From the NCBI GenBank assembly GCA_965223505.1, contig CBDCWP010000021.1:64001-128000 (forward strand): 64,000 nt of DNA, read 5' to 3'. This document shows positions 1 through 64,000 of this stretch, in pieces. Positions within the stretch are counted from its first letter, which is position 1, and each line of letters starts with the position of its first letter. A model generated the notes under the pieces. It did not search any database. It had not been told where the DNA came from and saw only the letters and a program-made list of their open reading frames with translations. Source of the DNA: Planctomycetota bacterium. Lineage in GTDB: Bacteria; Planctomycetota; PLA2; JAEUHO01. The position numbers and the translations under genes were made by a program.

Positions 1-1
1 G

Positions 2-253
2 CGCGTGCTCGATGTCGTCGAGGATGGCCTCGGTGGCTTCGAGATCTTCGTCGCGCTGCTGGGCGTTGAGGAAGCTGACCGTGCCCCACGCAAAGGCGGC
101 GAGGCCGAGGACGGTGACGACGGTGACGATGCGGCGCCAGCGGCGATGCCGGACAGGCTTGGACGCACCCTTGGACTTGCGCCGCGCGGGCAGCGGTCGC
201 GAGGCGACGTCGCCTTCGGTCTGCTCATCGGGTGCGGCCACGTGCGTCTCCAC
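2..253 (-). CDS. 5' part of a hypothetical membrane-anchored protein; runs off the left edge and is absent from the ORF track
   Basis: Manual translation from GTG at 253 gives METHVAAPDEQTEG...HRRWRRIVTVVTVLGLAAFAWGTVSFLNAQQRDEDLEATEAILDDIEHA. The frame is open to the edge, with a basic patch followed by a TM helix and GC3-rich codons. Confidence 0.6.
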   Translation of the reverse strand, partial: METHVAAPDEQTEGDVASRPLPARRKSKGASKPVRHRRWRRIVTVVTVLGLAAFAWGTVSFLNAQQRDEDLEATEAILDDIEHA

Positions 254-303
254 GCTCGGACGAACGTCCGAGCCACGGGATTATGCCGCCAAGGGTAGGG
301 CGT

Positions 304-1023
304 TCAGCGGCCCGCGCCGACCACCTCCCCGGTGATCGGAATCAGCAGCTCGCCCAGGTCGGCGACCTCGACGATGAGATGAGCGCGAAACGGGCCGCGT
401 TGGGCCGGCACGTGGAGCTGAATCGTGAGGACGGCTCCCGGCCGGTGACGGAATGCCGACGGTGCGACGGCCACATTCCCCTCGATCCCTCGCAGCTGCG
501 TGTGTACGACGGGGTCGGACCCGCCGCCATGCCGGCGCAGCTCGACGGTCCGCGTGAGCGCGGCGCCCGGGCTCAGGCGGCCGAGCAGGAGCGCCGCCGG
601 GGTCGCCGCGAGCGGCCGCCCTACGAAGCCACGCACCCGACACGTCGCGACGTCCAGCGGAGGGTCGCCGTCGGTGACGATGCGAACCCGCACACTGAAG
701 GGGCCGGCGCGCGAACCCACGCGCAGGTGGATCGAGAGGACGCCGCTTTCGTTCGGGTCCAGATGCTTGGCGAGCGGGGCAGTCAACGCGCAACCGCAGT
801 CGGTCTGGACGTCGAGCACGCGCAGGCGGCCGGAGCCGACGCGTTGCCAGGGAACGCGCACGGACCGGAGGGAGGCGGCGTCGATCCGGCCCACGTCGAT
901 CACGGCCGGCACGATGACGCCGCGCCGCGGCTCGACGTCGGAGCGTCGTGGGCGCGTCGCGAACCCGAAGACGAGGAGCAATGCGAGCAGGACGGGAACG
1001 AAGTAAGCGGGGCGGCCGCGCAT
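304..1023 (-). CDS. DUF1573-like (Ig-fold, CGC motif) exported protein
   Basis: ATG at 1023 gives an N-terminal hydrophobic segment (VPVLLALLLVFGF). LRVLDVQTDCGC...LDPNESGVLSI fits the DUF1573 pattern. Confidence 0.65.
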   Translation of the reverse strand: MRGRPAYFVPVLLALLLVFGFATRPRRSDVEPRRGVIVPAVIDVGRIDAASLRSVRVPWQRVGSGRLRVLDVQTDCGCALTAPLAKHLDPNESGVLSIHLRVGSRAGPFSVRVRIVTDGDPPLDVATCRVRGFVGRPLAATPAALLLGRLSPGAALTRTVELRRHGGGSDPVVHTQLRGIEGNVAVAPSAFRHRPGAVLTIQLHVPAQRGPFRAHLIVEVADLGELLIPITGEVVGAGR

Positions 1024-1189
1024 GCCGAGACCTCGTGTCGCGGCCAAGACCGGTTTCGCGGGCGGTCGGATTCGGAGCCCGCTGCACGTGCGCCGCGCAC
1101 AGGGGTCGCGTCGTACGTCGGTCGTTTTCCCGGGGCCCCCAAAACGCAACATCGCGCGAGAGGCGGTCGCGGTTACGCCAGGCCGCTGC

Positions 1190-2263
1190 CTACCCCTCTT
1201 CTTGCCCGTGGTAGATGGGATAGACCGGCTCCGGCAAGAGGCCCGCTTCGAATGCCTGGTCGAAGAAGAGCTGCACGGCCTGCCGCCCGCGCTCCCCACA
1301 GTCCAACGAGAGGTCGTTCACGTACCGGTCGACGTAGCGCTCCAGCGACTCCGGATCGTGCTTGCGGGCGTATTGCATCGCCCACTCGAGCGCTTCCTCT
1401 CGGTGTCCCAACGCGTATGCGATCGAACGCTTCAGATCCAACGCGATCCGGTTGCGCTCTTCCACGTCGATGTCGCGTCGAATCCCGGCCGCCGTCAACG
1501 GCAGCGGCAACCCCTCGGTCTCCTCGCCCCACCAGAGCCCCAGATCCACGACCCGCATCAGGTTGTGATTGCCGTACGTGAACTGGTCTTCGGTGACGAG
1601 GACACCCGAGCGCGCCTGGTTCGCTCGCACCATCAACGACACCTGGCGGGCCGGCATCGGCATGAGCTCGAACGTCGCTGTCGGAAGCCACAGACGCAAC
1701 GCCATCGCGGCGGTCGAGTGCTCACCCGGCACCGCGACCTGCAGTCCGTCCACCTCGCTCGAACGGATGTGCGATCTCGAGACGAGCAGCGGGCCGCGCT
1801 GGTCCCCGAAGCTGCAGCCGCACGGCAGCAACATGTAGCGGTCGTCGACGATCGGATAGGCGCCGAACGACATCGTCGTCACGTCGTAGGTGCCCTTCGT
1901 CGCGTCCTCGTCCAGCGCCTGTACGTGCTTGCGGACCAGGGCGTAGGCGCGGCCCTCCGTATCGACCTTGCCCGTCGCCAGGGCGAAGACCATGAAGGCG
2001 GCGTCCGATTCGGCGCCGTAGGCCACGGTGATCACGCCGTCCTTGCGCCTCGCGGGCATCTTCGGGATCGGCTTGGGCGGCGGACGGACCGGGCCCTCGT
2101 CTTCCTCTGCTTCGGCGGCGGCGGCTGCGGCGGCGGCGCTCCCGGCAGCCTTCTTGGCCGCTTTCTTGGCCGCCTTCTTCTTGGCGGCCTTCTTCTTGGG
2201 AACCGCAGCCTTCTTCTTGGCCGCCTGCTTCGCGGATTTCTTCGCGGACTTCTTGGCGGCCAT
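1190..2263 (-). CDS. mqnD: MqnA/MqnD-family (1,4-dihydroxy-6-naphthoate synthase-like) protein with Lys/Ala-rich N-terminal extension; motifs degenerate
   Basis: ATG at 2263 with GGGAGGGG upstream. Motifs DAAFMVFALATGKVD, VAVPGEHSTA, DLGLWWGEETEGLPLPL, SIAYAL and YVND. Confidence 0.7.
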   Translation of the reverse strand: MAAKKSAKKSAKQAAKKKAAVPKKKAAKKKAAKKAAKKAAGSAAAAAAAAEAEEDEGPVRPPPKPIPKMPARRKDGVITVAYGAESDAAFMVFALATGKVDTEGRAYALVRKHVQALDEDATKGTYDVTTMSFGAYPIVDDRYMLLPCGCSFGDQRGPLLVSRSHIRSSEVDGLQVAVPGEHSTAAMALRLWLPTATFELMPMPARQVSLMVRANQARSGVLVTEDQFTYGNHNLMRVVDLGLWWGEETEGLPLPLTAAGIRRDIDVEERNRIALDLKRSIAYALGHREEALEWAMQYARKHDPESLERYVDRYVNDLSLDCGERGRQAVQLFFDQAFEAGLLPEPVYPIYHGQEEG

Positions 2264-2393
2264 CGCCCCTCCCACAACCGGCGCTGAAAGGCTACCCGGC
2301 GCGACGGGTCGTCCAAGCGGAACCCTGTGACACCGAAGGGCCGCCACGGGCGTCGATCGGTAGGATCCGCAGCGCGACCCCTTGGAGACACCC

Positions 2394-3578
2394 ATGGCCG
2401 ACGGCATCTTCCTGGCAGGCGGCGTCCGCACCCCCATTGGCAAGTTCGGCGGCTCGCTCGCCCGCCTCTCCGCGCCCGACCTCGGGACGGCAGCCGCGAC
2501 CCAGGCGCTGGCGCGCGCGGGGCTCGCCCCCGACGCGGTCGACCAGAGCATCTTCGGGCACGGCCGGCAGGCCGGGCAGGGCCCGAGCACGGGCCGTCAA
2601 GTGTCCGTGCGAGCCGGCGTCCCGGTCGAGCGCCCCGCCTGGACCGTCAACATGGCTTGCGGCAGCTCGCTCAAAGCCGTCACGCTCGGCGCCGACGCGA
2701 TCCGGCTCGGGCAGGCCGACGTCGTGCTCGCGGGTGGCATGGAGAGCATGTCGAACACACCCTACTACCTGCCCCGCGCTCGCTGGGGATATCGGCTGGG
2801 CAACAGCGAGATCGTCGACGGCATGTACCGCGACGGCTTCCACTGCATGCTGGCCGATCAGCTCATGGGGGCGACCGCGGAGAACCTGGTCGATCAGTAC
2901 GACTTGAATCGCGACGAGCAGGACGCCTACGCGGCGCGCAGCCAGCAGCGCTGCGAAGCCGCGCGGAAACGCGGGCGGTTCGACAGCGAGAAGGTCGGCA
3001 TCACGCTCCAGGACCGCAAGAAGGGCGAGTACGTCTTCGACGCGGACGAGCACGCGCGCGACGGCGTCGTCGCCGAGAAGCTCGGCAAGCTACCCGCCGT
3101 GTTCCGAAAAGACGGATCGGTGCACGCGGGCAACTCGAGCGGCATCACCGACGGGGGCGCGAGCATCGTGGTGCTTTCCGAGCAGGCGGCCGAAGCACAC
3201 GGCGTGACGCCGATGGCGCGCCTCGTCGGCTACGCAGAAGGCGGTGTCGATCCCAAGGTCATGGGCCTCGGCCCGGTGCCCGCCGTCCGGAAGCTCTTGG
3301 ACCAGACCGGGATGACGACGGACGACGTCGATCTGTGGGAGCTCAATGAGGCGTTCGCCGCGCAGGTGCTCGCGTGCAACCGCGAGCTCGACATCGACGA
3401 AGAGAAGCTCAACGTCGACGGCGGGTCGATCGCGCTCGGTCACCCCATCGGCGCGACGGGCTGCCGCATTCTCGTCACGCTGTTGCACTCGATGGCGGAA
3501 CGCGACGTCAAGCGCGGCGTGGCGACGCTGTGCATCAGCGGCGGCCTGGGCGTCGCCGTGATGGTGGAGAGAAGCTGA
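2394..3578 (+). CDS. Acetyl-CoA C-acyltransferase (thiolase)
   Basis: RTPIGKF, NMACGSS (catalytic Cys), [13 protein letters not shown] and LCISGG. GGAG precedes the ATG at 2394. Confidence 0.95.
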
Positions 3579-3608
3579 CCGGATCCAGGGGACGTCGGGG
3601 CTGACGGC

Positions 3609-4817
3609 CTACGGGCTGCTCTCGCCCTTGTCCTTCTCGCCGTCCTTCTTCTTGTCGAGCTCGTCCTGCTTCTTCTTGGCCTCTTCGCGCTCTTTCTTGC
3701 GCTTTTCGAATTCCTCGCGCTCTTTCTCCCAGTCGAAGTCCTTGGGCGCGTACTTCTTGGTCAGCTCTTCGAACTTCTTCTCGGAGCGGATGTTCGCGAG
3801 GTCCTCGTCGCCCAACCAGAAGTGGATGAACTGGAACTTGTACTGCTGCCCATAGTGAATCAGCTTGCACAGGTTCATCGCTTCGTCGACCTCCGAGAGC
3901 GCGTCGTTCGTACGCTTCATCAGCGAGTACGCGCACGCGAGGTTGTAGCGGGCGCCGAAGGCCGAGTTGCGCAACATGACCAGATCGCCCTTGGCGACCT
4001 CGAGAACGGCCTTGCTGAGTCCGCGCGCACGCTCGAGGAACTGCGCCGCTTCCTCCCAGAGTGTGGCGTCCTTGCGCATCAGCATCCGCCCGCCGATCGT
4101 GTGGCACGCGAACATCTCCAGGCCGATCTCCGGCGGCAACGGCCGCGCGGGCTTTAGCGAGTCGCGAATCGTCTCGAGACCCAGATCCCACTCGTCGTCG
4201 TAGAGATAGAGCAGTCCCTTGATGGTGTCCGCGGCCGCCGCTTTCGGGACGAGCTTGCTCGCAGCGAGCGAATACTCGGCGGCCCGTTGGCGTGAGATCT
4301 TCCCCGGGCTCATGTTCGCGAAATCGCTCAGGATGCGCCGGAACGCCAGCTTGCAGAGCTTGTCTGCCGCGAGCACCGACTGCCAGTTGACGAGCTTCGG
4401 GGTCTCTTCCGGGTTGCTGCAAGCAATGAGCATGAGACGCGTCGGGTGACCCATCTGCTTGACCACCCAGCGTTGCGGCGCCGCCTTGAGCATCAACGCC
4501 TGCGTGTACGGATGCGGGCCGCCTTCGGTGTCGACGTCGACGATGCAAACGACGGCGTGCATGCCGTCCGGCCCCTTCAACGCGCGGTATTCGGAGGTCA
4601 AAGAGAACTCGTCGACCGCCTCGCCACCGGCGCCGAGGATCTCCTCCTCCGTCGGCAGGCCCTCGGCCGGCTCGTCGACGACCTCCCAGCCCTTGGGCAG
4701 GTCCTTCTGCGTCGTGATCATGACCTCGGCGTTGAAGTCGACCTCCTCGGCGTGCGCGGCCGCGGCGGCGGCGCACGTCACGACGAGCGGCATCAAGAGG
4801 CAAAGCAAGGCACGCAT
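3609..4817 (-). CDS. Secreted hypothetical protein with C-terminal TPR-like repeat and charged tail
   Basis: GGAGGAG RBS before ATG 4817, signal peptide ending AHA, and a YNLACAYSL TPR-type motif. Confidence 0.7.
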   Translation of the reverse strand: MRALLCLLMPLVVTCAAAAAAHAEEVDFNAEVMITTQKDLPKGWEVVDEPAEGLPTEEEILGAGGEAVDEFSLTSEYRALKGPDGMHAVVCIVDVDTEGGPHPYTQALMLKAAPQRWVVKQMGHPTRLMLIACSNPEETPKLVNWQSVLAADKLCKLAFRRILSDFANMSPGKISRQRAAEYSLAASKLVPKAAAADTIKGLLYLYDDEWDLGLETIRDSLKPARPLPPEIGLEMFACHTIGGRMLMRKDATLWEEAAQFLERARGLSKAVLEVAKGDLVMLRNSAFGARYNLACAYSLMKRTNDALSEVDEAMNLCKLIHYGQQYKFQFIHFWLGDEDLANIRSEKKFEELTKKYAPKDFDWEKEREEFEKRKKEREEAKKKQDELDKKKDGEKDKGESSP

Positions 4818-4971
4818 GGCACTCCTCCGTATCGCTGCGGCGGGCCGAAATCCGCTCGCGGCAGCGCGTTTGGGCGCGACCGGACAGGGTACTCCCAAGG
4901 CACGGCCTCAGGAACCCAAGTCGCCCGTGAAGCCACCGACCCTCGCACGCCCTCGGGAGAAAGGCCCTTGC

Positions 4972-6852
4972 TCACATCAGGGCGAGGACGGTGATCGTCG
5001 TCACGGCCATGACGACGGTCATGAAGGCGCCGACCCGGACGTAGTCGCGCGTCCCGTAGCCGCCTGGGGACATCACCAGCAGGTTGCACTGGGCGAACGG
5101 CAGCAGGAAGTTGCAACTGCAGCCGTAGGCCATCGCGAGAAGCGCGCCCTTCGGGTCCAGCCCCTCCAAGCCTGCCGCGGACTGCACCGCGACCGGCGCC
5201 ATGATCGCCGCCGCCGCGGCGTTGCTGGTCAGGACCGACAATCCCGCCGCCATCAGGAACAGGGCCGCGAACACGGCGGTGAGGCCCCCCATGTCGGAGA
5301 TGACCTCGAACCAGTCGGCTACGATCCCGGAGATCCCTGTATTCTTGAGCGCGATGCCGAGCGGCAGCGTGCCGCACAACATCGCGAGCACCTTCCAGTC
5401 GATGGCGCGCACCACGGCGTGGCGCGCGATGCAGCCCGTGGCGACCATCAACACTGCGCCGCCGATCGCGCTGATGGCGAGCGGAAACCCGAACACCACC
5501 GGCGGCAGGAGCGTCAGCAGGAGGATGCCGATCGCGACCGGCGCGCGCGTCACGTCCTCGCCCTGCGAGAGATCGGTGAGCACGATGTAGTCGGGATTCT
5601 GCGCCAGCGCCAAGACGCGCCGCGACGAACCGGAGACGAGGAACGCGTCGCCCATCTGGAGCCTTTCGTCGGCAAGACCTTCCTGGATCGGCTCGTTGCG
5701 CCGCCACAGCGCAACGACGTTCAGTCCGGTGCGCTTGCGGAAGTCGAGCTCCTTGAAGGACCGGTCCAGCGCGCGCGAGCGGGGTGCCGGCGCGACCTCG
5801 GCGAGCGTCGTTCCGTGCCCCAGCAACCGCTCGATCGCGCGCGTCGTCGGCAGGCCGAGCTGGAGCAGTTCCGACTCCGCGAACATCCAGGCGTCCTGAT
5901 GGTCTCCCTGGGCGTACATGACGTCGTCCGGCTGTAGCACGAGATCAGGCGTCGGTTGCAGCCACTTGTCGCCGATCGTTCCGGGACGCCGGATCATGAT
6001 GACGCCGAGGTTGTAGCGTTTGCGAATGTCCGCGTCTGCGATCGTCATGCCGGCGACCTTCGACCCCTTCACGACGAGCATCTTGAACAGCTTCTCGGCG
6101 AGCTTGTAGCTGTCCGCGGCGTCCTTTGGCAGACGCGCCGCCGTCATGCGGTCCTCGCGACGGATGACCGGCAGCAGACGCCGGCCGAAGACAGCCATCG
6201 CGACGATGCCGACGACGGTGATCGGAATGCCGACCTTCGCGAACTCGAACACGCCGATCTGCTGACCTGGAAACTCCTCGGCGTAGTAGTCGGCGACGAT
6301 GAAGTTCGGCGCCGTTCCGATGAGGCTGATCGTGCCGCCGAGCACGGCCGCGAACGCCATCGGCATCATGATCCTCGACGGCGCGATACCGGCGCGCGCC
6401 GCCAGCGCCGCGACGGCGGGCAACAGGATTGCCACGACGGCGGTGTTGTTCATGAACGCGGCGAGCAGCGCGGTCGCCAGCATGATGAGGCTCAGCAGGC
6501 CGACCTCTCTGCGGCCGCCGATCCGCTGCAGGCCGCGGGCCATCAACGTGGCGACGCCGCTCTCCTTGAGCGCGGCGCCCACGACGAAGATCGCGCAGAT
6601 GGCGAGTACGGCATGGTTGCCGAATCCGACCAACGCCTCCTTCGGAGCGGCGAACAGGACCCCCGGGTCGTCCGGCGCGTCAAGGACGCCGGTCGCGTAC
6701 AGCACGACGGGAATCCCCAACGCGGTCATGGGAAGCGGGATCCAACGCGTGATGAATAGCGTCGTCGCGACGACGAGCGTCGCGAGCGCGATCCATCCCT
6801 TCAAGTCGAGACCGTCCTGCGCCGCGAGCGAGAGGCAACCGAGCCAATCCAT
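4972..6852 (-). CDS. SLC13/CitMHS-type anion permease with two TrkA_C (RCK_C) domains
   Basis: Many TM helices, FMNNTAVVA, GGTISLIGTAPN, TSNAAAA, NLLVMSPGGY, and central RCK_C repeats (GSKVAGMTIADADIRKRY; RSFKELDFRKRTGLNVVALWR). Confidence 0.9.
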   Translation of the reverse strand: MDWLGCLSLAAQDGLDLKGWIALATLVVATTLFITRWIPLPMTALGIPVVLYATGVLDAPDDPGVLFAAPKEALVGFGNHAVLAICAIFVVGAALKESGVATLMARGLQRIGGRREVGLLSLIMLATALLAAFMNNTAVVAILLPAVAALAARAGIAPSRIMMPMAFAAVLGGTISLIGTAPNFIVADYYAEEFPGQQIGVFEFAKVGIPITVVGIVAMAVFGRRLLPVIRREDRMTAARLPKDAADSYKLAEKLFKMLVVKGSKVAGMTIADADIRKRYNLGVIMIRRPGTIGDKWLQPTPDLVLQPDDVMYAQGDHQDAWMFAESELLQLGLPTTRAIERLLGHGTTLAEVAPAPRSRALDRSFKELDFRKRTGLNVVALWRRNEPIQEGLADERLQMGDAFLVSGSSRRVLALAQNPDYIVLTDLSQGEDVTRAPVAIGILLLTLLPPVVFGFPLAISAIGGAVLMVATGCIARHAVVRAIDWKVLAMLCGTLPLGIALKNTGISGIVADWFEVISDMGGLTAVFAALFLMAAGLSVLTSNAAAAAIMAPVAVQSAAGLEGLDPKGALLAMAYGCSCNFLLPFAQCNLLVMSPGGYGTRDYVRVGAFMTVVMAVTTITVLALM

Positions 6853-7195
6853 CGCGGGATGGTAGCGATGCGACGTCCCGGAAGCGACCAGAGGCGCGAA
6901 ACCGTCGCGATCTGCAGCAGTTGGGGTCCGAATGCGGTCGGTCACGGCCAACGCGATGGACGCGCGTTGTCGGGAATTCGCGACACGGTGAGCAGAGGCG
7001 CGACTCCGTCGAGGCATCGCAACGCGAAAACGGCTCAATCGAGGAGAAGTGAGGCTCCGCGGAGACCTGAGAGCATCCGAAGCACCCTATTTGCGGCTCC
7101 GACGAGCGATTGTCGAGGAACTTCGACGCGACTTGAAAGCCCTCTTTCGACTTTAGCGCTCAAGGAACGGACGTCGAAATGTTGAGGGTCAGAGA

Positions 7196-7388
7196 GGCCG
7201 GGGGGGTGGTCTCGGGAGCCAAGTCACCCCCTGCATGCTTGTCGACGCCGCGCCCGGCGGAATGAGGCCGCACGGCCCGGAGCCCGCCACAGCGCAGACG
7301 CCTGCCCCGCAACCAGCAACCGGCGTCGACCAGCATGAAACGGCCGGCCGAGCGAGCGCCTTGGGAGGGCCGCTCGCTCGGCCCTCCA
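7196..7388 (+). promoter_or_regulatory. Putative structured RNA / leader upstream of DUF1800 operon 1
   Basis: Inverted repeats at 7202-7208/7225-7231, 7234-7250/7321-7337 (17 bp, 1 mismatch) and 7346-7358/7371-7383 (13 bp, perfect), inside a ~615-bp intergenic gap. Confidence 0.35.
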
Positions 7389-7469
7389 TGAATGGGTGAG
7401 GCGACCGAGGCCGCACTCCTCGAACCGGTTCCGCCGGTCCAGACGAACCGAAACGGGAGAGGAGAGTCG

Positions 7470-9023
7470 ATGCCCACGACGAGGCTGCTCACCGCACTTA
7501 CGGCGCTATTGATCGTATTCACGACGAGCGCCTGCGGAGGCGGGGGAGGAGGAGGCGGCGGCCAGGTCGTGCCGCCGGATGGCAAGGCCCTCTCCCTCAC
7601 TCCGAAGGCGTCCTTCTCCAGTGACGACGTGTGTCATCTGTTGATGCGGACACACTTCGGCATCACGCAGCAGGAGCACGACGGCGCGATGGCCATGGGT
7701 CTCGACGCGTACGTCGACCAGATGGTGGACTTCCAGCTCGACCCCGTCTTCGAGGCCGCCGCGCTCGACGCGACGATTCCGGTCGAGGACCGGGACGACC
7801 CGAGCCGTGAGCAGCTCGAGCGCTGGTGGATCTACATCATGACCCACACCGACCAGCCCTTCGTCGAAGCACTGGCGATGTTCTGGCACGACCACTTCGC
7901 CACGTTGACGGACGTACTCGACGGCGACGAACGCTGGTGGTACTTCAACCACCTCAACCTGGTGCGCACGAGCGGCCGCGCGAACTTCCGCCAGTTCCTG
8001 TTCGACATGGCTACCGACTGGGTGATGCTCGACTTCCTGGACGGCATCCGTAGCCGTGTCAACAACATCAACGAGAACTTCGCGCGCGAGTTCTGGGAGC
8101 TGTTCACCCTCGGCGAGGGCAACGGCTACACGCAGGAAGACATCGAGGAAGCGGCGCGCTGCTTCACCGGCTACGACGACTTCACGGACGCCAACGACGG
8201 CGACCGGGAGAAGATCCGTTGGGAAGCCGACCGGCACGACACCGGGGACAAGACGATCTTCGGTCAGACGATCACGGGCCGTTCGGGCGACACCGCCTGG
8301 CTCGAGTACTTCGACGTCATCGACTTGACGCTCTCCGAACGTCCGGTGGCCGAGTACATCGTCACGAAGCTCTGGGAGTACTTCGTTTACGCCAATCCCC
8401 CGCAGGAGCTGGTCGATCAGTTCGCACAGGTCTTCCGAGACAACAACTGGGAGATCGCCCCGGTCCTCAAGACCATGTTCAAGTCCGAGGCCTTCTACTC
8501 GTCGGCGGCCAAGGTCGGCATCATGAAGAGCCCCGTCGACTACGGCGTCGGCTTCATCCGCAGTACGACGCTCAACATCGAGGAAAGTCGCCTCGAGGAC
8601 GGCCTGACCGCCTCCGGCCAGCGTCCCACCCGCCCGCCGAACGTTGCGGGCTGGGAGCACGGCGACCTCTGGCACTCGGCCCAGAACGCGGTCGAGCGCG
8701 CGAACATGATCCAGGATTGCATCACGCGCCGCAGCTACCAGGCAAGCCAGAACATCGATCTGGCGAACCTGCTGCCGCCCGGCGTCGACGCCAACACGCC
8801 GCCGACCGCGGACGAGGTCGTCGACTACTTCGAGTTCCTGTTGCACGTCGACCTGTCGCAGTCGGAAGAGATCAAGTACGTCGACTTCCTGAACTCGTTC
8901 CGTCAGTCGGATGGGACGGTCGTCGTCGACCCGTTCAACCCGGAAGACAGCCGGCACGTGGACGAGCGCGTGCGCGGGCTGCTTTTCATGTTCTCGCAGC
9001 ACCCCGCCTACCACGTTCGCTAG
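7470..9023 (+). CDS. DUF1800-family lipoprotein (copy 1)
   Basis: GGAGAG RBS, lipobox TSA-C followed by poly-Gly, and motifs RTHFG, FWHDHFAT, MLDFLDG, NENFAREFWELFTLG, YTQEDIEEAARCFTG, KSPVDY, PPNVAGW, HPAY. Confidence 0.9.
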   Translation: MPTTRLLTALTALLIVFTTSACGGGGGGGGGQVVPPDGKALSLTPKASFSSDDVCHLLMRTHFGITQQEHDGAMAMGLDAYVDQMVDFQLDPVFEAAALDATIPVEDRDDPSREQLERWWIYIMTHTDQPFVEALAMFWHDHFATLTDVLDGDERWWYFNHLNLVRTSGRANFRQFLFDMATDWVMLDFLDGIRSRVNNINENFAREFWELFTLGEGNGYTQEDIEEAARCFTGYDDFTDANDGDREKIRWEADRHDTGDKTIFGQTITGRSGDTAWLEYFDVIDLTLSERPVAEYIVTKLWEYFVYANPPQELVDQFAQVFRDNNWEIAPVLKTMFKSEAFYSSAAKVGIMKSPVDYGVGFIRSTTLNIEESRLEDGLTASGQRPTRPPNVAGWEHGDLWHSAQNAVERANMIQDCITRRSYQASQNIDLANLLPPGVDANTPPTADEVVDYFEFLLHVDLSQSEEIKYVDFLNSFRQSDGTVVVDPFNPEDSRHVDERVRGLLFMFSQHPAYHVR

Positions 9024-9041
9024 AGGAGAGGAGGTCCACCT

Positions 9042-10364
9042 ATGTGCGACGGCCACGACACCAAGGAGAAGGCGGGCGTCACAAGGCGTGATGTCCTGAA
9101 GTACTCGGCGGTGGCCGGAACCGCGATCGCGGCGATGGGCCCCTTGGGTTCGAAGCTGCTTCCCAGCGCGACCGGCGCGATCGCGCAGCAGACCCACCTG
9201 ACCATCGTCAACATGTTCGGCGGCAACGACGGCTTGAACACGGTGATCCCCGTGGCGAACGGCGTGTACGACACCTACGCCGGTAGGCGTCCCACGATCG
9301 CGATCGATCCGCAAACGGACGCCGTCCATGCGCTCGGCAACAGCAACTACGTCCTCCACCCGCAGCTCCCCAACATCGGGCGGCTCTACGGAGACGGCGA
9401 TGTCGCTGTCATCAACCTGGTCGGCTACCCGAATCCGAACCTCAGTCACTTCACGAGTGAGGACATCTGGAGCCGGGGCATTCGCAACAGCTTCCCGATC
9501 GGGCAGCAGCCGAGCGGCTGGATTGCGCGGTGGGCGGGACAGTACGAACCGCAACCGACGGGCGCCATCTCGGTCGGTCTGAGCCGACGTCGGGACTTCA
9601 CTGGCGGCACGTCAGACCCGCTGATCCTTTCGCGTGCGAGCAACTTCCGGTTCGACCGCGACGGACAGTACTCGAACAACCACGACTACCGCATGGACAT
9701 CGTCCGTCAGGTGCTCGCGGAGAGCGGGGCGGTGGGTTCCTCCGCGACGGCGCGCGACTCGATGGACCAGGCGCACCAGCTGATCGATCAGACACAGCTC
9801 GCGCTCGAGGAGTACGAGAACTTCGCCAACAAGGCGGCGTACTCGAGCGACCGCCCTTCGCGGTACCTCCAGGACATCGCGCGTCTGATCCACGGCGGAT
9901 TCGACACGCGCATCTTCTACACGGGATTCGGCGGGTTCGACACGCACGGCGACCAGGGCGCCGCGACGATCGACCCCAACAACGAGCCCCGTCACGCGCG
10001 CCTGCTCCGTCGTCTCGACGAGGGCATCGCTTCGTTCGAAGCGGACATGAAGGCCATGGGCATCTGGAACAAGACGTTGATTGCGGTGATCTCCGAGTTC
10101 GGGCGCCGGAACTTCGAGAACGGTTCCAACGGCACCGACCACGGACACGGCGCGGCCATGTTCCTGATCGGCGGCGCGGCAAACTCGGGGGTCTTCGGCC
10201 CAGAGATCACGAGCGAGATGATCGACGAGAACTGGATGGCGCCGCACATCGACTTCCGCAATGTGTACCGCGAGGTCCTGGCGGGGCATCTGGGTGTGAC
10301 CGACTTCTCGTCGATCTTCCCGGAAGCGCCAATGAACCCGTACGCGCCGATGGGGCTCGTCTAG
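9042..10364 (+). CDS. DUF1501-family protein with Tat signal (copy 1)
   Basis: TRRDVLKY twin-arginine motif, GGNDGLNTVIP, SHFTS, GGFDTH, SEFGR, GTDHGHG and IDFRNVY. Confidence 0.9.
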   Translation: MCDGHDTKEKAGVTRRDVLKYSAVAGTAIAAMGPLGSKLLPSATGAIAQQTHLTIVNMFGGNDGLNTVIPVANGVYDTYAGRRPTIAIDPQTDAVHALGNSNYVLHPQLPNIGRLYGDGDVAVINLVGYPNPNLSHFTSEDIWSRGIRNSFPIGQQPSGWIARWAGQYEPQPTGAISVGLSRRRDFTGGTSDPLILSRASNFRFDRDGQYSNNHDYRMDIVRQVLAESGAVGSSATARDSMDQAHQLIDQTQLALEEYENFANKAAYSSDRPSRYLQDIARLIHGGFDTRIFYTGFGGFDTHGDQGAATIDPNNEPRHARLLRRLDEGIASFEADMKAMGIWNKTLIAVISEFGRRNFENGSNGTDHGHGAAMFLIGGAANSGVFGPEITSEMIDENWMAPHIDFRNVYREVLAGHLGVTDFSSIFPEAPMNPYAPMGLV

Positions 10365-11783
10365 GTGCGCCTCACGTTCCTGCCAGCCCTGCTGCTCTTC
10401 TTCCACCCCGTGCTCGCCGCCTGCGGCGGCGGCGGCGGTGGCGGCGGCGGCGATCAGATCGCCCCCGCCCAGCTCACCTACGACACGTCCGCAGGTGTGT
10501 ACCGGGTGAGCGAGCTCATCAAACCGAACCAGGCCACTCTGACCGGTGGCGCCGCGACATACTCGGTCGACCCCGCGCTACCGGCGGGGCTCGACCTCGA
10601 CCCGTTGACGGGTGAGATCTCGGGCACGCCGACTGCGGAGGCCGCAGCGACCGACTACACGGTCACGGCGGCGAACGCGGCAGGTTCGACTACGGCGACG
10701 GTGAACATCGTCGTCGGTGCCGCGCTTCCTGCGGCCTTCCTGTCGCTGGCAAGCGGCTTCGTCGCCGAACCGGTCGTCCAGGGCAACACCAAGGTGGCGA
10801 AGATGGCGCTGGCACCGGATGGCCGCATTTTCTTCAACGAGGTCGACGCAGGCGAAGTCCGGGTGATCGATCCGGCCAACGGGCTGCTACCGACGCCGTA
10901 CGCGTCGTTGACGGTCGCTCAAGGCGGTCATCGCGGCTTGCTGGGTCTTGCCCTGGCGCCCGACTTCGCGCAGTCCGGCTTCGTCTACGTGATGGCGACA
11001 GTGCCCGGCCCGAACCTCGGCGACCCCGACCGCAGCGTGGTGTTGCGGTTCACCGACGACCCGGTCAACAACGTCGGCACGAACGGAACGCTGAAGATCG
11101 ACAATCTACCGGCGTCGAACATCAACAACGGCGGCGAGCTGTTGTTCGACTCGCTCGGGCATTTGTGGGTGAGCGTCGGGGACGCCGAGAATCCGGTGAA
11201 TTCGCAGGTCGCTGCGACCGTCTCGCTCGCCGGCAAGATCCTTCGCTACGACGTGTTCGATGCGGCGAATCCGGACGTTCCGGCGACGATCCCGCTCGAC
11301 AACCCTGACCCGCAGAGTCCCGAATGGTGCCGTGGGCTGCGCAACACGTTCGGCCTGGCGATGCACCCCGCGACCGGAGGTCTCTTCGGTGTCGACAACG
11401 GTCCGACGGGGAACGACGAGCTGAATTTCCTCGAGTCCGGCATGAACTTCCAGTGGGGCGCGCAGAACACCACACCACCGGAAGGCACCCGGATCCTGAC
11501 CTATGCGGACGTGATCGTTCCGACCGCGGTGGCCTGGCACACCGGAACGGGTTGGGGCGCGGCGTTCGCGGACAACCTGTTTCTGACAAGCTACGACGAC
11601 CAGGCGATCCGCCGATTCCAGGGAACCGGCCCCAACATGACCCAGCTCGACGACGAGGAGATCTGGGCCGAGTTCGCGTTGCAAGCGGACGACAACAAGC
11701 CGTTGGACGTCGTCATCGACCCCGTGACGGGGAACATGTACATCGCCACCTTCAAGGGCATCTGGCGGATCCGGAAGCTGTAG
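10365..11783 (+). CDS. Lipoprotein with putative Ig (He_PIG) domain + PQQ-dependent sugar dehydrogenase-like (GSDH) beta-propeller (copy 1)
   Basis: Lipobox LAA-C-GGGG, LPAGLDLDPLTGEISGTP (Ig), and APDGRIF, GLLGLALAPDF, GKILR, GLRNTFG, DELN (GSDH). Confidence 0.85.
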   Translation: MRLTFLPALLLFFHPVLAACGGGGGGGGGDQIAPAQLTYDTSAGVYRVSELIKPNQATLTGGAATYSVDPALPAGLDLDPLTGEISGTPTAEAAATDYTVTAANAAGSTTATVNIVVGAALPAAFLSLASGFVAEPVVQGNTKVAKMALAPDGRIFFNEVDAGEVRVIDPANGLLPTPYASLTVAQGGHRGLLGLALAPDFAQSGFVYVMATVPGPNLGDPDRSVVLRFTDDPVNNVGTNGTLKIDNLPASNINNGGELLFDSLGHLWVSVGDAENPVNSQVAATVSLAGKILRYDVFDAANPDVPATIPLDNPDPQSPEWCRGLRNTFGLAMHPATGGLFGVDNGPTGNDELNFLESGMNFQWGAQNTTPPEGTRILTYADVIVPTAVAWHTGTGWGAAFADNLFLTSYDDQAIRRFQGTGPNMTQLDDEEIWAEFALQADDNKPLDVVIDPVTGNMYIATFKGIWRIRKL

Positions 11784-11852
11784 GCCCACCGGTCGTCTCT
11801 ACCCGGAGGGTCTCACCGACGCCTCGCCGTACGTTTCGACGACGGCGGGGCG

Positions 11853-12533
11853 TCACTTCGTGCCGGACATGCCTTGGTCTCGCGCGGCCCGTGCAATCTC
11901 GATGTGATCGGTGATCACCCCGGTCAGATCCCAAGCAAAACACTGTCGGTGCTCAGCGGGAGTGGCGGCGCCATATGTCCAGAGTCGTAGGCCGGCGTAT
12001 CGCGCGTAGTCGACCACCTCGTCGTCTAGGCACCGGTAGTGTGCGACGATCACGTCGATGCCGAGGCCAGTGGCTCGTTCGAGCACGTCGGTACGCGGCG
12101 CGACGTCGAAGAGCCAGCCTGTATCGCAAGGACCGATCGAGCGCATGTCCACCATCGCGGCGTGATGGAACGAGCTGATCAGAACCCGCACCGCAGGTGC
12201 GTGACGCGCCAAGTAGGCGCGAACCACGGGCACGGCATCGGGCGCCTTGATCTCCAGGTTCCAAAGCACGTTGGGCCAACGACGCAGCGCCTCGTCGACT
12301 GCTGCGACTTCGTGGCCCACCGCGACGGAGATCTCGGCACGGGAGGTTCGCTCGACCGGCCGCCCGTCGGGGAGCGTGGCGTCGTGGAACAAGATCGCCT
12401 CTCCGTTCCGGTCGAGGCGAACGTCCGTTTCGACACCCTCCGCACCCGCGCGGAGCGCCGCGTCGAAAGCCTGGACAGTGTTGTCGGGGGGGCCTTGCGC
12501 TACCCGCCCTCGGTGGCTGATGATATGGCCCAC
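11853..12533 (-). CDS. Glycerophosphodiester phosphodiesterase family protein
   Basis: IISHRG, DNTVQAF, GVETDVR, LFHD, NLEIK, ISSF and GVITD. Start taken at GTG 12533. Confidence 0.9.
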   Translation of the reverse strand: MGHIISHRGRVAQGPPDNTVQAFDAALRAGAEGVETDVRLDRNGEAILFHDATLPDGRPVERTSRAEISVAVGHEVAAVDEALRRWPNVLWNLEIKAPDAVPVVRAYLARHAPAVRVLISSFHHAAMVDMRSIGPCDTGWLFDVAPRTDVLERATGLGIDVIVAHYRCLDDEVVDYARYAGLRLWTYGAATPAEHRQCFAWDLTGVITDHIEIARAARDQGMSGTK

Positions 12534-12600
12534 GACTTCGTATGATAATGAGGCGCATGAGAAGTCGGGGGCTCCCGTTGATGGGAGAAGGTAAGTGGTC

Positions 12601-13290
12601 ATGAATTCGGTGTTGGTCGTGGAAGACGAGGCGGTGACGCGCGCGCTCATCACCAGCACCCTTGCCGACTTCGGGTATCAGGTTCTCAGCTCCGACAGCG
12701 GCAAGGAGGGGCTCTGGATCGCGCTCAACAAGGAGCCCGGGCTGGTACTTCTGGACCTCATGCTTCCCGATCTGAGCGGCATCCAGTTCTGCAGCCAGCT
12801 GCGCAACGACCCGCGCACACGCTCGGTGCCGGTGATCATGGTCACATCCCGCGGCGAGGAATCGGACGTCGTCCGCGGACTCGAGGCGGGGGCCGACGAC
12901 TACGTCGTGAAGCCCGTGCGGCCGAGGGAGCTGGTCGCGCGCATTCGCGCCGTGCTGCGGCGCGGGGGCAACGCTGATACGTTCCAGGAGAACGATACGA
13001 TCGTCCACGGCACGATTCAGATCGATCCAACGCGGCACATGCTGGTCGTGGACGGCGAATCCGTACATACGACTGCGACGGAGTTCCGCGTGTTGCATTG
13101 CCTGGCGAGCCACCCCGGACGTGTATTCACGCGCGAACAGCTCTTGCGTTCGGCCTCCCGCCCGGAAGGCGAGATCATCAAGCGGAACGTCGACGTGCAC
13201 GTGCGCGCGTTGCGCCGCAAGCTCGGGAGCCACGCGAGCATCATCGAGACCGTGCACGGCGTCGGCTACCGCTTCCGCGAAGAGGACTGA
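12601..13290 (+). CDS. OmpR/PhoB-family response regulator
   Basis: VLVVEDE, LLDLMLP, GADDYVVKP, and a winged-helix C-terminus (TEFRVL, VDVHVRALRRKL, IETVHGVGYRF). Confidence 0.95.
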   Translation: MNSVLVVEDEAVTRALITSTLADFGYQVLSSDSGKEGLWIALNKEPGLVLLDLMLPDLSGIQFCSQLRNDPRTRSVPVIMVTSRGEESDVVRGLEAGADDYVVKPVRPRELVARIRAVLRRGGNADTFQENDTIVHGTIQIDPTRHMLVVDGESVHTTATEFRVLHCLASHPGRVFTREQLLRSASRPEGEIIKRNVDVHVRALRRKLGSHASIIETVHGVGYRFREED

Positions 13291-13329
13291 CCCCGCGCAG
13301 GATCGGCTCGTTCGGTATGATTCCGCGCC

Positions 13330-14727
13330 GTGAGTCGCGAAGCCGTCATCCTCGTCACGTTGGTCGTCTATCAGGTGATCCTGCTCGGCATCGCGGTCAT
13401 GGCGCACGGACGCAACCGCTCCGGCAGGGACTTCTTCCTCGCCGGCAAGAAGCTCGGTCCCGTCGTTGCGTCAGTCAGCGCGTCAGCCAGTTCGTCTTCC
13501 GCATGGACCCTCATGGGCGTGAGCGGCGCGGCGTATGCCGACGGTGTATCGGCACTGTGGCTGTTTCCCGCGTGCGTCGGCGGCTTCCTGTTGAACTGGT
13601 GCGTCCTCGCACCGGCGTTGCAGCGCTTCAGCCACGGCAACGACGCCATCACGGTCACGGACGTGTTGGCCGGCACGGGGGAGAGTCGTTCCCGGGGCGT
13701 CGCGTGGCTCGCGTCATTGATCGTCCTGATCTCGCTGAGCGCCTATGTGGCCTCGCAGTATCAGGCGGCCGGCAAGACGTTTAGTGAGACGTTCGACCTC
13801 TCGCTCGAGGGCAGCATCATCATCGGGGCCGGGGTCGTGTTGCTGTACACGCTCCATGGCGGTTTCTGGGCCGTGAGTCTGACGGACACACTGCAGGGAC
13901 TCGTCATGGCCGCCACGGCGGTGATCCTGCCTGTCGCGGCGCTGATCGAGGTAGGAGGCCTGGCGGCCATCGACTGGTCCGGTGGGGAGCCGCGGCCCGT
14001 CAGCATCGCCGTCGGCGCAACGCTGGGGCTCCTCGGCATCGGCCTCGGATACCCCGGCCAGCCGCACGTGGTCAACCGCTTCATGGCGCTGGAGAACTCG
14101 GCGAACGCAATGAAGCAGGCACGTCGAGTGGCGGTCGGGTGGGCCGTGATCGTGTACGCGGGCATGCTCCTGCTGGGTCTGTGCGGACGCGCTCTGATGC
14201 CCTCGCTGGGAGACAACGAGAGCATCTTCATCGCGGCGACGCTGAAGCTCTTTCCACCCGCCGTGGCCGGCATGATGCTCGCCGCCGTACTGTCAGCCGT
14301 CATGTCGACGGCAGACAGTCAGCTTCTCGTCGCTTCGTCGGCCGTCACACACGACATGGGGCTCGGCGGGTCGACGTCACGCCGCATGCTGGTGCGGTCG
14401 CGCATCACCGTCGCCGTCCTCGGCTCGGCGGCATGCGTCGCGGCGATCTACCTGGAGAAGAGGATCTTCTCCAACGTGTTGTTCGGTTGGTACGCCATGG
14501 GTGCCGCATTCGGGCCGCTGCTGCTAACGATGATCGTTGGGCAACGGACGCTCACGCGCAGGAACGTGTTCATCGTCATGGCGACCGGCTTCGCGACGAG
14601 CGTGACGGGCTTCTGGGGATGGCCGGGTGTGCTGGAGGGACCGGCGTACAAGTTCCTGCGCGCGGGTCTGGTGTCGTTCGGGATCGCATTCGGGCTTGCG
14701 ATGTTGCTGTCGAAGCGGCGGGCGTGA
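13330..14727 (+). CDS. putP: Sodium/proline symporter (SSS family)
   Basis: DFFLAGKKLG, SAWTLMG, GGFWAVSLTDTLQG, GLGYPGQPHVVNRFMA, AVMSTADSQLL and GAAFGP. Confidence 0.85.
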   Translation: MSREAVILVTLVVYQVILLGIAVMAHGRNRSGRDFFLAGKKLGPVVASVSASASSSSAWTLMGVSGAAYADGVSALWLFPACVGGFLLNWCVLAPALQRFSHGNDAITVTDVLAGTGESRSRGVAWLASLIVLISLSAYVASQYQAAGKTFSETFDLSLEGSIIIGAGVVLLYTLHGGFWAVSLTDTLQGLVMAATAVILPVAALIEVGGLAAIDWSGGEPRPVSIAVGATLGLLGIGLGYPGQPHVVNRFMALENSANAMKQARRVAVGWAVIVYAGMLLLGLCGRALMPSLGDNESIFIAATLKLFPPAVAGMMLAAVLSAVMSTADSQLLVASSAVTHDMGLGGSTSRRMLVRSRITVAVLGSAACVAAIYLEKRIFSNVLFGWYAMGAAFGPLLLTMIVGQRTLTRRNVFIVMATGFATSVTGFWGWPGVLEGPAYKFLRAGLVSFGIAFGLAMLLSKRRA

Positions 14728-15760
14728 CCGGCGGAAAACGTCCGGCCGCGCAAAACGGCGGCGCGCGCTCCCGAACGACGCCTGATCCGTTCGATCCAGC
14801 CGTGCCGTTCGAGTCGCTCGCGGCGCTCGATCCGTTTCCGGCCCCCTGAGCGGCGTTGATGTCCTCCCGGATGCGCGCCGTCTGAGGCACTCCCCGCGAG
14901 AGCGGCCACCCAATGCGTCCTGCGTCGTACAGCACGTGGTGGCGCCTGCAGAGAAGGCCAAGGTCGTCGATCTCACGGCCACTGCCGCTCCGGTGCGGCG
15001 TGCGGTGCGCGAGCTCGAGACCCAGTCGATGGTCGCAGGTCGGCACTTCGCAGGTCCCGTTCGCCCGGACGTAGATCGCCCGTTGGACCTGAGCCGGGAC
15101 GTAGCGACTTCTCGGCACTGCGCTCGTATCACCCACACGCCGCGTGCCGCCCTTCTTTCGCAACGGGTCGTTCTCGTCGAGGTAGAAATTCACGACGCGC
15201 GTGAATGTCTGCCCGTCGGTGAGGAACGTTCCGGCCTTCTGTGATGCGACATCGCGCGCGCGTTCGAAGTCCTCCCTCGCCTTCGAGGTGATGTGAACGC
15301 TGATTTGCTCGATGCCGATCTCGCCCTGGGCGTGTTGCTCGAAGCGCTTCTTGACCTTGCGCCGGAGCATTCGGATGGGATTCGAGGCCGCGGCAAGAAG
15401 CCAGTCGTCGCCCGGACGGATGATCTCCGGGCGTGCAAACACGCGCCCGATGACGGCAGCCGCCTCGACGCTGATCTTCCCGCTTCGAATGCGTGGTTCG
15501 GCCTCGGGCGCGACGGCGAGTGTCTTGCCGAGATTGCTGAGCGTGCGGACCTCAGCGGCGCTGAGCCCGAGCTTGACGCCGTACTCGACCACCGACGCGC
15601 AGCCCGAGAACACGAAGTGCGCGTTCTCGTCGATCTTCGCCAGGTCGCGCGCCAACCGGAGCTGAAGCTCGCGCAGCGCGGCAACGTCGCCGGCGACTCG
15701 ATCGTCGACGCCGGGGATCCGGTTGGCGTCGATGCTGCGCTTGTCGGCTCGGATTCGCAT
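14576..15760 (-). CDS. HNH endonuclease with DUF222-like N-terminal region
   Basis: SRYVPAQVQRAIYVRANGTCEVPTC...LAHRTPH...LLCRRHH. The low-complexity C-terminal tail overlaps the 3' end of putP. Confidence 0.75.
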   Translation of the reverse strand: MRIRADKRSIDANRIPGVDDRVAGDVAALRELQLRLARDLAKIDENAHFVFSGCASVVEYGVKLGLSAAEVRTLSNLGKTLAVAPEAEPRIRSGKISVEAAAVIGRVFARPEIIRPGDDWLLAAASNPIRMLRRKVKKRFEQHAQGEIGIEQISVHITSKAREDFERARDVASQKAGTFLTDGQTFTRVVNFYLDENDPLRKKGGTRRVGDTSAVPRSRYVPAQVQRAIYVRANGTCEVPTCDHRLGLELAHRTPHRSGSGREIDDLGLLCRRHHVLYDAGRIGWPLSRGVPQTARIREDINAAQGAGNGSSAASDSNGTAGSNGSGVVRERAPPFCAAGRFPPVTPAASTATSQARMRSRTTPDPRAGTCTPVPPAHPAIPRSPSRSSRSRSP

Positions 15761-15769
15761 GAGAACAAA

Positions 15770-15790
15770 ATACTAACAACTGGCACCGAC
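15770..15790 (-). promoter_or_regulatory. Possible DNA-damage-type promoter motif (GTCGGTG-N8-TAGTAT) just upstream of the HNH gene
   Basis: The minus strand reads GTCGGTG CCAGTTGT TAGTAT TTTGTTCTC ATG. This is an AT-rich patch with no Shine-Dalgarno. Confidence 0.3.
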
Positions 15791-15866
15791 GGTCCTCAAA
15801 GCCCAGCAATCTGCGGATTGGAGGCGTGCATCGATGCCGACGCGACCGGATTCGACCCTGCCCGCC

Positions 15867-17309
15867 CTACACCCGCAACGCCTCGACGTCGTCGATCTCC
15901 TTCGCCAGCGCTGAGCTGAGCACCTCCGGGTCCCCGTCGGTCACGAGAACGTCGTCCTCGATGCGGAATCCCCCGACCGGCAAGAGGGACTCGGCGCGGC
16001 GCCAGTCGACCGCATCGTGATGATCCGCGCGCAACTTCTCGTCATTGAGCAACGCATCGATGAAGTAGATGCCCGGCTCGATCGTCACGACGACGCCCGG
16101 CTCGAGCGGCAGGTCGGTTCGCAGGAATTTCAGCCCGGGGCGTTCACTTCGCTCGCGACCTTCCAGGTAGCCGCCCACGTCATGCGTGCCCAGGCCGATC
16201 AGATGCCCGATGCCGTGTGGAAAGAACAACGCGGGCGTGTCCCGCTCGACCAGGGCGTCCGGACTGCCGCGCAGGAGACCGAAATCGACCAGGCCGCGCG
16301 CGATCCCGGTGTAGGCCTCGAGATGAAGCTCGCGGTACTCGACGCCGGACCGCGCGCCGGCGACGGCCCTCTTCTGGACGTCGAGCAAGATGGAATAGAG
16401 GTCGCGCTGCTCGGCCGTGAAGCGTTTTCCTACGGGATAGGTGCGCGTGACGTCGCTGTCGTAGCCGGCGACCTCCGCTGCCGCATCGACCAGAACCAGC
16501 TCGCCGTCTTGCATGACGCGGGCGGTAGGTGCGGCATGCAGCACCGCGGCGTTCGGTCCGCTCGCCACGATCGACGCATAGGCGCACCGCTCGGCGCCCG
16601 CTCGCATGAACCCCGTCTCGATCTCGACTTGCAGCGCACGCTCCGTCAGGCCCGGTGCTGCCATGCGCATTCCGCGTTCATGGCCGTCACACGACGCCGC
16701 CGCCGCGACGCGCATGAACGCGAGCTCGACCTCGTCCTTCGTCCGTCGCTGCGCGTGCAAGCGCTTCTCGAGCGCCAGGTTGGCGTCGGCGTCGATCGCG
16801 AACGACTGAACGATGCCCGGGTGGATCGCATAGGCGGCCGGCCGGTCGAGCAGATCGGCGTTGCCGAGCAACGCGCTGGGCCGCTCCGTTCGTTGCGCGA
16901 GCCACGCCTCGAGCTCGTCGAGGGGAAACACGGCGCTCAGACCGCACGTCTCGCCAACCGCGTCGAGCGACTCGGCACCGCCATGCCAGACAATGTCGTT
17001 CTTCGAAGGCACCGGAACGAACAATGACCAGCCGTCGTCCGCGCCGTCATCGCGGGGGTCGAAGACGAGCACGCCGCGCGGCCGTCGCGAGCCGCTCAGG
17101 TAGTAGTGGTCGTCGTGCGCTCGGAACGCGTAGTGCTGGTCCGTTCCATCCACGACGATCTCGGAACCGGCCGGAACGAGCACGAAGCCGTCACCCCATT
17201 CATGCTCGTCTGACATGAACGCCGAGCGAACTTCGGCACGTCGCGCGACGAAGGCGCTGCGCACGCGATTTGCAGTCGGGATCTCGAGTCGTTGCTGTGT
17301 CGCCGGCAT
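15867..17309 (-). CDS. pepP: Xaa-Pro aminopeptidase (M24B)
   Basis: IVASGPNAAVLH, LVDAAAE, YDSDVTRT, HGIGHLIGLGTHDVG, TIEPGIYF and GFRIEDDVLVT. Confidence 0.9.
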   Translation of the reverse strand: MPATQQRLEIPTANRVRSAFVARRAEVRSAFMSDEHEWGDGFVLVPAGSEIVVDGTDQHYAFRAHDDHYYLSGSRRPRGVLVFDPRDDGADDGWSLFVPVPSKNDIVWHGGAESLDAVGETCGLSAVFPLDELEAWLAQRTERPSALLGNADLLDRPAAYAIHPGIVQSFAIDADANLALEKRLHAQRRTKDEVELAFMRVAAAASCDGHERGMRMAAPGLTERALQVEIETGFMRAGAERCAYASIVASGPNAAVLHAAPTARVMQDGELVLVDAAAEVAGYDSDVTRTYPVGKRFTAEQRDLYSILLDVQKRAVAGARSGVEYRELHLEAYTGIARGLVDFGLLRGSPDALVERDTPALFFPHGIGHLIGLGTHDVGGYLEGRERSERPGLKFLRTDLPLEPGVVVTIEPGIYFIDALLNDEKLRADHHDAVDWRRAESLLPVGGFRIEDDVLVTDGDPEVLSSALAKEIDDVEALRV

Positions 17310-17445
17310 GTCTTGGGTGTCCCGCGCGGGATATCGAACAGTGCCACTAGCACAACCCACCCAGAGGTCCACTGCAATACGAAGTAAAGCGATTCTGACG
17401 GACGCTCGGCGCGTTTTACCGAAAAGCTGTCCGCTACTGCACGAA

Positions 17446-17747
17446 GGTCCCTATACCCAGGCAGTGTCTCGCCTCGGATGCAGGGTCGGACGAGACACGG
17501 CAGGAACCCGGCTCCGTCAAGGGGGTTTGAGTGCCTGTCAATCGGTTCGAATACAGATACAGGTGGGACCGACGGCACCCTGGTGTCGATAGACCTGGAG
17601 GTTTCGTGCCTCTTCGCGGCCGGCGGCCTCGAAACGCGCGCAGCCGCCCAATCTCAGGTCGTCGACGGGCGTCTCGCGGAGGGCATCCTCCCGCTGCGCA
17701 AGCCGGGCAGTTCGCTCGGGTGTTCTGGATTCGTTCGTACGACACCC
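17446..17747 (+). promoter_or_regulatory. Putative structured leader upstream of DUF1800 operon 2
   Basis: Nested pairings GGTCCC/GGGACC, CAGGCA/TGCCTG, GTGTCTCG/CGAGACAC and AACCC/GGGTT, a hairpin at ~17585-17666, and GGGTGT/ACACCC just before the RBS. Confidence 0.3.
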
Positions 17748-17770
17748 TGATCTCGAACGGAGGCCACCCA

Positions 17771-19657
17771 ATGCGCACGGCGTCATGGCATGGGTCGATT
17801 CCCAAGAGCGCCGGAGGCCGCGCGCCTCACCCGCTCGTCTTTCTCGCACTCTTCTTCGCCGCGCTCGCGCTTCCGGCGTGCGGTGGCGGCGGCGGCACCG
17901 CCGACCCAGGTGCGACCGTCCCGCCGTCGAACCTCGTGTACGACGACGGCAATCCGCTCTACCGCACCGACGCGCCGATCACGCCCAACTCGCCGACGGT
18001 GGACGGAGGCGCGGTCACGCTCTATACCTGCACGCCCGCCCTTCCGGCCGGACTCTCGATCGACCCGTCAACGGGCGTGATCTCGGGTACGCCGTTGGCA
18101 CCTTCGGCGGCCGCCCCGCACACCGTCGAAGCATCGAACGCCGGTGGCTCGACCCAGTCCGTCGTCGTGATCGAGGTCAAGTGGGCCTTGTTCAAGTCGA
18201 TCGAGCCCCAGCAAGGTCTCTCCGACGCGGACATCCGGTACTTCCTCGACCGCACGCACTTCGGGTTCAACGACGCGAAGTACGCGGACATCAACGTCAA
18301 GGGCATGAGCACGTACCTGGACGACGAGCTCGCCGCCATCGGTCCGACGCCGGCGCTCGAAGCGGAAGCCGAAGGGTTCGTCGAGGACACGGACTTCCCG
18401 TCGTTCACGGAGCTCGCACTCTATTGGCTGCACATGCTGCAGCGCACCCCCAATCCGCTCCAGGAGTCGATCGCCCTGCACTGGCACGATCACTTCGCGT
18501 GCTCTTCGGACGTCCTGAGCGAGGCCAGCACCTACTGGTTCTTCGACCACATCAATCTATGGCGTCACAACGGGGCCGGCAACCTGCGTGACCTCATCCT
18601 CGCGATGGCGCGTGACTGGTCGATGCTCGAGTACCTCGACGGCCGCGACAGCACCGCCGCGGCGCCCAACGAGAACTTCGGCCGCGAATACCTGGAGCTC
18701 TACTGCAACGGCGCGGACGAGGGCTACGACCAAGCCGACATCGTCGCGGCCGCGGCGCTGTTCAGCGGCTACCGGCGCGTGTTCAATCCCGGCACCCAGC
18801 AGTTCGACATCGTGTGGAATCCCAACTTCCACAACGCGAATGACCAGACGTTCCTCGGCGTGTTCTTCCCCGGCGTTTCGAGCCAACCGCAGGACGAGTA
18901 CGCACAGGTCGTCGACGTTACGCTGGCGCACAAGCCGCAGGGGGACACGATCGGCTACACGTCGCGTTGGATCGTGAAGCAGATCCTGCGCCGCTACTGC
19001 ATGGAGAACCCCGATCAGGTTCTCATCGACCAGCTCGCAACGGTGCTCGAAAACGCCAACTGGGAGCTGACGCCGCTGTTCAAGACGCTGTTCCTCTCGG
19101 AGGCGTTCTACTCGAGCCAGGCCAAGGCCGGCTTCGTGAAGACACCCACCGAGCACATGCTCGGCTTCATCCACTCGACGGGCCTGGTCGTTCAGATTCA
19201 GCGTGGCAACCTCGGCTTCGGGGACGGCGGTCAGCTGGGTCTCGACAACGTTCTCGCGAACCTGTCGAACCGGATGACGCAGCCTCCGGTCGTGGCCGGC
19301 TGGCCCGAGGGTACGTCATGGTTCTCCGCACAGGGCATGGTGGACCGCGCCAACGCACTCGAGTTCATCATCGGTGAGCAACGCGGCTTCCAGGCGAACG
19401 AAGGGGTGGACCTCACGACGCTGCTCACCAACGGCACGACCTCGACGACGACGCAAACTGTCGACGACATCGAGCTGCGCTTCGGCATCACGCTGACACC
19501 CTCCGAGCAGACCAGGTTGGAGGAGTATCTCGACACGGACGAGGTCGGCAGCCTCACGAACGACCCATGGGACGCGTCGAATCCTACGCACATCGACGAG
19601 CGGCTGCGTGGGCTGCTCTACGTCATGGGCCAACATCCCCAGTACCTGCTTCGGTAG
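17771..19657 (+). CDS. DUF1800-family lipoprotein with N-terminal Ig (He_PIG) domain (copy 2)
   Basis: GGAGG RBS, LPA-C-GGGGG, LPAGLSIDPSTGVISGTP, RTHFG, HWHDHFA, PNENFGREYLEL, KTPTEH and QPPVVAGW. Confidence 0.9.
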   Translation: MRTASWHGSIPKSAGGRAPHPLVFLALFFAALALPACGGGGGTADPGATVPPSNLVYDDGNPLYRTDAPITPNSPTVDGGAVTLYTCTPALPAGLSIDPSTGVISGTPLAPSAAAPHTVEASNAGGSTQSVVVIEVKWALFKSIEPQQGLSDADIRYFLDRTHFGFNDAKYADINVKGMSTYLDDELAAIGPTPALEAEAEGFVEDTDFPSFTELALYWLHMLQRTPNPLQESIALHWHDHFACSSDVLSEASTYWFFDHINLWRHNGAGNLRDLILAMARDWSMLEYLDGRDSTAAAPNENFGREYLELYCNGADEGYDQADIVAAAALFSGYRRVFNPGTQQFDIVWNPNFHNANDQTFLGVFFPGVSSQPQDEYAQVVDVTLAHKPQGDTIGYTSRWIVKQILRRYCMENPDQVLIDQLATVLENANWELTPLFKTLFLSEAFYSSQAKAGFVKTPTEHMLGFIHSTGLVVQIQRGNLGFGDGGQLGLDNVLANLSNRMTQPPVVAGWPEGTSWFSAQGMVDRANALEFIIGEQRGFQANEGVDLTTLLTNGTTSTTTQTVDDIELRFGITLTPSEQTRLEEYLDTDEVGSLTNDPWDASNPTHIDERLRGLLYVMGQHPQYLLR

Positions 19658-19682
19658 GCGCGCAACAAGAAAGGCAAGACTC

Positions 19683-20999
19683 ATGTGCAACCACAAGAAG
19701 AAGCACTCAAAGACGCGCGCCCGCCTGACCCGTCGCGACGTCGTTCGCTACGGCATCGCGGCAGGCGCCGGGATCGCTGCACTGGGACCGTTCGGCGGCA
19801 GGCTGCTGCCGAAGGCGACCGGTACGCCGCTTCCGAACCACCGGCGCTGCGTCGTCCTCTACTGCTACGGCGGGTACGACGGCCTCAACATGCTGGTGCC
19901 CACGGCTGGCGAGGCGGTCACGCCGTACACGAACCTGCGGCCCACGATCGCGATCACGAGCGGCACGCACGCGCTCAACGGGATCGCCAACTTCGAGCTC
20001 AACCCGAATCTCGACAACATGGCTGCGCTCTACAACCAGGGCGACGGCGCGATCTTCCAGAAGGTCGGCTACCCGAGCCAGAATCTCAGCCACTTCACGA
20101 GCCAGGACATCTACAGTGAAGGCGTGCGCAACGGCTTCGGCGGACTCCCGATTCAGGAGAGCGGCTGGATCGCGCGCTTTGCCGACCTGTACGCCCCCAC
20201 GCCCTTGGGCGCCGTGTCCGTGGGCGTCGGCAAACCGCTCGACTTCGTCGGTGGAACGTCGAACCCGTTCCTCGTGGATAGTCTCAACGGATTCGAGTTC
20301 GACGTCGACGGCGACTACCCGGCGAACCACCAGCATCGCCTCTCGGCCGTTCAGGACATCCTGAGCGGGTACACGGGCGGATCGTTGGACGAGGACGCCG
20401 CGACCGCGCTGGAACAAGGACTCGCGCTGACAGTGGACATCCAGGACGCGGTAGACAACTTCACGCCGCCGGCCGGCCAGCAGTACCCGAACAGCTCGCC
20501 GGGACGCTACATGAAGGACATCGCGACCCTGATCCAGCACGGAACGGAGACGCGGATGTTCTTCACCGGCTTCAGTGGCTGGGACACGCACGGCAACGAG
20601 ATCGCCGGCATGAACAACCGCTGCACCCGCCTCGACGACGCCGTCGGCGCGTTCGCGGGACACATGCAGGAGATGGGCCTGTGGGATGACACCCTCATCC
20701 TCGTGGTTTCCGAGTTCGGCCGGCGCAACTTCGAGAACGGCTCGTTCGGCACCGACCACGGACACGGCAACTGCTTTTTCGCGTTCGGCGGGACGGTGAA
20801 CTCCGGCTACTACGGCAACGAGCTGACCGCGGCGGAGCTGACGCTCCCGAACAACAACTGGCTGGGATACGACATCGACTTCCGTGACATCTACAAAGAG
20901 ATGATCGACGATCACTTCGCCGGTCTGGGCACGAACTCGAGCTTGATCTTCCCCGAGCCGCAAGACATCAACACGAACCTCAACTACATCACTCCGTAG
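19683..20999 (+). CDS. DUF1501-family protein with Tat signal (copy 2)
   Basis: [33 protein letters not shown] and GTDHGHG. Confidence 0.9.
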   Translation: MCNHKKKHSKTRARLTRRDVVRYGIAAGAGIAALGPFGGRLLPKATGTPLPNHRRCVVLYCYGGYDGLNMLVPTAGEAVTPYTNLRPTIAITSGTHALNGIANFELNPNLDNMAALYNQGDGAIFQKVGYPSQNLSHFTSQDIYSEGVRNGFGGLPIQESGWIARFADLYAPTPLGAVSVGVGKPLDFVGGTSNPFLVDSLNGFEFDVDGDYPANHQHRLSAVQDILSGYTGGSLDEDAATALEQGLALTVDIQDAVDNFTPPAGQQYPNSSPGRYMKDIATLIQHGTETRMFFTGFSGWDTHGNEIAGMNNRCTRLDDAVGAFAGHMQEMGLWDDTLILVVSEFGRRNFENGSFGTDHGHGNCFFAFGGTVNSGYYGNELTAAELTLPNNNWLGYDIDFRDIYKEMIDDHFAGLGTNSSLIFPEPQDINTNLNYITP

Positions 21000-21132
21000 C
21001 TGTGTTCGATCGGTTCCGCCGGCGTGTACCGGCGCCGGCGGAGCCATGACGGTTCGCGTCCCCGCAGCGAATCGTCGTCTCCCGAAGCGGGTATATCGAA
21101 CCGACCTCCACGTACGAAGGGTCGAACCTCGC

Positions 21133-22641
21133 ATGGCCGCACGAATCCCGAACCTCCGCCCGATCCGGCCGGGCTTGCGCGCCGCCCTCTCGGCGGCCGC
21201 ACTGCTCTCCCTCGTCGCCGCTTGCGGCGGCGGGGGGGGCGATGCCGCGCCGACGACGGCGCCCGCGAACCTCACCTACGACGTCGATCCCGGCCTCTAC
21301 CGCGCCGGGGAACCGATCACCGACAACAACGCGTCTACGACCGGAGGCGCGCCGACGAGCTTCACCGTGAACCCGCCGCTGCCGAGCGGGCTCGTTCTCA
21401 ATGCCGTCACAGGCACCATCGGCGGCACGCCGACCGTCGAGACGCCGGGCGCGGCGTACACGGTCACGGCCGCCAACAGCGCGGGCCAGACACAGACGGA
21501 CGTCACGCTCGCGATCGGCAAGCCGCTCCCCGGGAGCTTCGTGAGCTTGAAGGAGGGCTTCGAGGTCGAGTGCGTCCTCACGGGCCTGAACAAGGGTGCG
21601 CGGATCGCACTGTTGCCCGACGGACGCATCCTCTACACCGAGGTGAGCCTGGGCCGCGTGCGCGTCATCGACGCCAACGGCACGTTGCAGCCGGCGCCCT
21701 ATCTCGATCTGCTCTCGTTCCAGCTCGGAGGCGCGACCGTCGACCTGCTGCAGGGCTCGCACCAGGGGCTGCTCGGCCTCGCGATCGCGCCGGACTTCAA
21801 CGCGTCCGGACACGTCTTCGTGAGCCTCACCATCGGCGAGCAGGGGCAGCCGGACCGGATGGCCGTGTTGCGCTTCACGGACGATCCGACGCCGAACGCC
21901 AACCAGGGCACCGACATGCAGGTGGTGCTGGACGACCTCCCGACGGCGGACACGAACTGCGGCGGCGAACTGTTGTTCGAGCCCGATCCCGGCGGCGTCT
22001 ACGCGACGGACCGCATGTGGGTGAGCGTCGGCGATGCGGAGAACTCGCTGAACGCGCAGGCGCCGATCGCGACCACGCCCGCGGGCAAGATCCTGCGCAT
22101 CATCCCGACGACGCCCGCGACCTTGCCGCCGGAGAACACGTCGGGCACGCTCCAGTACGCGAACGGCTGCCGCGCGATCTTCGGCATGGGCACGCATCCG
22201 ACGCTCGGCGGCCTGTTCGTGGGCGACAACGGCGGCATGGACCTGGTCAACGGCCACGACATGCTGGACGAGGTCAACTACGTCATCGAAGGAAACAACT
22301 ACGGCTGGGGCTCCGGCGCCGGCGGCAACCCGTTGAAGGTCAAGGAGTGGACGAACGTGACCGTCGTCCCGGCAGGGCTCACCTTCCACACGGGCGCTGC
22401 GTTCTCGACGACGGTCCCCCCCACCGACAGCCTGTTCGTAACGGCACACCTCACGCGCGAGATCTTCCGATTCGTGATGTCCGGCGTAGCACGCACCGAC
22501 GTGGACCTCGAGGAGGTTTGGGCGCAAATGACGCTCAATCCCAACGACAACCCGCTCGACATCGTCGTCGACCCCGTGACGGACGACCTCTACGTCATCA
22601 CGTTCGGCGACATCTGGAGGATCAGCGCGATCACGCCGTGA
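21133..22641 (+). CDS. Lipoprotein with Ig domain + GSDH-like beta-propeller (copy 2)
   Basis: VAA-C-GGGGG, LPSGLVLNAVTGTIGGTP, LPDGRIL, GLLGLAIAPDF, GKILRI and DEVN. The start could alternatively be 21046. Confidence 0.85.
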   Translation: MAARIPNLRPIRPGLRAALSAAALLSLVAACGGGGGDAAPTTAPANLTYDVDPGLYRAGEPITDNNASTTGGAPTSFTVNPPLPSGLVLNAVTGTIGGTPTVETPGAAYTVTAANSAGQTQTDVTLAIGKPLPGSFVSLKEGFEVECVLTGLNKGARIALLPDGRILYTEVSLGRVRVIDANGTLQPAPYLDLLSFQLGGATVDLLQGSHQGLLGLAIAPDFNASGHVFVSLTIGEQGQPDRMAVLRFTDDPTPNANQGTDMQVVLDDLPTADTNCGGELLFEPDPGGVYATDRMWVSVGDAENSLNAQAPIATTPAGKILRIIPTTPATLPPENTSGTLQYANGCRAIFGMGTHPTLGGLFVGDNGGMDLVNGHDMLDEVNYVIEGNNYGWGSGAGGNPLKVKEWTNVTVVPAGLTFHTGAAFSTTVPPTDSLFVTAHLTREIFRFVMSGVARTDVDLEEVWAQMTLNPNDNPLDIVVDPVTDDLYVITFGDIWRISAITP

Positions 22642-22685
22642 ACCCTGGCGGGCAAGTCGCGGTATACCTGACCAAGGAGGTATCG

Positions 22686-24500
22686 ATGCGACCTGGAGCC
22701 ATGCGCATCTTCACAGCGCTCTTGGCGCTGATGCTCGCCGCATGCGGTGGCGGCGGCGGCGCCGCCGGACCGACGCCGGATGCGCCCACCAACCTGAGCT
22801 ACGACGACGCGAATCCCACGTATCGCACCGACGCGCCGATCGTGCCTAACAGCCCCTCGACGCTGGGCGGGACGCCGACGTCCTATACCGTCAACCCGCC
22901 GCTGCCCGCAGGCCTGGTCCTGAACCCCGCTACGGGCGTGGTGTCGGGCTCGCCCTCGTCGGCCGCGCCCGCCGCGCCCTACACGCTCACGGCCGCCAAT
23001 GCCGGCGGGTCGACCGATACCGTCGTGACGATCGAGGTCAAGTGGGCGACGTTCAAGTCGATCGAGCCGCACGCGGGGCACACGGACGACGACATTCGCC
23101 ACTTCCTGAAGCGGACGAACTTCGGGTACGAGGTCGACAAGCACGCCGAGATCACGAGCAACGGCTTCGACACGTACCTCGACGGCATCCTCGACATGAC
23201 GCCGAACGCGGCGCTCGAGAACGCCGCGCGGCAGGCGTATTTGGTCGATCTAGACGACCCCAACGGCGAAGCGCCGACGCAGGCCGACCTGGCACGTTGG
23301 TTGATCTACCTCATCCAGAACAACCCCAACGCGTTCCAGGAAGTGCTGGGCATGCACTGGCACGACCACTTCGCGGCGTCGTCGTCCGTCCTCGACGGGT
23401 TCAACAGCCGCTTTTTCGTGGATCACATCAACCTGTGGCGCCACGCGGGGGCCGGCGACCTGCGGCAGCTGCTCATCGACATGGCGCGCGACCCGGCGAT
23501 GCTCGTCTGGCTCAACGGCATCGACAACATCGCGCTCGAACCCAACGAAAACTTCGCTCGGGAGTACTTCGAGCTGTACTGCTTCGGCGTCGGCAACGGC
23601 TACACGGAGAACGACATCCAGGAAGCGGCGCGCGCGCTGACCGGGTATCGCTACCAGTTCAACCCGAACACGCAGCTCGTCGACGTGATCTTCAACCCGT
23701 TCTTTCACGACACGACCGACAAGACCGTGCTGGGAACGGTCATCCCCGGGCAGAGCCTCACCGACGACTACGAAGCGTTGGTGGACATCACGCTCGCGGA
23801 GCTCGATCCGGTCAGCGGCGTCCCGCGGGCGGCGCTTTGGATCACGCGGCAGACGCTTCGACGCTTCGTGATGGACGCGCCGTCCGCCGTGCTGGTCGAG
23901 CAGCTCGCGGCCGTGCTCGCCGCCAACTGGGACCTGACCGAGATGCTTCGGACGATGCTGCGTTCGGAAGCGTTCTTTTCGACCGTCGCCAAGACGGGCT
24001 TCGTGAAGACGCCGGTCGAGCACCTGATGGGGTTCATCCGCTCGACGAAGATCACGTGGGATCCCGCCACGATGGACTTTTTCTTCACGTTCATGGGGAA
24101 CCGACCGACGCAGCCGCCCACGGTCGACGGGTGGCCGGAAGGAACCCAGTGGTTGTCGGCACAGGGCATGGTCGACCGCGCCAACGCGCTCCGCTTTCTG
24201 ATCAGCGACCGCAACCACCAGACGACCAACAACGTGGATCTCACGCAGCTGATCGCGCCGCCCACGCCGCCGGCGACCAAGCCCACCGCGGAGGAGGTGC
24301 TCGACTTCCTCGCGAACCGACTGAGCGTGACGCTCGCGCCTTCGGAGCGTACGCAGATGCTCGATTACATGAACACGGATCTGGTCGGCGGCAACGTCGT
24401 CCCGGATCCGTTCGACGCGGACGACGTCGTCCACCTCGACCAACGAATGCGCGGCGTGCTGTACATGCTCGGACAGCACCCGTCGTACGTGCTCCGCTAG
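22686..24500 (+). CDS. DUF1800-family lipoprotein with Ig domain (copy 3)
   Basis: AAGGAGG RBS, LAA-C-GGGGG, HWHDHFA, ARDPAMLVWLNG, PNENFAREYFEL, DIQEAARALTG, KTPVEH and HPSY. Confidence 0.9.
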   Translation: MRPGAMRIFTALLALMLAACGGGGGAAGPTPDAPTNLSYDDANPTYRTDAPIVPNSPSTLGGTPTSYTVNPPLPAGLVLNPATGVVSGSPSSAAPAAPYTLTAANAGGSTDTVVTIEVKWATFKSIEPHAGHTDDDIRHFLKRTNFGYEVDKHAEITSNGFDTYLDGILDMTPNAALENAARQAYLVDLDDPNGEAPTQADLARWLIYLIQNNPNAFQEVLGMHWHDHFAASSSVLDGFNSRFFVDHINLWRHAGAGDLRQLLIDMARDPAMLVWLNGIDNIALEPNENFAREYFELYCFGVGNGYTENDIQEAARALTGYRYQFNPNTQLVDVIFNPFFHDTTDKTVLGTVIPGQSLTDDYEALVDITLAELDPVSGVPRAALWITRQTLRRFVMDAPSAVLVEQLAAVLAANWDLTEMLRTMLRSEAFFSTVAKTGFVKTPVEHLMGFIRSTKITWDPATMDFFFTFMGNRPTQPPTVDGWPEGTQWLSAQGMVDRANALRFLISDRNHQTTNNVDLTQLIAPPTPPATKPTAEEVLDFLANRLSVTLAPSERTQMLDYMNTDLVGGNVVPDPFDADDVVHLDQRMRGVLYMLGQHPSYVLR

Positions 24501-24511
24501 GGAAACTCGGC

Positions 24512-25831
24512 ATGTGCCAACGACATCGACGCAAGCAACGGACGCCCGGCCGGGTCTCCCGGCGTGACGTGATCCGCTACGGCCTCGCCGGCGCCGGCAT
24601 CGCCGCGCTGGGACCGCTCGGCCGGTCCATGATGCCCGCGGCGCAAGGCGCGCCGCTCCCCAATCACAAGCGGTTGGTCGTCATCAACTGCTACGGCGGC
24701 TACGACGGGCTGAACATGATGCCGATCACGGCCGGCCCCGCTGCGCAGGCGTACCAGGATCGCCGGCCGGCCATCGGCATCGACCCGCTGGACGCCTTGC
24801 CGCTCAACGGCGTCAGCGACTACGGCCTGCACCCCAACCTCGCCAACCTCCAGACGCTGTTCAACGCCGGCGAGGTGGCGACGTTCCAGAAGATCGGCTA
24901 TCCCACGGAGGATCTCAGCCACTTCGTCAGCCAGGACATCTACAGCTTCGGCGTACGCGGCTCCTTCGGGCCGCTCGGGATTCCGGCGAGCGGTTGGATC
25001 GCGCGTTACGCGGAGCTCTACGCACCCACGCCGCTCGGCGCGTGCGCCATCGGCGTCGGCCTTCCGCTCGACTTCGAAGGCGGAAGCTCGAATCCGTTGA
25101 CGCTGTTCAACTTGACGTCGTTCCAGTTCTTCGCGGACGGTGCGTACCCGGCGAACAGCCAGCACCAGCTCGACACGATGGACGCGCTGTTGAACGGCTA
25201 CAGCGGCACGCCGCTCTCCGAGTCGGCCGCGCTGGCCGAGCAGCAGGGTCATCAGCTCAGCAACGACATCCAGGACGCGCTGCAAAACTCGGCATCGCCA
25301 CAGGCGGCGAACTACCCGGCGTCGTCGCCGGGTACGTTTCTCAAGGACGTCGCCAACCTCATCAACCACGGCACGGAGACGGAGGTCTTCTTCACCGGCT
25401 TCAACGGCTGGGACACGCACGCCGCGCAGACCAACCAGAACAATGCGAACACAGGGACGATGGCCAACCTGATCACGCGGCTCGACGGCGCCGTCGGCGT
25501 TTTCGCGCAGGATCTCAAGGACATGGGCGTCTGGAACGACACGGTCGTACTGATCGTGACCGAGTTCGGGCGTCGCAACTTCGAGAATGGGTCGTTCGGC
25601 ACCGATCACGGCCACGGCAACACGTTCTTCGCCACCGGCGGCCCGGTGATCGGCGGGTACTACGGACCGCAGCTCGCCGAGGCGGACCTGCTGCAGAACT
25701 ACCTCGACTACGAGATCGACTTCCGCGACGTCTACAAGGAAGCGCTGTCGAGGCACCTGGGCGTCGATGACGCACCCGTCTTCCCCGAACCGCTCGAGAA
25801 GAACAACACGCTCAACTATCTGCCGGTGTAG
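24512..25831 (+). CDS. DUF1501-family protein with Tat signal (copy 3)
   Basis: [33 protein letters not shown] and GTDHGHG. Confidence 0.9.
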
Positions 25832-28616
25832 CGACGGCATCGACGACGCGGTGCAGTTCCTTGATCGAGATCGGCTTGGAGATGTACTCGTCCATGCCGG
25901 CCTCGATGCAGCGCTCCCGGTCGCCTTGCATGGAATGCGCGGTCATCGCGATGATCGGAATCTCCGGGGATGCCGGCGTTTCGCCGGCGCGAATCCGGTG
26001 GGTCACCTCGAAGCCGTCGATCCCGGGCATCTGAACGTCCATTAGGATCAGGTCGAAGTGCCCTGAGCCGAGCAGCTCGATCGCGGCCTCGCCGGACTCG
26101 GCAATCGCGACGTCGTGACCACGCTTGTGAAGCATGTGTTGTGCGACGGCGGAGTTGACGGGATTGTCCTCGACCAGCAGCACACGCAGCGTGGGGCCGC
26201 GCTCGGGCTCGCCGTTGTCGTGGTTCGTGACGGCGGGGGACGCGGCACCCATCGCGAGTTGGATCTCGTCGAGAAGCTCGGACGGGTTGACGGGCTTGAG
26301 GAGCTGCGATCGGTAGCCGAGTTCCTTCGCGCGGTGCATCCCGCCGGGGTACGAGCCGGAGCTGAGCAGGATCAGCTCGACGTTCGGGATCGAGCCGTCG
26401 CCGTGCAGGGCCTCGGCGAACATGAAGCCGTCGGCCTTGGGCATGTGGAAGTCCACGATCGCCATGCGGATCGGATCGTCGGTGTCCGCGGCGGCACGCA
26501 GCCGATCCAGGCCGGCCTCCGCGCCCGCGACGGAGACGGGCCGCAGCCCCCAGCGCTGCAACAGACGCTCGAGCACCATCCGATTGGTTTCGTTGTCGTC
26601 CACGATCAGTACCGGCAGTCCGCGCAGGTTCGCGGGCGGCCGGTCGAAAATCGGAAGCGCCGCCTCGGGCGCGAGGCCCACCGGGATCACGAAGTGGAAC
26701 GTGCTGCCCTTGCCCACCTCGCTCTCCACCCAGATGCGACCTCCCATGAGATCGACGAGCCGCGCGGAGATGGCGAGCCCCAGACCGGTGCCCCCGTACT
26801 GTCGCGTCGTCGACGCATCCGCCTGCGCAAAGGCCTCGAAGATGTGCTCGACCTTCTCGGGGGGAATGCCGACACCGGTATCCCGGACCTGGAAGTGCAG
26901 TTCGACGCGATCCGCCCTGAGCGGCCCCTCGGGCTCCACGTGCACGACGACCTCGCCGTCCTTCGTGAACTTGACCGCATTGCCGACGAGATTGACGAGG
27001 ATCTGACGAATGCGAGCGACGTCTCCGACGACGCCGTCCGGCACTTGCGTTGCGACGTCCCAGGCCAGCTCGAGTCCCTTGTCGGACGCGCGTACGCCGA
27101 GGACCTGCAGCGTTCGGCCGATGAAGTCGCGCAGGCTGAACGGACGCGGGTCGAGCTCGAGCTTGCGGGCCTCGATCTTGGAGAAGTCGAGGATGTCGTT
27201 CAGCACCGTCATCAGCGCGTCGGCGGAGTACTTCACGGCATCGAGGTACTGACGCTGCTCGGCGGTGAGCTGCGTGTCGAGGGCGAGCTCGGTCATCCCG
27301 AGAACGCCGTTCATGGGCGTGCGCACCTCGTGACTCATGTTCGCGAGGAACTCGCTCTTGGCCCGCGTCGCGGCCTCGGCGTGCTCCTTGGCTTCGACGA
27401 GCTGGGCCTGCGCGCTCTCCAGCGCCCCGGCCATGTGGTTGAAGCGTTCGCCGAGATCGTAGAGCTCATCCTTGCCGTCGATCTCCACACGGGCAGACAG
27501 ATCGCCCTCGCCGACGGCCGTGGCCGCGCGGCCCAGCCGCCCGATTCGCCTCGTGAGCGCGTGCGCGATCAGCCACCCGAACGCGAGCGCGAGCAAGGTC
27601 GCCAATCCCGCCGTGATGATCGTCGTCCTGCGCAGCTCGTCGATGGGCCCGAAGACGTGGTCCTGATCCCATTCCCAGAGGAGGATCCAGCCCAGCCCGC
27701 CGAAGCTCTCGTGCCCGCGGGATCGCGCGAAGGCTGAGAGCACCTCACGACCGCCTCGCGTGTGCTCGGCTACGAGCACGTCGCTCTCGCCTCCGAACGC
27801 GACGCCCTCGAAGAACACCGGCGCCTCGCGCGGCTCGCCGATCGGCTCGTCGCTGATGTGAATGAGCAACCGGTTGCCGCTGAACAGCGCTACGCGGCCG
27901 CCGGCCAGCCCCTGCGCGCGTTCGTTGATGAGCTCGATGACGTCGTGGATGTTGAGGACCGCCTTCAGGACGCCGGCGAACGCGCCGTCGGCATCCGTCA
28001 GTCGAACGCAGACGTCGCAGGAGTAGATCCCGGCGCTGTCGTCGAACTGGACGTCGCCGACGTAGACCCCCTCCTCCTTGGCCGTGTCCCACCACGTCTC
28101 GCCCTTCTGCATGAAGTCCGACGTTCGATGCGTCTGCGCGACGTTCGCGCCGTACCGATTGGTGAGGAAGACCTCACCGAAAACGGGATATCCGCGCGCG
28201 TTGCTCAGCTTCCGGAGGCGCAGCCGCATGTCGGCGGAGAGAGGGTCGGCGATCAGCTCCCTCATGAGCGGTGTCTCGCCCGGCGACGCCTGCCAGCGCT
28301 CGTCCTGATCACGAATGTACGCATCCACGTCGTCGAGACGGGCGAATGCGGCGTGCGAGCTCTTCAGCGCGTCGCGCACGGGACTGCTGTCCGCGTAGGC
28401 CTCCCACTCGCGGACCCAGCCGGCCATGTCGCGGTCGATCTCGCTCATCAAGGCGCGCACCTGCATCTTGGACGATTTCTCGATCGCCTCGCGCAGGCTC
28501 GCCTCGCCGGACGACGATGCGTAGAACGCCGTCCCCCAGATCAGAACGACGGGCAGCAGGGCCCCCAGGATGAGCTTTGTAGCGATCCGCACGGCGGCAC
28601 AGATACTAGCCCGCAT
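25812..28616 (-). CDS. Hybrid sensor histidine kinase (Cache-like sensor, HAMP, HisKA, HATPase, two receiver domains)
   Basis: Two TM helices, [42 protein letters not shown], and receivers VLIVDDN and VLLVEDN...LMDVQMP...KP. The start could be GTG 28592. Confidence 0.95.
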
Positions 28617-28747
28617 GGTTCATGAACTGGCGCTGAAGTCGTGCGGTTCTCGCCCGCCTTTCTGCCCGGTCTCCTCGCGCAGAACCGCCGCTCGGCGACC
28701 GAACGTCTTCGCCCCCCGGTGCTCGCGCCGGAATCTCACAAGGGGAT

Positions 28748-31045
28748 CTACTGCGCGGGCGAGCCCTCCGGCTGCGCGGCGGATCCTGCGAAGCTCCGGT
28801 CGACCACCACCTCCGGTCGTGCCCCTTTCACGTGTTTCCAGCGAGAGATCATGAACCAAGCGATCGGCACGACGCCGCCGAACGTGAAGATCCACCCGCC
28901 GACCGCACGCATCCAGGTCAGCGTCTGGAAGGTGGAGCCTCCGATGAAATCCGCCGACCTTGCGGACGCGTATCCGTCCTCGAGCACTACGCCGAGTTGC
29001 ACGAGACCGACCGGCAGCGTATCGAGGAGCAGCATCAGCATCAGTCCGATGTTGAGCGCCCAGAACGAGGACCTCAGCGTTCCAGCCCCCCACTTGCCTT
29101 CCGGCAACAGGAACCGTGCGCAGAACAAGCTGACTCCGATCGCCAGGTTGCCGTATACGCCCATCAACGCAGCGTGACCGTGATTCACCGTCAGGTACGT
29201 GCCGTGCTCGTAGTAGTTGACGATGGGAAGATTGATGATGAGGCCGAAGACGCCCGCGCCGAGGAAGTTCCAGAAGTTCACGCCGATGAGGAACAGGAAT
29301 GCGACGTCCTGCCCGAAGCGCGCGCGGTTACCAGGGTTCTTCGCGGTAGCGAGCGCGCGCGCGGGCATTCGTCGGAACTTCCATGCATCGAGTGTGAGCA
29401 GGATCAACGGAAGGACCTGCAGCGTGGAGAAAACACTGCCCAAAGCGAGCATCGAGACCGGCTTTGCGTTCCAGTAGAAGTTGTGGGCAATGCCCAGCAG
29501 GCCGGATCCCAAGAAAAGCAGCGTCGCGATGTAGCAGGCCCGGACCGCGCGCTGCTTGCTCACAAGCCCCATGAAGACGAGGAAGAACGCGACGATCACC
29601 GTCGTGAAGACCTCGAAGAAACCCTCGACCCACATGTGAATCACGGCCCAACGCCAGAAGTCCGCAATCACGAAGTTCGTCTTTGGTCCCGAGATGAACC
29701 CGGAGATGAAGAGCACGAGCACGGAGCACACGGTGAACACCAGAAGCCACGGAAGCGAAAGCGGGCCCATGCGCCGAATGGCCGGCTTCGCACCTCGGTA
29801 GAGAATCAACAACCACAGCGCGATGGCGACGAACAGCAGCCCCTGCCATGCGCGGCCGAATTCGACGAACTCCCATCCTTGATGACCCAGCATGCGCCAA
29901 TAGCCCTGCATGACGCCCTTGGGTCCCAGAACGATGCCGACGAGACTGCCCACGACGAGCACGATGACGAGCCAGAACAGGGAGCGCACGAGCAGCATCT
30001 GCTTCGGGGGTTCCTCGCCGGAGATCTTCGGCAACAGGAAGATCGAAGCGCCCATCCAGCAAGCGCTGATCCAGAACAGCGCCAACGCCAAGTGCAGGCT
30101 CCGCGTGATCGTCACCGGCAGCCACACCGCGATGTCGATCCCGAAGAAGACGGTCGCGCCCAGAAAGTCGTGCGCGACGAGCGCGCCGAAGAGGACTTGA
30201 ACCAAGAACAGCACGGACGCGACCGCCATGAACGGATAGGCGGCTCGCTGAGTGGGAGTCGGCGTGGACTTCGCGACGCCGTCGTCGGTCAGGACGTCGG
30301 ACTTGTCACTCACGTCCCAACCGGCGGTTCGTCCGGCCCGACCGTAGCCGTAGAGGACGAACCCGACACCGAGGATGAACCCGAGGATGCCGATCACGCT
30401 CCAGAGTGTCGTGGGCGCGCTGGGCTGATTGCCGGCCTCGGGATCGAACGGCCAGTTGTGCGTGTAGCTGTAGTCGTAGCCGGGCCGTCGAGCACCGCAA
30501 ACCCATGCTCCCCAATAGAAGAACGCAGCGAGGTCGGACAGCTCCCGCTCGTCGGTGATGTAGCCTGCCGGCTCGAATCCCCCGTCGCCCTCGTCCGTGA
30601 AGAACCAGGCGACGTGGCCCGCGTAGATTCCGTACGCATGCACGTCCGCCGCCGAAAGCGTCACGACGTTCCTCTCGGCGTCTAGCGTGTTGTTCTTGAT
30701 CTCGCGTTGAACCCGCAACGCGACGACATCCTCGTCCACGCCGCTCTCGCGCGCGTAGTACGCCCGCATGTACTGCGCGCGGCGACGAAGCGCATCCGCA
30801 GTGAAGTCCGGCCCGCGACCGGATCCGTCGCCGAAGTAGGAACCGTACTCCATCAACGCGCGCTGCAAGAACACGGCCTGGCCGGCGAGGATCTTCTCTT
30901 CGTCGAACAGCACGGCCCCGTCCGGCCCCTCGAACCTGGCCATTGGCGGCGCGTCCTGATAGGTGCGCGTCGCCATCCAAGCGAGACCCGCGCCCCCGGT
31001 CACGATCACGACGAAGAGCGGGATCCACCAATGACGTTTCTTCAT
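28748..31045 (-). CDS. nod: qNOR (NorZ)-family heme-copper oxidoreductase with nitric oxide dismutase (Nod)-type active-site substitutions
   Basis: GGAGG RBS before ATG 31045 (765 aa). GPDFTADAL, YSYTHNWP, GWEFVEFGR, FWRWAVIHMWVEGFFEVF, GIAHNFYWNAKP, FSTLQVLPL, NYYEHGTYLTVNHGHAALMGVYG. Confidence 0.85.
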   Translation of the reverse strand: MKKRHWWIPLFVVIVTGGAGLAWMATRTYQDAPPMARFEGPDGAVLFDEEKILAGQAVFLQRALMEYGSYFGDGSGRGPDFTADALRRRAQYMRAYYARESGVDEDVVALRVQREIKNNTLDAERNVVTLSAADVHAYGIYAGHVAWFFTDEGDGGFEPAGYITDERELSDLAAFFYWGAWVCGARRPGYDYSYTHNWPFDPEAGNQPSAPTTLWSVIGILGFILGVGFVLYGYGRAGRTAGWDVSDKSDVLTDDGVAKSTPTPTQRAAYPFMAVASVLFLVQVLFGALVAHDFLGATVFFGIDIAVWLPVTITRSLHLALALFWISACWMGASIFLLPKISGEEPPKQMLLVRSLFWLVIVLVVGSLVGIVLGPKGVMQGYWRMLGHQGWEFVEFGRAWQGLLFVAIALWLLILYRGAKPAIRRMGPLSLPWLLVFTVCSVLVLFISGFISGPKTNFVIADFWRWAVIHMWVEGFFEVFTTVIVAFFLVFMGLVSKQRAVRACYIATLLFLGSGLLGIAHNFYWNAKPVSMLALGSVFSTLQVLPLILLTLDAWKFRRMPARALATAKNPGNRARFGQDVAFLFLIGVNFWNFLGAGVFGLIINLPIVNYYEHGTYLTVNHGHAALMGVYGNLAIGVSLFCARFLLPEGKWGAGTLRSSFWALNIGLMLMLLLDTLPVGLVQLGVVLEDGYASARSADFIGGSTFQTLTWMRAVGGWIFTFGGVVPIAWFMISRWKHVKGARPEVVVDRSFAGSAAQPEGSPAQ

Positions 31046-31232
31046 TGGTCCTCCATCCAACTGACACGTCGCTGAAACCCGAGCGCGCAAACCCGGTCGC
31101 GCACGTGAACGCCGGAATTCCGACCTTTCCGATGTCGCTGGGGGTACGTACGCAGTATCGAACGGACGGCGTGGAATCGTCCGCAATCGGGCAGTCCTCC
31201 GTGGAGCCGTCGTTTTCAGCGAGACTGCGCGC

Positions 31233-33857
31233 ATGCGTACGAAGCCGCGCCCATTGATCCTCCGAGACGGCACGTCGCTGCTCGTTCGGCCGGCGGAGCC
31301 GGCGGATACGGAAGCCTTCGACGCGTTCATCGACCGCATGGCGGTCGAGCGTTCGACGACCGGCTGCGACGCGTCGAATCCTTCGGAGCAGTTCTGCTTG
31401 CTGGCGCTCCGCACGCTCGACGGCGCGCAACGGGTGGTCGGCGCGGCGGAGTACGTCGTCACCGACGACGGATGCGCGAACGCGGCCCTCGGCGTCGACG
31501 AGGCGTTCAGAGGGCTCGGACTCGCGACCGGGCTCCTGCGTCGTTTGGCGCTCACGGCCGCGCATCACGACGTGCGCGTGCTGCGGGCGCGGTCCGGCAG
31601 CGCCGCGCTGCTCGAGGTGCTACGCAATTCGGGCGTCCCGCAGCTCGACACCGCCGAGGCGGGCACGGTCTCGTTCGATCTCGGCGCCGTGCCGACGCCG
31701 CAGAGTCGCGAGCAGTCGGAGACGCGGGATCGCCTCGCGACCGCGGCGTCGATCCATCCGTTCTTCCATCCGACCGCCGTCGCCGTGATCGGCGCGTCGC
31801 GTGACCCGAAGAGCCTCGGGGCGCGAACGCTGCGCGCGCTCGTGAAAAACCGCTTCCGTGGTCCGGTCTACGCCGTGAACCCGAAAGCCGACTCCATCGG
31901 CGCGATGCCGTGCTTCCCGTCCGTTGCCGCTCTGCCGCGCGAGGTCGAGCTGGCAATCGTCCTCGTCCCCAAGGAGCACGTGCTCGGCGTCGTCGACGAG
32001 TGCGCGGCGGCAGGCGTGCGAGCGGTGGTCGTCATCACGGCGGGGTTCGCGGAGACCGGTGACGAGGGTCGCGCGCGTCAAGAGGCGCTGCTTCAGCGGG
32101 TGCGCGGACACGGCATGCGCATGGTCGGTCCGAACTGCATGGGGCTGATCAACGCCGATCCCGCCGTACGGCTGTGCGCCTCGTTCGCGCCCGTGTTCCC
32201 GCCGTCCGGCAACGTCGCCATGTCGTCCCAGAGCGGTGCGCTCGGGTTGGCGCTGTTGGCGGCGGCCGAAGAGCTCGGCCTCGGACTGTCGAGCTTCGTG
32301 AGCGTGGGCAACAAGGCCGACGTCTCCGGCAACGATCTCTTGCAGTACTGGGAAGACGACCCACAGACCGACGTGATCCTGCTCTACGTCGAGTCGTTCG
32401 GAAACCCCCGCCGCTTCGCGCGCATCGCTCGGCGCATCGGACGCCACAAGCCCATCATCGCGGTGAAGAGCGGCCGCACCGGGGCGGGGCAGCGAGCCGC
32501 GGGCTCACACACGGCCGCGCTGGCGGGGAGCGACACGCCTGTGCAGGCACTGTTCCGTCAGACGGGCGTCATCCGCGCGAACACGTTGGAAGAGATGTTC
32601 GACCTCGCCCTGCTGTTGAGCAGCCAGCCGCTGCCCAACGGCCGCCGCGTCGGGATCCTGACCAACGCGGGCGGCCCCGGGATCCTCTGCGCGGATGCGT
32701 GCGCATCCGAAGGCATGACGGTGCCGGAACTGTCCGAGGGCACGCGCTCGAAGTTGAGTGCGTTGCTGCCCGAGGAAGCGAGCGTCACGAACCCGGTCGA
32801 CATGATCGCCTCGGCGGGACCGATCCAGTACGCCGAGGCCACGCGCATCCTGCTGGAGAGCGACGAGGTCGACGCGCTGATGATCATCTACGCGCCCATC
32901 GAGGCCTCGGACGTCGAGCCGGTCGAGCGCGCCCTCGACGCGGTGCTCGAGTCGACCGGCCGAACCAAGCCCGTCGTCGAGTGCGTCATGGGCGAAGGCG
33001 GTCGCGGACCGTCGCGGAGTCTTCGCAAAGGCGTGCCGTCGTACGTGTTCCCCGAAGCCGCGGCGCGCGTGCTCACCAAGGTCGCCGACTATGCGGCGTG
33101 GCAGCGGGCGCCGGTCGGCGTGGTGCCGCCCCACGACGACTTCGACGCCAAGGCGGCGCGCGCGGTGTGCCGAAAGGCGCTCGAGCGGGACGGCGCGGGC
33201 TGGCTCACGTTCGATGACGCCCAGGCCGTCCTGCGTGCCGCGGGACTTCCCGTGGCCGACGGCGGGTCGGCGAAGAGCACGGATGAGGCCGTCGAGCTGG
33301 CGGAGCGACTCGGCTACCCGGTCGCCATGAAGCTCGCGTCGCGAACGATCGTGCACAAGACCGACGTCGGCGGCGTCGAGCTCGACGTGGCGAACGCCGA
33401 CGCGGTGCGTGCCGCCTTCACGCGCATCCGCGAGCGCGTTCACGAGGCCGGCGAGGCCGACGCCTTCGAAGGCGTCTCGCTGCAGGTCATGATCGACCGC
33501 GGCACGGAGGTCATGGTGGGCATGACCCAGGCCCCGGTGTTCGGTCCGGTGGTCGCGTTCGGCCTCGGCGGCGTGCACGTGGAGGTGCTCAAGGACGTCG
33601 TGTTCCGCGTGACGCCGCTCACGGACCGCGACGCGCACGAGATGGTGCGGGACATTCGGGGGCGGCGGCTGCTGGAAGGCTACCGCGGCCATCCGAAGGC
33701 CGACCTCGCGGCGCTCGAGGACGTGCTGTTGCGCATCGGCAAGCTGGCGGATCAGATCGAGGAGATCGACGACCTGGATCTGAACCCGATCTTCGCGCTC
33801 GAGCCGGGCGAAGGCTGCCGCATCGCGGATGCGCGAATTCACGTCCGACAGGCCTGA
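31233..33857 (+). CDS. GNAT + NDP-forming acyl-CoA synthetase fusion (Pat/Pka-like or acetate-CoA ligase family)
   Basis: N-terminal FRGLGLAT (GNAT motif A), VAVIGASR, GPNCMG, SQSGAL, GNKADVSGNDLL, SHTAAL, NPVD, and a C-terminal ATP-grasp (HKTDVGGV, DLNP). Confidence 0.9.
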   Translation: MRTKPRPLILRDGTSLLVRPAEPADTEAFDAFIDRMAVERSTTGCDASNPSEQFCLLALRTLDGAQRVVGAAEYVVTDDGCANAALGVDEAFRGLGLATGLLRRLALTAAHHDVRVLRARSGSAALLEVLRNSGVPQLDTAEAGTVSFDLGAVPTPQSREQSETRDRLATAASIHPFFHPTAVAVIGASRDPKSLGARTLRALVKNRFRGPVYAVNPKADSIGAMPCFPSVAALPREVELAIVLVPKEHVLGVVDECAAAGVRAVVVITAGFAETGDEGRARQEALLQRVRGHGMRMVGPNCMGLINADPAVRLCASFAPVFPPSGNVAMSSQSGALGLALLAAAEELGLGLSSFVSVGNKADVSGNDLLQYWEDDPQTDVILLYVESFGNPRRFARIARRIGRHKPIIAVKSGRTGAGQRAAGSHTAALAGSDTPVQALFRQTGVIRANTLEEMFDLALLLSSQPLPNGRRVGILTNAGGPGILCADACASEGMTVPELSEGTRSKLSALLPEEASVTNPVDMIASAGPIQYAEATRILLESDEVDALMIIYAPIEASDVEPVERALDAVLESTGRTKPVVECVMGEGGRGPSRSLRKGVPSYVFPEAAARVLTKVADYAAWQRAPVGVVPPHDDFDAKAARAVCRKALERDGAGWLTFDDAQAVLRAAGLPVADGGSAKSTDEAVELAERLGYPVAMKLASRTIVHKTDVGGVELDVANADAVRAAFTRIRERVHEAGEADAFEGVSLQVMIDRGTEVMVGMTQAPVFGPVVAFGLGGVHVEVLKDVVFRVTPLTDRDAHEMVRDIRGRRLLEGYRGHPKADLAALEDVLLRIGKLADQIEEIDDLDLNPIFALEPGEGCRIADARIHVRQA

Positions 33858-33888
33858 ACCAAGGCGGTAGGCTGACGTTCCCATCGAG

Positions 33889-35517
33889 ATGCGACGCCGC
33901 TTCATCCTCCCCGCCGCCCTGCTGATCGGCCTTGCCGCGGCGGTGGTGTTCTGGCAACCGCGCGCCGACGACGTCGCCGGCTCGAGCACGGACGCGGCGC
34001 AGGACGACGAGGTCGAGCGCGCGATGCTGGAGGCGGGACCACGCGCTGACGACGAACGCGAACCGCCCGGTCCGACCCCCGAGCCGTCGGGGGCACACTT
34101 GGAGGGCAGGGGCACGCAGCCGCGCTCGGGCCCCGTGACCGTGACGGTCGTAACGGACCGGGGTCTCCCGGTCGGCAACGTCCTGGTCACGATTCCGAGT
34201 CGACCGGATTGGACGCTGCGCGAGAAGACGGGCGTCGACGGCATGGCGCACTTCGACGAGGACCTGCCGTGGGACGGTACGCGGACCGCAACCGTTCACT
34301 TCCATACCGCGGAGAAGCACCCCATCGTCGGGCCGACGCTGCGGGTGGTGCGCGCCACGCTCGTACCGCTCGTCCTGCGCACGGTCGACGCGGAGACCGG
34401 CGAACCCGTGCCCGTGGAAGGCATGACTGCCAACTTCGACAAGCGACCGGGAACCCAGCGACCGGAGGACGGCGTGTACGAGTACATGGTGCGCGCGGGC
34501 CGCGAGGCGCTGTTCGGCGGGCGCATCGACTTCAAGCCGATGCGCGGCCGGGTCGCGTGGGATCTCGTTTCGTGGAGCGTGCCGAGGAGCGCATACGCCG
34601 AGCGCCTCGAGGTCGTCGCCCCCTTGCGTCGCGAGGTGCCGGTCAGCGTGATGGTGCTCGACCACACCGGCGCGCCGTGCGCCGACGCGCTGCTCACGAG
34701 CTTCCAGATCGCCGGCAAGACGGTCTTCAAGGTCGTCGCCGAGAGTGATGCGTACGGCAATCGCCATGTGGAGGGGGTCCCGTACTTCCGCGGAGAACGT
34801 CTGACCGTCTCGGCGGGCATCCCCGACACGACGGCCGCTGCGTCCGCTTCGGTCGTGCTGGGCCCGTACGCCGACCAGGCGGTAGCGCTCGAGATCCGAC
34901 TCCCGAAACCGAGTCCGACGATCGGCAACGGCGCGATCGGCCTCGGCGGCGGGTCGGGCTACTCGAGCCGCGGCCGCAACGGGCAGCGCAAGAAGATCGT
35001 GCCGAGCGGCACGGTGATCGCGCGCGTGTACCGCTACGACGGGACGCCGGCCGTCAACGCGTTGGTGGGCGCGGCCGGACGGACCGGGCGCACGAACGAG
35101 AGCGGTCGCGTCGTGCTGAAGGAGTGCTTGCCGGGATCGCACGGCATCTGGGTCAAGCAGAAGGGGCTCTTCCGCATCGACGGAAAGGTCGAGGTCCTTG
35201 CGGAGCGCACGGTCGAGGTCGAGCTTCGCGAGAAGAGGGGCAGGGCGCGCGACATCGAGGTCGTGGACGAGAACGGCGATCCGCTACCGTTCGCGCTTCT
35301 TCGGCTCCAGGGCGGAGCGTCGAGCGAACGCTGGATCGACGAGGTCGGCGGTGTGCAGCGTCTCGACGGCTTCACGGACCACGAGGGCCGGCGCACGTTC
35401 GCGCGCATCGATCCGCGCGTGACGAAGATCACCGCGCAGTGGGGCTCGCGCAAGACGACAGTGGACATCGGCGCGGACGAGACCGGCAGGCTTCGGATCG
35501 TCTTGTCGCGTCCGTGA
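33889..35517 (+). CDS. Membrane-anchored hypothetical protein with repeated carboxypeptidase-regulatory-like beta-sandwich domains
   Basis: N-terminal TM helix and repeated V-x-D-x-x-G-x-P-(V/L) motifs (VVTDRGLPV, TVDAETGEPV, VLDHTGAP, VVDENGDPL). Confidence 0.6.
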   Translation: MRRRFILPAALLIGLAAAVVFWQPRADDVAGSSTDAAQDDEVERAMLEAGPRADDEREPPGPTPEPSGAHLEGRGTQPRSGPVTVTVVTDRGLPVGNVLVTIPSRPDWTLREKTGVDGMAHFDEDLPWDGTRTATVHFHTAEKHPIVGPTLRVVRATLVPLVLRTVDAETGEPVPVEGMTANFDKRPGTQRPEDGVYEYMVRAGREALFGGRIDFKPMRGRVAWDLVSWSVPRSAYAERLEVVAPLRREVPVSVMVLDHTGAPCADALLTSFQIAGKTVFKVVAESDAYGNRHVEGVPYFRGERLTVSAGIPDTTAAASASVVLGPYADQAVALEIRLPKPSPTIGNGAIGLGGGSGYSSRGRNGQRKKIVPSGTVIARVYRYDGTPAVNALVGAAGRTGRTNESGRVVLKECLPGSHGIWVKQKGLFRIDGKVEVLAERTVEVELREKRGRARDIEVVDENGDPLPFALLRLQGGASSERWIDEVGGVQRLDGFTDHEGRRTFARIDPRVTKITAQWGSRKTTVDIGADETGRLRIVLSRP

Positions 35518-35671
35518 TCCGATCGTCGCGACTCCCATGGGTCGACCTGCTGTACCGCCCCCGTAGATCCATGGGTCCGGCCCCAGTTTGGCCCGATTCA
35601 CGGTTCGCTGTGGCCAACAGCGCCCCACCGGCGTTTGATGAAGGGGAGAACTCGTCACTTTTGGAGGTGCG

Positions 35672-37525
35672 ATGCGGCGATCCGGCACCCTGTGGACACG
35701 ACGCCTGGTTCTCGGAGCCCTGATTCTCGGGGCCTGCGGCCTGATCCCGGCCCTGCGGGCCGACGCGGGCGGCGACGACGGCGAGGTCTCGAACCTGCGC
35801 GGCGAGCGCAAGCTGGCTCTCATCGAGATCGGACGGCGGCTCTTCTTCGATCCCGTCGTCAGCCGCTCGGGCGACCGCTCGTGCGCCTCGTGCCACGATC
35901 CCGAGCACGGCTTCTCCGACCCCGCGCAACGGAGCGAGGACGACGCCGGCATCACCATCCGTCACGCTCAGACCCTGCTCGACAGCGCGCTCAACCCGTC
36001 CGCCCACTGGGACGGCGAGTTCATCTCCATCGAGCGCCTCGTCACCGCGCGAATCGGACTGCCCGGCGCCGGCGGTAGCGGCGGCGGCTACGGCGGACGC
36101 AACCTCGCGCCGCTTCGCGCCGGCCACTCCGCGATCCCGTTCGACCAGGACCTCGACGCCCCCATCGATCCCGGCGGCAAGCTGGCCGCCGAGCTCGGCA
36201 AGCTCCCGCGCGCGCAAGACGTGCTCGAGGACAACGGGCGCTACGCCGCGGCGGCGAAGGCCGTCTGGGGCGACATGAAGATCACGCGGCCGCGCATCGC
36301 GCAGGCCATCGGCGCGTACTGCCGCACGATCGAGAGCACCGAAGCGCCGTACGACGAGTACGTCGCCGGCAACACCCGCGCTCTCACGCCCGCCGCCATT
36401 CGCGGCAAGGAGCTCTTCGAAGGACGCGCCGGCTGCGCCCAGTGCCATCTCACGACGACCAAGTTCGAAAAGCGCCACGCGACGACGCGTCTCACGAAAC
36501 CCGTCATGCGCAAGGTGAAGCGCGCGACCTTCACCGACTTCGACTTCCACAACACGGGCATCGCCTGGGACGACGTGCACGCGTCGCGCATCCGCCGGCA
36601 GGTCGCCGAGGAGCTTGCGCCGAAGCAGCGCAAGGGCAAGCGGCTCGAAGAAGCGACGGCCGCGGCCAAGGACAAGCTCGGGGACCCGGGCAACCACCGC
36701 ATCAGCACCAACCCGAAGCTTCGCCGCGCCTTCAAGACGCCGACGCTGCGCGATCTCACACGCCGCGGGCCGTACATGCACAACGGCGCGTTCACGAACC
36801 TGCACGACGTCGTGCGACACTACGTGAAGGGTGGGAGCGACGATCCGCTGCAGGACGAGCGCATCGTCCCGCTCGCGCTGAGCGAAGGCGAGATCGACGA
36901 CCTGGTCACCTTCCTCGAGTCCCTCACCGGTCACGAGCGTCCCGGCCTGGCACAGCATCCGTGCAAGTGGCGTCCGGATACGACGAAGCTGCGGTTCCTC
37001 GACGGCACGGGCAAACCCATGGCGGGGCTGAGCGTGAAGCTCAACCCGGCCGGCGACCGGCTTCCGAACGAGAAGGCCGGCAAGACGGCCGTCGAGCTCG
37101 TCACGGACGACAAGGGGCGCATCGAGTTCGCCCCGCTCGCGTTCACGCACGTACAGATCCAGCTGCCGAACGAGATCGAGCCCGCCCGAGGACCGCTCGT
37201 CCCGGACCTGTGCAAGAAGGCCGACATCATCGTGCCCGTCAGCGGGCGCATCCAACTGATCGCGGTCTACCCCGAAGGGCAGGAGCCGCCGAAGCGCCTG
37301 GTCGCCGAACACAAGGGCACCTTCGTGCTGCCGGGGCACACGCCCCCGCGGACGCGACTGGTGCTCAAGCACGTCCTGGGCGCGGGCAAGAGCCGAATGG
37401 CCACGTACGAGGGGTGGAAGCGCACCGACGTCACGTCGGACGTCCGGATCCTGCTCCCCGGGGCCAAGAAGCCGGTCGACGTCGATCTCGCGGCGAAGGG
37501 CGGAGCCCGCATCGACGTCAGGTGA
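35672..37525 (+). CDS. Di-heme cytochrome c peroxidase / MauG-family protein with C-terminal extension
   Basis: Signal peptide, GRRLFFDP, CASCH, HWDG, GKELF, CAQCH, FHNTG, FKTPTLR, PYMHNG and DLVTFLESL. Confidence 0.9.
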   Translation: MRRSGTLWTRRLVLGALILGACGLIPALRADAGGDDGEVSNLRGERKLALIEIGRRLFFDPVVSRSGDRSCASCHDPEHGFSDPAQRSEDDAGITIRHAQTLLDSALNPSAHWDGEFISIERLVTARIGLPGAGGSGGGYGGRNLAPLRAGHSAIPFDQDLDAPIDPGGKLAAELGKLPRAQDVLEDNGRYAAAAKAVWGDMKITRPRIAQAIGAYCRTIESTEAPYDEYVAGNTRALTPAAIRGKELFEGRAGCAQCHLTTTKFEKRHATTRLTKPVMRKVKRATFTDFDFHNTGIAWDDVHASRIRRQVAEELAPKQRKGKRLEEATAAAKDKLGDPGNHRISTNPKLRRAFKTPTLRDLTRRGPYMHNGAFTNLHDVVRHYVKGGSDDPLQDERIVPLALSEGEIDDLVTFLESLTGHERPGLAQHPCKWRPDTTKLRFLDGTGKPMAGLSVKLNPAGDRLPNEKAGKTAVELVTDDKGRIEFAPLAFTHVQIQLPNEIEPARGPLVPDLCKKADIIVPVSGRIQLIAVYPEGQEPPKRLVAEHKGTFVLPGHTPPRTRLVLKHVLGAGKSRMATYEGWKRTDVTSDVRILLPGAKKPVDVDLAAKGGARIDVR

Positions 37526-37575
37526 CGGCCCCGACCGCGCTTTCGAGAAACCCCGGGCACCGTCTCCCCGTCTAG

Positions 37576-38346
37576 GTGGTGACACTCGAACGGGAACCCC
37601 GGGGGACAGGCGTGCGGCGCGCGACACGGCTCTTGACCTTCGTCATCGTGATCGCGGGCCTGAGCATGGCCTTCGCCTGCTTCCCCGTGAACGACTGGCT
37701 GAAGGCGTTCATCGACTGGACGGCCTCGATCGGCATCTGGGGTCCCGTCGTCATGGCCGCGGCGTACATTCCTGCGACCGTCCTGATGATCCCCGGCTCG
37801 ATCCCGACGCTGGGCGCCGGATTCGCCTTCGGCGTCGCCTGGGGCACGGTCGCCGTGTCCGTGGGCAGCGTGCTCGGCTCGTCGCTGGCGTTCATCATCG
37901 GCCGCACGGTGGCGCGCGACTGGGTGCGGGCCCGCATGCAGGGCAGCCCCAAGCTACAGGCGATCGATCGCGCGGTCGGTGAGAACGGTTTCAAGATCGC
38001 GTTGCTGATCCGGCTCTCGCCGGCGTTCCCCTACAACCTCATGGGCTACGTGTTCGGCATCACGAACATCCGCTTCCGCGACCACTTCTTCGCCAGCTGG
38101 ATCGGCATGTTCCCCGGCACGATCATGTACGTGTACATCGGCGCGACGGCGCGCAACCTCAGCGAGGTCGCCGCGGGCGGCATGGCGCAACGCAGCGATC
38201 TGCAGTATCTGCTCTTCGGCGTCGGCCTGTTGGCGACGATCGTCGTGACCGTTCTCGTCACGCGCATCGCGCGCCGAGCGATCCGCGAGTACATCCCCGA
38301 AGCGGAGGAGGGCGACTCGCAACCCGAGGCCGCTTCTGCAAGTTGA
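37576..38346 (+). CDS. TVP38/TMEM64 (DedA/VTT) family membrane protein
   Basis: IPGSIPTLGAGFAFG, LIRLSPAFPYN and GMFPGTIMYVYIG. Confidence 0.9.
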   Translation: MVTLEREPRGTGVRRATRLLTFVIVIAGLSMAFACFPVNDWLKAFIDWTASIGIWGPVVMAAAYIPATVLMIPGSIPTLGAGFAFGVAWGTVAVSVGSVLGSSLAFIIGRTVARDWVRARMQGSPKLQAIDRAVGENGFKIALLIRLSPAFPYNLMGYVFGITNIRFRDHFFASWIGMFPGTIMYVYIGATARNLSEVAAGGMAQRSDLQYLLFGVGLLATIVVTVLVTRIARRAIREYIPEAEEGDSQPEAASAS

Positions 38347-38378
38347 TTGCGCTTCAGGCGCGGACGACAATCGGAGCC

Positions 38379-39050
38379 GTGTCGTCGCACTCGACCCGCT
38401 GGACGCTGATTCGCGATGCCGCGCACGGAGATCTCGCCGCGCGCGACGCGTTCGCACAGCGCTACGGACCCGTAGCGCGCGCGTATCTGACGGCCCGCTG
38501 GGGCCGGCACGTGCTCGGGTCCGAGATCGACGACGCGCTACAGGACGTCTTCGTCGACTGCTTCAAGGAGCAGGGGGCGCTCGAACGGGCCGATCCGGCG
38601 CGCGGGGGCTTTCGCGCGTTTCTGTACGGCGTGGTGCGCAATGTCGCGCTGCGTCTCGAGACGCGTCGACTGAAGTCGCTCGCGCGCGCCGAGGACGCGC
38701 ACCTCGAAGCCGTCGAAGCCGACGACGAGTCGCTCGCACTCGTCTTCGACCGCGCGTGGGCCCGGTCGATCGTGAAGCTGGCTGCGGCCCGGCACGCGCG
38801 GGTGGCGGCCCGCAAGGACGCCGACGCCGTGCGGCGCGTCGAGCTACTGCGCATGCGCTTCGAGGACGACCTGCCGATTCGGGAGATCGCGATCCGGTGG
38901 AAGGCCGACGCCACGCGGCTTCACCGCGAGTACGCGCGGGCGCGCGCCGAGTACCGCGACGCGCTGAAACACGTCGTCCGCGAGCACCACGGCGGCGAGC
39001 CCAAGGCCGTAGACGCCGAGTGCGCGCGGATTCTGGGCCTTCTCGCGTAG
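38379..39050 (+). CDS. ECF-type sigma-70 factor (kinase-associated type)
   Basis: STRWTLI N-terminus, FAQRYGP, DDALQDVF, FRAFL, FDRAWA and region-4 LPIREIA. GTG 38379 follows GGAG; the track start is 38343. Confidence 0.8.
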   Translation: MSSHSTRWTLIRDAAHGDLAARDAFAQRYGPVARAYLTARWGRHVLGSEIDDALQDVFVDCFKEQGALERADPARGGFRAFLYGVVRNVALRLETRRLKSLARAEDAHLEAVEADDESLALVFDRAWARSIVKLAAARHARVAARKDADAVRRVELLRMRFEDDLPIREIAIRWKADATRLHREYARARAEYRDALKHVVREHHGGEPKAVDAECARILGLLA

Positions 39051-39129
39051 ATCCCGGCGATTTCTCGGTTTCTGCCCGTGAAACGCGCCCTTCCGTCGGA
39101 TAGAGGATTGGACCCCCCGCGAGAGGCCC

Positions 39130-42100
39130 ATGGCGGACGACGACAGCACACCTCCCGAGGAAGAGCGCGACACCGTGCTCGACGCCGGACTGCGCGCCGC
39201 GTACCCCAAGCGGGCGCGGGAGCAGCCGAGCATCATCGAACGCATCGAGCGGGTCAGCGGCGCCTCGTCACGCGTCCTGCTGCGGGACATCCCGGACGAG
39301 CACTCGCCCGTGTTGAAGATGCACAAGAAAGGCGATCCCGAGGGGGCCGAGGACGACACCCGTTATCAGGTGCTCGGCGAGATCGGACGCGGGGGCGTCG
39401 GCCTGATCTTCAAGAGCCGCGACCGCGACCTCGGCCGCGACGTCGCGCTCAAGGTGCTGCGCTCGGAGCACTTGGAGAAGGACGGCGTCGTCGATCGTTT
39501 CATCGAGGAGGCCCAGGTCGCCGGCCAGCTCCAACACCCGGGCATCGTCCCGGTGTACGGCATGGGCCTGCAGCCGGACGGGCGCCCCTTCTTCGTCATG
39601 AAGCTCGTCAAGGGGAAGACGCTGTCGGCGTTGCTCTCGGAACGGCGCAACGCACAGACCGACCGGCAGAAGTACCTCGCGATCTTCGAGCAGATCTGTC
39701 AGACGATGGCCTACTCGCACGCGAAGGGCGTAATCCACCGCGATCTGAAGCCCGCGAACATCATGGTCGGCGCGTTCGGCGAGCTGCAGATCATGGACTG
39801 GGGCTTTGCGAAGGTCCTCGGCCGCGACGAGCCGGAACAAGTGGCGCTGGACGACGCGGAGAGCCTCATCGCCACGGTGCGCACGGAAGCCGAGGGTTCG
39901 CAGTCGATCGCCGGCTCCATCATGGGCACGCCAGCCTACATGCCGCCGGAACAGGCCATGGGGCGCGTGGCGGACGTCGACGAGCGCGCGGACGTATTCG
40001 CAATGGGCTCGATCCTGTGTCAGATCTTGACCGGCGAGCCCGCGTACGTCGGCGAGGGCAGTGACCGGCTGATTCAGGCGGTGCGCGCGGACATCGACGA
40101 CGCGATGCAGCGCCTCGACGCGTGCGACGTCGACGACGATCTTCGAAAGCTGGCCAAGGCGTGCTTGTCCCCGACCCGCGGTGACCGGCCGCGCAACGCG
40201 GGTATCGTGGCGGACGCGTTCAGCGCGTACCTCGCGGGGATCGACGAACGTGCCCGCGCCGCCGAGCTCGAGGTCGTGAACGCGCGTGCCGAGGCGGAAC
40301 AACAGCGTGAGGCGGCGGTTCGCCAGCGCGCCAAGGCGGAGCAGGAACGCGAACGCGAGGCGCAGGCGCAATCGCGGATCGCGTTCGAGCGCAAGCGCAG
40401 ACGACGCACGTTCGCGCTGACGGGACTGGTGCTGGCGGCGCTGCTCGTCGGCGGTGGCGCGTTCTTCTTCGTCGCGCAGGAGCGCGCGGAGCAGGAGCGC
40501 GAGACGGAGCAGCGCGTCTATCGTGCGCTCGACGAAGCCGGACGGCTGCGCAGCGCGGGCAAGTACAGCGAAGCGACCGCCGTCGTCGAAGCCGCCATGG
40601 AAGCCGAGTGGGAAGACGACGAGCTTCGGCGCGAGGCCGGCGCGGTGATCTCCGCCATCATGAAGGAGGCGGGCGAGGCCCGGGACCGGGAGCTGCGCGC
40701 GCAGGCGGACGCAGCCTTGCTCGCCGAGCTGTCGGAGATCAGCGAGTGGGTCATGACCCAGTCGATCTACGTGCCGATGGGGCTCGATACCGACAAGACG
40801 GAAGAGCGCTACGCGAGAGCCTTCCTCGACTACGGCATCGATGTCGCGGATCGCGACGGACAGGAGCCGACGACCGCACAGATGATGGCGGGCGCGCAGC
40901 ACGTCGTGCCCGGTTCGCCGTTCGCCGTCGAGCTCGCCGCGGCGCTCGACGACTGGATCTACCTGCGCCGCGTGGCGCTCAGGCAGGATCGGTTCCAGTG
41001 GAATCGTCTGCGCAACCTCGCCAACCACCTCGATCCCGATCGTCGCCGCGCAAGACTCCGGGCCGCGGCACACGGATCGGATCTCGTCAAGCTGCGCGCA
41101 CTGGCGGAAGAGGCCGTTCGCAGCGGGGGGGAGATGCCGGCACGAACGCGCGCCGCGATCGGCCGGGCGCTGACCGACGCGTGGGACCCCAAGGGCGCAC
41201 TCGACTTCCTGCGCGATGCGCAACGCAAGCATCCGGGCGACCTTTGGATCCACCACTACGTCGCACACGCATGCGTTTACTCGAACCCCCCGTTGTGGGA
41301 AGAGGCAATCCGCGCGCGCATGGCGATCGTCGCCCTGCGACCGGAGTCGGCGCACGCCTGGTCGCAGCTCGCATACGTATACGTCGCGTCGGAGCAACAT
41401 GCCGACGCGATCGACGCCTACGCGCGTTCGCTGACGCTCGACTCGACGTCGTTCGTCCCGCACATGCAGTTCGGCATGGCGCAGGTCGCCGTCGGTGACG
41501 AAGCCCGTGCCCGCGCCGCGTACGAGGCCATCGAGCTGGACGAGCCCAACCTGCCCATGTTCCTGATGGGCGTCGGCATCGGTCTCGCCTCGAAGACGAA
41601 GCTGATCGACGCCAACCGCGTTTTGAAGGAAGCCGAGGGCCTCGATCCGTCGAACCCGCTGCTGCCGGGTGCGCGCGCGCAGCTCGCACTGGCTTCCAAC
41701 GATCCGGAAGGGGCGGTCGCGGCCGCAAAACGCTCCGTCGAGCTCGACGGCGGAACCGGCCCGAGCTACATGACCCTCGGGAGAATCCAGTCGCAGCTCG
41801 GCAACATCGACGCGGCGATCGAGGCCTACCGCGGCGCGGTCAAGGCCCAGCCCGGCTTCATGACCTACGGCTTCTTCATCGACATGCTCGAGCACACGGG
41901 CCGCACCGACACGTGGGTCGAGGTGCTGCGGGAAGCGGCGGCGGCGCACCCGAACAAGTACTGGTTCCAGTCCGCGCTTGCGCGTGGGCTCATCTCGCAG
42001 GGGAAGATCGAGGAAGGCTTGACGTACCTCGACCGCGCGACCGAGCTGCGGCCCGACGAGAAGGTCATCCGTGTCGAGGTCGTGCTGAAGCTGATGGCGC

Positions 42101-42444
42101 GCCTCGAGGACCCGAGTCCGGCGATCCTGAAGGCGGCCCGCGAGCTGGCGACGTACGCCACGCAGCTCGATGAGCCGCACGACGCGGCGTGGGACGCGAT
42201 GGCAGCGGTACACATTCGCGCCGGCGAGCTCGACGCAGCAGAAGCCGCGCTGTCGAAGACCCCCGCGACCGAGACGAGCCGCCATGCTTCCCTGCGCGCG
42301 CTGTTGGCGCTGGAGCGCGGCGACAAGGCGGGCGCCCGGGCGCTGCTTCCGAAGATCTACGGGTTCATGCGCGCCACACGCTGGGACCCATTCTGGTTGG
42401 ACATCACGGGCGAGCTGCGAGCGCGCCTGCAAGAGGGCGACTGA
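39130..42444 (+). CDS. Ser/Thr protein kinase with TM helix and TPR repeats
   Basis: [32 protein letters not shown] and DVFAMG, followed by a coiled coil, a TM helix and TPR-like repeats. Confidence 0.92.
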
Positions 42445-42445
42445 G

Positions 42446-45250
42446 TTGACCGAGGACCCGAGTCAAGACCCCACCGAGTTCAGCATCCTCGCGAATCTGC
42501 AACGGCAGGGCCGCCGTGCGCCGCGCGTCCACCTGCGCAAGTTGGACGCGGACGAAGGCGAGCGCACGGGCGGCATCGGACGCTACGAGGTGCGCGGGGA
42601 GATCGCGCGCGGCGGCGTCGGCATCGTGCTCAAGGGCCGTGACGTCGACCTGGGTCGCGACGTCGCGATGAAGGTGCTGCGCGAAGAGCACGCCGGCAAG
42701 CCGGATCTCGTACAGCGATTCGTCGAAGAAGCGCAGATCGGCGGCCAGCTGCAACACCCCGGCATCGTGCCGATCTACGAGCTCGGCCTGCGCGACGATC
42801 GCCAACCGTACTTCTCGATGAAGCTCGTCAAAGGCGAGACGCTCGCGGCGTTGCTCGGCAAGCGCGAGAGCCCGGCCCACGACGTACGGCGGCTCGTCGG
42901 GATCTTCGAGCAGGTCTGCCAGACCATGGCGTACGCACACTCGCGAGGCGTGATTCACCGCGACCTGAAGCCGTCGAACATCATGGTCGGCGCGTTCGGC
43001 GAGGTGCAGGTCGTCGACTGGGGCTTCGCGAAGGTGTTGCAGCAAGGCGGCATCGCCGATGAGCGCAAGGCGAAGCGCGCCCGCGACGACTCGACCGTCA
43101 TCACGACCGCGCGCACCGCATCACAGGACGAGTCGGAGATCGGCTCGGTGATGGGCACGCCGGCATACATGCCGCCCGAGCAGGCGCTCGGCCGCGTCGA
43201 GGAGCTCGACGAACGCTCCGACGTCTTCGCGCTCGGAGCGATCCTCTGCGAGATCCTGACCGGCAAGCCGGCGTACCACGGCGATGCGAAGAGCTCGCTT
43301 CGCGCCGCGTCGCAAGCGCGACTGGAGGCGGCGGAGGAAGCACTGCGAACGTGCGGTGCCGACGAGGACCTCGTCCGCATCGCGCGCGACGCCTTGCAGC
43401 CGACCCGCCGCAAGCGTCCGGCGAACGCGGGCATCCTGGCGCAGCGCGTCGCGGCGTATACGGCGTCGCTCGAAGAGCGTGCGCACCGCGCAGCGCTCGA
43501 AGCGGCACAAGCACGGGAGGCCGCCGCGCGCGAACGACGCGCGGCCGCCGAGGGACAAGCGGCAGCGGAAGAAGCGCGCGCCGCGGCGGAGCGCGCCGAC
43601 GCCGACGTGGAACAGCAGCAGCGCGCGCGGCGACAGGCGTTTCTCCTCGGTTCCGCCGCCGTCGTCCTCGTCGTGATCGCCGTCGGGACGTTCTTCTGGG
43701 TGCGCAAGGTCGGACGCGACGAACGGCGCGAGACGGCACGTCGGGTCGAAGCGAGCATGCAGGAAGCCCGCGAACATCGCGCCGCGGGGGATCTCGGCGC
43801 CGCCGCGGCCGCGGCGCGCCACGCCGTCGAGCTGTCGTACGGCAAGTCCGTGGCGCGGGTGTTGGCGGACACGGGCGCGCAGCCGGGGCACGACGTCCGG
43901 CGCCCGCTCTTGCTGCTGCAGGACATCAACGGCGAGCAGGCCGCGAACGTCGCGGAATCCGAGCGCAGGCGCCGCAACGACGAGTTCGTTCGGAGGCTCT
44001 CGGAGATCCGGCTGAGCCGAACCGACGTGATGGCCGACATCGACACCGAAGAGGTCTACGGCGACGCGTTCCGCGAGTTCGGTGTCGACGTGGCGACCCT
44101 TCCGGTCGCGGAGACCGCCGACTACCTGCGCAAGAACGCGCCGGAGATCATGAGCGACGTGGCCGGCTACCTCGACGACTGGGCGCTCGACCTGCATTCC
44201 GACCGGGGCCTCGATGGGAAGAACGAGAAGGGCGAGCTGGTGGCGCGGCTGTTCGACGTCGCCACAGCGATCGATCCCGATCCCTGGCGGCGCAAGCTGC
44301 GCGCCGCGATCGTCGCCGATGACAAGGCGACGCTGAAGGCGCTGGCGTCGGAGAGCGACGTGGAGGCGCTCACGCCGAAGTCCATGGTGCTCCTCGGCGT
44401 GGCGCTGGGGTTCTCGACGATCATGGAGGACGCCGATGCGGGCGAAGCGGTGACCGGGTTCCTGCGCCGCGCGGTCCTCGTCCACCCGGACGACCTGTGG
44501 CTGCGGTTGGCCATGGTCGCGACGTCCATGTTCGCCATCATCGGGCAGGTCGGCGACGAGGACTTCGAGGCGAAGCAGAACGCAGCGGCGCGCGAAGGTG
44601 TGCGCCACCTCACGGCGGCGGCCGCGCTACGACCCGGCAGCGCCGCCATCTTGGGATTCCGGGCGATGCTGCGCATGCACCTGAAGGACTACGAGAGCGC
44701 GGCCGCCGACTTCGAGGATGCGATGCCGCTTCTGGAAGGCGAGGAACGGGCGGCGATCGCCGCCGCGTGGGTCAACATGCTCTGGCTCCAAAAGGAGTAC
44801 GAGCGAGCCTTGAAGGCGGCGGAGACCTCGCTCACGGCCAACCCGGAGAGCGCGGTGCTGCGCAGCCAGGTGGCCGACATGCTCATGCGCGGTCCGGTGC
44901 GCGACGTGAAACGCGCTCTGACGTTGGCCGTCGAGGCGCGGGATCTCTTCCCGGAACAACACGCGTCGTACGACTGGATCGTCGCGAAGGCCCAGTACGA
45001 GAACGGCCTCTACCGAGACGTCCTCGCGACGTGCGGGCCCTTGATCACCGAAGACGGCGAGCGGCAGGCATTCGAGACGCATGCAGTGATTCTCTCGGGA
45101 CTCGCACACGCGGCGTTGAACGAGACGGACAAGGCACAGGCGTTCTATGACGAGGCCGCGGCCGTCATCCAAGGCCGGCCCGTGTTGGAAGACATCGCTC
45201 CGTACTGGGTGAAGCTGAAAGCGCTCTTCGAGGAGTCCGGCGACAAGTAG
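42446..45250 (+). CDS. Ser/Thr protein kinase with TM helix and TPR repeats (paralogue)
   Basis: Probable TTG start 1 nt after the upstream stop. [22 protein letters not shown] and [10 protein letters not shown]. Confidence 0.9.
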
Positions 45251-45306
45251 CGCTCCCCGGCCCGGCTCTGCTAGGGTGCGCGGCCCGTCCCCAGGGAGTC
45301 GCAGTC

Positions 45307-46872
45307 GTGCAGCTCGGTTTCGTCATCGATCACTCGCGCTGCATCGGCTGCCACGCGTGCACCGTCGCCTGCAAGAGCGAGAACGACGTTCCGCTCGGCA
45401 ACTTCCGCACGTGGGTCAAGTACACCGAGACAGGTTCCTTCCCGTCGGTGAAGCGCTCGTTCGCGGTGCTTCGCTGCAACCAGTGCACGAACGCCCCGTG
45501 CGTGACGATCTGTCCGGTGCACGCGCTGGACAAGGGCTCGAACGGCATCGTCGACGTCGATCCCGACCGCTGCATCGGCTGCAAGAGCTGCATGCAGGCG
45601 TGTCCGTACGACGCGCTCTACATCAACGATGCCAGCGGCACCGCACAGAAGTGCCACTTCTGCGCCCATCGCGTCGAGCAGGACCTGGCGCCCGCTTGCG
45701 CGGTCGTCTGCCCCACGGAAGCGATCATCCCGGGCGACTTCGACGACCCCAAGAGCCGCGTCTCGAAGATGCGCGCGTCGGGCGAGTTGAAGGCGCGCAA
45801 GACCGAGGCGGGCACCGGCCCCAACGTCTTCTACCGCGAGGTCGCCGACGCCGGCATCGACCCGCTGCAGACCAACGCGGCCGGCGGCTACCTGTGGGCG
45901 AACCAGATCCCGAACGTGCAGGTCGCGTCGGAGCAATGGGAGGCGATGGAGGCGCGCGCGTCGGGCTTCGGGGCCGCATCGCGCACGGTCTACGACATCC
46001 AGAACCCGCCGCTCTGGGGCTGGAAGGTCTCTGCCTACCTGTTCACGAAGGCGATTGCCGCCGGCGTCGTGGTCGCCGCGACGCCGCTCGTCCTGAGCAC
46101 CATGTTCCACGACGTCCCGTACGGCGAGACGCCGATCGCGTGGGCGGCCGGGATCGGGCTGGCGTTCCTCGCGATCACGGCGGTCCTGCTCGTTGCGGAC
46201 CTCAAGCGCCCCGCTCGCTTCCTCTTCATCCTGCGTTACCCCAACTGGTCCTCGTGGCTCACCCGCGGCGCCGTGATCCTCGGTCTCTACGGGCTCCTGC
46301 TCGTCGTGCTGCTGTTGCTCTTCGCGCTGGGGATCGACCCCGGCTTCACGGCGGCGGCGGTGCTGATGGGACTGACGGCGATCGTCGGCGGACTGACGGC
46401 CGTCTACACCGCCTGGTTGTTCGCCCAGGCCAAGGGTCGCGTGTGGTGGATGCGGCGTCAGCTCGCGCGACATCTCTTCTTCAAGTCGTGGCTCGCGGGG
46501 TGCGCCGTGCTGATCTTGATCTTCTCGGCCGCCCCGTTCGAGTCGTCGGACTGGGCGATCCTGCAGCAGATGTTCGGCCTCGGTCTGATGGCGCATGCCT
46601 TGTTCATCGGCATGGAGTCGACGTTGTTCCCTGCCGGGCGCCGTGCCGAGTTCGAACGCACCGCGCGACTCGTGAAGAAGGGGCCGTTCGCCGTGCAGCA
46701 CAAGCTCGTCGGCGTCGGTGTCGGCGTCGTGGTGCCGCTGCTGTGCCTCGGCGTCGCGTTTGGATCGGAGCCGAGCTGGGTACTGCCGATCGGCGCCGTC
46801 GCCGCTCTGATCGGACTGGCGAGCGAAGAGGACCTGTTGGTGAGGGCCGGGCAGGCGTTGCCCATCCACTAG
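45307..46872 (+). CDS. Fused four-cluster 4Fe-4S protein (DmsB/NrfC-like) + NrfD/PsrC-type membrane anchor
   Basis: CIGCHACTVAC, CNQCTNAPCVTICP, CIGCKSCMQACP and KCHFC...PACAVVCP, then WGWKVSAYLF, DLKRPARF, SWLTRG and multiple TM helices. Confidence 0.9.
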   Translation: MQLGFVIDHSRCIGCHACTVACKSENDVPLGNFRTWVKYTETGSFPSVKRSFAVLRCNQCTNAPCVTICPVHALDKGSNGIVDVDPDRCIGCKSCMQACPYDALYINDASGTAQKCHFCAHRVEQDLAPACAVVCPTEAIIPGDFDDPKSRVSKMRASGELKARKTEAGTGPNVFYREVADAGIDPLQTNAAGGYLWANQIPNVQVASEQWEAMEARASGFGAASRTVYDIQNPPLWGWKVSAYLFTKAIAAGVVVAATPLVLSTMFHDVPYGETPIAWAAGIGLAFLAITAVLLVADLKRPARFLFILRYPNWSSWLTRGAVILGLYGLLLVVLLLLFALGIDPGFTAAAVLMGLTAIVGGLTAVYTAWLFAQAKGRVWWMRRQLARHLFFKSWLAGCAVLILIFSAAPFESSDWAILQQMFGLGLMAHALFIGMESTLFPAGRRAEFERTARLVKKGPFAVQHKLVGVGVGVVVPLLCLGVAFGSEPSWVLPIGAVAALIGLASEEDLLVRAGQALPIH

Positions 46873-46879
46873 GAGTCAC

Positions 46880-49540
46880 GTGACCACGCCCTATCGCACA
46901 TCCCCGTGGGAGCTTCAGGTCGGCCCGGCGCCCGACCAGTGGGACGATTGGGTCGAGCTCGATCCGGCCGCGTGGCCGCAGCGCAAGGAACTCCACTATC
47001 GCTGCGTGCCCACGATCTGCTTCAACTGCGAGTCGGCGTGCGGGCTGCTCGCGTTCGTCGACAAGGCGACGGGCGAGATCAAGAAGTTCGAAGGCAACCC
47101 GGTCCACCCCGGCAGCCGCGGCCGCACGTGCGCGAAGGGCCCGGCGACGATCAACCAGGTCCACGACACCGAGCGCATCCTCCAGCCGCTCAAGCGATCC
47201 GGGCCGCGCGGCTCCGGCAGGTTCGAGTCGGTGTCCTGGGAGGAGGCGCTCGAGGACATCGGCGGCCGCATCCGCAAGGCCCTCGACGAAGACCGCCACG
47301 ACGAGGTCATGTACCACGTGGGCCGCCCCGGCGACGACCACTTCATCCCGCGCATGCTGACGGCCTGGGGCGTGGACGGGCACAACAGCCACACCAACGT
47401 CTGCAGCGCGTCGGCGCGCACGGGCATGGCGCTTTGGTGCGGCGCCGACCGGCCTTCGCCCGACTACACGGACACCAAGTTCATCTTGCTCATCTCCGCA
47501 CACCTGGAGACGGGGCACTACTTCAACCCGCACGCGCAGCGGATCATGGACGCGAAAACGAACGGCGCGCGCATCGCCGTCGTCGACACGCGCCTGAGCA
47601 ACACCGCGACCCACGCCGATCACTGGATCTCCACCTGGCCGGGCAGCGAGGCCGCGCTCCTGCTGGGCGTCGCGCACCAGCTGCTTGCGACGAACCGCAT
47701 CGACCGCGACTACGTGGAGAAGTGGACCAACTGGGCGCAGTACCTCGAGGCCAAGGACGCGGGTGGGCCGGGTACGTTCGATCGCTTCCTCGAGCTGCTG
47801 ACCGCCGAATACGCCGCGTTCACGCCCGCGTACGTCGCGGAAGAGTGCCGTGTGCCGGAAGACACGGTCACCACGCTGGCGGACGAGATCGCCGCGGCCG
47901 AAGGCAAGTTCGCGAGCCACCTCTGGCGCAACGCCGCGAGCGGCAACCTCGGCGGCTGGCAGATCATGCGCTCTCTCATGCTGCTGCACGTGCTGACCGG
48001 CAGCTTCGGCACGCAGGGCGGGCTCAACCCGAACAGCTGGGACAAGTTCGTGCCCAAGCCGAGCGAGTCGCCGCCGCCGATCACGCGCTGGAACGAGCTG
48101 ATCTGGCCCAAGGAGTGGCCGCTCGCGCACTACGAGATGAGCTTCCTACTGCCCCACCTCCTGCGTGAACAAGAGAAGCGCATCGAGGTGTACTTCACGA
48201 GGGTCTACAACCCCGTCTGGACCAATCCCGACGGATGCTCGTGGATCGAGATGCTCGAAGACGAGAGCAAGGTCGGTTGCCACGTCGCGCTCACGCCGAT
48301 CTGGTCGGAGTCGGCGCAGTGGGCGGACTACGTGCTGCCGATGGGGCTGGGGCCCGAGCGCCACGACGTCATGAGCCAGGAGACGCACGCCGGAACGTGG
48401 ATCGGGTTCCGCCAACCGGTGAACCTGGAATACCGGCGCCGCGAGGGCGAAGAGCTCTCGCAGACCCTGGGTACGAACCCGGGCGAGGTGTGGGAAGAGG
48501 CCGAATTCTGGGTGGCGTTGACCCACCGCATCGATCCCGACGGCTCGCGCGGCATTCGCAAGTACTACGAGTCGAAGCAACACCCGGGCGAGCCGATCTC
48601 GCTCGACGAGTACTACGCCGACATCTTCGAGCACTCGGTGCCGGGCCTGCCGGAGGCGGCGAAGGCCGAGGGCCTGGACCCGCTCGCGTACATGCGCAAG
48701 TACGCGGCGTTCGACGTGCCCTACGAAGGACAGCGACGCTACGAGAAGGACGGGTTCAAGACGCCGAGCAAGAAGCTCGAGATCTTCTCGTCGACGCTGG
48801 CGGACTGGGGCCACGCCGACGCCGCGACGCCGGGCTACGTGCGCTCGCACGTGCACTGGCGCAACCTCGCCGACGGCGAGATGACGCTGTTGCCGACCTT
48901 CCGGCTGCCGACGCTCATCCACACGCGCTCGGGCAATGCGAAGTGGCTCCAGGAGATCTCGCACACCAACCCGCTGTGGATCCATCCACAGGACGCGGCG
49001 CGGCTCGGCATCGAGAACGGCGGCTTGGCGCGCGTGAGCACGCGCATCGGCTACTTCGTCCTGCGCGCGTGGGTGACCGAGGGGATCCACCCCGGCATCG
49101 TCGCGTGCTCGCACCACGTCGGGCGCTGGCGCACGCAGCGGGAGATCGGCGGGCAGCGACAGGCGTCGGCGCTCGTGGACATCGAGCGCGGCGACGGCAC
49201 GTTCCGGTTCCGCCAGAAGCAGAAGGTCGAGCCGTACGCGAGCGCCGATCCCGATTCCGAGCGGCTCTGGTGGCACGAGGTCGGCGTCAACCAGAACCTC
49301 ACGTTTCCCGTGCAGCCGGATCCGGTGAGCGGCATGCACTGTTGGCACCAGGTCGTCACGGTCGAGACGGCGAAGGACGACGACCGCTACGGCGATATCT
49401 TCGTGGACACCAAGCTCGCGCGGACGCACTACGAAGCGTGGCTGGAGAAGGCCGTGCCGGCGCCGGGCCCCGGCGGGCTGCGACGGCCGCTGTGGCTCAA
49501 TCGGCCCCTGCATCCCACCGAGGATGCCTACCGGATGTAG
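46880..49540 (+). CDS. Molybdopterin-dependent oxidoreductase catalytic subunit (DMSO reductase superfamily), no Tat signal
   Basis: CFNCESAC...TCAKG (4Fe-4S), HNSHTNVCS, ADYVLP, FKTPSKKLE and NPLWIHPQDAARLGI. Confidence 0.9.
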   Translation: MTTPYRTSPWELQVGPAPDQWDDWVELDPAAWPQRKELHYRCVPTICFNCESACGLLAFVDKATGEIKKFEGNPVHPGSRGRTCAKGPATINQVHDTERILQPLKRSGPRGSGRFESVSWEEALEDIGGRIRKALDEDRHDEVMYHVGRPGDDHFIPRMLTAWGVDGHNSHTNVCSASARTGMALWCGADRPSPDYTDTKFILLISAHLETGHYFNPHAQRIMDAKTNGARIAVVDTRLSNTATHADHWISTWPGSEAALLLGVAHQLLATNRIDRDYVEKWTNWAQYLEAKDAGGPGTFDRFLELLTAEYAAFTPAYVAEECRVPEDTVTTLADEIAAAEGKFASHLWRNAASGNLGGWQIMRSLMLLHVLTGSFGTQGGLNPNSWDKFVPKPSESPPPITRWNELIWPKEWPLAHYEMSFLLPHLLREQEKRIEVYFTRVYNPVWTNPDGCSWIEMLEDESKVGCHVALTPIWSESAQWADYVLPMGLGPERHDVMSQETHAGTWIGFRQPVNLEYRRREGEELSQTLGTNPGEVWEEAEFWVALTHRIDPDGSRGIRKYYESKQHPGEPISLDEYYADIFEHSVPGLPEAAKAEGLDPLAYMRKYAAFDVPYEGQRRYEKDGFKTPSKKLEIFSSTLADWGHADAATPGYVRSHVHWRNLADGEMTLLPTFRLPTLIHTRSGNAKWLQEISHTNPLWIHPQDAARLGIENGGLARVSTRIGYFVLRAWVTEGIHPGIVACSHHVGRWRTQREIGGQRQASALVDIERGDGTFRFRQKQKVEPYASADPDSERLWWHEVGVNQNLTFPVQPDPVSGMHCWHQVVTVETAKDDDRYGDIFVDTKLARTHYEAWLEKAVPAPGPGGLRRPLWLNRPLHPTEDAYRM

Positions 49541-49751
49541 GGGGGCGCTTGGGCAGCCACAAGGGCAGCCCCTACGGGGAATCGTCACGTGCACGTGAAC
49601 GTGCACGACACCCCGGACCGCGACGCGGTGAACGCGGATACGGATGTAGGGGCGACCCTCGTGGTCGCCCAATTAAACGTCTCTTGGCGTCCCGGGTTGG
49701 GCAGCCACAAGGGCTGCCCCTACACGCGTTCAATGCATGGGCTGCCCCTAC
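49537..49751. repeat. Cluster of GTAG-family REP elements (BIME/REPIN-like)
   Basis: 25-nt units of the form GTAGGGGC(GA/AG)CCCT(T/C)GTGG(TC/CT)GCCC at 49646-49670 (+) and 49699-49723 (-), a variant at 49551-49575 (-), a half unit at 49739-49751 (-) and a GTAGGGGG remnant at 49537. Confidence 0.8.
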
Positions 49752-52045
49752 CGGGACATGTGCAACAACATGAGCGCGCTGGCGGTGCCGAAGTTCTTTC
49801 CGGCGCCGTCCCAGTCCAACCACGTTCCGTCCACCTCGACGACCTGCAACACGTCCTTCCGCAGCTGCTTCATGATCTGCTTGCGTTCCGATTGCGGCAG
49901 CAGCTGCGCCGCGCGCGCCGCGTGGTAGTACGCGAAGAAGTAGAAGTACGCCGAGACGCCGCGGGGCGCAGTCCAGCTCCCCGTCACCTTCGCGACGGTG
50001 CGAAGGTCCGCGCGGTACTGCATGAACGTGTCGAGTGCCGTGCGCACGTCTTCGATCTTCGTCGCCTGCAGCAAGAAGAGCGCGTGCTCGCAACCCGGCG
50101 CCCGCCCGATCGACGACTCGAGCTTGTTGAAGTTCCGCGGCTCGGGATAGGTGTAGGTGAACACGCCGGGCGCGTCGCGCATCTTCATCAGCACGTCCTT
50201 GCCCTTCTCGAGCACCTTGTCCTCGACGACCAGTCCGAGCTTCTTGGCGCGAACCAACGGGATCAGTGACGGCGCGGTGTTCATGCTGTGCACGCGTCCC
50301 TTGTCGGTCTCCGGCCAGCCGCCGAATCCGCCCTTCCAGCGCTTTGCGAAGGCGGCGTTGTAGGACCAGGCCCCGTTCTCGACCTGTCCTCCGACGTGGA
50401 ACGCCACGGCCTTCTGCGCTTCGTGCTTGAAGGACTCGTCCTTCTCGAAGCGGTCGAGAAAGAGGTCGAGCGCGTAGGCGGTTCCGAACGAATCCGCGTT
50501 GGCCACATCTCCTTGCATCCAGTGCTTCAACCAGTCGATCGCCTTCTGCACGGCTGCCGCGGCGCGCGTCTTCTGTTCGCCCTTCAGGGTGTCGGCGCGG
50601 ATGTCGAGCGCGCGCGCGACGAGCGCGGTGACCGGCGGCACCCACTGCATGTGGCGTGCGCCGAGCAGCCACGAACCGTTCGGCTGCTGCTGAGCCAGCA
50701 GGTAGTCGATCGCGTGCTTTTCGAGCTCCTTGACCTTGCCCTCGGCGAACGGAAGCTCGGTCGAGGTGCCCTTGCGGGTGTACTTCGGCTTCTCGAGAAC
50801 CTCGTACATCGCCATGCGCTCGGGCCAGGCGTGCCACGCGCGGACCTTGAGCTGATACGGACTGTCCTTCGGGAGCTTGTTCCACGATTCGACGGCGCCG
50901 TTTCGGTCCGTGGCCTTGTGCTTGCGCGCGCCTTCGATGTAGTCGGCGGGCGGCGGCACGAACTTCGGCTTCTTGCCGATCTTGACCTTCGCCTTCGCGA
51001 GCGCGCCCAGGAGGAACTCGTGGACGAGCTCCGGGTCGAACGTGCCGATCCCCTCGATGCTGTCGACGGGTTTCCCGTCGTCGCCGGTCACGAGCAACGC
51101 AAACGGCTTCACCTCCTTGGCCGAGCTCCCGAGCGGCGCCAGCGGGTCGGGGCCGCGCAGGAACTTCGCCGTCCATGCGTTGCCTCCGTAGTGTGCGCGC
51201 GTCGGGACGAAGTGCGCGCGGACGAGATCGCGGACGTTGGGATCGGCGAGCACCGTCGCGAGGAAGATCTCCTCGACGTCGCTCTTCCCGTTGTCGCCGT
51301 ACGCGCAACGAACGAAGCAGAGCACCGGCTTCTTCTCCGCCTTCGCCTTGGCCATGCCCTGCGCGGGCGTTCCCGCCCACTCGACGAGCTTCATGAACTC
51401 GGGGAGGACGGTCGGCTGCGGCGGCCCGGACATCGGTTGGGGCGCGACGAACTTCAGCGGCTTCTCGGCCTTGATCACCCACCCATGGAACGTCGCGGCT
51501 TGCGCCGCGGCGTCGCGTACGACGTTCGTGACGTCGACGCGGATCTCCGAGATGCCCGGGGCGATCTCGAACGTGACCTCGGGCTCCGGCGCGATCTTCG
51601 GCTGCACGTTCCACGTCGTCTTGTGTTCTTCCCACGGTTCCTGGATCGGATAGATCCCGGCCGCGAGGTTCTCCGTCAGCGGGATGGAGCCCGGCGCCAC
51701 CCGCATGACGAGCTCGGCTGCATGCGCCTTCTCGAGTCCCGTGAGATCGAAGTGCAGGAGCGCTCGATTGCGATCGGTCTGGTCGATCGACATGTTCGTC
51801 ATGCGGCCGAAGTTGCCCTGAGCGAGGTACGAGATCACCATGCCGTCGGCCTTGGCCTTGCGCTCGATCTGCTCGCCGTTCTGACGAACGCAGACGAGCC
51901 TGGGGCCGTCGCCGTGCTCCTTGGTCATGAACTTGACCCACTCGGGGCGCGACGTCGAGCGAGGCTCGGGCTCGTCCTCCTTGCCGCGGGCCGCTCCGGC
52001 CGAGAAACACACCACCAACAACGCCGCTGCGACCACTCGCACCAT
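49748..52045 (-). CDS. Secreted multidomain protein: DNRLRE-like beta domain, thioredoxin-like domain, prenyltransferase/squalene-oxidase-type alpha/alpha barrel
   Basis: Signal peptide, RALLHFDL...PWEEHKTTWN...VDVT...HGW, then W...AKAKAEKKPVL...VLADPNV...HFVP, then AIDYLLAQQQPNGSW, GQVENGAWSY and YFYFFAYYH. Confidence 0.65.
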   Translation of the reverse strand: MVRVVAAALLVVCFSAGAARGKEDEPEPRSTSRPEWVKFMTKEHGDGPRLVCVRQNGEQIERKAKADGMVISYLAQGNFGRMTNMSIDQTDRNRALLHFDLTGLEKAHAAELVMRVAPGSIPLTENLAAGIYPIQEPWEEHKTTWNVQPKIAPEPEVTFEIAPGISEIRVDVTNVVRDAAAQAATFHGWVIKAEKPLKFVAPQPMSGPPQPTVLPEFMKLVEWAGTPAQGMAKAKAEKKPVLCFVRCAYGDNGKSDVEEIFLATVLADPNVRDLVRAHFVPTRAHYGGNAWTAKFLRGPDPLAPLGSSAKEVKPFALLVTGDDGKPVDSIEGIGTFDPELVHEFLLGALAKAKVKIGKKPKFVPPPADYIEGARKHKATDRNGAVESWNKLPKDSPYQLKVRAWHAWPERMAMYEVLEKPKYTRKGTSTELPFAEGKVKELEKHAIDYLLAQQQPNGSWLLGARHMQWVPPVTALVARALDIRADTLKGEQKTRAAAAVQKAIDWLKHWMQGDVANADSFGTAYALDLFLDRFEKDESFKHEAQKAVAFHVGGQVENGAWSYNAAFAKRWKGGFGGWPETDKGRVHSMNTAPSLIPLVRAKKLGLVVEDKVLEKGKDVLMKMRDAPGVFTYTYPEPRNFNKLESSIGRAPGCEHALFLLQATKIEDVRTALDTFMQYRADLRTVAKVTGSWTAPRGVSAYFYFFAYYHAARAAQLLPQSERKQIMKQLRKDVLQVVEVDGTWLDWDGAGKNFGTASALMLLHMSR

Positions 52046-52144
52046 GAGTCCCTCCGATCAACGGACGACCAGGAGACCCAGCGTAGTCCCGCTCGTCGTC
52101 CGTGTTGTTAGACGGCTGCGAGGATCGGCGGTTCGGTCGGACGG

Positions 52145-53140
52145 CTACTCGCCGTCGGTCTCTTCCTCGAACGGCTCGTGACCGGCAGTGGTAAACGCGT
52201 TGCCGATCGCGGCGAAGTCGACGACGTTTTTGCGCCCGACGACCGCGATCGCGTCGTTGTCGAGGTCGGGGTGGACGGCCAGCACGCCCTTCATGGGCAT
52301 TGGAAGACGGAACAGGTTCAGCGCCGTCGCCCCCTTGGGCAGGTTGTGGAACTCGAACTTGTGGAGGACGAAGCCGCTCTCGTCCCAGGCGGCCTTGCCG
52401 AGGGTCTTCGGATGCAACAGCATGGCCGAGTGGAACGTCCGGTCCTTTGCGGTCGTCCCCACCGGTACGGGATCGACGAGCTCGGCGCCTTCCCAGCGGG
52501 TCAACGGAGCGAACGAACCCGGACGCGTCCGGAACTCGAGACGTTCGACACCCGCCTTGCGGGGCACGACGGAGACCTTGATCTCCCCGGCGAAAGAGAC
52601 CTTCGCACCTTCCTCGATCTCCTTTTTCAGCTTCGAGATCTGTTCCGGCGTGCCCTCGTACACGTAGCGCGTCGTCGCGTCCGCCGTCTTGGCGGCCTCG
52701 ATCGCCTTGGCAAGGTCCTTCGGATCGAGCGCGCCGTCGAGCGCCTTCTCGAGGCTGATGCTCGTGACGCGATTGCCGTCGCCGTCCATGACGAAGAGCG
52801 CCGGGCGCGACGTGTCCATCGGCTTGAGCAACAGATAGCCCTCGGGCACCTTGACCATGACGCGCACGAATCCGTCCGCCGCTTTGATGACGGGTTCGGT
52901 GTTCAGTACGTCTCCGAGCCGACCGCTCGAAAAATCAAGGCTGCTTCATCAGGTCGCGCCGCCGGACATGCCGACGAGCACGCGGCGCTTGGTCTCCTTG
53001 GCCTTGGCGGCCGCGTAGACCAGCGACGTGTAGCCCTCGTAGTTCCAGGTGAGCTTGGGTGTCTCCTTGGGCGCCTCTTCGGCGGGCGCGGGCACCGCGC
53101 AGACGGCGAGGCCGAAGACGAGGATGAGTACGGTGCGCAT
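52145..53140 (-). CDS. Candidate secreted thioredoxin-fold selenoprotein with two adjacent Sec (U64-U65), 331 aa by UGA recoding
   Basis: Track ORFs 52949-53140 and 52145-52867 share one frame, and the only interruptions are TGA TGA at 52951-52946. The joined read is TW...AAAKAKETKRRVLVGMSGGAT-U-U-SSLD...DVLNTEPVIKAADGFVRVMV. A SECIS-like hairpin follows. Confidence 0.7.
52911..52933 (-). promoter_or_regulatory. Bacterial SECIS-like stem-loop
   Basis: mRNA UUUUCGAGC-GGUCG-GCUCGGAGA forms a 9-bp stem (2 G-U pairs). The loop begins GGUC and lies 21 nt after the second UGA and 24 nt after the first. Confidence 0.65.
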
Positions 53141-53162
53141 GCGATCAGGCTAGCAGGGTCCG

Positions 53163-53236
53163 GTAGGGGCAGCCCTTGTGGCTGCCCAAGGACAGACGAA
53201 CATCCCTGGTCGGGCGACCCCAAGGGTCGCCCCTAC
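53163..53236. repeat. Inverted GTAG-family REP doublet
   Basis: GTAGGGGCAGCCCTTGTGGCTGCCC at 53163-53187 (+) and GTAGGGGCGACCCTTGGGGTCGCCC at 53212-53236 (-), separated by a 24-nt spacer. Confidence 0.85.
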
Positions 53237-54090
53237 CAGTCGTAGAACCCCTGCCCGGACTTCTTGCCCAGTTTCCCCTCGGCGACCATGTCGCGCAGCA
53301 GCTGCGGCGGGTCGAAGCGCCGGTCGTCGAGCGCGCCCGAGAGGTACTCGGCGATGCCGAGGCGCACGTCCAGGCCGACGAGATCGGTGAGCTTCAGCGG
53401 TCCCATCGGATGCCGGTAGCCGAGCTCGAGCGCGGTGTCGATGTCCTGTGCGCTCGCAACGCCCTCCTCGACCATGCGAATCGCCTCGAGACCGAGCACG
53501 AGACCGAGACGGCTTGTCGCGAAGCCCGGCGAGTCCTTCACGACGACGACGGTCTTGCCCATGCGCTCGCCCGCGGCCCTCGACACCTCGACGACCTCGT
53601 CACTCGTCGCGTCGGTCTTGACGAGCTCGAGCAGCTTCATGAGGTGCACCGGGTTGAAGAAGTGCATGCCGACGACCTTGTCGGGGCGGCCGCTGGCTTC
53701 GGCGATCGCACCGATCGGCAACGACGACGTGTTCGTCGCGAGGATCGCGTGCTCCGGAGCGGTCTCGCCGAGGTCGCGGAAGATCGACTGCTTGAGCTCG
53801 AGGTTTTCCGGCACCGCTTCGACGATCAGGTCGGCCTCGGCGGCGGCGACCTTCAGGTCGAACGGTGCCGCAGCGAGGTTGGCCAGCGCTGCGTCACGAG
53901 CTTCCTCGGTGACCTTGCCGCGATCGACGCCCTTTTGCAGGTTCGCGGCGACGGCGTCGAGGCCCTTCTGCACGACGGCCGCATCGACGTCGAAGAGCGC
54001 GGCTCTGTAGCCGGCTTGCGCGGCGACGTGGGCGATGCCGTGTCCCATCGTGCCGGCGCCGATGACGAGGACGCGTTCGAGCTGTTGCAT
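53233..54090 (-). CDS. 3-hydroxyacyl-CoA (3-hydroxybutyryl-CoA) dehydrogenase
   Basis: VIGAGTMGHGIA, EAVPE, TNTSS, GMHFFNPV, DSPGF, HPMGP and GKKSGQGFY. Confidence 0.95.
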   Translation of the reverse strand: MQQLERVLVIGAGTMGHGIAHVAAQAGYRAALFDVDAAVVQKGLDAVAANLQKGVDRGKVTEEARDAALANLAAAPFDLKVAAAEADLIVEAVPENLELKQSIFRDLGETAPEHAILATNTSSLPIGAIAEASGRPDKVVGMHFFNPVHLMKLLELVKTDATSDEVVEVSRAAGERMGKTVVVVKDSPGFATSRLGLVLGLEAIRMVEEGVASAQDIDTALELGYRHPMGPLKLTDLVGLDVRLGIAEYLSGALDDRRFDPPQLLRDMVAEGKLGKKSGQGFYDW

Positions 54091-54140
54091 GCGTTCACCT
54101 CCGAGCGGCGAACGGTAGCACTATCCAGGCGCGTTGCCGC

Positions 54141-54548
54141 CTACGGGTAGCAGGGGTCGTAGTAGCGGACCGGGCCGCACGGATCGTCGTAGTAGACCTC
54201 TTCGTAGACGACGACGCGGCGCGGGCGGCGGCAAGGCCGGCGGCGCACGCGGCGGTTGCAGCGGTCGCACTCACACGGGTCGCAGCCGCCGCGGTGCGGA
54301 GGGCTGTTGTAGACCTCCTGGTCGTAGGCGATGGCGTTGCCGGCTTCGGTTCCCACGACGGCGCCGAGGATGCCGCCGATCAGCGCGCCTTCCGCCTTGT
54401 GGCCGCTCGAGGAGGCGGCCGCGCCGACGGCTGCACCCACGGCGGTGCCGCCGACGGTCCCGAGCGCTCGGGTGTGGCCGGGGCCCTGCGCGCAACCGGC
54501 GAAGATCAGGCAGGCGACGGCGACGGTGGCGATCAGCGTGATTCGCAT
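54141..54548 (-). CDS. Glycine-zipper lipoprotein with Cys/Arg/Tyr-rich tail
   Basis: AAGGAG RBS, lipobox FAG-C, and GTAVGAAVGAA...GALIGGILGAVVG glycine zipper. Confidence 0.8.
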   Translation of the reverse strand: MRITLIATVAVACLIFAGCAQGPGHTRALGTVGGTAVGAAVGAAASSSGHKAEGALIGGILGAVVGTEAGNAIAYDQEVYNSPPHRGGCDPCECDRCNRRVRRRPCRRPRRVVVYEEVYYDDPCGPVRYYDPCYP

Positions 54549-54636
54549 CGAACGACTCCTTCGTGGGGCGCGCGGCCGGCACCGCCCATCCCCTTGGATC
54601 GGCCAGGATACGGCCGTCTTGGACCTCTTGCCGCCG

Positions 54637-55401
54637 TCACTTCTTTCGGCGGGCCAGAAAGGCGTCCATCCGGGCGTACTTGTCGGGGTGCTCGAAGAGG
54701 TCGGCCTGCGTCTCGTTGTCGAGCCGCATCAGGTCCGCCTCGGAGGCGCCGTGCACCCAGGCTTGCAAAGCCGCCTTGGTCCGCTTCACGGCCTCGGGCG
54801 CCTGCTTCAGGATCGGGTCGAGCAGCTTCATCACGGTCGCCTCGACCTTCACGTCCTCGACGACGGCGTCCACGAGACCGATCTTGCGCGCCTCCACGGC
54901 GTCGATGATGCGTCCCGAGAACAGGAGCCGCCGAGCGTTCGCGAGGCCGACCAGCGCGGGTAGGCGGCGCGTTCCACCGGCGGCGGCCATGATGCCCAGC
55001 CCCACCTCGGGCTGTCCGAACTTCGACGACGCCCCGGCGATGCGGAAGTCGCACGCGAGCGCGAGCTCGCATCCGCCGCCGAGGCACCAACCGACGATCG
55101 CGGCGACGGTCGGGCGCGGGAAGCGCTCGATGCGCGAGAACAGGGTCGAGTTGATGCCCTCGAGCGCGTCTTCGCGCTTGCGGTCGCGCAGCTCGGCGAT
55201 GTCGGCGCCGGACATGAAGGCCTTGCCGCCGGCGGAGGTGATGACGAGCGCGCGTATGTCGTCGTTGTCCTCGAACGCGCCGAGCGCGTCGTGCAGGTCG
55301 TCGACCATCTGATGGTTGAGGGCGTTGCGCACCTTCGGACGGTTGAGCGTGATGGTGGCGACGCCGTCGTAGACGCGCGTGAGGATCGTCTCGTAGCTCA
55401 T
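54637..55401 (-). CDS. Enoyl-CoA hydratase/isomerase
   Basis: ITLNRPKVRNAL, AFMSGADI, GGGCELALACD and FGQPEVGLG (both catalytic Glu present). Confidence 0.93.
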   Translation of the reverse strand: MSYETILTRVYDGVATITLNRPKVRNALNHQMVDDLHDALGAFEDNDDIRALVITSAGGKAFMSGADIAELRDRKREDALEGINSTLFSRIERFPRPTVAAIVGWCLGGGCELALACDFRIAGASSKFGQPEVGLGIMAAAGGTRRLPALVGLANARRLLFSGRIIDAVEARKIGLVDAVVEDVKVEATVMKLLDPILKQAPEAVKRTKAALQAWVHGASEADLMRLDNETQADLFEHPDKYARMDAFLARRKK

Positions 55402-55402
55402 G

Positions 55403-56440
55403 TCAGTCTCCCGGCGTCAGCACGAGCTTGCCGAACACCTCGCGGTTCTCGATGCGGCGGTGCGCCTCCCCCACCTCGGACAGCGGCAACACGGAATCGA
55501 CGATGGGCTTCAGCTTGCCGGACTCGACGAGGTGCAGCAACCGGTGAACGTCGCCGAGGCTGCCCATCGTGCTGCCGAGGATCTCGAGGTTCTTGAAGAA
55601 GACGAGGTTGAGGTGCATCTCGACCTTGGGGCCGGTCGTGGCGCCGCAGAAGACGTAGCGACCGCCGCGGCGCAGCACGCGCAGCGAGCTTCCGAAGGTC
55701 GCCTGGCCGACGTGATCGACGACGACGTCGACCCCCCGTCCGCCGGTGAGCTTCTTGATGGCACGCGACCACTGCTCGTCCGAATAGTCGATGACGTCGT
55801 CGGCGCCGAGTGCGCGCGCGCGGTCGGCTTTCGCCTCGGACGAGGTGGTGGCGATGATCTTGGCGGCGCCGGCGAGCCTGGCGATCTGGATCGCGGCGGT
55901 CGAGACACCCGATCCGGCGGCGTGCACCAGCACGATGTCGCCGGGCGCGACCTTGGCGCGCCGAACGACCATGTTCCACGCGGTCAGGAAGACGAGGGGA
56001 AACGCCGCGGCGTCTTCGAACGACACGTGGTCGGCGAGCGGCAGCGCGTTGCGCGCGGGGATGACGACGTGTTCGGCGCAGGTGCCGTCGCGGGTCTCTC
56101 CGAAGATGCCGTAGCGAGGCGAGAGCTGATCGAGGCCGGCCGCGGTTTCGGCGTCGTCGCCTTCGACGACGCCGGGGGCGATGACGACGCGGCGGCCTTC
56201 CCGGAAGCCGTGGACGCCGGCGCCGAGGCCGCTGACGAGGCCGGCGCCGTCGCAGCCGGGGGTGAGCGGCAGCGGGAACTCGTGACCGGGGACACCGCGG
56301 CGAACCCAGGTATCGAGGTGGTTGATGCCGGCTGCCTTGACCTGGACGCGGACCTCGCCGGGCCCGGGCTCGGGGACGTCGCGGTCTTCGAACAGGAGCT
56401 TGTCGTAGTCGCCGTGCTCGCGGATGACGACGGCTTGCAT
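55403..56440 (-). CDS. Medium-chain dehydrogenase/reductase (quinone/enoyl reductase-like)
   Basis: PGPGEVRV, GINHLD, PGCDGAG, VHAAGSGV, GVDVVVDHVG, GSTMG and FGKLVL. Confidence 0.9.
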   Translation of the reverse strand: MQAVVIREHGDYDKLLFEDRDVPEPGPGEVRVQVKAAGINHLDTWVRRGVPGHEFPLPLTPGCDGAGLVSGLGAGVHGFREGRRVVIAPGVVEGDDAETAAGLDQLSPRYGIFGETRDGTCAEHVVIPARNALPLADHVSFEDAAAFPLVFLTAWNMVVRRAKVAPGDIVLVHAAGSGVSTAAIQIARLAGAAKIIATTSSEAKADRARALGADDVIDYSDEQWSRAIKKLTGGRGVDVVVDHVGQATFGSSLRVLRRGGRYVFCGATTGPKVEMHLNLVFFKNLEILGSTMGSLGDVHRLLHLVESGKLKPIVDSVLPLSEVGEAHRRIENREVFGKLVLTPGD

Positions 56441-56522
56441 GGTTGCCTCCGGGTCCTTGATGGCGGAAGCGACAACGATAAATCGCTAGAATCCCCGGAC
56501 GCTCAACTGCCCGAGGGAAGTG

Positions 56523-57563
56523 ATGCCCGAGATCGGACGCTCTTGGTGGATCCTGTTGGGGACCCTAGCTGCTGTCTGTGTCGGAGCCTCGACGTTCGCG
56601 AATCCGAGCTCCAGGGACGATAAAAAGGGAGGCGACAGTGAGACGATCATCATCGTCCCTCCGTGGGCCTTGGTGGCCGACGTCCAGCTTGCAGCGGCAC
56701 AAGAGCTCGGGGTCCCGGTAGCGTTCGAGAATGACCTCGGAATGCGCTTCGTTCTGATTCCAAAGGGCGGCGGACGTCGCGAAGGCCCTCCGTTCTACAT
56801 GCAGGTGGCGGAGACGACGGTTACACAATTCGAACGCTGGGAAGGCCGCAGGCCGTATCCGAGGAACGTGTTTTCGCTGACCGTCAAGAAGCGCCCGGCA
56901 GAGTACGAGCTCGGCCCGGGGGGAAAGCCCGTCCTCGTCAAACCAGAGTTGAAGTCGCACGAGTGGGTTGCATCGAGGCGTGGACATTGGGTTCCAGCAC
57001 ACAACCCTGCCAAGCATGAAAAGGGGATGCTGATACGCAAGAAGCCCACGTGGACGTTGGTCGACGGCGAACAACTTCCATCCAAACACTACGACCGCGC
57101 GACGCATCCACTCGGGCTGACGAGCCCGTCCGAGGTGCGCCGATTTGTGGCATGGCTCAATGAGCGGGACCCGAGTCGCCGATATCGAATCCCCACCGAA
57201 GACGAGTGGGAGCACGCTTGTCGCGCCGGAACGCGGGGGAAGTGGTACTGGGGAAACGAGGAATCTAGTGCGGCTGTATTCGAGACATTCGGCCGCACGA
57301 CGCCCGGCTCGTACTCATTGCAACAGATGCCGTCGCCCGTTGCCGGACTACGTCCGAATCCGTGGGGTCTGTACGACATGCTGGGCAACGTCGCCGAGTA
57401 CTGCGTTCCCGTCCCTGCCCTGAGCAAGAACGCCATGGTCGTTCGCGGCAGCTCACACGCAGGTGGACTCGAACCGACCGAGAAACGCTTCATGCCCCCG
57501 GCCGAGCTTCGCGAGGACGAGGGTATTGAAGCGGTTGGTCTGCGCCTCGCCGCAGACCCGTAG
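56523..57563 (+). CDS. FGE-sulfatase (SUMF1-like) domain protein with N-terminal anchor
   Basis: GMRFVLIP, FYMQVAETT, YRIPTEDEWEHACRAG, PNPWGLYDMLGNVAEY, VVRG and GLRL. Confidence 0.85.
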   Translation: MPEIGRSWWILLGTLAAVCVGASTFANPSSRDDKKGGDSETIIIVPPWALVADVQLAAAQELGVPVAFENDLGMRFVLIPKGGGRREGPPFYMQVAETTVTQFERWEGRRPYPRNVFSLTVKKRPAEYELGPGGKPVLVKPELKSHEWVASRRGHWVPAHNPAKHEKGMLIRKKPTWTLVDGEQLPSKHYDRATHPLGLTSPSEVRRFVAWLNERDPSRRYRIPTEDEWEHACRAGTRGKWYWGNEESSAAVFETFGRTTPGSYSLQQMPSPVAGLRPNPWGLYDMLGNVAEYCVPVPALSKNAMVVRGSSHAGGLEPTEKRFMPPAELREDEGIEAVGLRLAADP

Positions 57564-57571
57564 CGTGCGTT

Positions 57572-60500
57572 TCATCGCAGATCGTTCCAGAGCACACGGC
57601 GGACTTCCGTAGCGCCGGCGTCCAGAGTCAAGCGCGTCTCGGCCTCCAACCGGCCACGTCGCTCACCGGAGTCCTGAAGAAAGAGCCCAAGATCCCACTC
57701 GTGAACCCGCGGCGCGTGCCCACCGGTGAAAATCGTCACTCCATCAGGATCGGCGACGACGTCGCGGATCGCCCCGATACCTGCGTCAAGAATCGCAATC
57801 TCGGATCCGAGCTCCGCATTCCAGATGCGAACGGTTCCGTCACGGCTCCCCGAAAGGAGCATCGATCCGTCGCCTGAGACCACGAGTGCCTCGACGTAGC
57901 TCTCGTGTCCCTCCATGGTTCGGATCACGCGGCCGGACGCCCTGTCCCAGATCTTGATGAGCGTGTCGGTCGTTCGAAGGACTGGGCTCTTTTCGTCGGG
58001 CACACCTCTCCCACCACCTGCCGAGTAGATTCGTTTCCCGTCGATCGAGACTGCGATCGCGCCGATCCCACCGGTATGCGCGTTGGGCCATACAGTTGGC
58101 TGCGCGCTTGCGAGGTCCCATCGGACGATCGCGCCCCTTCGTGTTCCGGTAATGAGCTCGCGCTCATCTTCGCTCAATGTGAGGCAGGCGACGGGACCCC
58201 ACTCGCCCTCGAACGTTCGCTGTAGCTCGTCTCGCGAGAGGTTGAATTCGTAGGTGTTCCCGCCTCTCCCGCCGGCATACAGACGCGAACCGTCTCGCAG
58301 CGTCGCCAGATCCAGAACCACGTCCGAGTCCGCACCGACATCCAAATACAGTCCCGATGCAGCTCCCTTCTTGGCGAGATCGACGACGCCGACGAGAACC
58401 GGCCCCGCTGCGGGCGTATCCAGGCCCTCGACGGGAACCGGGTCGCAAGCACTTGCGGCGTCGGCGGCCCACGCCCCTTCGTAGAGTCGCCGACCATCGG
58501 AGGAGACTAGGATCGCTCGCCCATCCACCGCAGAACATGCTCCGGAGCTGACCTCCGACCCCTTCACTTCCTCCGCCGGCGCGCCGGAGCCCAAATCGAA
58601 TCGATACGTAGCCGTCCTTCCGAAGGACTCGTAGGCTCCAGCAAACACGCCGCCTACAGCGCCGGACGCGACATACAGATCCGATCCGTCGGGTGACAAA
58701 GCCAGGTTGAAAGTGGCACTTGGGGCTCCCATGCCGCCGCGCGCGGTGATCTCGCTGACGCGCGGCCTGCCTCGATCGAACGACCACTTGTAGACTGCCC
58801 GATCGACGCGGCCGGCGGAGAACAGAGTGCCATCCGCCGAGTAGGCGACGCCGGAAACCCATCCGTCATGGCCGTCGAGGGCGTGAATCAGCGCACCGGT
58901 TTCGACCTGCCAGACGCGAACGGAGGGGAGGCGGGATCCGCTGGCGAGTGGGGAGCTACAGCCGGAAACGAGGATCTCTGCGTCGGCTGAGAGCGCCAAG
59001 CATGAGACGGGGCCGGAGTGATCCTTCAAGACACGTAGCGTGGACGCTGTTTGGGTGTCCCAAATACGGACCTGTCGATCGGCAGCACCCGAGAAGAGTC
59101 GGTTGCCACTGCACACCAGGACGTTCGCCGGAGCAGTGTGCCCTTCCAAGCGTGCGACGAGTTCTCCACTCTCGGCGTCGAGTGCCAGGATGACGAAGGT
59201 GTCGCCTCCGACGCGTCGCTCGTGCGGCTCGATCGATGCGGAGTGCGTCCCCTCTGGGAACTTCCACTTCTGTGGCTTGGGCGGCTCTTTCGTGGGCTCG
59301 CCAACTGGAACCGGCGGATGCTGCTCAAAGTGCAAGACATGAAGTGGCATACCGGACCATCGGCCTGTACCGCTGAAGATCTGCCCCTTGCCGTTTAGCC
59401 CGAGTGCTGTTACCGGCCGATCCTGCGTGGCAACGAAGAACGGCTCCTTCGTTTCCTTTGTCAGCTCCCAGCCACGGATGACACCGAGGTCGTTGCCGGC
59501 ATAGAGCCGCTTCCCGTCCCCTGAAACGACGAGGGCCGTGATCGTATTGCTCATCTTCCCGACGGACCGCAGTTCGCTTCCGCTGTCGATGGACGCGATC
59601 CAGACTCGACCCGACGACGCGCAGACGTACTCGCCTCCGCGCCCTGGAATCAAGGTGATCAAGCGCGGGGTCTCCGAATGGGAGCGATGCGCTTCGCGCG
59701 CCGGCGTTCCCCTGCCTGCATCCCAAAAACGAACGACACCGAGCGCATCGAGCGACAGCACCCAGTCTCGTTCTCTACAATACGCGATGCGCATTACCGC
59801 GCCTTGGTGCCCCGCAGCAACGGCGGTCGCCTCGTCGAGTGTCTGGACGTCGAGCAAGCGAAGTGCATGATCCGGATGCGACGTCACGAGGCGCGATCGC
59901 GTTCTCGACACCGCCAACGGGACTGCTCCTTCAACGGGCTCCGGATTGGAACGCTTGGTGAGATCCCACCGGAGGACCAACGGATCTCTGTTCGATGCTG
60001 CGAAGAGGTACCTCCCATCGGGGGACGTGACAAGCGACCGAACCCCGCCCTCCCGGCCCTCCAACGTTCCTGCCAGCCGAGCGGACCGCCAGTCCCAGAC
60101 CTGTACAGGCGGCACCGCGTCGGCCTCGACGCGGAACCCCACGAAGAGCTCGTCGCCATCCGGTGAGAGCGCAACGCTCGATACGATGCCGGCGCCTACG
60201 TCGATCGTCTGAATCGGTCGTCTCTGTCTCGTAGACCAGATGGTCACGGCCCCGGTTGCACCGACGAACAAATGCTCGCCGTCATCGGAGATACAGATTG
60301 CCCGCGAGCGGAAGCTCTCTAGCAGCGGGTCACGGCTTCCCGAGAGTCCCTCGATTCGCCAAGCATGTTCGTGCTTCTCGAGGTCCCACACGTGGACGGT
60401 GCTTCCATACGGATCTTCGTAGGGGCTTCCCGATTCGCTGCCACCGGCGTCGAGCGCGTACAACAGGTGTCCCTTCAATTCGACATCGAGCACCAGACCA

Positions 60501-62281
60501 GTGAATCCCTCGATCGTATCCACGACCCGAAGGGTCTCGAGATTCCACACGCGAATCAGGGAGATTCCGCCCGAGTCTCCTCCGGTGTAGAGGTGTTTGC
60601 CATCGACCGCAATGGCTCGAATCTCTGACTCATGAGCTTGCATTTCCAACACATTGCGCCCCGTCGTCACGTCCCACGCTCGAATCTTGCCATCAGCGCA
60701 ACCCACGAACAGGGTCTCCTCGTCCTTGCTGAATGCGGCGCACAGTGCCAGAAATCCGGCGCCAAGCGGTTGAAACGTGGGGAACTGTCGTTGAGCGGCA
60801 ATGCTCAGCGCCGCCCAACCTTCCCGCGTCTTCCCAATGCTCAACGACTCCGCCGCAGCGAGGTGCGCCGCCGCGTGTCGCTGGCCGTGAAACAGCGCAT
60901 TCGAGAGTTCAGCGTAGGCATGGGCAAGACTCTCGCGAGCGCTGTTTCGTGCCTTCTGGGCGTCCTCTCTTTGCCGCTCGGCTTCTCGCTTCCCTGCAGC
61001 CAACACGTTTCCGATGATCACTGCGCCGACTGCGATTACGGCGAGCGCTGCGATGGAGACACGCTTTAGTAGCTGACGTCGTGTCGCGGCATCACGCTCG
61101 ACCAGGCCACGGTCACTCAGCTCCTCGATCCGCTTGAGACGAGCGATACTCCTGGAATTGCCCGGGTCTAGTTGAAGGATGCGGTGCGATGGCGCGCGGG
61201 CGCGCTCGAGCTGCCGCAGTAGCTCTCCACCTTGAAGCCCTTCAGCGCCATCCAACGCCGATCGCGCTTCACGGGACAGGGCGTCGATCTCCTTGCCTAG
61301 TCGATCTGCAGCCTGCCACGCACGTACTGCGTCGACGAACTCACCCGCGCTCGCCGGCCGCTCTCGCGGGTCACGCGAGAGGGCGGCGACGCAGACGCCG
61401 GAGAGCGCTTCGGGTACGGCGGGATCAACATGCGCCGGTGGGACTACGTCTTGCGTGGACACTCGACCGACGTACTCCGCAAACGTCCGGAACTCGAAGG
61501 GACGCTTGCCCGTGAGCACCTCGTACAGGACTACCCCCATGCTGTACACGTCGCTACGAGCATCGACCTCGTCGATGCGACCCTGCGCCGCCTCCGGCGA
61601 CATGTAGCCCGGCGTGCCGAGTATTCCGGTGGCAGTTTGCAAGTCGTCGGTGGATTGGTACTGCTCGATACGCTGCGCGAACAGAGTTTCGACGAGGTCT
61701 TCTCGCTGGCGCAGCTTCGCGAGGCCCCAGTCGAGCACCACGACCTCGCCGAAGTCGCCCAGCGCGATGTTCGCGGGCTTGAGATCTCTGTGAATCACAC
61801 CTTGCTCGTGAGCGTAGTGGAGCGTGTCGCCCACCTTGAGGAGAGTCTCGATGAGTGAGAGGCGCTCTCCCAATTCCTGCACTCTCGAAGCCTCGAGCTC
61901 CTTCTCGAGAGTCCGGTTGCCTCGGACGAAGCGCATCGTGTAGTAGGGCACACGATTCGGCGTCCGACCCAGCTCATACACCGGCACGATGCCCGGGTGC
62001 TCCATCAACCCAGTCACCCTTGCCTCTTGTAGGAAGCGCTGTTCATGCTCTGCGTAGCGGTCGGATCCGCTGCCCGTAGGTGGCTCGACCTCTACCGGGG
62101 TGGTCGGCGTGTAGCCGGCTTGGTCGCGACCGTGAGGGCGCATGATCTTGAATGCAACTTCGCGATTGAGCACTGTGTCGACCGCGAGATAGACGATTCC
62201 CATGCCACCTTGGCCGGTTGCCTTGAAATTGACGTACCGGTCGTCGCGAAGGTCCTTGAGAGGATCGCTATCACTCTGCAT
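57572..62281 (-). CDS. Ser/Thr protein kinase with TM helix and many WD40 repeats
   Basis: [22 protein letters not shown] and GTPGYMSPE, then repeated GH...WD/WN units (e.g. GHESYVEALVVSGDGSMLLSGSRDGTVRIWN). Confidence 0.92.
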   Translation of the reverse strand: MQSDSDPLKDLRDDRYVNFKATGQGGMGIVYLAVDTVLNREVAFKIMRPHGRDQAGYTPTTPVEVEPPTGSGSDRYAEHEQRFLQEARVTGLMEHPGIVPVYELGRTPNRVPYYTMRFVRGNRTLEKELEASRVQELGERLSLIETLLKVGDTLHYAHEQGVIHRDLKPANIALGDFGEVVVLDWGLAKLRQREDLVETLFAQRIEQYQSTDDLQTATGILGTPGYMSPEAAQGRIDEVDARSDVYSMGVVLYEVLTGKRPFEFRTFAEYVGRVSTQDVVPPAHVDPAVPEALSGVCVAALSRDPRERPASAGEFVDAVRAWQAADRLGKEIDALSREARSALDGAEGLQGGELLRQLERARAPSHRILQLDPGNSRSIARLKRIEELSDRGLVERDAATRRQLLKRVSIAALAVIAVGAVIIGNVLAAGKREAERQREDAQKARNSARESLAHAYAELSNALFHGQRHAAAHLAAAESLSIGKTREGWAALSIAAQRQFPTFQPLGAGFLALCAAFSKDEETLFVGCADGKIRAWDVTTGRNVLEMQAHESEIRAIAVDGKHLYTGGDSGGISLIRVWNLETLRVVDTIEGFTGLVLDVELKGHLLYALDAGGSESGSPYEDPYGSTVHVWDLEKHEHAWRIEGLSGSRDPLLESFRSRAICISDDGEHLFVGATGAVTIWSTRQRRPIQTIDVGAGIVSSVALSPDGDELFVGFRVEADAVPPVQVWDWRSARLAGTLEGREGGVRSLVTSPDGRYLFAASNRDPLVLRWDLTKRSNPEPVEGAVPLAVSRTRSRLVTSHPDHALRLLDVQTLDEATAVAAGHQGAVMRIAYCRERDWVLSLDALGVVRFWDAGRGTPAREAHRSHSETPRLITLIPGRGGEYVCASSGRVWIASIDSGSELRSVGKMSNTITALVVSGDGKRLYAGNDLGVIRGWELTKETKEPFFVATQDRPVTALGLNGKGQIFSGTGRWSGMPLHVLHFEQHPPVPVGEPTKEPPKPQKWKFPEGTHSASIEPHERRVGGDTFVILALDAESGELVARLEGHTAPANVLVCSGNRLFSGAADRQVRIWDTQTASTLRVLKDHSGPVSCLALSADAEILVSGCSSPLASGSRLPSVRVWQVETGALIHALDGHDGWVSGVAYSADGTLFSAGRVDRAVYKWSFDRGRPRVSEITARGGMGAPSATFNLALSPDGSDLYVASGAVGGVFAGAYESFGRTATYRFDLGSGAPAEEVKGSEVSSGACSAVDGRAILVSSDGRRLYEGAWAADAASACDPVPVEGLDTPAAGPVLVGVVDLAKKGAASGLYLDVGADSDVVLDLATLRDGSRLYAGGRGGNTYEFNLSRDELQRTFEGEWGPVACLTLSEDERELITGTRRGAIVRWDLASAQPTVWPNAHTGGIGAIAVSIDGKRIYSAGGGRGVPDEKSPVLRTTDTLIKIWDRASGRVIRTMEGHESYVEALVVSGDGSMLLSGSRDGTVRIWNAELGSEIAILDAGIGAIRDVVADPDGVTIFTGGHAPRVHEWDLGLFLQDSGERRGRLEAETRLTLDAGATEVRRVLWNDLR

Positions 62282-62435
62282 CGGCGTCCCCGGGAAGTCG
62301 AGTTCACTGGACTCGGCACCCTACCAATTGCATCTGAGTCCGGGAAGTGGGTTTGACTGCCAGCAGGAGCCTGCTGGCGAGCATGGTCCTCCACTCGTAG
62401 AATGCGCTTTCTAATTCGGTCGGGGGGCCTCGAGG

Positions 62436-63185
62436 ATGGCAGGCGGAACAAACAAGGCGACGTGGTGGAACACCGCCATGACTGCGTACGCGGCATCCGT
62501 AGCCCTTGGCGGGTTAGCCGGATACTGCTATCTGTCGGCACCGCCAACTGTCGCAACGCTCGCCACTTCCCTTCTCGCAGCCGTGGTCGGCGGGTTCGCA
62601 TACGCACTTCTCGAAGTTCGGACAGGTGGCCGTCGAATTCAGGCTCGTCCGGTTTGGATCGGTGCCGTCGCGACGTTCGCGTTGGCTTGTGGTGCGGTGG
62701 TTCACCTGCTGGGCGCCGATACTGCTCCGGACCAGCCAGAGCCTTCGTATCCACCCATGGTCGAAATGTTGGATCTGAAGCACGCATCGGCGGACGAGCT
62801 CGCGCTGCTCTACCAGATGCGCTGGCACATGCAGAATCAGCGTGTGCCCGAACAGGAGGCGATCTCCTTCTTCCGAGACGTAGTCGGCGGGCTACGGCAG
62901 GCACCCGCGGAACAGAGGCTCCTGGCGCTGAAGCACCTCCTCGCAAACCTGTCTCCCGATGCGGCGAAGCGTCTCGGCATCAAGGGCGAAGATGTCGGTC
63001 GCGCACAAGAAGGCAGTCCGTATCGAGGCTTTCTGCCTCCGCCTCCCGGCTCCTGCGGCGGCGTTTGCGGAAAGTCGCCAGCCGCCTCGACCTGTGGGTC
63101 GTGTGGCGGCAGTTGCGGCTCGTCATGCGGTGGAACCGGAGGGGCGGCCCCCGTCGCGTCCTGCGGTGGCAGCGGCGGGTCGTGA
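62436..63185 (+). CDS. Hypothetical membrane protein with C-terminal Cys/Gly/Ser-rich tail
   Basis: About three hydrophobic helices, and a tail GSCGGVCGKSPAASTCGSCGGSCGSSCGGTGGAAPVASCGGSGGS. Confidence 0.65.
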   Translation: MAGGTNKATWWNTAMTAYAASVALGGLAGYCYLSAPPTVATLATSLLAAVVGGFAYALLEVRTGGRRIQARPVWIGAVATFALACGAVVHLLGADTAPDQPEPSYPPMVEMLDLKHASADELALLYQMRWHMQNQRVPEQEAISFFRDVVGGLRQAPAEQRLLALKHLLANLSPDAAKRLGIKGEDVGRAQEGSPYRGFLPPPPGSCGGVCGKSPAASTCGSCGGSCGSSCGGTGGAAPVASCGGSGGS

Positions 63186-63203
63186 GGTTGACGAGCGCAA
63201 CCC

Positions 63204-64000
63204 GTGAAGGTTGTCATCGAGGTGATCTCCGGCCCCGACGCAGGCGCGTCGTTTGAATTCGAAGGCGGCCAGTCATTCGTTCTGGGCCGGGCGACACAGG
63301 ATGGTCAGGGGCTCAAGCTGCCCAAGGATCCGTATTTTTCGCGCTACCACATGCTCTTCGAGTTCGCACGGGACGGGTGCGTCGTGCGTGATCTCAGGAG
63401 CCGAAACGGCGTCTTTGTCAACGGCGTGCGCGTCGCCGACGCCGTGCTCGCAGACGGTGACGAGATCGAGGCGGGCAGGACGAAGATGCAGATCACCATT
63501 CGCGGCACACTCGAGCTTGCGACGCAGAGACCGGAGCGCTACGACGTAGGATCTTCCGTCGGACAGTTCGAGATCGGAGAAGTCATCGGCGAAGGGGCAT
63601 TCGGGCGTGTCTATGACGCGCATACGGCGGGCGACCCAAAACCGATTGCACTGAAGATCCTGCGATCGGAAGGAGCTCTCGACGACGATCTCAAGGACTA
63701 CTTCGTCCGGGAAATCAAGGTGATGTCGGAGCTCGATCACCCGCATGTGGTCAAGGCGCTTGGAGCGGGGAGACACCGTGACGACCTGTGGCTGGCCATG
63801 GAGAAGATCGATGCGCCAAATCTCGAGACGATCGTCGAGTCGTCAGGAACACTCGCCGTCGCCGACGCCGTCGAGATCGGAACGCACCTGCTCGAAGCGG
63901 TTCTTTACGCCCACGCCAAGGGGATCGTCCATCGCGACGTGAAGCCGAGCAACGTTCTTGTTTCGGGCGAGCCCGGCTCGTATTGGGCCAAGATCGGTGA
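63204..64000 (+). CDS. FHA domain + Ser/Thr protein kinase, truncated by the right edge and absent from the ORF track
   Basis: Manual translation from GTG 63204 gives LGRA...FSRYH...DLRSRNGVFVNG...DGDEIEAG (FHA), then IGEGAFGRVY, IALK, HPHVV and HRDVKPSNVL. Confidence 0.9.
   Translation, partial: MKVVIEVISGPDAGASFEFEGGQSFVLGRATQDGQGLKLPKDPYFSRYHMLFEFARDGCVVRDLRSRNGVFVNGVRVADAVLADGDEIEAGRTKMQITIRGTLELATQRPERYDVGSSVGQFEIGEVIGEGAFGRVYDAHTAGDPKPIALKILRSEGALDDDLKDYFVREIKVMSELDHPHVVKALGAGRHRDDLWLAMEKIDAPNLETIVESSGTLAVADAVEIGTHLLEAVLYAHAKGIVHRDVKPSNVLVSGEPGSYWAKIG

What the first reader, a model, noticed from the sequence alone, without database searches (positions are those of the whole stretch)
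28748..31045. Putative nitric oxide dismutase (Nod)-type qNOR in a non-NC10-looking genome
Seen in the sequence: H470-MWV-E474 is intact, but the FeB ligand pair reads H521-N522 (GIAHNFYW, codons 29485-29480) instead of HH, and the proton-channel Glu reads Q543 (STLQVLPL, 29419-29417) instead of SALEV. The spacing from H470 (51 and 73 residues) equals that of H508/H559-H560/E581 in Geobacillus qNOR. These two swaps are the established signature of the proposed O2-generating NO dismutases of Methylomirabilis oxyfera. The quinol-site His is kept (AHDF), as in the intermediate 'unknown qNOR' group, so dismutase activity is not established. No nitrite reductase or oxygenase lies in this window.
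Basis: partly seen in the sequence, partly recalled or inferred. Interest (0 to 1): 0.8.

Follow-up and report, generated by a model that had tools for sequence, protein, structure and literature searches.

The report
Nod-type NO enzyme in nitrate-respiring planctomycete
This gene encodes a relative of bacterial nitric oxide reductase with the two active-site swaps of the published but never purified "NO dismutase" family; in this planctomycete it likely removes toxic NO during nitrate respiration rather than making oxygen for methane or hydrocarbon attack, so it is one more member of a widespread family.

Summary
Observation confirmed. The 765-aa protein has Asn522 and Gln543 at Geobacillus qNOR His560 and Glu581.

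It is 42% identical to M. oxyfera Nod. It falls with the H-to-N (NOD) proteins, apart from canonical qNOR, in the broad Planctomycetota/Bacteroidota branch rather than the NC10 branch. That branch is in print: NOD in 16 phyla, 38 Planctomycetota species (Ruff 2024). This scan found such genes before on other DNA.

The host, a Planctomycetota genome 92% complete, has Nar, Nap and four O2 reductases, but no nirS, nirK, nosZ or methane monooxygenase match. In its class, all 6 NOD-type carriers of 40 genomes have narG, and none of the 40 has nirS or nirK. Two relatives carry a NOD gene at the end of a nar-ACIII-RIC cluster.

Best reading: an NO sink for nitrate respiration, probably reducing NO to N2O (0.5). 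Dismutation to N2 and O2 remains open (0.33). New member of a known, uncharacterised family.

The parts
28748..31045 (-). Gene for a 765-aa qNOR-family (COX1 + NorB cytochrome-c-like domain) enzyme of the NOD family, broad Planctomycetota/Bacteroidota branch
   Evidence: AlphaFold2 model pLDDT 90.8, mostly helical
31049..31054 (-). Shine-Dalgarno-like GGAGGA before the ATG at 31045
30167..30172 (-). His292-Asp293: quinol-site His (=His328) kept; Asp293 replaces the Tyr typical of qNOR and is conserved in both NOD branches
   Evidence: His in 109/120 of this branch, 0 among the four commonest letters of 117 NC10-type; Asp 114/120 and 111/117
30092..30094 (-). His318, haem b ligand (=His355)
29624..29638 (-). 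His470-x3-Glu474, first non-haem metal ligand and catalytic Glu (=His508, Glu512), intact
29480..29485 (-). His521-Asn522: FeB ligand pair with the His560-to-Asn swap that defines NOD
29417..29419 (-). Gln543 in place of proton-donor Glu581
29174..29182 (-). His622-x-His624, haem ligands (=His651, His653)
28895..28915 (-). Trp711-x-Arg713-x3-Gly717: outer quinol-site Trp and Arg kept (=AxqNOR Trp718, Arg720); quinol-binding Asp746 lost

Best explanation
The gene encodes a two-haem, qNOR-family membrane enzyme of the published NOD family, which likely serves as the nitric-oxide sink of a nitrate-respiring planctomycete, probably by reducing NO to N2O with electrons from a remodelled quinol site. 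Shown: the residues, the family placement, and a genome with NarGHI, NapAB and four O2 reductases but no detected nirS, nirK, nosZ or siroheme nitrite reductase. Inferred step 1: under nitrate respiration nitrite builds up and NO arises as a side product of NarG (documented for E. coli, PMC6805990) or diffuses in from neighbours. Inferred step 2: NO binds at haem b3 and a non-haem metal held by His470, His521 and Asn522. Inferred step 3, the least sure: quinol still docks at the Trp711/Arg713/His292 face and passes electrons through haem b, giving N2O, perhaps slowly because Gln543 cannot donate a proton.
For: (a) Both haem b ligands, the haem b3 ligand, Glu392/395/474/478 and Arg713 are invariant in the 120 closest homologues; His292 is kept in 109 and Trp711 in 116. 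AxqNOR Trp718 is a quinol-binding, electron-entry residue whose loss costs about 85% of activity (PMC13087809 section 8). (b) No nirS (0 of 40; positive control 4 of 5) or nirK (0 of 40; control rang in 1 of 14) in the host's class, so there is no detected high-flux NO supply for an oxygenic pathway. (c) In the class, 10 of 40 genomes have a qNOR-family gene: 6 NOD-type and 4 canonical, none with both. All 6 NOD-type carriers have narG, against 11 of the other 34. Genus g8 and genus g10 each show narG and NOD together or both absent. (d) In same-family genomes G010 and G011 a NOD-type gene ends one co-directional cluster cytc-narGHJI-narK-actABCDEF-RIC-nod. Canonical qNORs of G014 and G001 have a GAF/sigma-54 NorR-like regulator next to or near them. 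(e) 17 of 80 related loci have an Rrf2 regulator or a RIC/ScdA gene within 6 kb. (f) Papers reach the same suspicion for this branch: PMC5723336, Elbon preprint, PMC13386854.
Against: Each swap would cripple a canonical qNOR. Glu563Ala/Leu in Neisseria qNOR (=Gln543) leave under 10% activity and lose most non-haem iron (PMC13031933; no Gln mutant seen there). Mutating the His/Arg/Asp quinol triad of Persephonella qNOR abolished activity (cited in PMC13087809), and that Asp is Gly here in 119 of 120. The N and Q swaps are shared with the NC10 branch (115 and 116 of 117) and the two branches form one group, which argues for one shared, non-canonical chemistry. The context evidence shows 'NO sink', not 'reductase': a dismutase would fit it too. 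The window's gene is not in the nar cluster and is only 49% identical to the G010/G011 copies. The genome has no RIC or Rrf2 match to the queries used, and no FNR-, NsrR- or sigma-54-like box was found upstream. Kin are not independent, and G020's copy is a fragment classed by similarity only.
Confidence: 0.5

Rival explanations
1. True NO dismutase (2 NO to N2 + O2) used as an electron-free NO sink; the O2 would be respired at once by the cell's cbb3-like and A-type oxidases or used by its Rieske oxygenase.
For: Defining H-to-N and E-to-Q swaps and loss of Asp746/Glu332, as described for Nod in PMC3413370. Groups with M. oxyfera Nod CBE69496.1 apart from qNOR at 100/100 even with the motif columns removed. 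Four O2 reductases and one Rieske oxygenase could consume O2. The link to narG fits any NO sink.
Against: No NOD has been isolated or characterised (PMC13386854, 2026; PMC11549561). Only 42% identity to M. oxyfera Nod, and placement with the Methylomirabilis proteins is rejected (p-AU 0.0002). Quinol-site His kept, unlike the NC10 branch. No nirS/nirK to feed it and no pmo or soluble di-iron monooxygenase match. GC3 0.84 (11th percentile) against 0.93-0.94 for narG and three oxidase genes does not suggest a highly expressed core enzyme (weak).
Confidence: 0.33
2. A different chemistry from either (for example NO to N2O plus O2, NO oxidation under microoxia, or handling of another N-oxide), possibly with a partner such as the DUF1800-DUF1501 pair or the N2Ored-like oxidase.
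For: A conserved new Asp293 and the fixed Asn/Gln point to a rebuilt rather than decayed site. DUF1800-DUF1501 genes lie within 6 kb of NOD in 10 of 80 related loci, 8 of them co-directional and closely spaced. An N2Ored-like gene neighbours NOD in 2 of 80 loci.
Against: No direct evidence for any such reaction. The window's DUF1800/DUF1501 copies are a distant subfamily (23-32% identity), on the opposite strand and 3 kb away, and 38 of 40 class genomes carry DUF1800 anyway. O2 reduction is unlikely without the active-site Tyr (PMC11214002).
Confidence: 0.12
3. An ordinary qNOR with incidental substitutions, or a decaying gene.
For: Best solved-structure hit is Geobacillus qNOR; databases name homologues 'nitric oxide reductase subunit B'. 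One AU test that holds the query on the qNOR side of the tree was not rejected (p 0.19).
Against: ORF intact; N522/Q543 fixed in 120 of 120 homologues; nesting with either of two canonical qNOR subgroups is rejected (p-AU 1.7e-5 and 9e-177). The non-rejected test is also satisfied by a basal position among the NOD proteins.
Confidence: 0.04

Closest known systems
Planctomycetota/Bacteroidota branch of the NOD family ('Planctomycetia-type Nod', Elbon et al. bioRxiv 10.1101/2023.11.21.568154; 'qnorB-like', PMC5723336; 'unknown qNor-related', PMC10286720; NOD set of Ruff et al. PMC11549561)
   Same: H-to-N and E-to-Q swaps; about 40% identity to NC10-type Nod; no functionally related neighbours. 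Five of my related loci (L014, L015, L016, L026, L057; 54-57% identity) carry names that match genera in Ruff's Supplementary Table 1.
   Different: A divergent member: the best database hit is 70%, the rest 58% or less. I could not run the published NOD HMM or assign one of Ruff's four numbered clades.
Putative NO dismutase of Ca. Methylomirabilis oxyfera (CBE69496.1; PMC3413370)
   Same: Same Asn and Gln swaps, same Asp746-to-Gly, same new Asp-Phe after the quinol His position, all haem ligands kept.
   Different: 42% identity; separate branch; quinol His kept here (Glu in M. oxyfera); single copy; host lacks detected nirS and pMMO.
Canonical qNOR (Geobacillus 3AYF/3AYG, Achromobacter 6QQ5/8BGW, Neisseria 6FWF)
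   Same: Same domain layout and length, haem ligands, His508/Glu512 motif, quinol His, Trp718/Arg720 equivalents.
   Different: His560, Glu581, Asp746 and Glu332 replaced; 33-37% identity to two representatives; falls outside the qNOR group in both trees.

Membership tests
NOD family (Murali 2024 / Ruff 2024) | One non-haem-metal His replaced by Asn, other two His kept | tested here: met
   H470, H521, N522; definition
NOD family (Murali 2024 / Ruff 2024) | Glu581 replaced by Gln | tested here: met
   Q543; definition
NOD family (Murali 2024 / Ruff 2024) | Low- and high-spin haem ligands kept | tested here: met
   H318, H622, H624
NOD family (Murali 2024 / Ruff 2024) | Groups with M. oxyfera Nod apart from qNOR | tested here: met
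   SH-aLRT 100 (72 rows); 100/100 with motif columns dropped (28 rows); nesting with two qNOR subgroups rejected. Depth within NOD unresolved. Rooted on qNOR only.
NOD family (Murali 2024 / Ruff 2024) | Scores above the published NOD HMM cut-off | not testable with these tools
   HMM not held; no NCBIfam family matched
NOD family (Murali 2024 / Ruff 2024) | Converts NO to N2 + O2 | not testable with these tools
   Not shown for any member according to PMC13386854
NC10/HdN1-type Nod (strict sense) | Quinol site lost at His328, Glu332 and Phe336 | tested here: not met
   His292 and Phe300 kept; only Glu332 and Asp746 replaced
NC10/HdN1-type Nod (strict sense) | Falls within the NC10-type branch | tested here: not met
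   Outside it in both trees; grouping with Methylomirabilis proteins rejected (p 0.0002); a sister position to the whole NC10-type branch is borderline (p 0.053)
Oxygenic denitrification as in M. oxyfera | Host has an NO-forming nitrite reductase and an O2-dependent substrate-activating monooxygenase | tested here: not met
   No nirS or nirK (control); no AMO/pMMO or di-iron monooxygenase match (no positive control); one Rieske oxygenase; genome 92.5% complete; alkB, P450 and flavin oxygenases not searched
Canonical qNOR | Three His plus Glu512/Glu581 at FeB | tested here: not met
   N522, Q543
Canonical qNOR | His328/Asp746 quinol pair | tested here: not met
   His kept, Asp replaced by Gly717

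The most novel reading that the evidence does not exclude
The enzyme is a genuine NO dismutase that lets a nitrate respirer with no nitrite reductase turn NO from NarG leakage or from neighbours into O2 for its own high-affinity oxidases, a cryptic aerobic loop with no methane or hydrocarbon oxidation. Its quinol site was rebuilt (Asp746 lost, Asp293 gained, His/Trp/Arg kept) to prime the metal centre rather than drive turnover.
Probability: 0.2. Interest if true: 0.8.

Novelty: new member of a known kind. Interest (0 to 1): 0.3.

Why it matters
nod-like genes are used as markers for dark oxygen production, yet no member has been assayed. This case does not settle the chemistry. It adds context from one Planctomycetota class: NOD-type and canonical qNOR genes appear as alternatives, track narG, occur without nirS/nirK, and in two relatives close a nitrate-reductase cluster beside the nitrosative-stress protein RIC. 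That argues against reading every nod hit as oxygenic denitrification. It also points to a His-retaining, single-gene member as a contrast to M. oxyfera Nod for a first enzyme assay.

Tried and rejected
1. MauG partner (lead from e1-2496820): CCP/MauG genes neighbour NOD in 5 of 80 related loci. The window's copy (35672-37525) is 4.6 kb away on the other strand, about 30% identical to them, and is one of five similar-scoring paralogues in the genome; not counted as a partner.
2. DUF1800-DUF1501 partner: not established for this window. The DUF1800 model (pLDDT 78.8) had no PDB match at E<=0.001; the wider structural search was not run.
3. Regulation: no sigma-70-like promoter in 28500-31400. 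No FNR-, NsrR- or sigma-54-like match upstream with consensus patterns recalled from memory; only one trivial GT-N7-AC site.
4. NrfA: three weak PF02335 hits are other multihaem proteins. No siroheme nitrite/sulfite reductase and no Hcp.
5. Expression: no RNA holder listed; no evidence either way.
6. Geometry of Asp293 relative to the lost Asp746 could not be measured because the model's coordinates are not delivered, and the fold search of the NOD model was not obtained.
7. Two AU tests did not reject their alternatives (p 0.053 and 0.19), so the depth of the protein within NOD is unresolved.
8. Zhu et al. 2017 (PMC5288823), recalled as the source of the 'unknown qNor' label, was not held; I rely on PMC10286720 and PMC7338807.
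9. A paper search for a heterologous or purified NOD (30 of 153 listed) showed none. A search for ACIII + NO dismutase + narG gave one paper, on Fe(II) oxidation in Ferrigenium, seen only as listing and abstract start. DUF1800 + DUF1501 gave two papers on other topics. Subscription journals are not covered.
10. The Atlas search for the odd oxidase gave no answer.

Full report
OBSERVATION. window:28748-31045(-) is a clean 765-residue ORF with a Shine-Dalgarno-like GGAGGA before its ATG. Pfam gives COX1 plus the NorB cytochrome-c-like domain; no NCBIfam family matches. The best solved relative is Geobacillus qNOR 3AYF (E 3.9e-150). Against Achromobacter qNOR, Trp718 and Arg720 map to Trp711 and Arg713, both kept. 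An AlphaFold2 model from a 67-row alignment has mean pLDDT 90.8; I could not measure distances in it.

FAMILY. A protein search found 1777 proteins at E<=1e-50 among 8000 scored candidates and listed the best 120. All 120 have N522 and Q543, 119 have G717, 109 keep H292 and 116 keep W711. In genome contigs 515 stretches encode a relative; the best 80 come from Planctomycetota, Bacteroidota, Pseudomonadota, Melainabacteria and others. To get real references I searched with an NC10-like representative and recovered M. oxyfera CBE69496.1. The window protein is 42% identical to it and 33-37% to two canonical qNOR representatives. In 117 NC10-type proteins (the 120 listed, less the query and two under 700 aa) N is 115, Q 116 and G717 116, but the quinol His is mostly Glu or Thr. 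All 16 canonical representatives have His, Glu and Asp. Asp293 is a gain shared by both NOD branches (114/120, 111/117; Tyr in 11 of 16 qNOR).

PHYLOGENY. A 72-row tree that I selected by hand, rooted on qNOR, separates 18 canonical qNORs from 54 NOD-type proteins (SH-aLRT 100). It splits the latter into an NC10-type branch and a broad branch that holds the query. Two same-set rows lack the active-site check only in the sense that the group labels were set from motif windows or search rank. A 28-row tree with the six motif regions removed gives the same (100/100; broad branch 94/97). AU tests reject nesting the query with either of two qNOR subgroups (p 1.7e-5; 9e-177) or with the Methylomirabilis proteins (p 0.0002). 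They do not reject a position as sister to the whole NC10-type branch (p 0.053) or on the qNOR side of the deepest split (p 0.19), which a basal NOD position also satisfies.

HOST AND PATHWAYS. The genome is 5.15 Mb, 92.5% complete. Its 16S rRNA is 90% identical to that of a genome titled Planctomycetota and 78-82% to three others; the fifth gave no match. It has NarGHI with NarK and an alternative complex III, and NapAB. It has six COX1-family genes: two A-type, two cbb3-like, this one, and an odd one. No match for nirS (positive control 4 of 5 genomes), nirK, nosZ (only CuA-domain hits), siroheme nitrite reductase, Hcp or RIC; NrfA hits are weak and belong to other proteins. No AMO/pMMO or soluble di-iron monooxygenase matched, both without a ringing control. 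There is one Rieske oxygenase 49 kb away and one globin. An HAO-like octahaem protein is an untested possible NO source.

CONTEXT IN RELATIVES. Of 40 class genomes (many incomplete), 10 have a qNOR-family gene. Six are NOD-type (G000, G007, G010, G011, G020, G024; G020 is an N-terminal fragment, 68% identical to the G010 copy and 32% to qNOR) and four are canonical (G001, G014, G015, G026); none has both. None of the 40 has nirK or nirS; three have nosZ, none of them NOD carriers. narG is in 17 of 40 (13 over the cut-off): 6 of 6 NOD-type carriers and 11 of 34 others (Fisher p 0.003, overstated because kin are not independent). In G010 and G011 the order cytc-narG-H-J-I-narK-actA-F-RIC-nod runs on one strand. 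Their NOD is 49% identical to the window's and not its sister in the tree, so this is evidence about the branch, not this copy. The canonical qNORs of G014 and G001 have GAF/sigma-54 regulators beside or near them. Among the 80 wider loci, 14 have an Rrf2 gene, 7 a RIC/ScdA gene (17 either), 6 a truncated globin, 5 an HAO-like gene, 5 a MauG-like gene and 10 a DUF1800-DUF1501 pair. The window gene itself sits between a hybrid histidine kinase and a divergent acyl-CoA ligase; the ligase link is seen in 1 of the 80 loci, the closest homologue. GC3 is 0.84 (11th percentile of 2066 genes) against 0.93-0.94 for narG and three oxidase genes.

MECHANISM. The context points to an NO sink tied to nitrate respiration. 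NarG is the main NO source in nitrate-respiring E. coli and associates with YtfE/RIC and NO reductases (PMC6805990, passages); YtfE is described as an NO-forming nitrite reductase of nitrosative stress (PMC12998184, passages). Context cannot tell reduction from dismutation. For reduction: the haem b relay, His292, Trp711 and Arg713 are kept, and Trp718/Arg720 mutants of AxqNOR lose about 85% of activity (PMC13087809, passages and section 8 part 1). For dismutation or other chemistry: Glu563 mutants of NmqNOR keep under 10% activity (PMC13031933, passages), the quinol Asp is gone, and the swaps are shared with the M. oxyfera branch. I put reduction to N2O at 0.5, dismutation at 0.33, other chemistry at 0.12 and ordinary qNOR at 0.04.

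WHAT IS KNOWN. Ettwig 2012 (PMC3413370, passages) defined the swaps and already listed non-NC10 carriers. Murali 2024 (PMC11214002, passages; preprint passages) treats NOD as a family derived from qNOR. Ruff 2024 (PMC11549561, passages, section 6, and 60 of 82 Planctomycetota hits in the supplement) reports at least 16 phyla, 162 genera and four subclades. Its species sheet has 38 Planctomycetota rows, five with names matching my related loci. Elbon (bioRxiv, parts 1-2 of 5) names a Planctomycetia-type Nod without related neighbours and suggests NO detoxification for Rrf2-linked copies. Fuchsman 2017 (PMC5723336, passages) argues that such genes make N2O. PMC10286720 (passages) and PMC7338807 (part 1 of 2) describe the intermediate 'unknown qNor-related' group. 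PMC13386854 (2026; passages and section 21) states that NOD has still not been isolated. PMC6636425 (passages) added nothing. Figures and the Murali SI were not seen and may define the subclades more exactly. I did not find the nar-ACIII-RIC-nod cluster in print (one search). Earlier notes of this scan describe similar genes in 12 genomes.

VERDICT. Real, correctly read, and a new but ordinary member of a published, uncharacterised family. The oxygenic, M. oxyfera-like reading is not favoured by this genome. Interest 0.3.

Noticed in passing
L139/L146 (G010:C27:23231-42697, -) and L140/L147 (G011:C6:49927-69384, +): One co-directional cluster cytc-narGHJI-narK-actABCDEF-RIC(ScdA)-nod in two same-family genomes; the window's genome has the same nar-ACIII cluster on C38 without RIC or nod.
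   Followed up: yes
L128:5995-8204 (-) (G000:C31): A 481-aa haem-copper-family protein lacking the usual first metal-ligand His motif, next to a dihaem cytochrome c; possibly the 'N2O red' family of Murali 2024 (membership not tested). Present in 3 of 40 class genomes, and 32% homologues neighbour NOD in L034 and L035.
   Followed up: partly
window:7392-11783, 17720-22641, 22701-25831; loci L013, L017, L020, L021, L022, L026, L029, L032, L056, L057: Three tandem DUF1800-DUF1501 pairs in the window (two followed by a GSDH-family gene). A DUF1800-DUF1501 pair lies beside NOD in 10 of 80 related loci (9 of 24 Planctomycetota), in several gene orders and from different subfamilies. Function unknown; DUF1800 model has no PDB match.
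   Followed up: partly
window:30167-30169 and 28895-28897: Asp293 is gained and Asp746 lost in both NOD branches, and the outer quinol-site Trp (Trp or Tyr in the NC10 branch) and Arg are kept: the quinol site may be rebuilt rather than lost. Geometry not measured.
   Followed up: partly
window:31233-33857: Acyl-CoA ligase (NDP-forming type, with an unassigned N-terminal extension) divergent from the NOD gene; a 66% identical homologue follows NOD in L010.
   Followed up: partly
L121:1018-6404 (G000:C24): Cluster with an HAO-like octahaem cytochrome and a cytochrome bd subunit I-like gene; the octahaem is 24% identical to the HAO-like proteins beside NOD in 5 loci. Possible non-canonical nitrite reductase.
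   Followed up: no
window:45307-49540: Fused 4Fe-4S/NrfD gene followed by a molybdopterin oxidoreductase of unassigned family.
   Followed up: no
window:58000-63200: About 5 kb with no gene called by the genome-trained codon model and lower GC (0.62-0.64), possibly acquired DNA.
   Followed up: no

Follow-up and report, generated by a model that had tools for sequence, protein, structure and literature searches.

Adjacent in-frame UGA codons and a single SECIS-like hairpin in a family of exported thioredoxin-fold proteins from Planctomycetota: candidates for encoded vicinal selenocysteines

Gene, protein domains and hairpin at the locus

We analyzed a 64,000-nt stretch of a Planctomycetota contig (the window), in which a minus-strand frame running from the ATG at 53140 to the TAG at 52145–52147 is open over 331 codons once TGA is read through. 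The coding sequence (52145–53140, minus strand) was delimited from the sequence, its ORFs and translation, and homologues aligned across the site, and its sole interruptions are the in-frame stops at codons 64 and 65 (TGATGA, 52946–52951; TGA1 at 52949–52951, TGA2 at 52946–52948). On this strand GGC GCG ACC leads into TGA TGA, AGC AGC CTT GAT follows, and the frame continues through TTT TCG AGC to GGT CGG CTC GGA GAC. The string quoted in an earlier sequence-only reading of this DNA matched exactly on re-reading, and its statement that the frame stays open to the TAG at 52145 was borne out by the ORFs and the translation. Public gene calls split the locus into a 63-aa piece and a 237- or 240-aa piece; the protein database holds only the 237-aa downstream call for this gene, and a word-indexed protein search gave no match beyond the window's own downstream ORF call. 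Read support for TGATGA had been named as a check, and the stretch was reproduced with 0 differences in contigs independently assembled from four public runs, which represent two samples of one study and are possibly the source of the present assembly.

The translation opens with a predicted Sec-type signal peptide at residues 1–20 (MRTVLILVFGLAVCAVPAPA, then EE; 53081–53140, minus strand; cleavage site placed by eye), which has low pLDDT in the structural model and resembles the hydrophobic leader that opens all aligned homologues. A thioredoxin-fold domain at residues about 30–151 (52688–53053, minus strand), assigned from AlphaFold2, Foldseek and a weak Pfam match, keeps the motifs VPE(A/G)Y and R-P-G (probable cis-Pro loop). 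The AlphaFold2 model, built with Cys replacing Sec, reached a pLDDT of 90.8 and a pTM of 0.87. Read as Sec64-Sec65, the predicted UU pair would lie directly after the first beta strand of this fold, as judged from the sequence, the translation and homologue conservation, and the model puts it at the active-site position, the place held in thioredoxins by the first cysteine of CxxC. Foldseek returned DsbD-gamma, DsbH, thioredoxins and a Thioredox_DsbH protein at probability 1.00. The Pfam family Thioredoxin_7 (PF13899) scored 12.4 bits (E 0.18, residues 43–117), below its 27-bit cut-off, and 14–18 bits in relatives; Pfam and NCBIfam gave no match above threshold, and a profile search of solved structures returned nothing significant. 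Model and Foldseek thus support the proposed thioredoxin-like fold continuing past the UGAs, and the model also shows the signal peptide. The further suggestion that UU falls where WCxxC sits holds for the active-site position; CxxC, UxxC and CxxU active-site motifs are absent from the window's protein and its UU relatives, which read U-U-S-S and U-U-x-[FSTLV], respectively, with neither Cys nor Sec at +3.

Two further domains follow. Model secondary structure and Foldseek delineate a middle beta-alpha-beta-beta (ferredoxin-like) domain at residues about 155–206 (52523–52678, minus strand), and the model and Foldseek a C-terminal HMA-like beta-alpha-beta-beta-alpha domain lacking the metal-binding Cys pair at residues about 256–320 (52181–52375, minus strand). 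Searched with Foldseek, the C-terminal two thirds matched the tandem HMA domains of CopA (2rml, E 7.7e-4) and domains 5–6 of ATP7B (2ew9, E 5.6e-3), as well as RRM/UHM folds; with the secondary structure of the model, these matches support the ferredoxin-like beta-alpha-beta-beta-alpha-beta fold of HMA domains. No Pfam HMA hit was obtained, a profile search matched the HMA domain of a copper ATPase without significance (E 1.2), and the GMxCxxC metal-binding loop is missing, its place being taken by LPKGAT in the window's protein and PKGG in relatives, without Cys. The Cys-less HMA-like C-terminus suggested earlier therefore stands as a fold match and falls short of Pfam thresholds. Many relatives end in ...AGC... 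where the window's copy has ...AGH..., and one subfamily of UU proteins also bears a PDZ domain.

For Sec to be inserted in bacteria, a hairpin must follow the UGA at a set distance. Within the coding sequence (52911–52933, minus strand) lies a SECIS-like hairpin whose 5' arm UUUUCGAGC (52925–52933) and 3' arm GCUCGGAGA (52911–52919) form a 9-bp stem of seven Watson-Crick and two G-U pairs. It is separated from the second UGA by a 12-nt unpaired spacer (52934–52945), and its loop GGUCG (52920–52924) starts 21 nt past TGA2 and 24 nt past TGA1; the 9-bp stem, the loop and the two distances are as the sequence-only reading had claimed. These dimensions, together with a folding energy of −11.2 kcal/mol for the isolated hairpin, lie wholly within the bSECIS model given in the legend of Fig. 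2 of PMC13188914 (loop of 3–9 nt, stem of 4–16 bp, MFE ≤ −7.5 kcal/mol, G in the first two loop positions, UGA-to-loop distance of 16–37 nt). As a single sequence in its 76-nt context the hairpin showed no unusual stability (z = +0.87; 161/200 shuffles folded equally well or better), and Rfam at a permissive E-value returned no SECIS family over 52700–53200, only chance-level miRNA and hammerhead matches. Since the genome has a G+C content of 67%, an open frame and a hairpin are by themselves weak evidence; it takes a comparison with relatives to show that more than chance is at work.

Conservation of the UGA pair, the hairpin and the selenocysteine machinery

TGATGA was found in frame in 43/43 distinct homologous sequences from Planctomycetota genomes and metagenomes, at protein identities down to about 25–30%; these 43 distinct 105-nt windows were chosen by their in-frame UU pattern, and unselected counts come from the match lists of the searches themselves. 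A whole-genome six-frame search of 61 relatives, reading through stops, gave two TGA codons within the match in all six other matching genomes. In a sample of the phylum, 29/401 genomes matched at E ≤ 1e-5, 25 of them with two to three in-frame TGA codons within the match, and the pair was adjacent (TGATGA) at the aligned site in 25/25. Of the four matches without TGA, one was a copy that a contig end had truncated, two were ordinary Trx7 proteins with CxxC and the fourth was a protein lacking Cys; no CC form was seen among the 401 genomes sampled. A search with an alignment of five closer rows recovered TGATGA in 7/7 genome-contig loci and in all 16 metagenome loci covering the site, a 17th locus beginning past it. 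The distribution is patchy, with 7/40 genomes of the order and 25/401 of the phylum sample carrying the pair. The class-level genome search covered the same 40 genomes as the order.

Cysteine forms appeared among protein database homologues. Seven real matches of the 72 returned by an exhaustive phmmer search span the site (five CC, one HL and one deletion), with Cys-Cys at the UU column in the full-length proteins P0016, P0025, P0054, P0058 and P0069. Eight others are N-terminal pieces of 58–73 aa that stop at the site, and most of the remainder are downstream pieces starting at query residues 68–118, a pattern typical of selenoprotein genes that have been wrongly split. One match, P0063, has one additional residue and ends ...AAC, which makes a C-U form possible there. 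Homologues thus carry TGATGA or, in the five proteins, CC at positions 64–65 with both sides conserved, which is what the sequence-only reading had proposed to look for. In the relatives compared the downstream part is free of pseudogene-like decay, save in G029, which has a large internal deletion and is the sole copy with an altered hairpin loop. TGA is the ordinary terminal stop of many homologues at the aligned C-terminus, in keeping with the earlier view that the code is not reassigned.

The hairpin was assessed by RNAalifold, pair counts, synonymous resampling and folding energy in addition to the sequence itself. RNAalifold on 24 sequences predicted the hairpin helix and no other. Paired cells amounted to 89.4%, compared with 81.6% in shuffles (0/500 reached the observed value) and 30–52% with a slid partner, and compensatory changes were seen, pair 51–69 being CG in 13 sequences, GC in 6, UG in 2 and UA in 1. 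With amino acids held fixed and codons resampled according to the usage of the genes themselves, 4.88 ± 0.24 of nine pairs were expected (maximum 5.88 in 2000 draws) and 8.02 were observed. GU occupied loop positions 2–3 in 41/42 sequences (3.2 expected), the sole exception being G029, and it comes from a rare NGT codon, either GGT, which makes up 8% of the Gly codons, or CGT, which makes up 7% of those for Arg. The hairpins of 43/43 sequences reached −7.5 kcal/mol or lower. By these comparisons the hairpin is under selection at the RNA level, and the proposed fit to bacterial SECIS rules gains support from the model bounds, the compensatory changes and pairing far better than synonymous resampling allows. 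The accompanying argument from rare T-ending codons held up in part: selection on RNA structure is borne out and TTT lies in the conserved stem, but CTT and GAT sit 5' of the conserved helix, and the rare codon that carries most information is the GGT of the loop.

The machinery for Sec insertion, whose presence had been set as a check, is encoded in the same genome: selA (436.7 bits), selB (335.7 bits, wing domain found), selD (338.1 bits, with one in-frame TGA of its own) and one tRNA-SeC(UCA) among 66 tRNAs. A tRNA scan of the window found none, and selA is present in 38/40 genomes of the order. In-frame TGA occurs in at least eight other Thioredoxin_7-like places of this genome, where loops of the GGU(C) type again occur in the downstream hairpins, 19–28 nt after the UGA. 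Two of the genome's proteins are NF041199 Trx7/PDZ members (391.9 and 320.2 bits); the former has the motif U-E-P-U, and one hairpin follows its second UGA, so a single SECIS seemingly serves two nearby UGAs there too. Residue U64 is weakly aligned (E 0.049) to the Sec position of a UxxC paralogue from the same genome.

Decoding of the UGA pair and possible function

That the gene is one unit, that the UGA pair and hairpin are under selection, that Cys-Cys forms exist and that the Sec machinery is present is established by sequence comparison. On this basis we propose, with a probability of roughly 0.88, that 52145–53140 is one gene encoding an exported 331-residue protein in which both UGAs are decoded as Sec by the SelB/tRNA-Sec system with one SECIS. 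The hairpin lying 12 nt past the second UGA would direct both insertions: after a 3-nt translocation, a second SelB-Sec-tRNA complex would re-use it, as suggested by spacings of 24 and 21 nt that both lie within the range tolerated by bacterial SECIS elements. Bacteria are not known from biochemical work to make two SelB-dependent insertions in succession at a single hairpin, and little full-length protein might be produced. In the product, a signal peptide would be followed by a thioredoxin-fold domain bearing the vicinal Sec-Sec pair and then by two HMA-like domains that lack the Cys pair. Extended to the family, the claim that exported Planctomycetota proteins carry an encoded vicinal Sec-Sec, with a single in-frame SECIS recruiting SelB twice for adjacent UGAs, is in our judgment quite likely.

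Gene callers read the locus as two genes, a 63-residue secreted peptide ended by TGATGA and a cytoplasmic protein of about 240 residues from the GTG at 52867 (237 aa in the database call). Tandem stops are found in nature, and at this G+C content an open frame arises easily, yet the 27 codons between TGATGA and GTG 52867 are protein-conserved in all homologues (F-E-S/G-G-P-L-S...), the called starts of the downstream pieces vary among relatives, and the downstream piece has no signal peptide. The model places both halves in one thioredoxin fold, with the strand at residues 53–59 before the site and helices after it, and the five Cys-Cys homologues are continuous proteins, which answers the earlier question of one gene or two and leaves two genes very improbable. 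A Cys-Cys thioredoxin-like gene killed by nonsense mutations is scarcely credible: the same six bases recur across the 43 sequences despite their divergence, both flanks are protein-conserved with no other stops or frameshifts, and two independent TGC-to-TGA changes fixed identically across the phylum are not decay, although the internally deleted G029 with its altered loop speaks in favor of this reading. We also considered and rejected a ribosomal hop or frameshift across the six bases; the reading frame does not change from one side to the other, and because flanking codons vary among relatives there is no matched take-off and landing pair.

A different possibility accepts read-through and disputes the residue, with near-cognate insertion of Trp, Cys or Arg, or with Sec at one position and a selenium-dependent brake through which the UGA pair yields both a truncated and a full-length product. 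The inserted residue is not readable from sequence alone, and double Sec insertion should be inefficient, which makes a regulatory by-product plausible. Still, the genome's only tRNA with a UCA anticodon is tRNA-Sec, the hairpin combines SelB-type features with RNA-level selection, and homologues put Cys, the usual counterpart of Sec, at both columns; UGA also terminates many homologous genes, so general read-through is unlikely. Taken together, we regard decoding other than as Sec at both codons as improbable.

Given Sec at both positions, the two selenols may act jointly in the periplasm. We favor a reversible vicinal diselenide redox centre, to which we would give about even odds among functions, above a soft-metal or metalloid site. 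A Sec-Sec site that binds Hg, As, Cu, Cd or Se, in which case the HMA-like domains would hand the metal over, is the less probable role. Pointing toward metals, two HMA-like domains follow the thioredoxin fold, and vicinal CC/CU pairs mark the organometallic and mercury proteins SaoL, SaoC, HgcA and SaoX in the accessible portions of 10.1101/2022.07.06.499078 and PMC13188914. The HMA-like domains lack the metal-binding Cys pair, however, UU sits where the thioredoxin fold has its canonical redox site, next to a conserved Pro loop, and no metal-resistance genes are conserved beside the gene. In an all-vs-all ORF comparison of 11 loci no neighbor was conserved with the window, so context does not constrain function; the neighbors in the window encode a CBM96-containing exported protein and a 3-hydroxyacyl-CoA dehydrogenase, and a Ser/Thr kinase gene lies downstream in only two of the loci compared.

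Significance and relation to known systems

Given the set distance of the hairpin, two adjacent Sec codons on one hairpin test the limits of the mechanism, and the locus is not a one-assembly curiosity because the pair is kept in dozens of genomes, has Cys-Cys relatives and is accompanied by a hairpin held by rare codons. If the reading is true, no prokaryotic Sec-Sec family with Cys-Cys counterparts would precede this one. The family would offer a natural system for asking how far SelB-SECIS geometry flexes by one codon, a direct test of SelB reloading on one SECIS, and a natural template for making vicinal diselenides in proteins. It would also bring new active-site chemistry to the thioredoxin fold, raising the question of what a vicinal diselenide does beyond Cys-Cys or U-x-x-C, whether as an extremely low-potential switch or in periplasmic soft-metal capture. 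The UU genes are split in all public gene calls examined, and annotation pipelines and Sec/Cys-pair searches built around a single UGA will miss them.

We found no published report of adjacent Sec codons in a prokaryote, and no mention of them in the main texts on BSepDB and deep-Sep; BSepDB itself and the supplements to both could list such genes. Table 1 of PMC13188914 (2026) covers 119 prokaryotic selenoprotein families and lists UxxU, UxxxxU and CU motifs but no UU, and the accessible part of the Haft and Gwadz catalogue (2022, 10.1101/2022.07.06.499078) likewise contains no UU motif. The sequence-only reading knew of no characterized bacterial example, which agrees with our finding none reported for prokaryotes, but there is a precedent in nature, the only consecutive Sec-Sec that we found in print: the algal PDI_e selenoprotein with a GUGUU motif, in which its authors see the first case of two Sec in a row in a selenoprotein (Jiang et al., BMC Genomics 2020, PMC7539508). 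As far as the accessible text of that paper goes, the algal protein resembles the window's in combining a thioredoxin fold with consecutive Sec from adjacent UGA codons, and differs in being eukaryotic, in its three-Sec motif and in belonging to a different family. Its SECIS lies in the 3' UTR, whereas that of the window's gene lies in the coding sequence at a fixed distance after the codons; because a 3' UTR element works from afar, neighboring UGA codons raise no difficulty of spacing there.

Among bacterial proteins, the NF041199 Trx7/PDZ (seleno)protein, entered as CxxU with one Sec in Table 1 of PMC13188914, is also an exported Thioredoxin_7-like selenoprotein of Planctomycetota. The UU protein P0001 gave no match to its model (cut-off 300 bits), and the PDZ-bearing UU and CC forms scored 22.8 and 25.6 bits, over the PDZ part only. 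Domain order is reversed (PDZ before Trx in NF041199), the motif is CxxU/UxxU rather than UU, and the window's protein has HMA-like domains where NF041199 has PDZ. SaoL, SaoC, HgcA, KCU-star and MbdU share with the present family a vicinal chalcogen pair including Sec, and such Cys-Sec selenoproteins have Cys-Cys relatives and genes typically truncated in databases at the UGA; as described in the accessible portions of 10.1101/2022.07.06.499078 and PMC13188914, they differ from the window's protein in having one Sec, unrelated folds (MerB-like, corrinoid, ferredoxin) and a cytoplasmic or organometallic context.

In structure, the closest matches of the N-terminal domain are DsbD-gamma and DsbH (1vrs, 2fwf, 1uc7, 2ju5; target-normalized TM-score 0.48–0.70, sequence identity 16–20%), which are likewise exported and have the active site after strand 1. 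They use CxxC, whereas the UU family has Ser, Phe or Thr at the second Cys and would find its partner in the adjacent residue. For the chemistry of such a pair, the C-terminal Gly-Cys-Sec-Gly of mammalian thioredoxin reductase forms a redox-active eight-membered ring from vicinal Cys and Sec, and the UxxU of SelL illustrates that two Sec can form a catalytic diselenide. The former is a selenenylsulfide and the Sec residues of the latter are non-adjacent; both are eukaryotic proteins with a 3' UTR SECIS and occupy unrelated fold positions.

Adjacent UGA codons within one reading frame

The gene at window positions 52145–53140 (minus strand) runs from an ATG at 53140 to a TAG at 52145–52147 and encodes 331 residues when two adjacent in-frame TGA codons (52949–52951 and 52946–52948, codon positions 64 and 65) are read through as Sec-Sec (UU). 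Translation showed no other interruption, reproducing the open frame described in the sequence-only reading, whose quotation of the minus strand around TGATGA matches the window exactly and whose overall observation was confirmed. A gene caller sees two minus-strand ORFs instead, one of 63 aa (52949–53140) and one of 240 aa starting at a GTG at 52867, and the public protein collection holds the gene solely as a 237-aa version of the latter. Since the genome has 67.4% G+C, open frames are abundant in the window, and the 76-nt context of the hairpin that follows the TGAs is no more stable than shuffles (z +0.87). Little can thus be concluded from one sequence, and the argument for the gene depends on comparison.

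When 60 related genomes were searched in six frames with stops read through, six had the gene, at 33–44% identity, and the best match in each contained two TGAs. The extracted relatives carry TGATGA at the same column, with protein conserved on either flank (consensus ...RLLVGL[SA]G[SG]x[TS]-UU-x[SF]xxFE[SG]GPLS...VRVPEAYLLL...RPGLLVLDADGRRV...). TGATGA was present in 7/7 assembled-genome contig loci and in all 16 metagenome loci covering the site, a 17th starting past it; the matching public contigs are Planctomycetota MAGs. Seven of 40 genomes of the order, which is the whole class in the collection used, have the gene; a phylum sample of 401 genomes gave matches at E≤1e-5 in 29. In-frame TGAs occur in 25 of these 29, and in 25/25 the adjacent pair lies at the aligned site. 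Of the remaining four, one is truncated by the end of its contig, two are ordinary CxxC Thioredoxin_7 (Trx7) proteins and one is a Cys-less protein. We gathered 43 distinct segments of 105 nt spanning the site, a set picked by in-frame UU; the unbiased counts are those of the searches' own hit lists (6/6, 7/7, 16/16, 25/29).

Two architectures were found: that of the window, with a signal peptide, a thioredoxin-like domain and ~200 further residues, and a shorter one with a PDZ domain, confirmed by domain search, ahead of the thioredoxin-like domain (GAET-UU-xSTRFES...RRPHAY). The shorter type forms tandem pairs in two genomes (L059 and L061/L077, on G329:C1 and G258:C36), the paralogues lying ~1.5 kb apart, each with its own TGATGA and hairpin. 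A shortened copy in genome G029 (L008/L073, C46, ~43504–43905), with GLSG changed to GRFG and ~210 internal residues missing relative to its nearest relative L040, is probably decaying. L019 (G008:C5:265020–265376), only weakly related, carries one in-frame TGA in the motif YLPG-U-GPC and represents a distinct UxxC Trx7-like selenoprotein from a sister genus.

Searched exhaustively with phmmer against 1.84 billion representative proteins, the joined protein gave 72 matches, one being the window's own fragment; three repetitive proteins (P0030, P0044, P0060) were judged spurious on reading and set aside. Eight matches are N-terminal pieces of 58–73 residues, of which seven stop exactly at the residue preceding the first TGA; the eighth, P0063, ends one residue later, in Cys, which suggests that its gene encodes a Cys-Sec form. 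Most others are downstream pieces starting at query residues 68–118. Among seven real matches crossing the site, five have Cys-Cys (CC) at the UU column with conserved flanks, the kind of homologue that the sequence-only reading had named as a check on positions 64–65. Two share the window's long architecture (P0016, GGEL-CC-VSE; P0025, GGDG-CC-GDV) and three the PDZ architecture (P0054, GSDT-CC-PFTRFE; P0058, GSET-CC-AFSRFE; P0069, GSYN-CC-SYI); the other two have His-Leu and a four-residue deletion, respectively. On these alignments, classical Sec/Cys pairing holds at both positions.

The probable Sec-insertion hairpin and Sec machinery

The 9-bp hairpin proposed from sequence alone, with loop GGUCG 21 and 24 nt from the two UGAs, is present on the minus strand (loop 52920–52924; stem UUUUCGAGC / GCUCGGAGA, two G-U pairs), separated from the second TGA by 12 unpaired bases and folding in isolation at −11.2 kcal/mol. 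RNAalifold on 24 distinct sequences predicted this helix and no other. Its nine pairs form in 89.4% of cells, compared with 81.6±1.2% when the letters of the 3′ arm are shuffled (0/500 reach the observed value) and 30–52% when the partner is slid by 1–3 columns. The covariation score was 0.248 versus 0.141 (0/500 shuffles reach it); two count-based measures were unexceptional, with 62/500 and 79/500 shuffles reaching the observed values. Three helix pairs show double changes, among them pair 51–69 (CG in 13 sequences, GC in 6, UG in 2, UA in 1), and L067 has its closing pair altered on both sides (AGT...ACT).

Because the helix sits in conserved coding sequence, we also resampled synonymous codons, fixing the amino acids of each sequence and redrawing codons from the genes' own usage (2000 draws). 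Resampled codons gave 4.88±0.24 of nine pairs (maximum 5.88), compared with 8.02 observed over 42 sequences. The loop codon in these sequences is GGT in 31, CGT in 9, AGT in 1 and GTT in 1, so that loop positions 2–3 are GU in 41/42 regardless of amino acid, against 3.2 expected; GGT and CGT are scarce elsewhere in these genes (8% of Gly and 7% of Arg codons). The sole exception, GUU instead of GGU, is the G029 copy. Folding energies of the 43 hairpins range from −8.4 to −15.0 kcal/mol.

The consensus bSECIS model as set out in PMC13188914 (Fig. 2 legend) has a loop of 3–9 nt and a stem of 4–16 bp, a G within the loop's first two nucleotides (N1-G-[G/U]-N-N2), a UGA-to-loop distance of 16–37 nt and an MFE ≤−7.5 kcal/mol. 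The hairpin agrees with these four criteria for both UGAs (spacing 21 and 24 nt), in line with the fit to bacterial SECIS rules claimed earlier. No Rfam family matches the hairpin region, as expected for elements so short and diverse. By every test available, the hairpin behaves as a SECIS.

The genome encodes selA, selB, selD and one tRNA-SeC, the sole UCA-anticodon tRNA among 66, so the Sec genes that the sequence-only reading wished to see checked are all present; selA occurs in 38/40 genomes of the order. selA and selD are adjacent (G000:C8:37088–39232; L001, L096), and an in-frame TGA within selD indicates a selenoprotein form of SelD. At least eight other Trx7-like genes contain in-frame TGA (C11:7320–7583, C7:128944–129189, C34:130121–130381, C21:278203–278469, C30:72395–72598 and 73306–73539, C31:81010–81192, C21:458008–459171), with motifs UATC, UVGC, USTC, UPHC, UGPC, UGRC, a lone T-U-P and U-E-P-U. 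Each has a hairpin after the UGA with a GGU(C)-type loop 19–28 nt downstream, which makes that of the UU gene the genome's house type. The U-E-P-U protein belongs to the Trx7/PDZ selenoprotein family NF041199 (391.9 bits) and has a single hairpin after its second UGA; one SECIS thus seems already to serve two UGAs nine bases apart in this genome, a heavy selenocysteine user with an unusually rich exported selenoprotein set. Many homologues terminate on UGA where their C-termini align, so the code is not reassigned, as had been argued from TGA being a normal stop.

Comparison shows one gene in which both UGAs and the hairpin are under selection. The selenoprotein interpretation is supported by the conserved TGATGA, the CC homologues, the hairpin tests and the Sec machinery, and we put the probability of the gene model and its Sec decoding, in silico, at roughly 0.88.

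Protein fold and possible function

An AlphaFold2 model built from 46 aligned sequences with Cys substituted for Sec (pLDDT 90.8, pTM 0.87) predicts a thioredoxin fold at residues 30–151, with the UU pair directly after strand 53–59 and ahead of the next helices. Foldseek matched this part to DsbD-gamma, DsbH, a Thioredox_DsbH protein, AGR2 and thioredoxins, and the remainder to tandem HMA domains (CopA 2rml, ATP7B 2ew9) and RRM/UHM folds; the HMA-like domains lack a Cys pair. Both the thioredoxin-like fold and the Cys-less HMA-like C-terminus suggested earlier find support in the model, and no Pfam or NCBIfam model reaches threshold. As to the placement of UU where WCxxC sits, a weak BLASTP alignment (E 0.049) pairs U64 with the Sec of a UxxC paralogue in this genome and U65 with its first x; the second-Cys position is Ser here and variable among relatives. 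A conserved R-P-G before strand 114–118 presumably occupies the cis-Pro loop position. In many relatives a Cys lies close to the C-terminal end (...AGC...); the window's copy lacks it.

In the proposed mechanism, SelB and Sec-tRNA would bind the hairpin and deliver Sec at the first UGA. Translocation by one codon would leave the hairpin intact, since 12 unpaired bases remain (the E. coli fdhF spacer is a similar 11 nt), and a second SelB complex would then serve the second UGA. The product would be exported and its two selenols would act jointly. We favour a reversible vicinal diselenide because of the pair's location in a thioredoxin fold; mammalian thioredoxin reductase, with its Cys-Sec ring, would offer an analogue. 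The main functional rival is a soft-metal or metalloid site, consistent with the HMA-like domains in the same protein and with the tie between CC and CU pairs and organometallic proteins described in 10.1101/2022.07.06.499078.

No conserved neighbours of the UU gene were found among the compared loci. The product of the downstream gene (49748–52045, minus), which is not conserved beside the UU gene elsewhere, is an exported protein of 765 residues; it has a CBM96 carbohydrate-binding module (E 3.7e-14), and its long C-terminal part matches nothing in Pfam. Just upstream of the ATG, a short intergenic palindrome (53157–53192, core GTAGGGGCAGCCCTTGTGGCTGCC) has very high contig depth in public runs, and its 24-mer occurs 94 times in the genome with both strands counted, as a REP-like repeat might.

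Comparison with catalogued selenoproteins

Motifs in the prokaryotic selenoprotein lists of 2022 (Table 1 of PMC9312934) and 2026 (119 families; Table 1 of PMC13188914) include UxxC, CxxU, UxxU, UxxxxU, CxU and CU, and UU is absent from both tables. Judged by sequence, the gene is a new predicted bacterial selenoprotein family with a motif uncatalogued for prokaryotes. Just a small subset of prokaryotic selenoproteins is described in PMC13188914 as having 2–3 Sec. The sequence-only reading knew of no characterised bacterial example, and our search of the literature, at the level of main texts, likewise found no prokaryotic adjacent Sec codons. The only published case of consecutive Sec we came across is the algal PDI_e (GUGUU), which its authors present as the first selenoprotein to have two Sec in a row (PMC7539508). 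As described there, the SECIS of PDI_e lies in the 3′ UTR, whereas the hairpin of the UU gene lies within the coding sequence.
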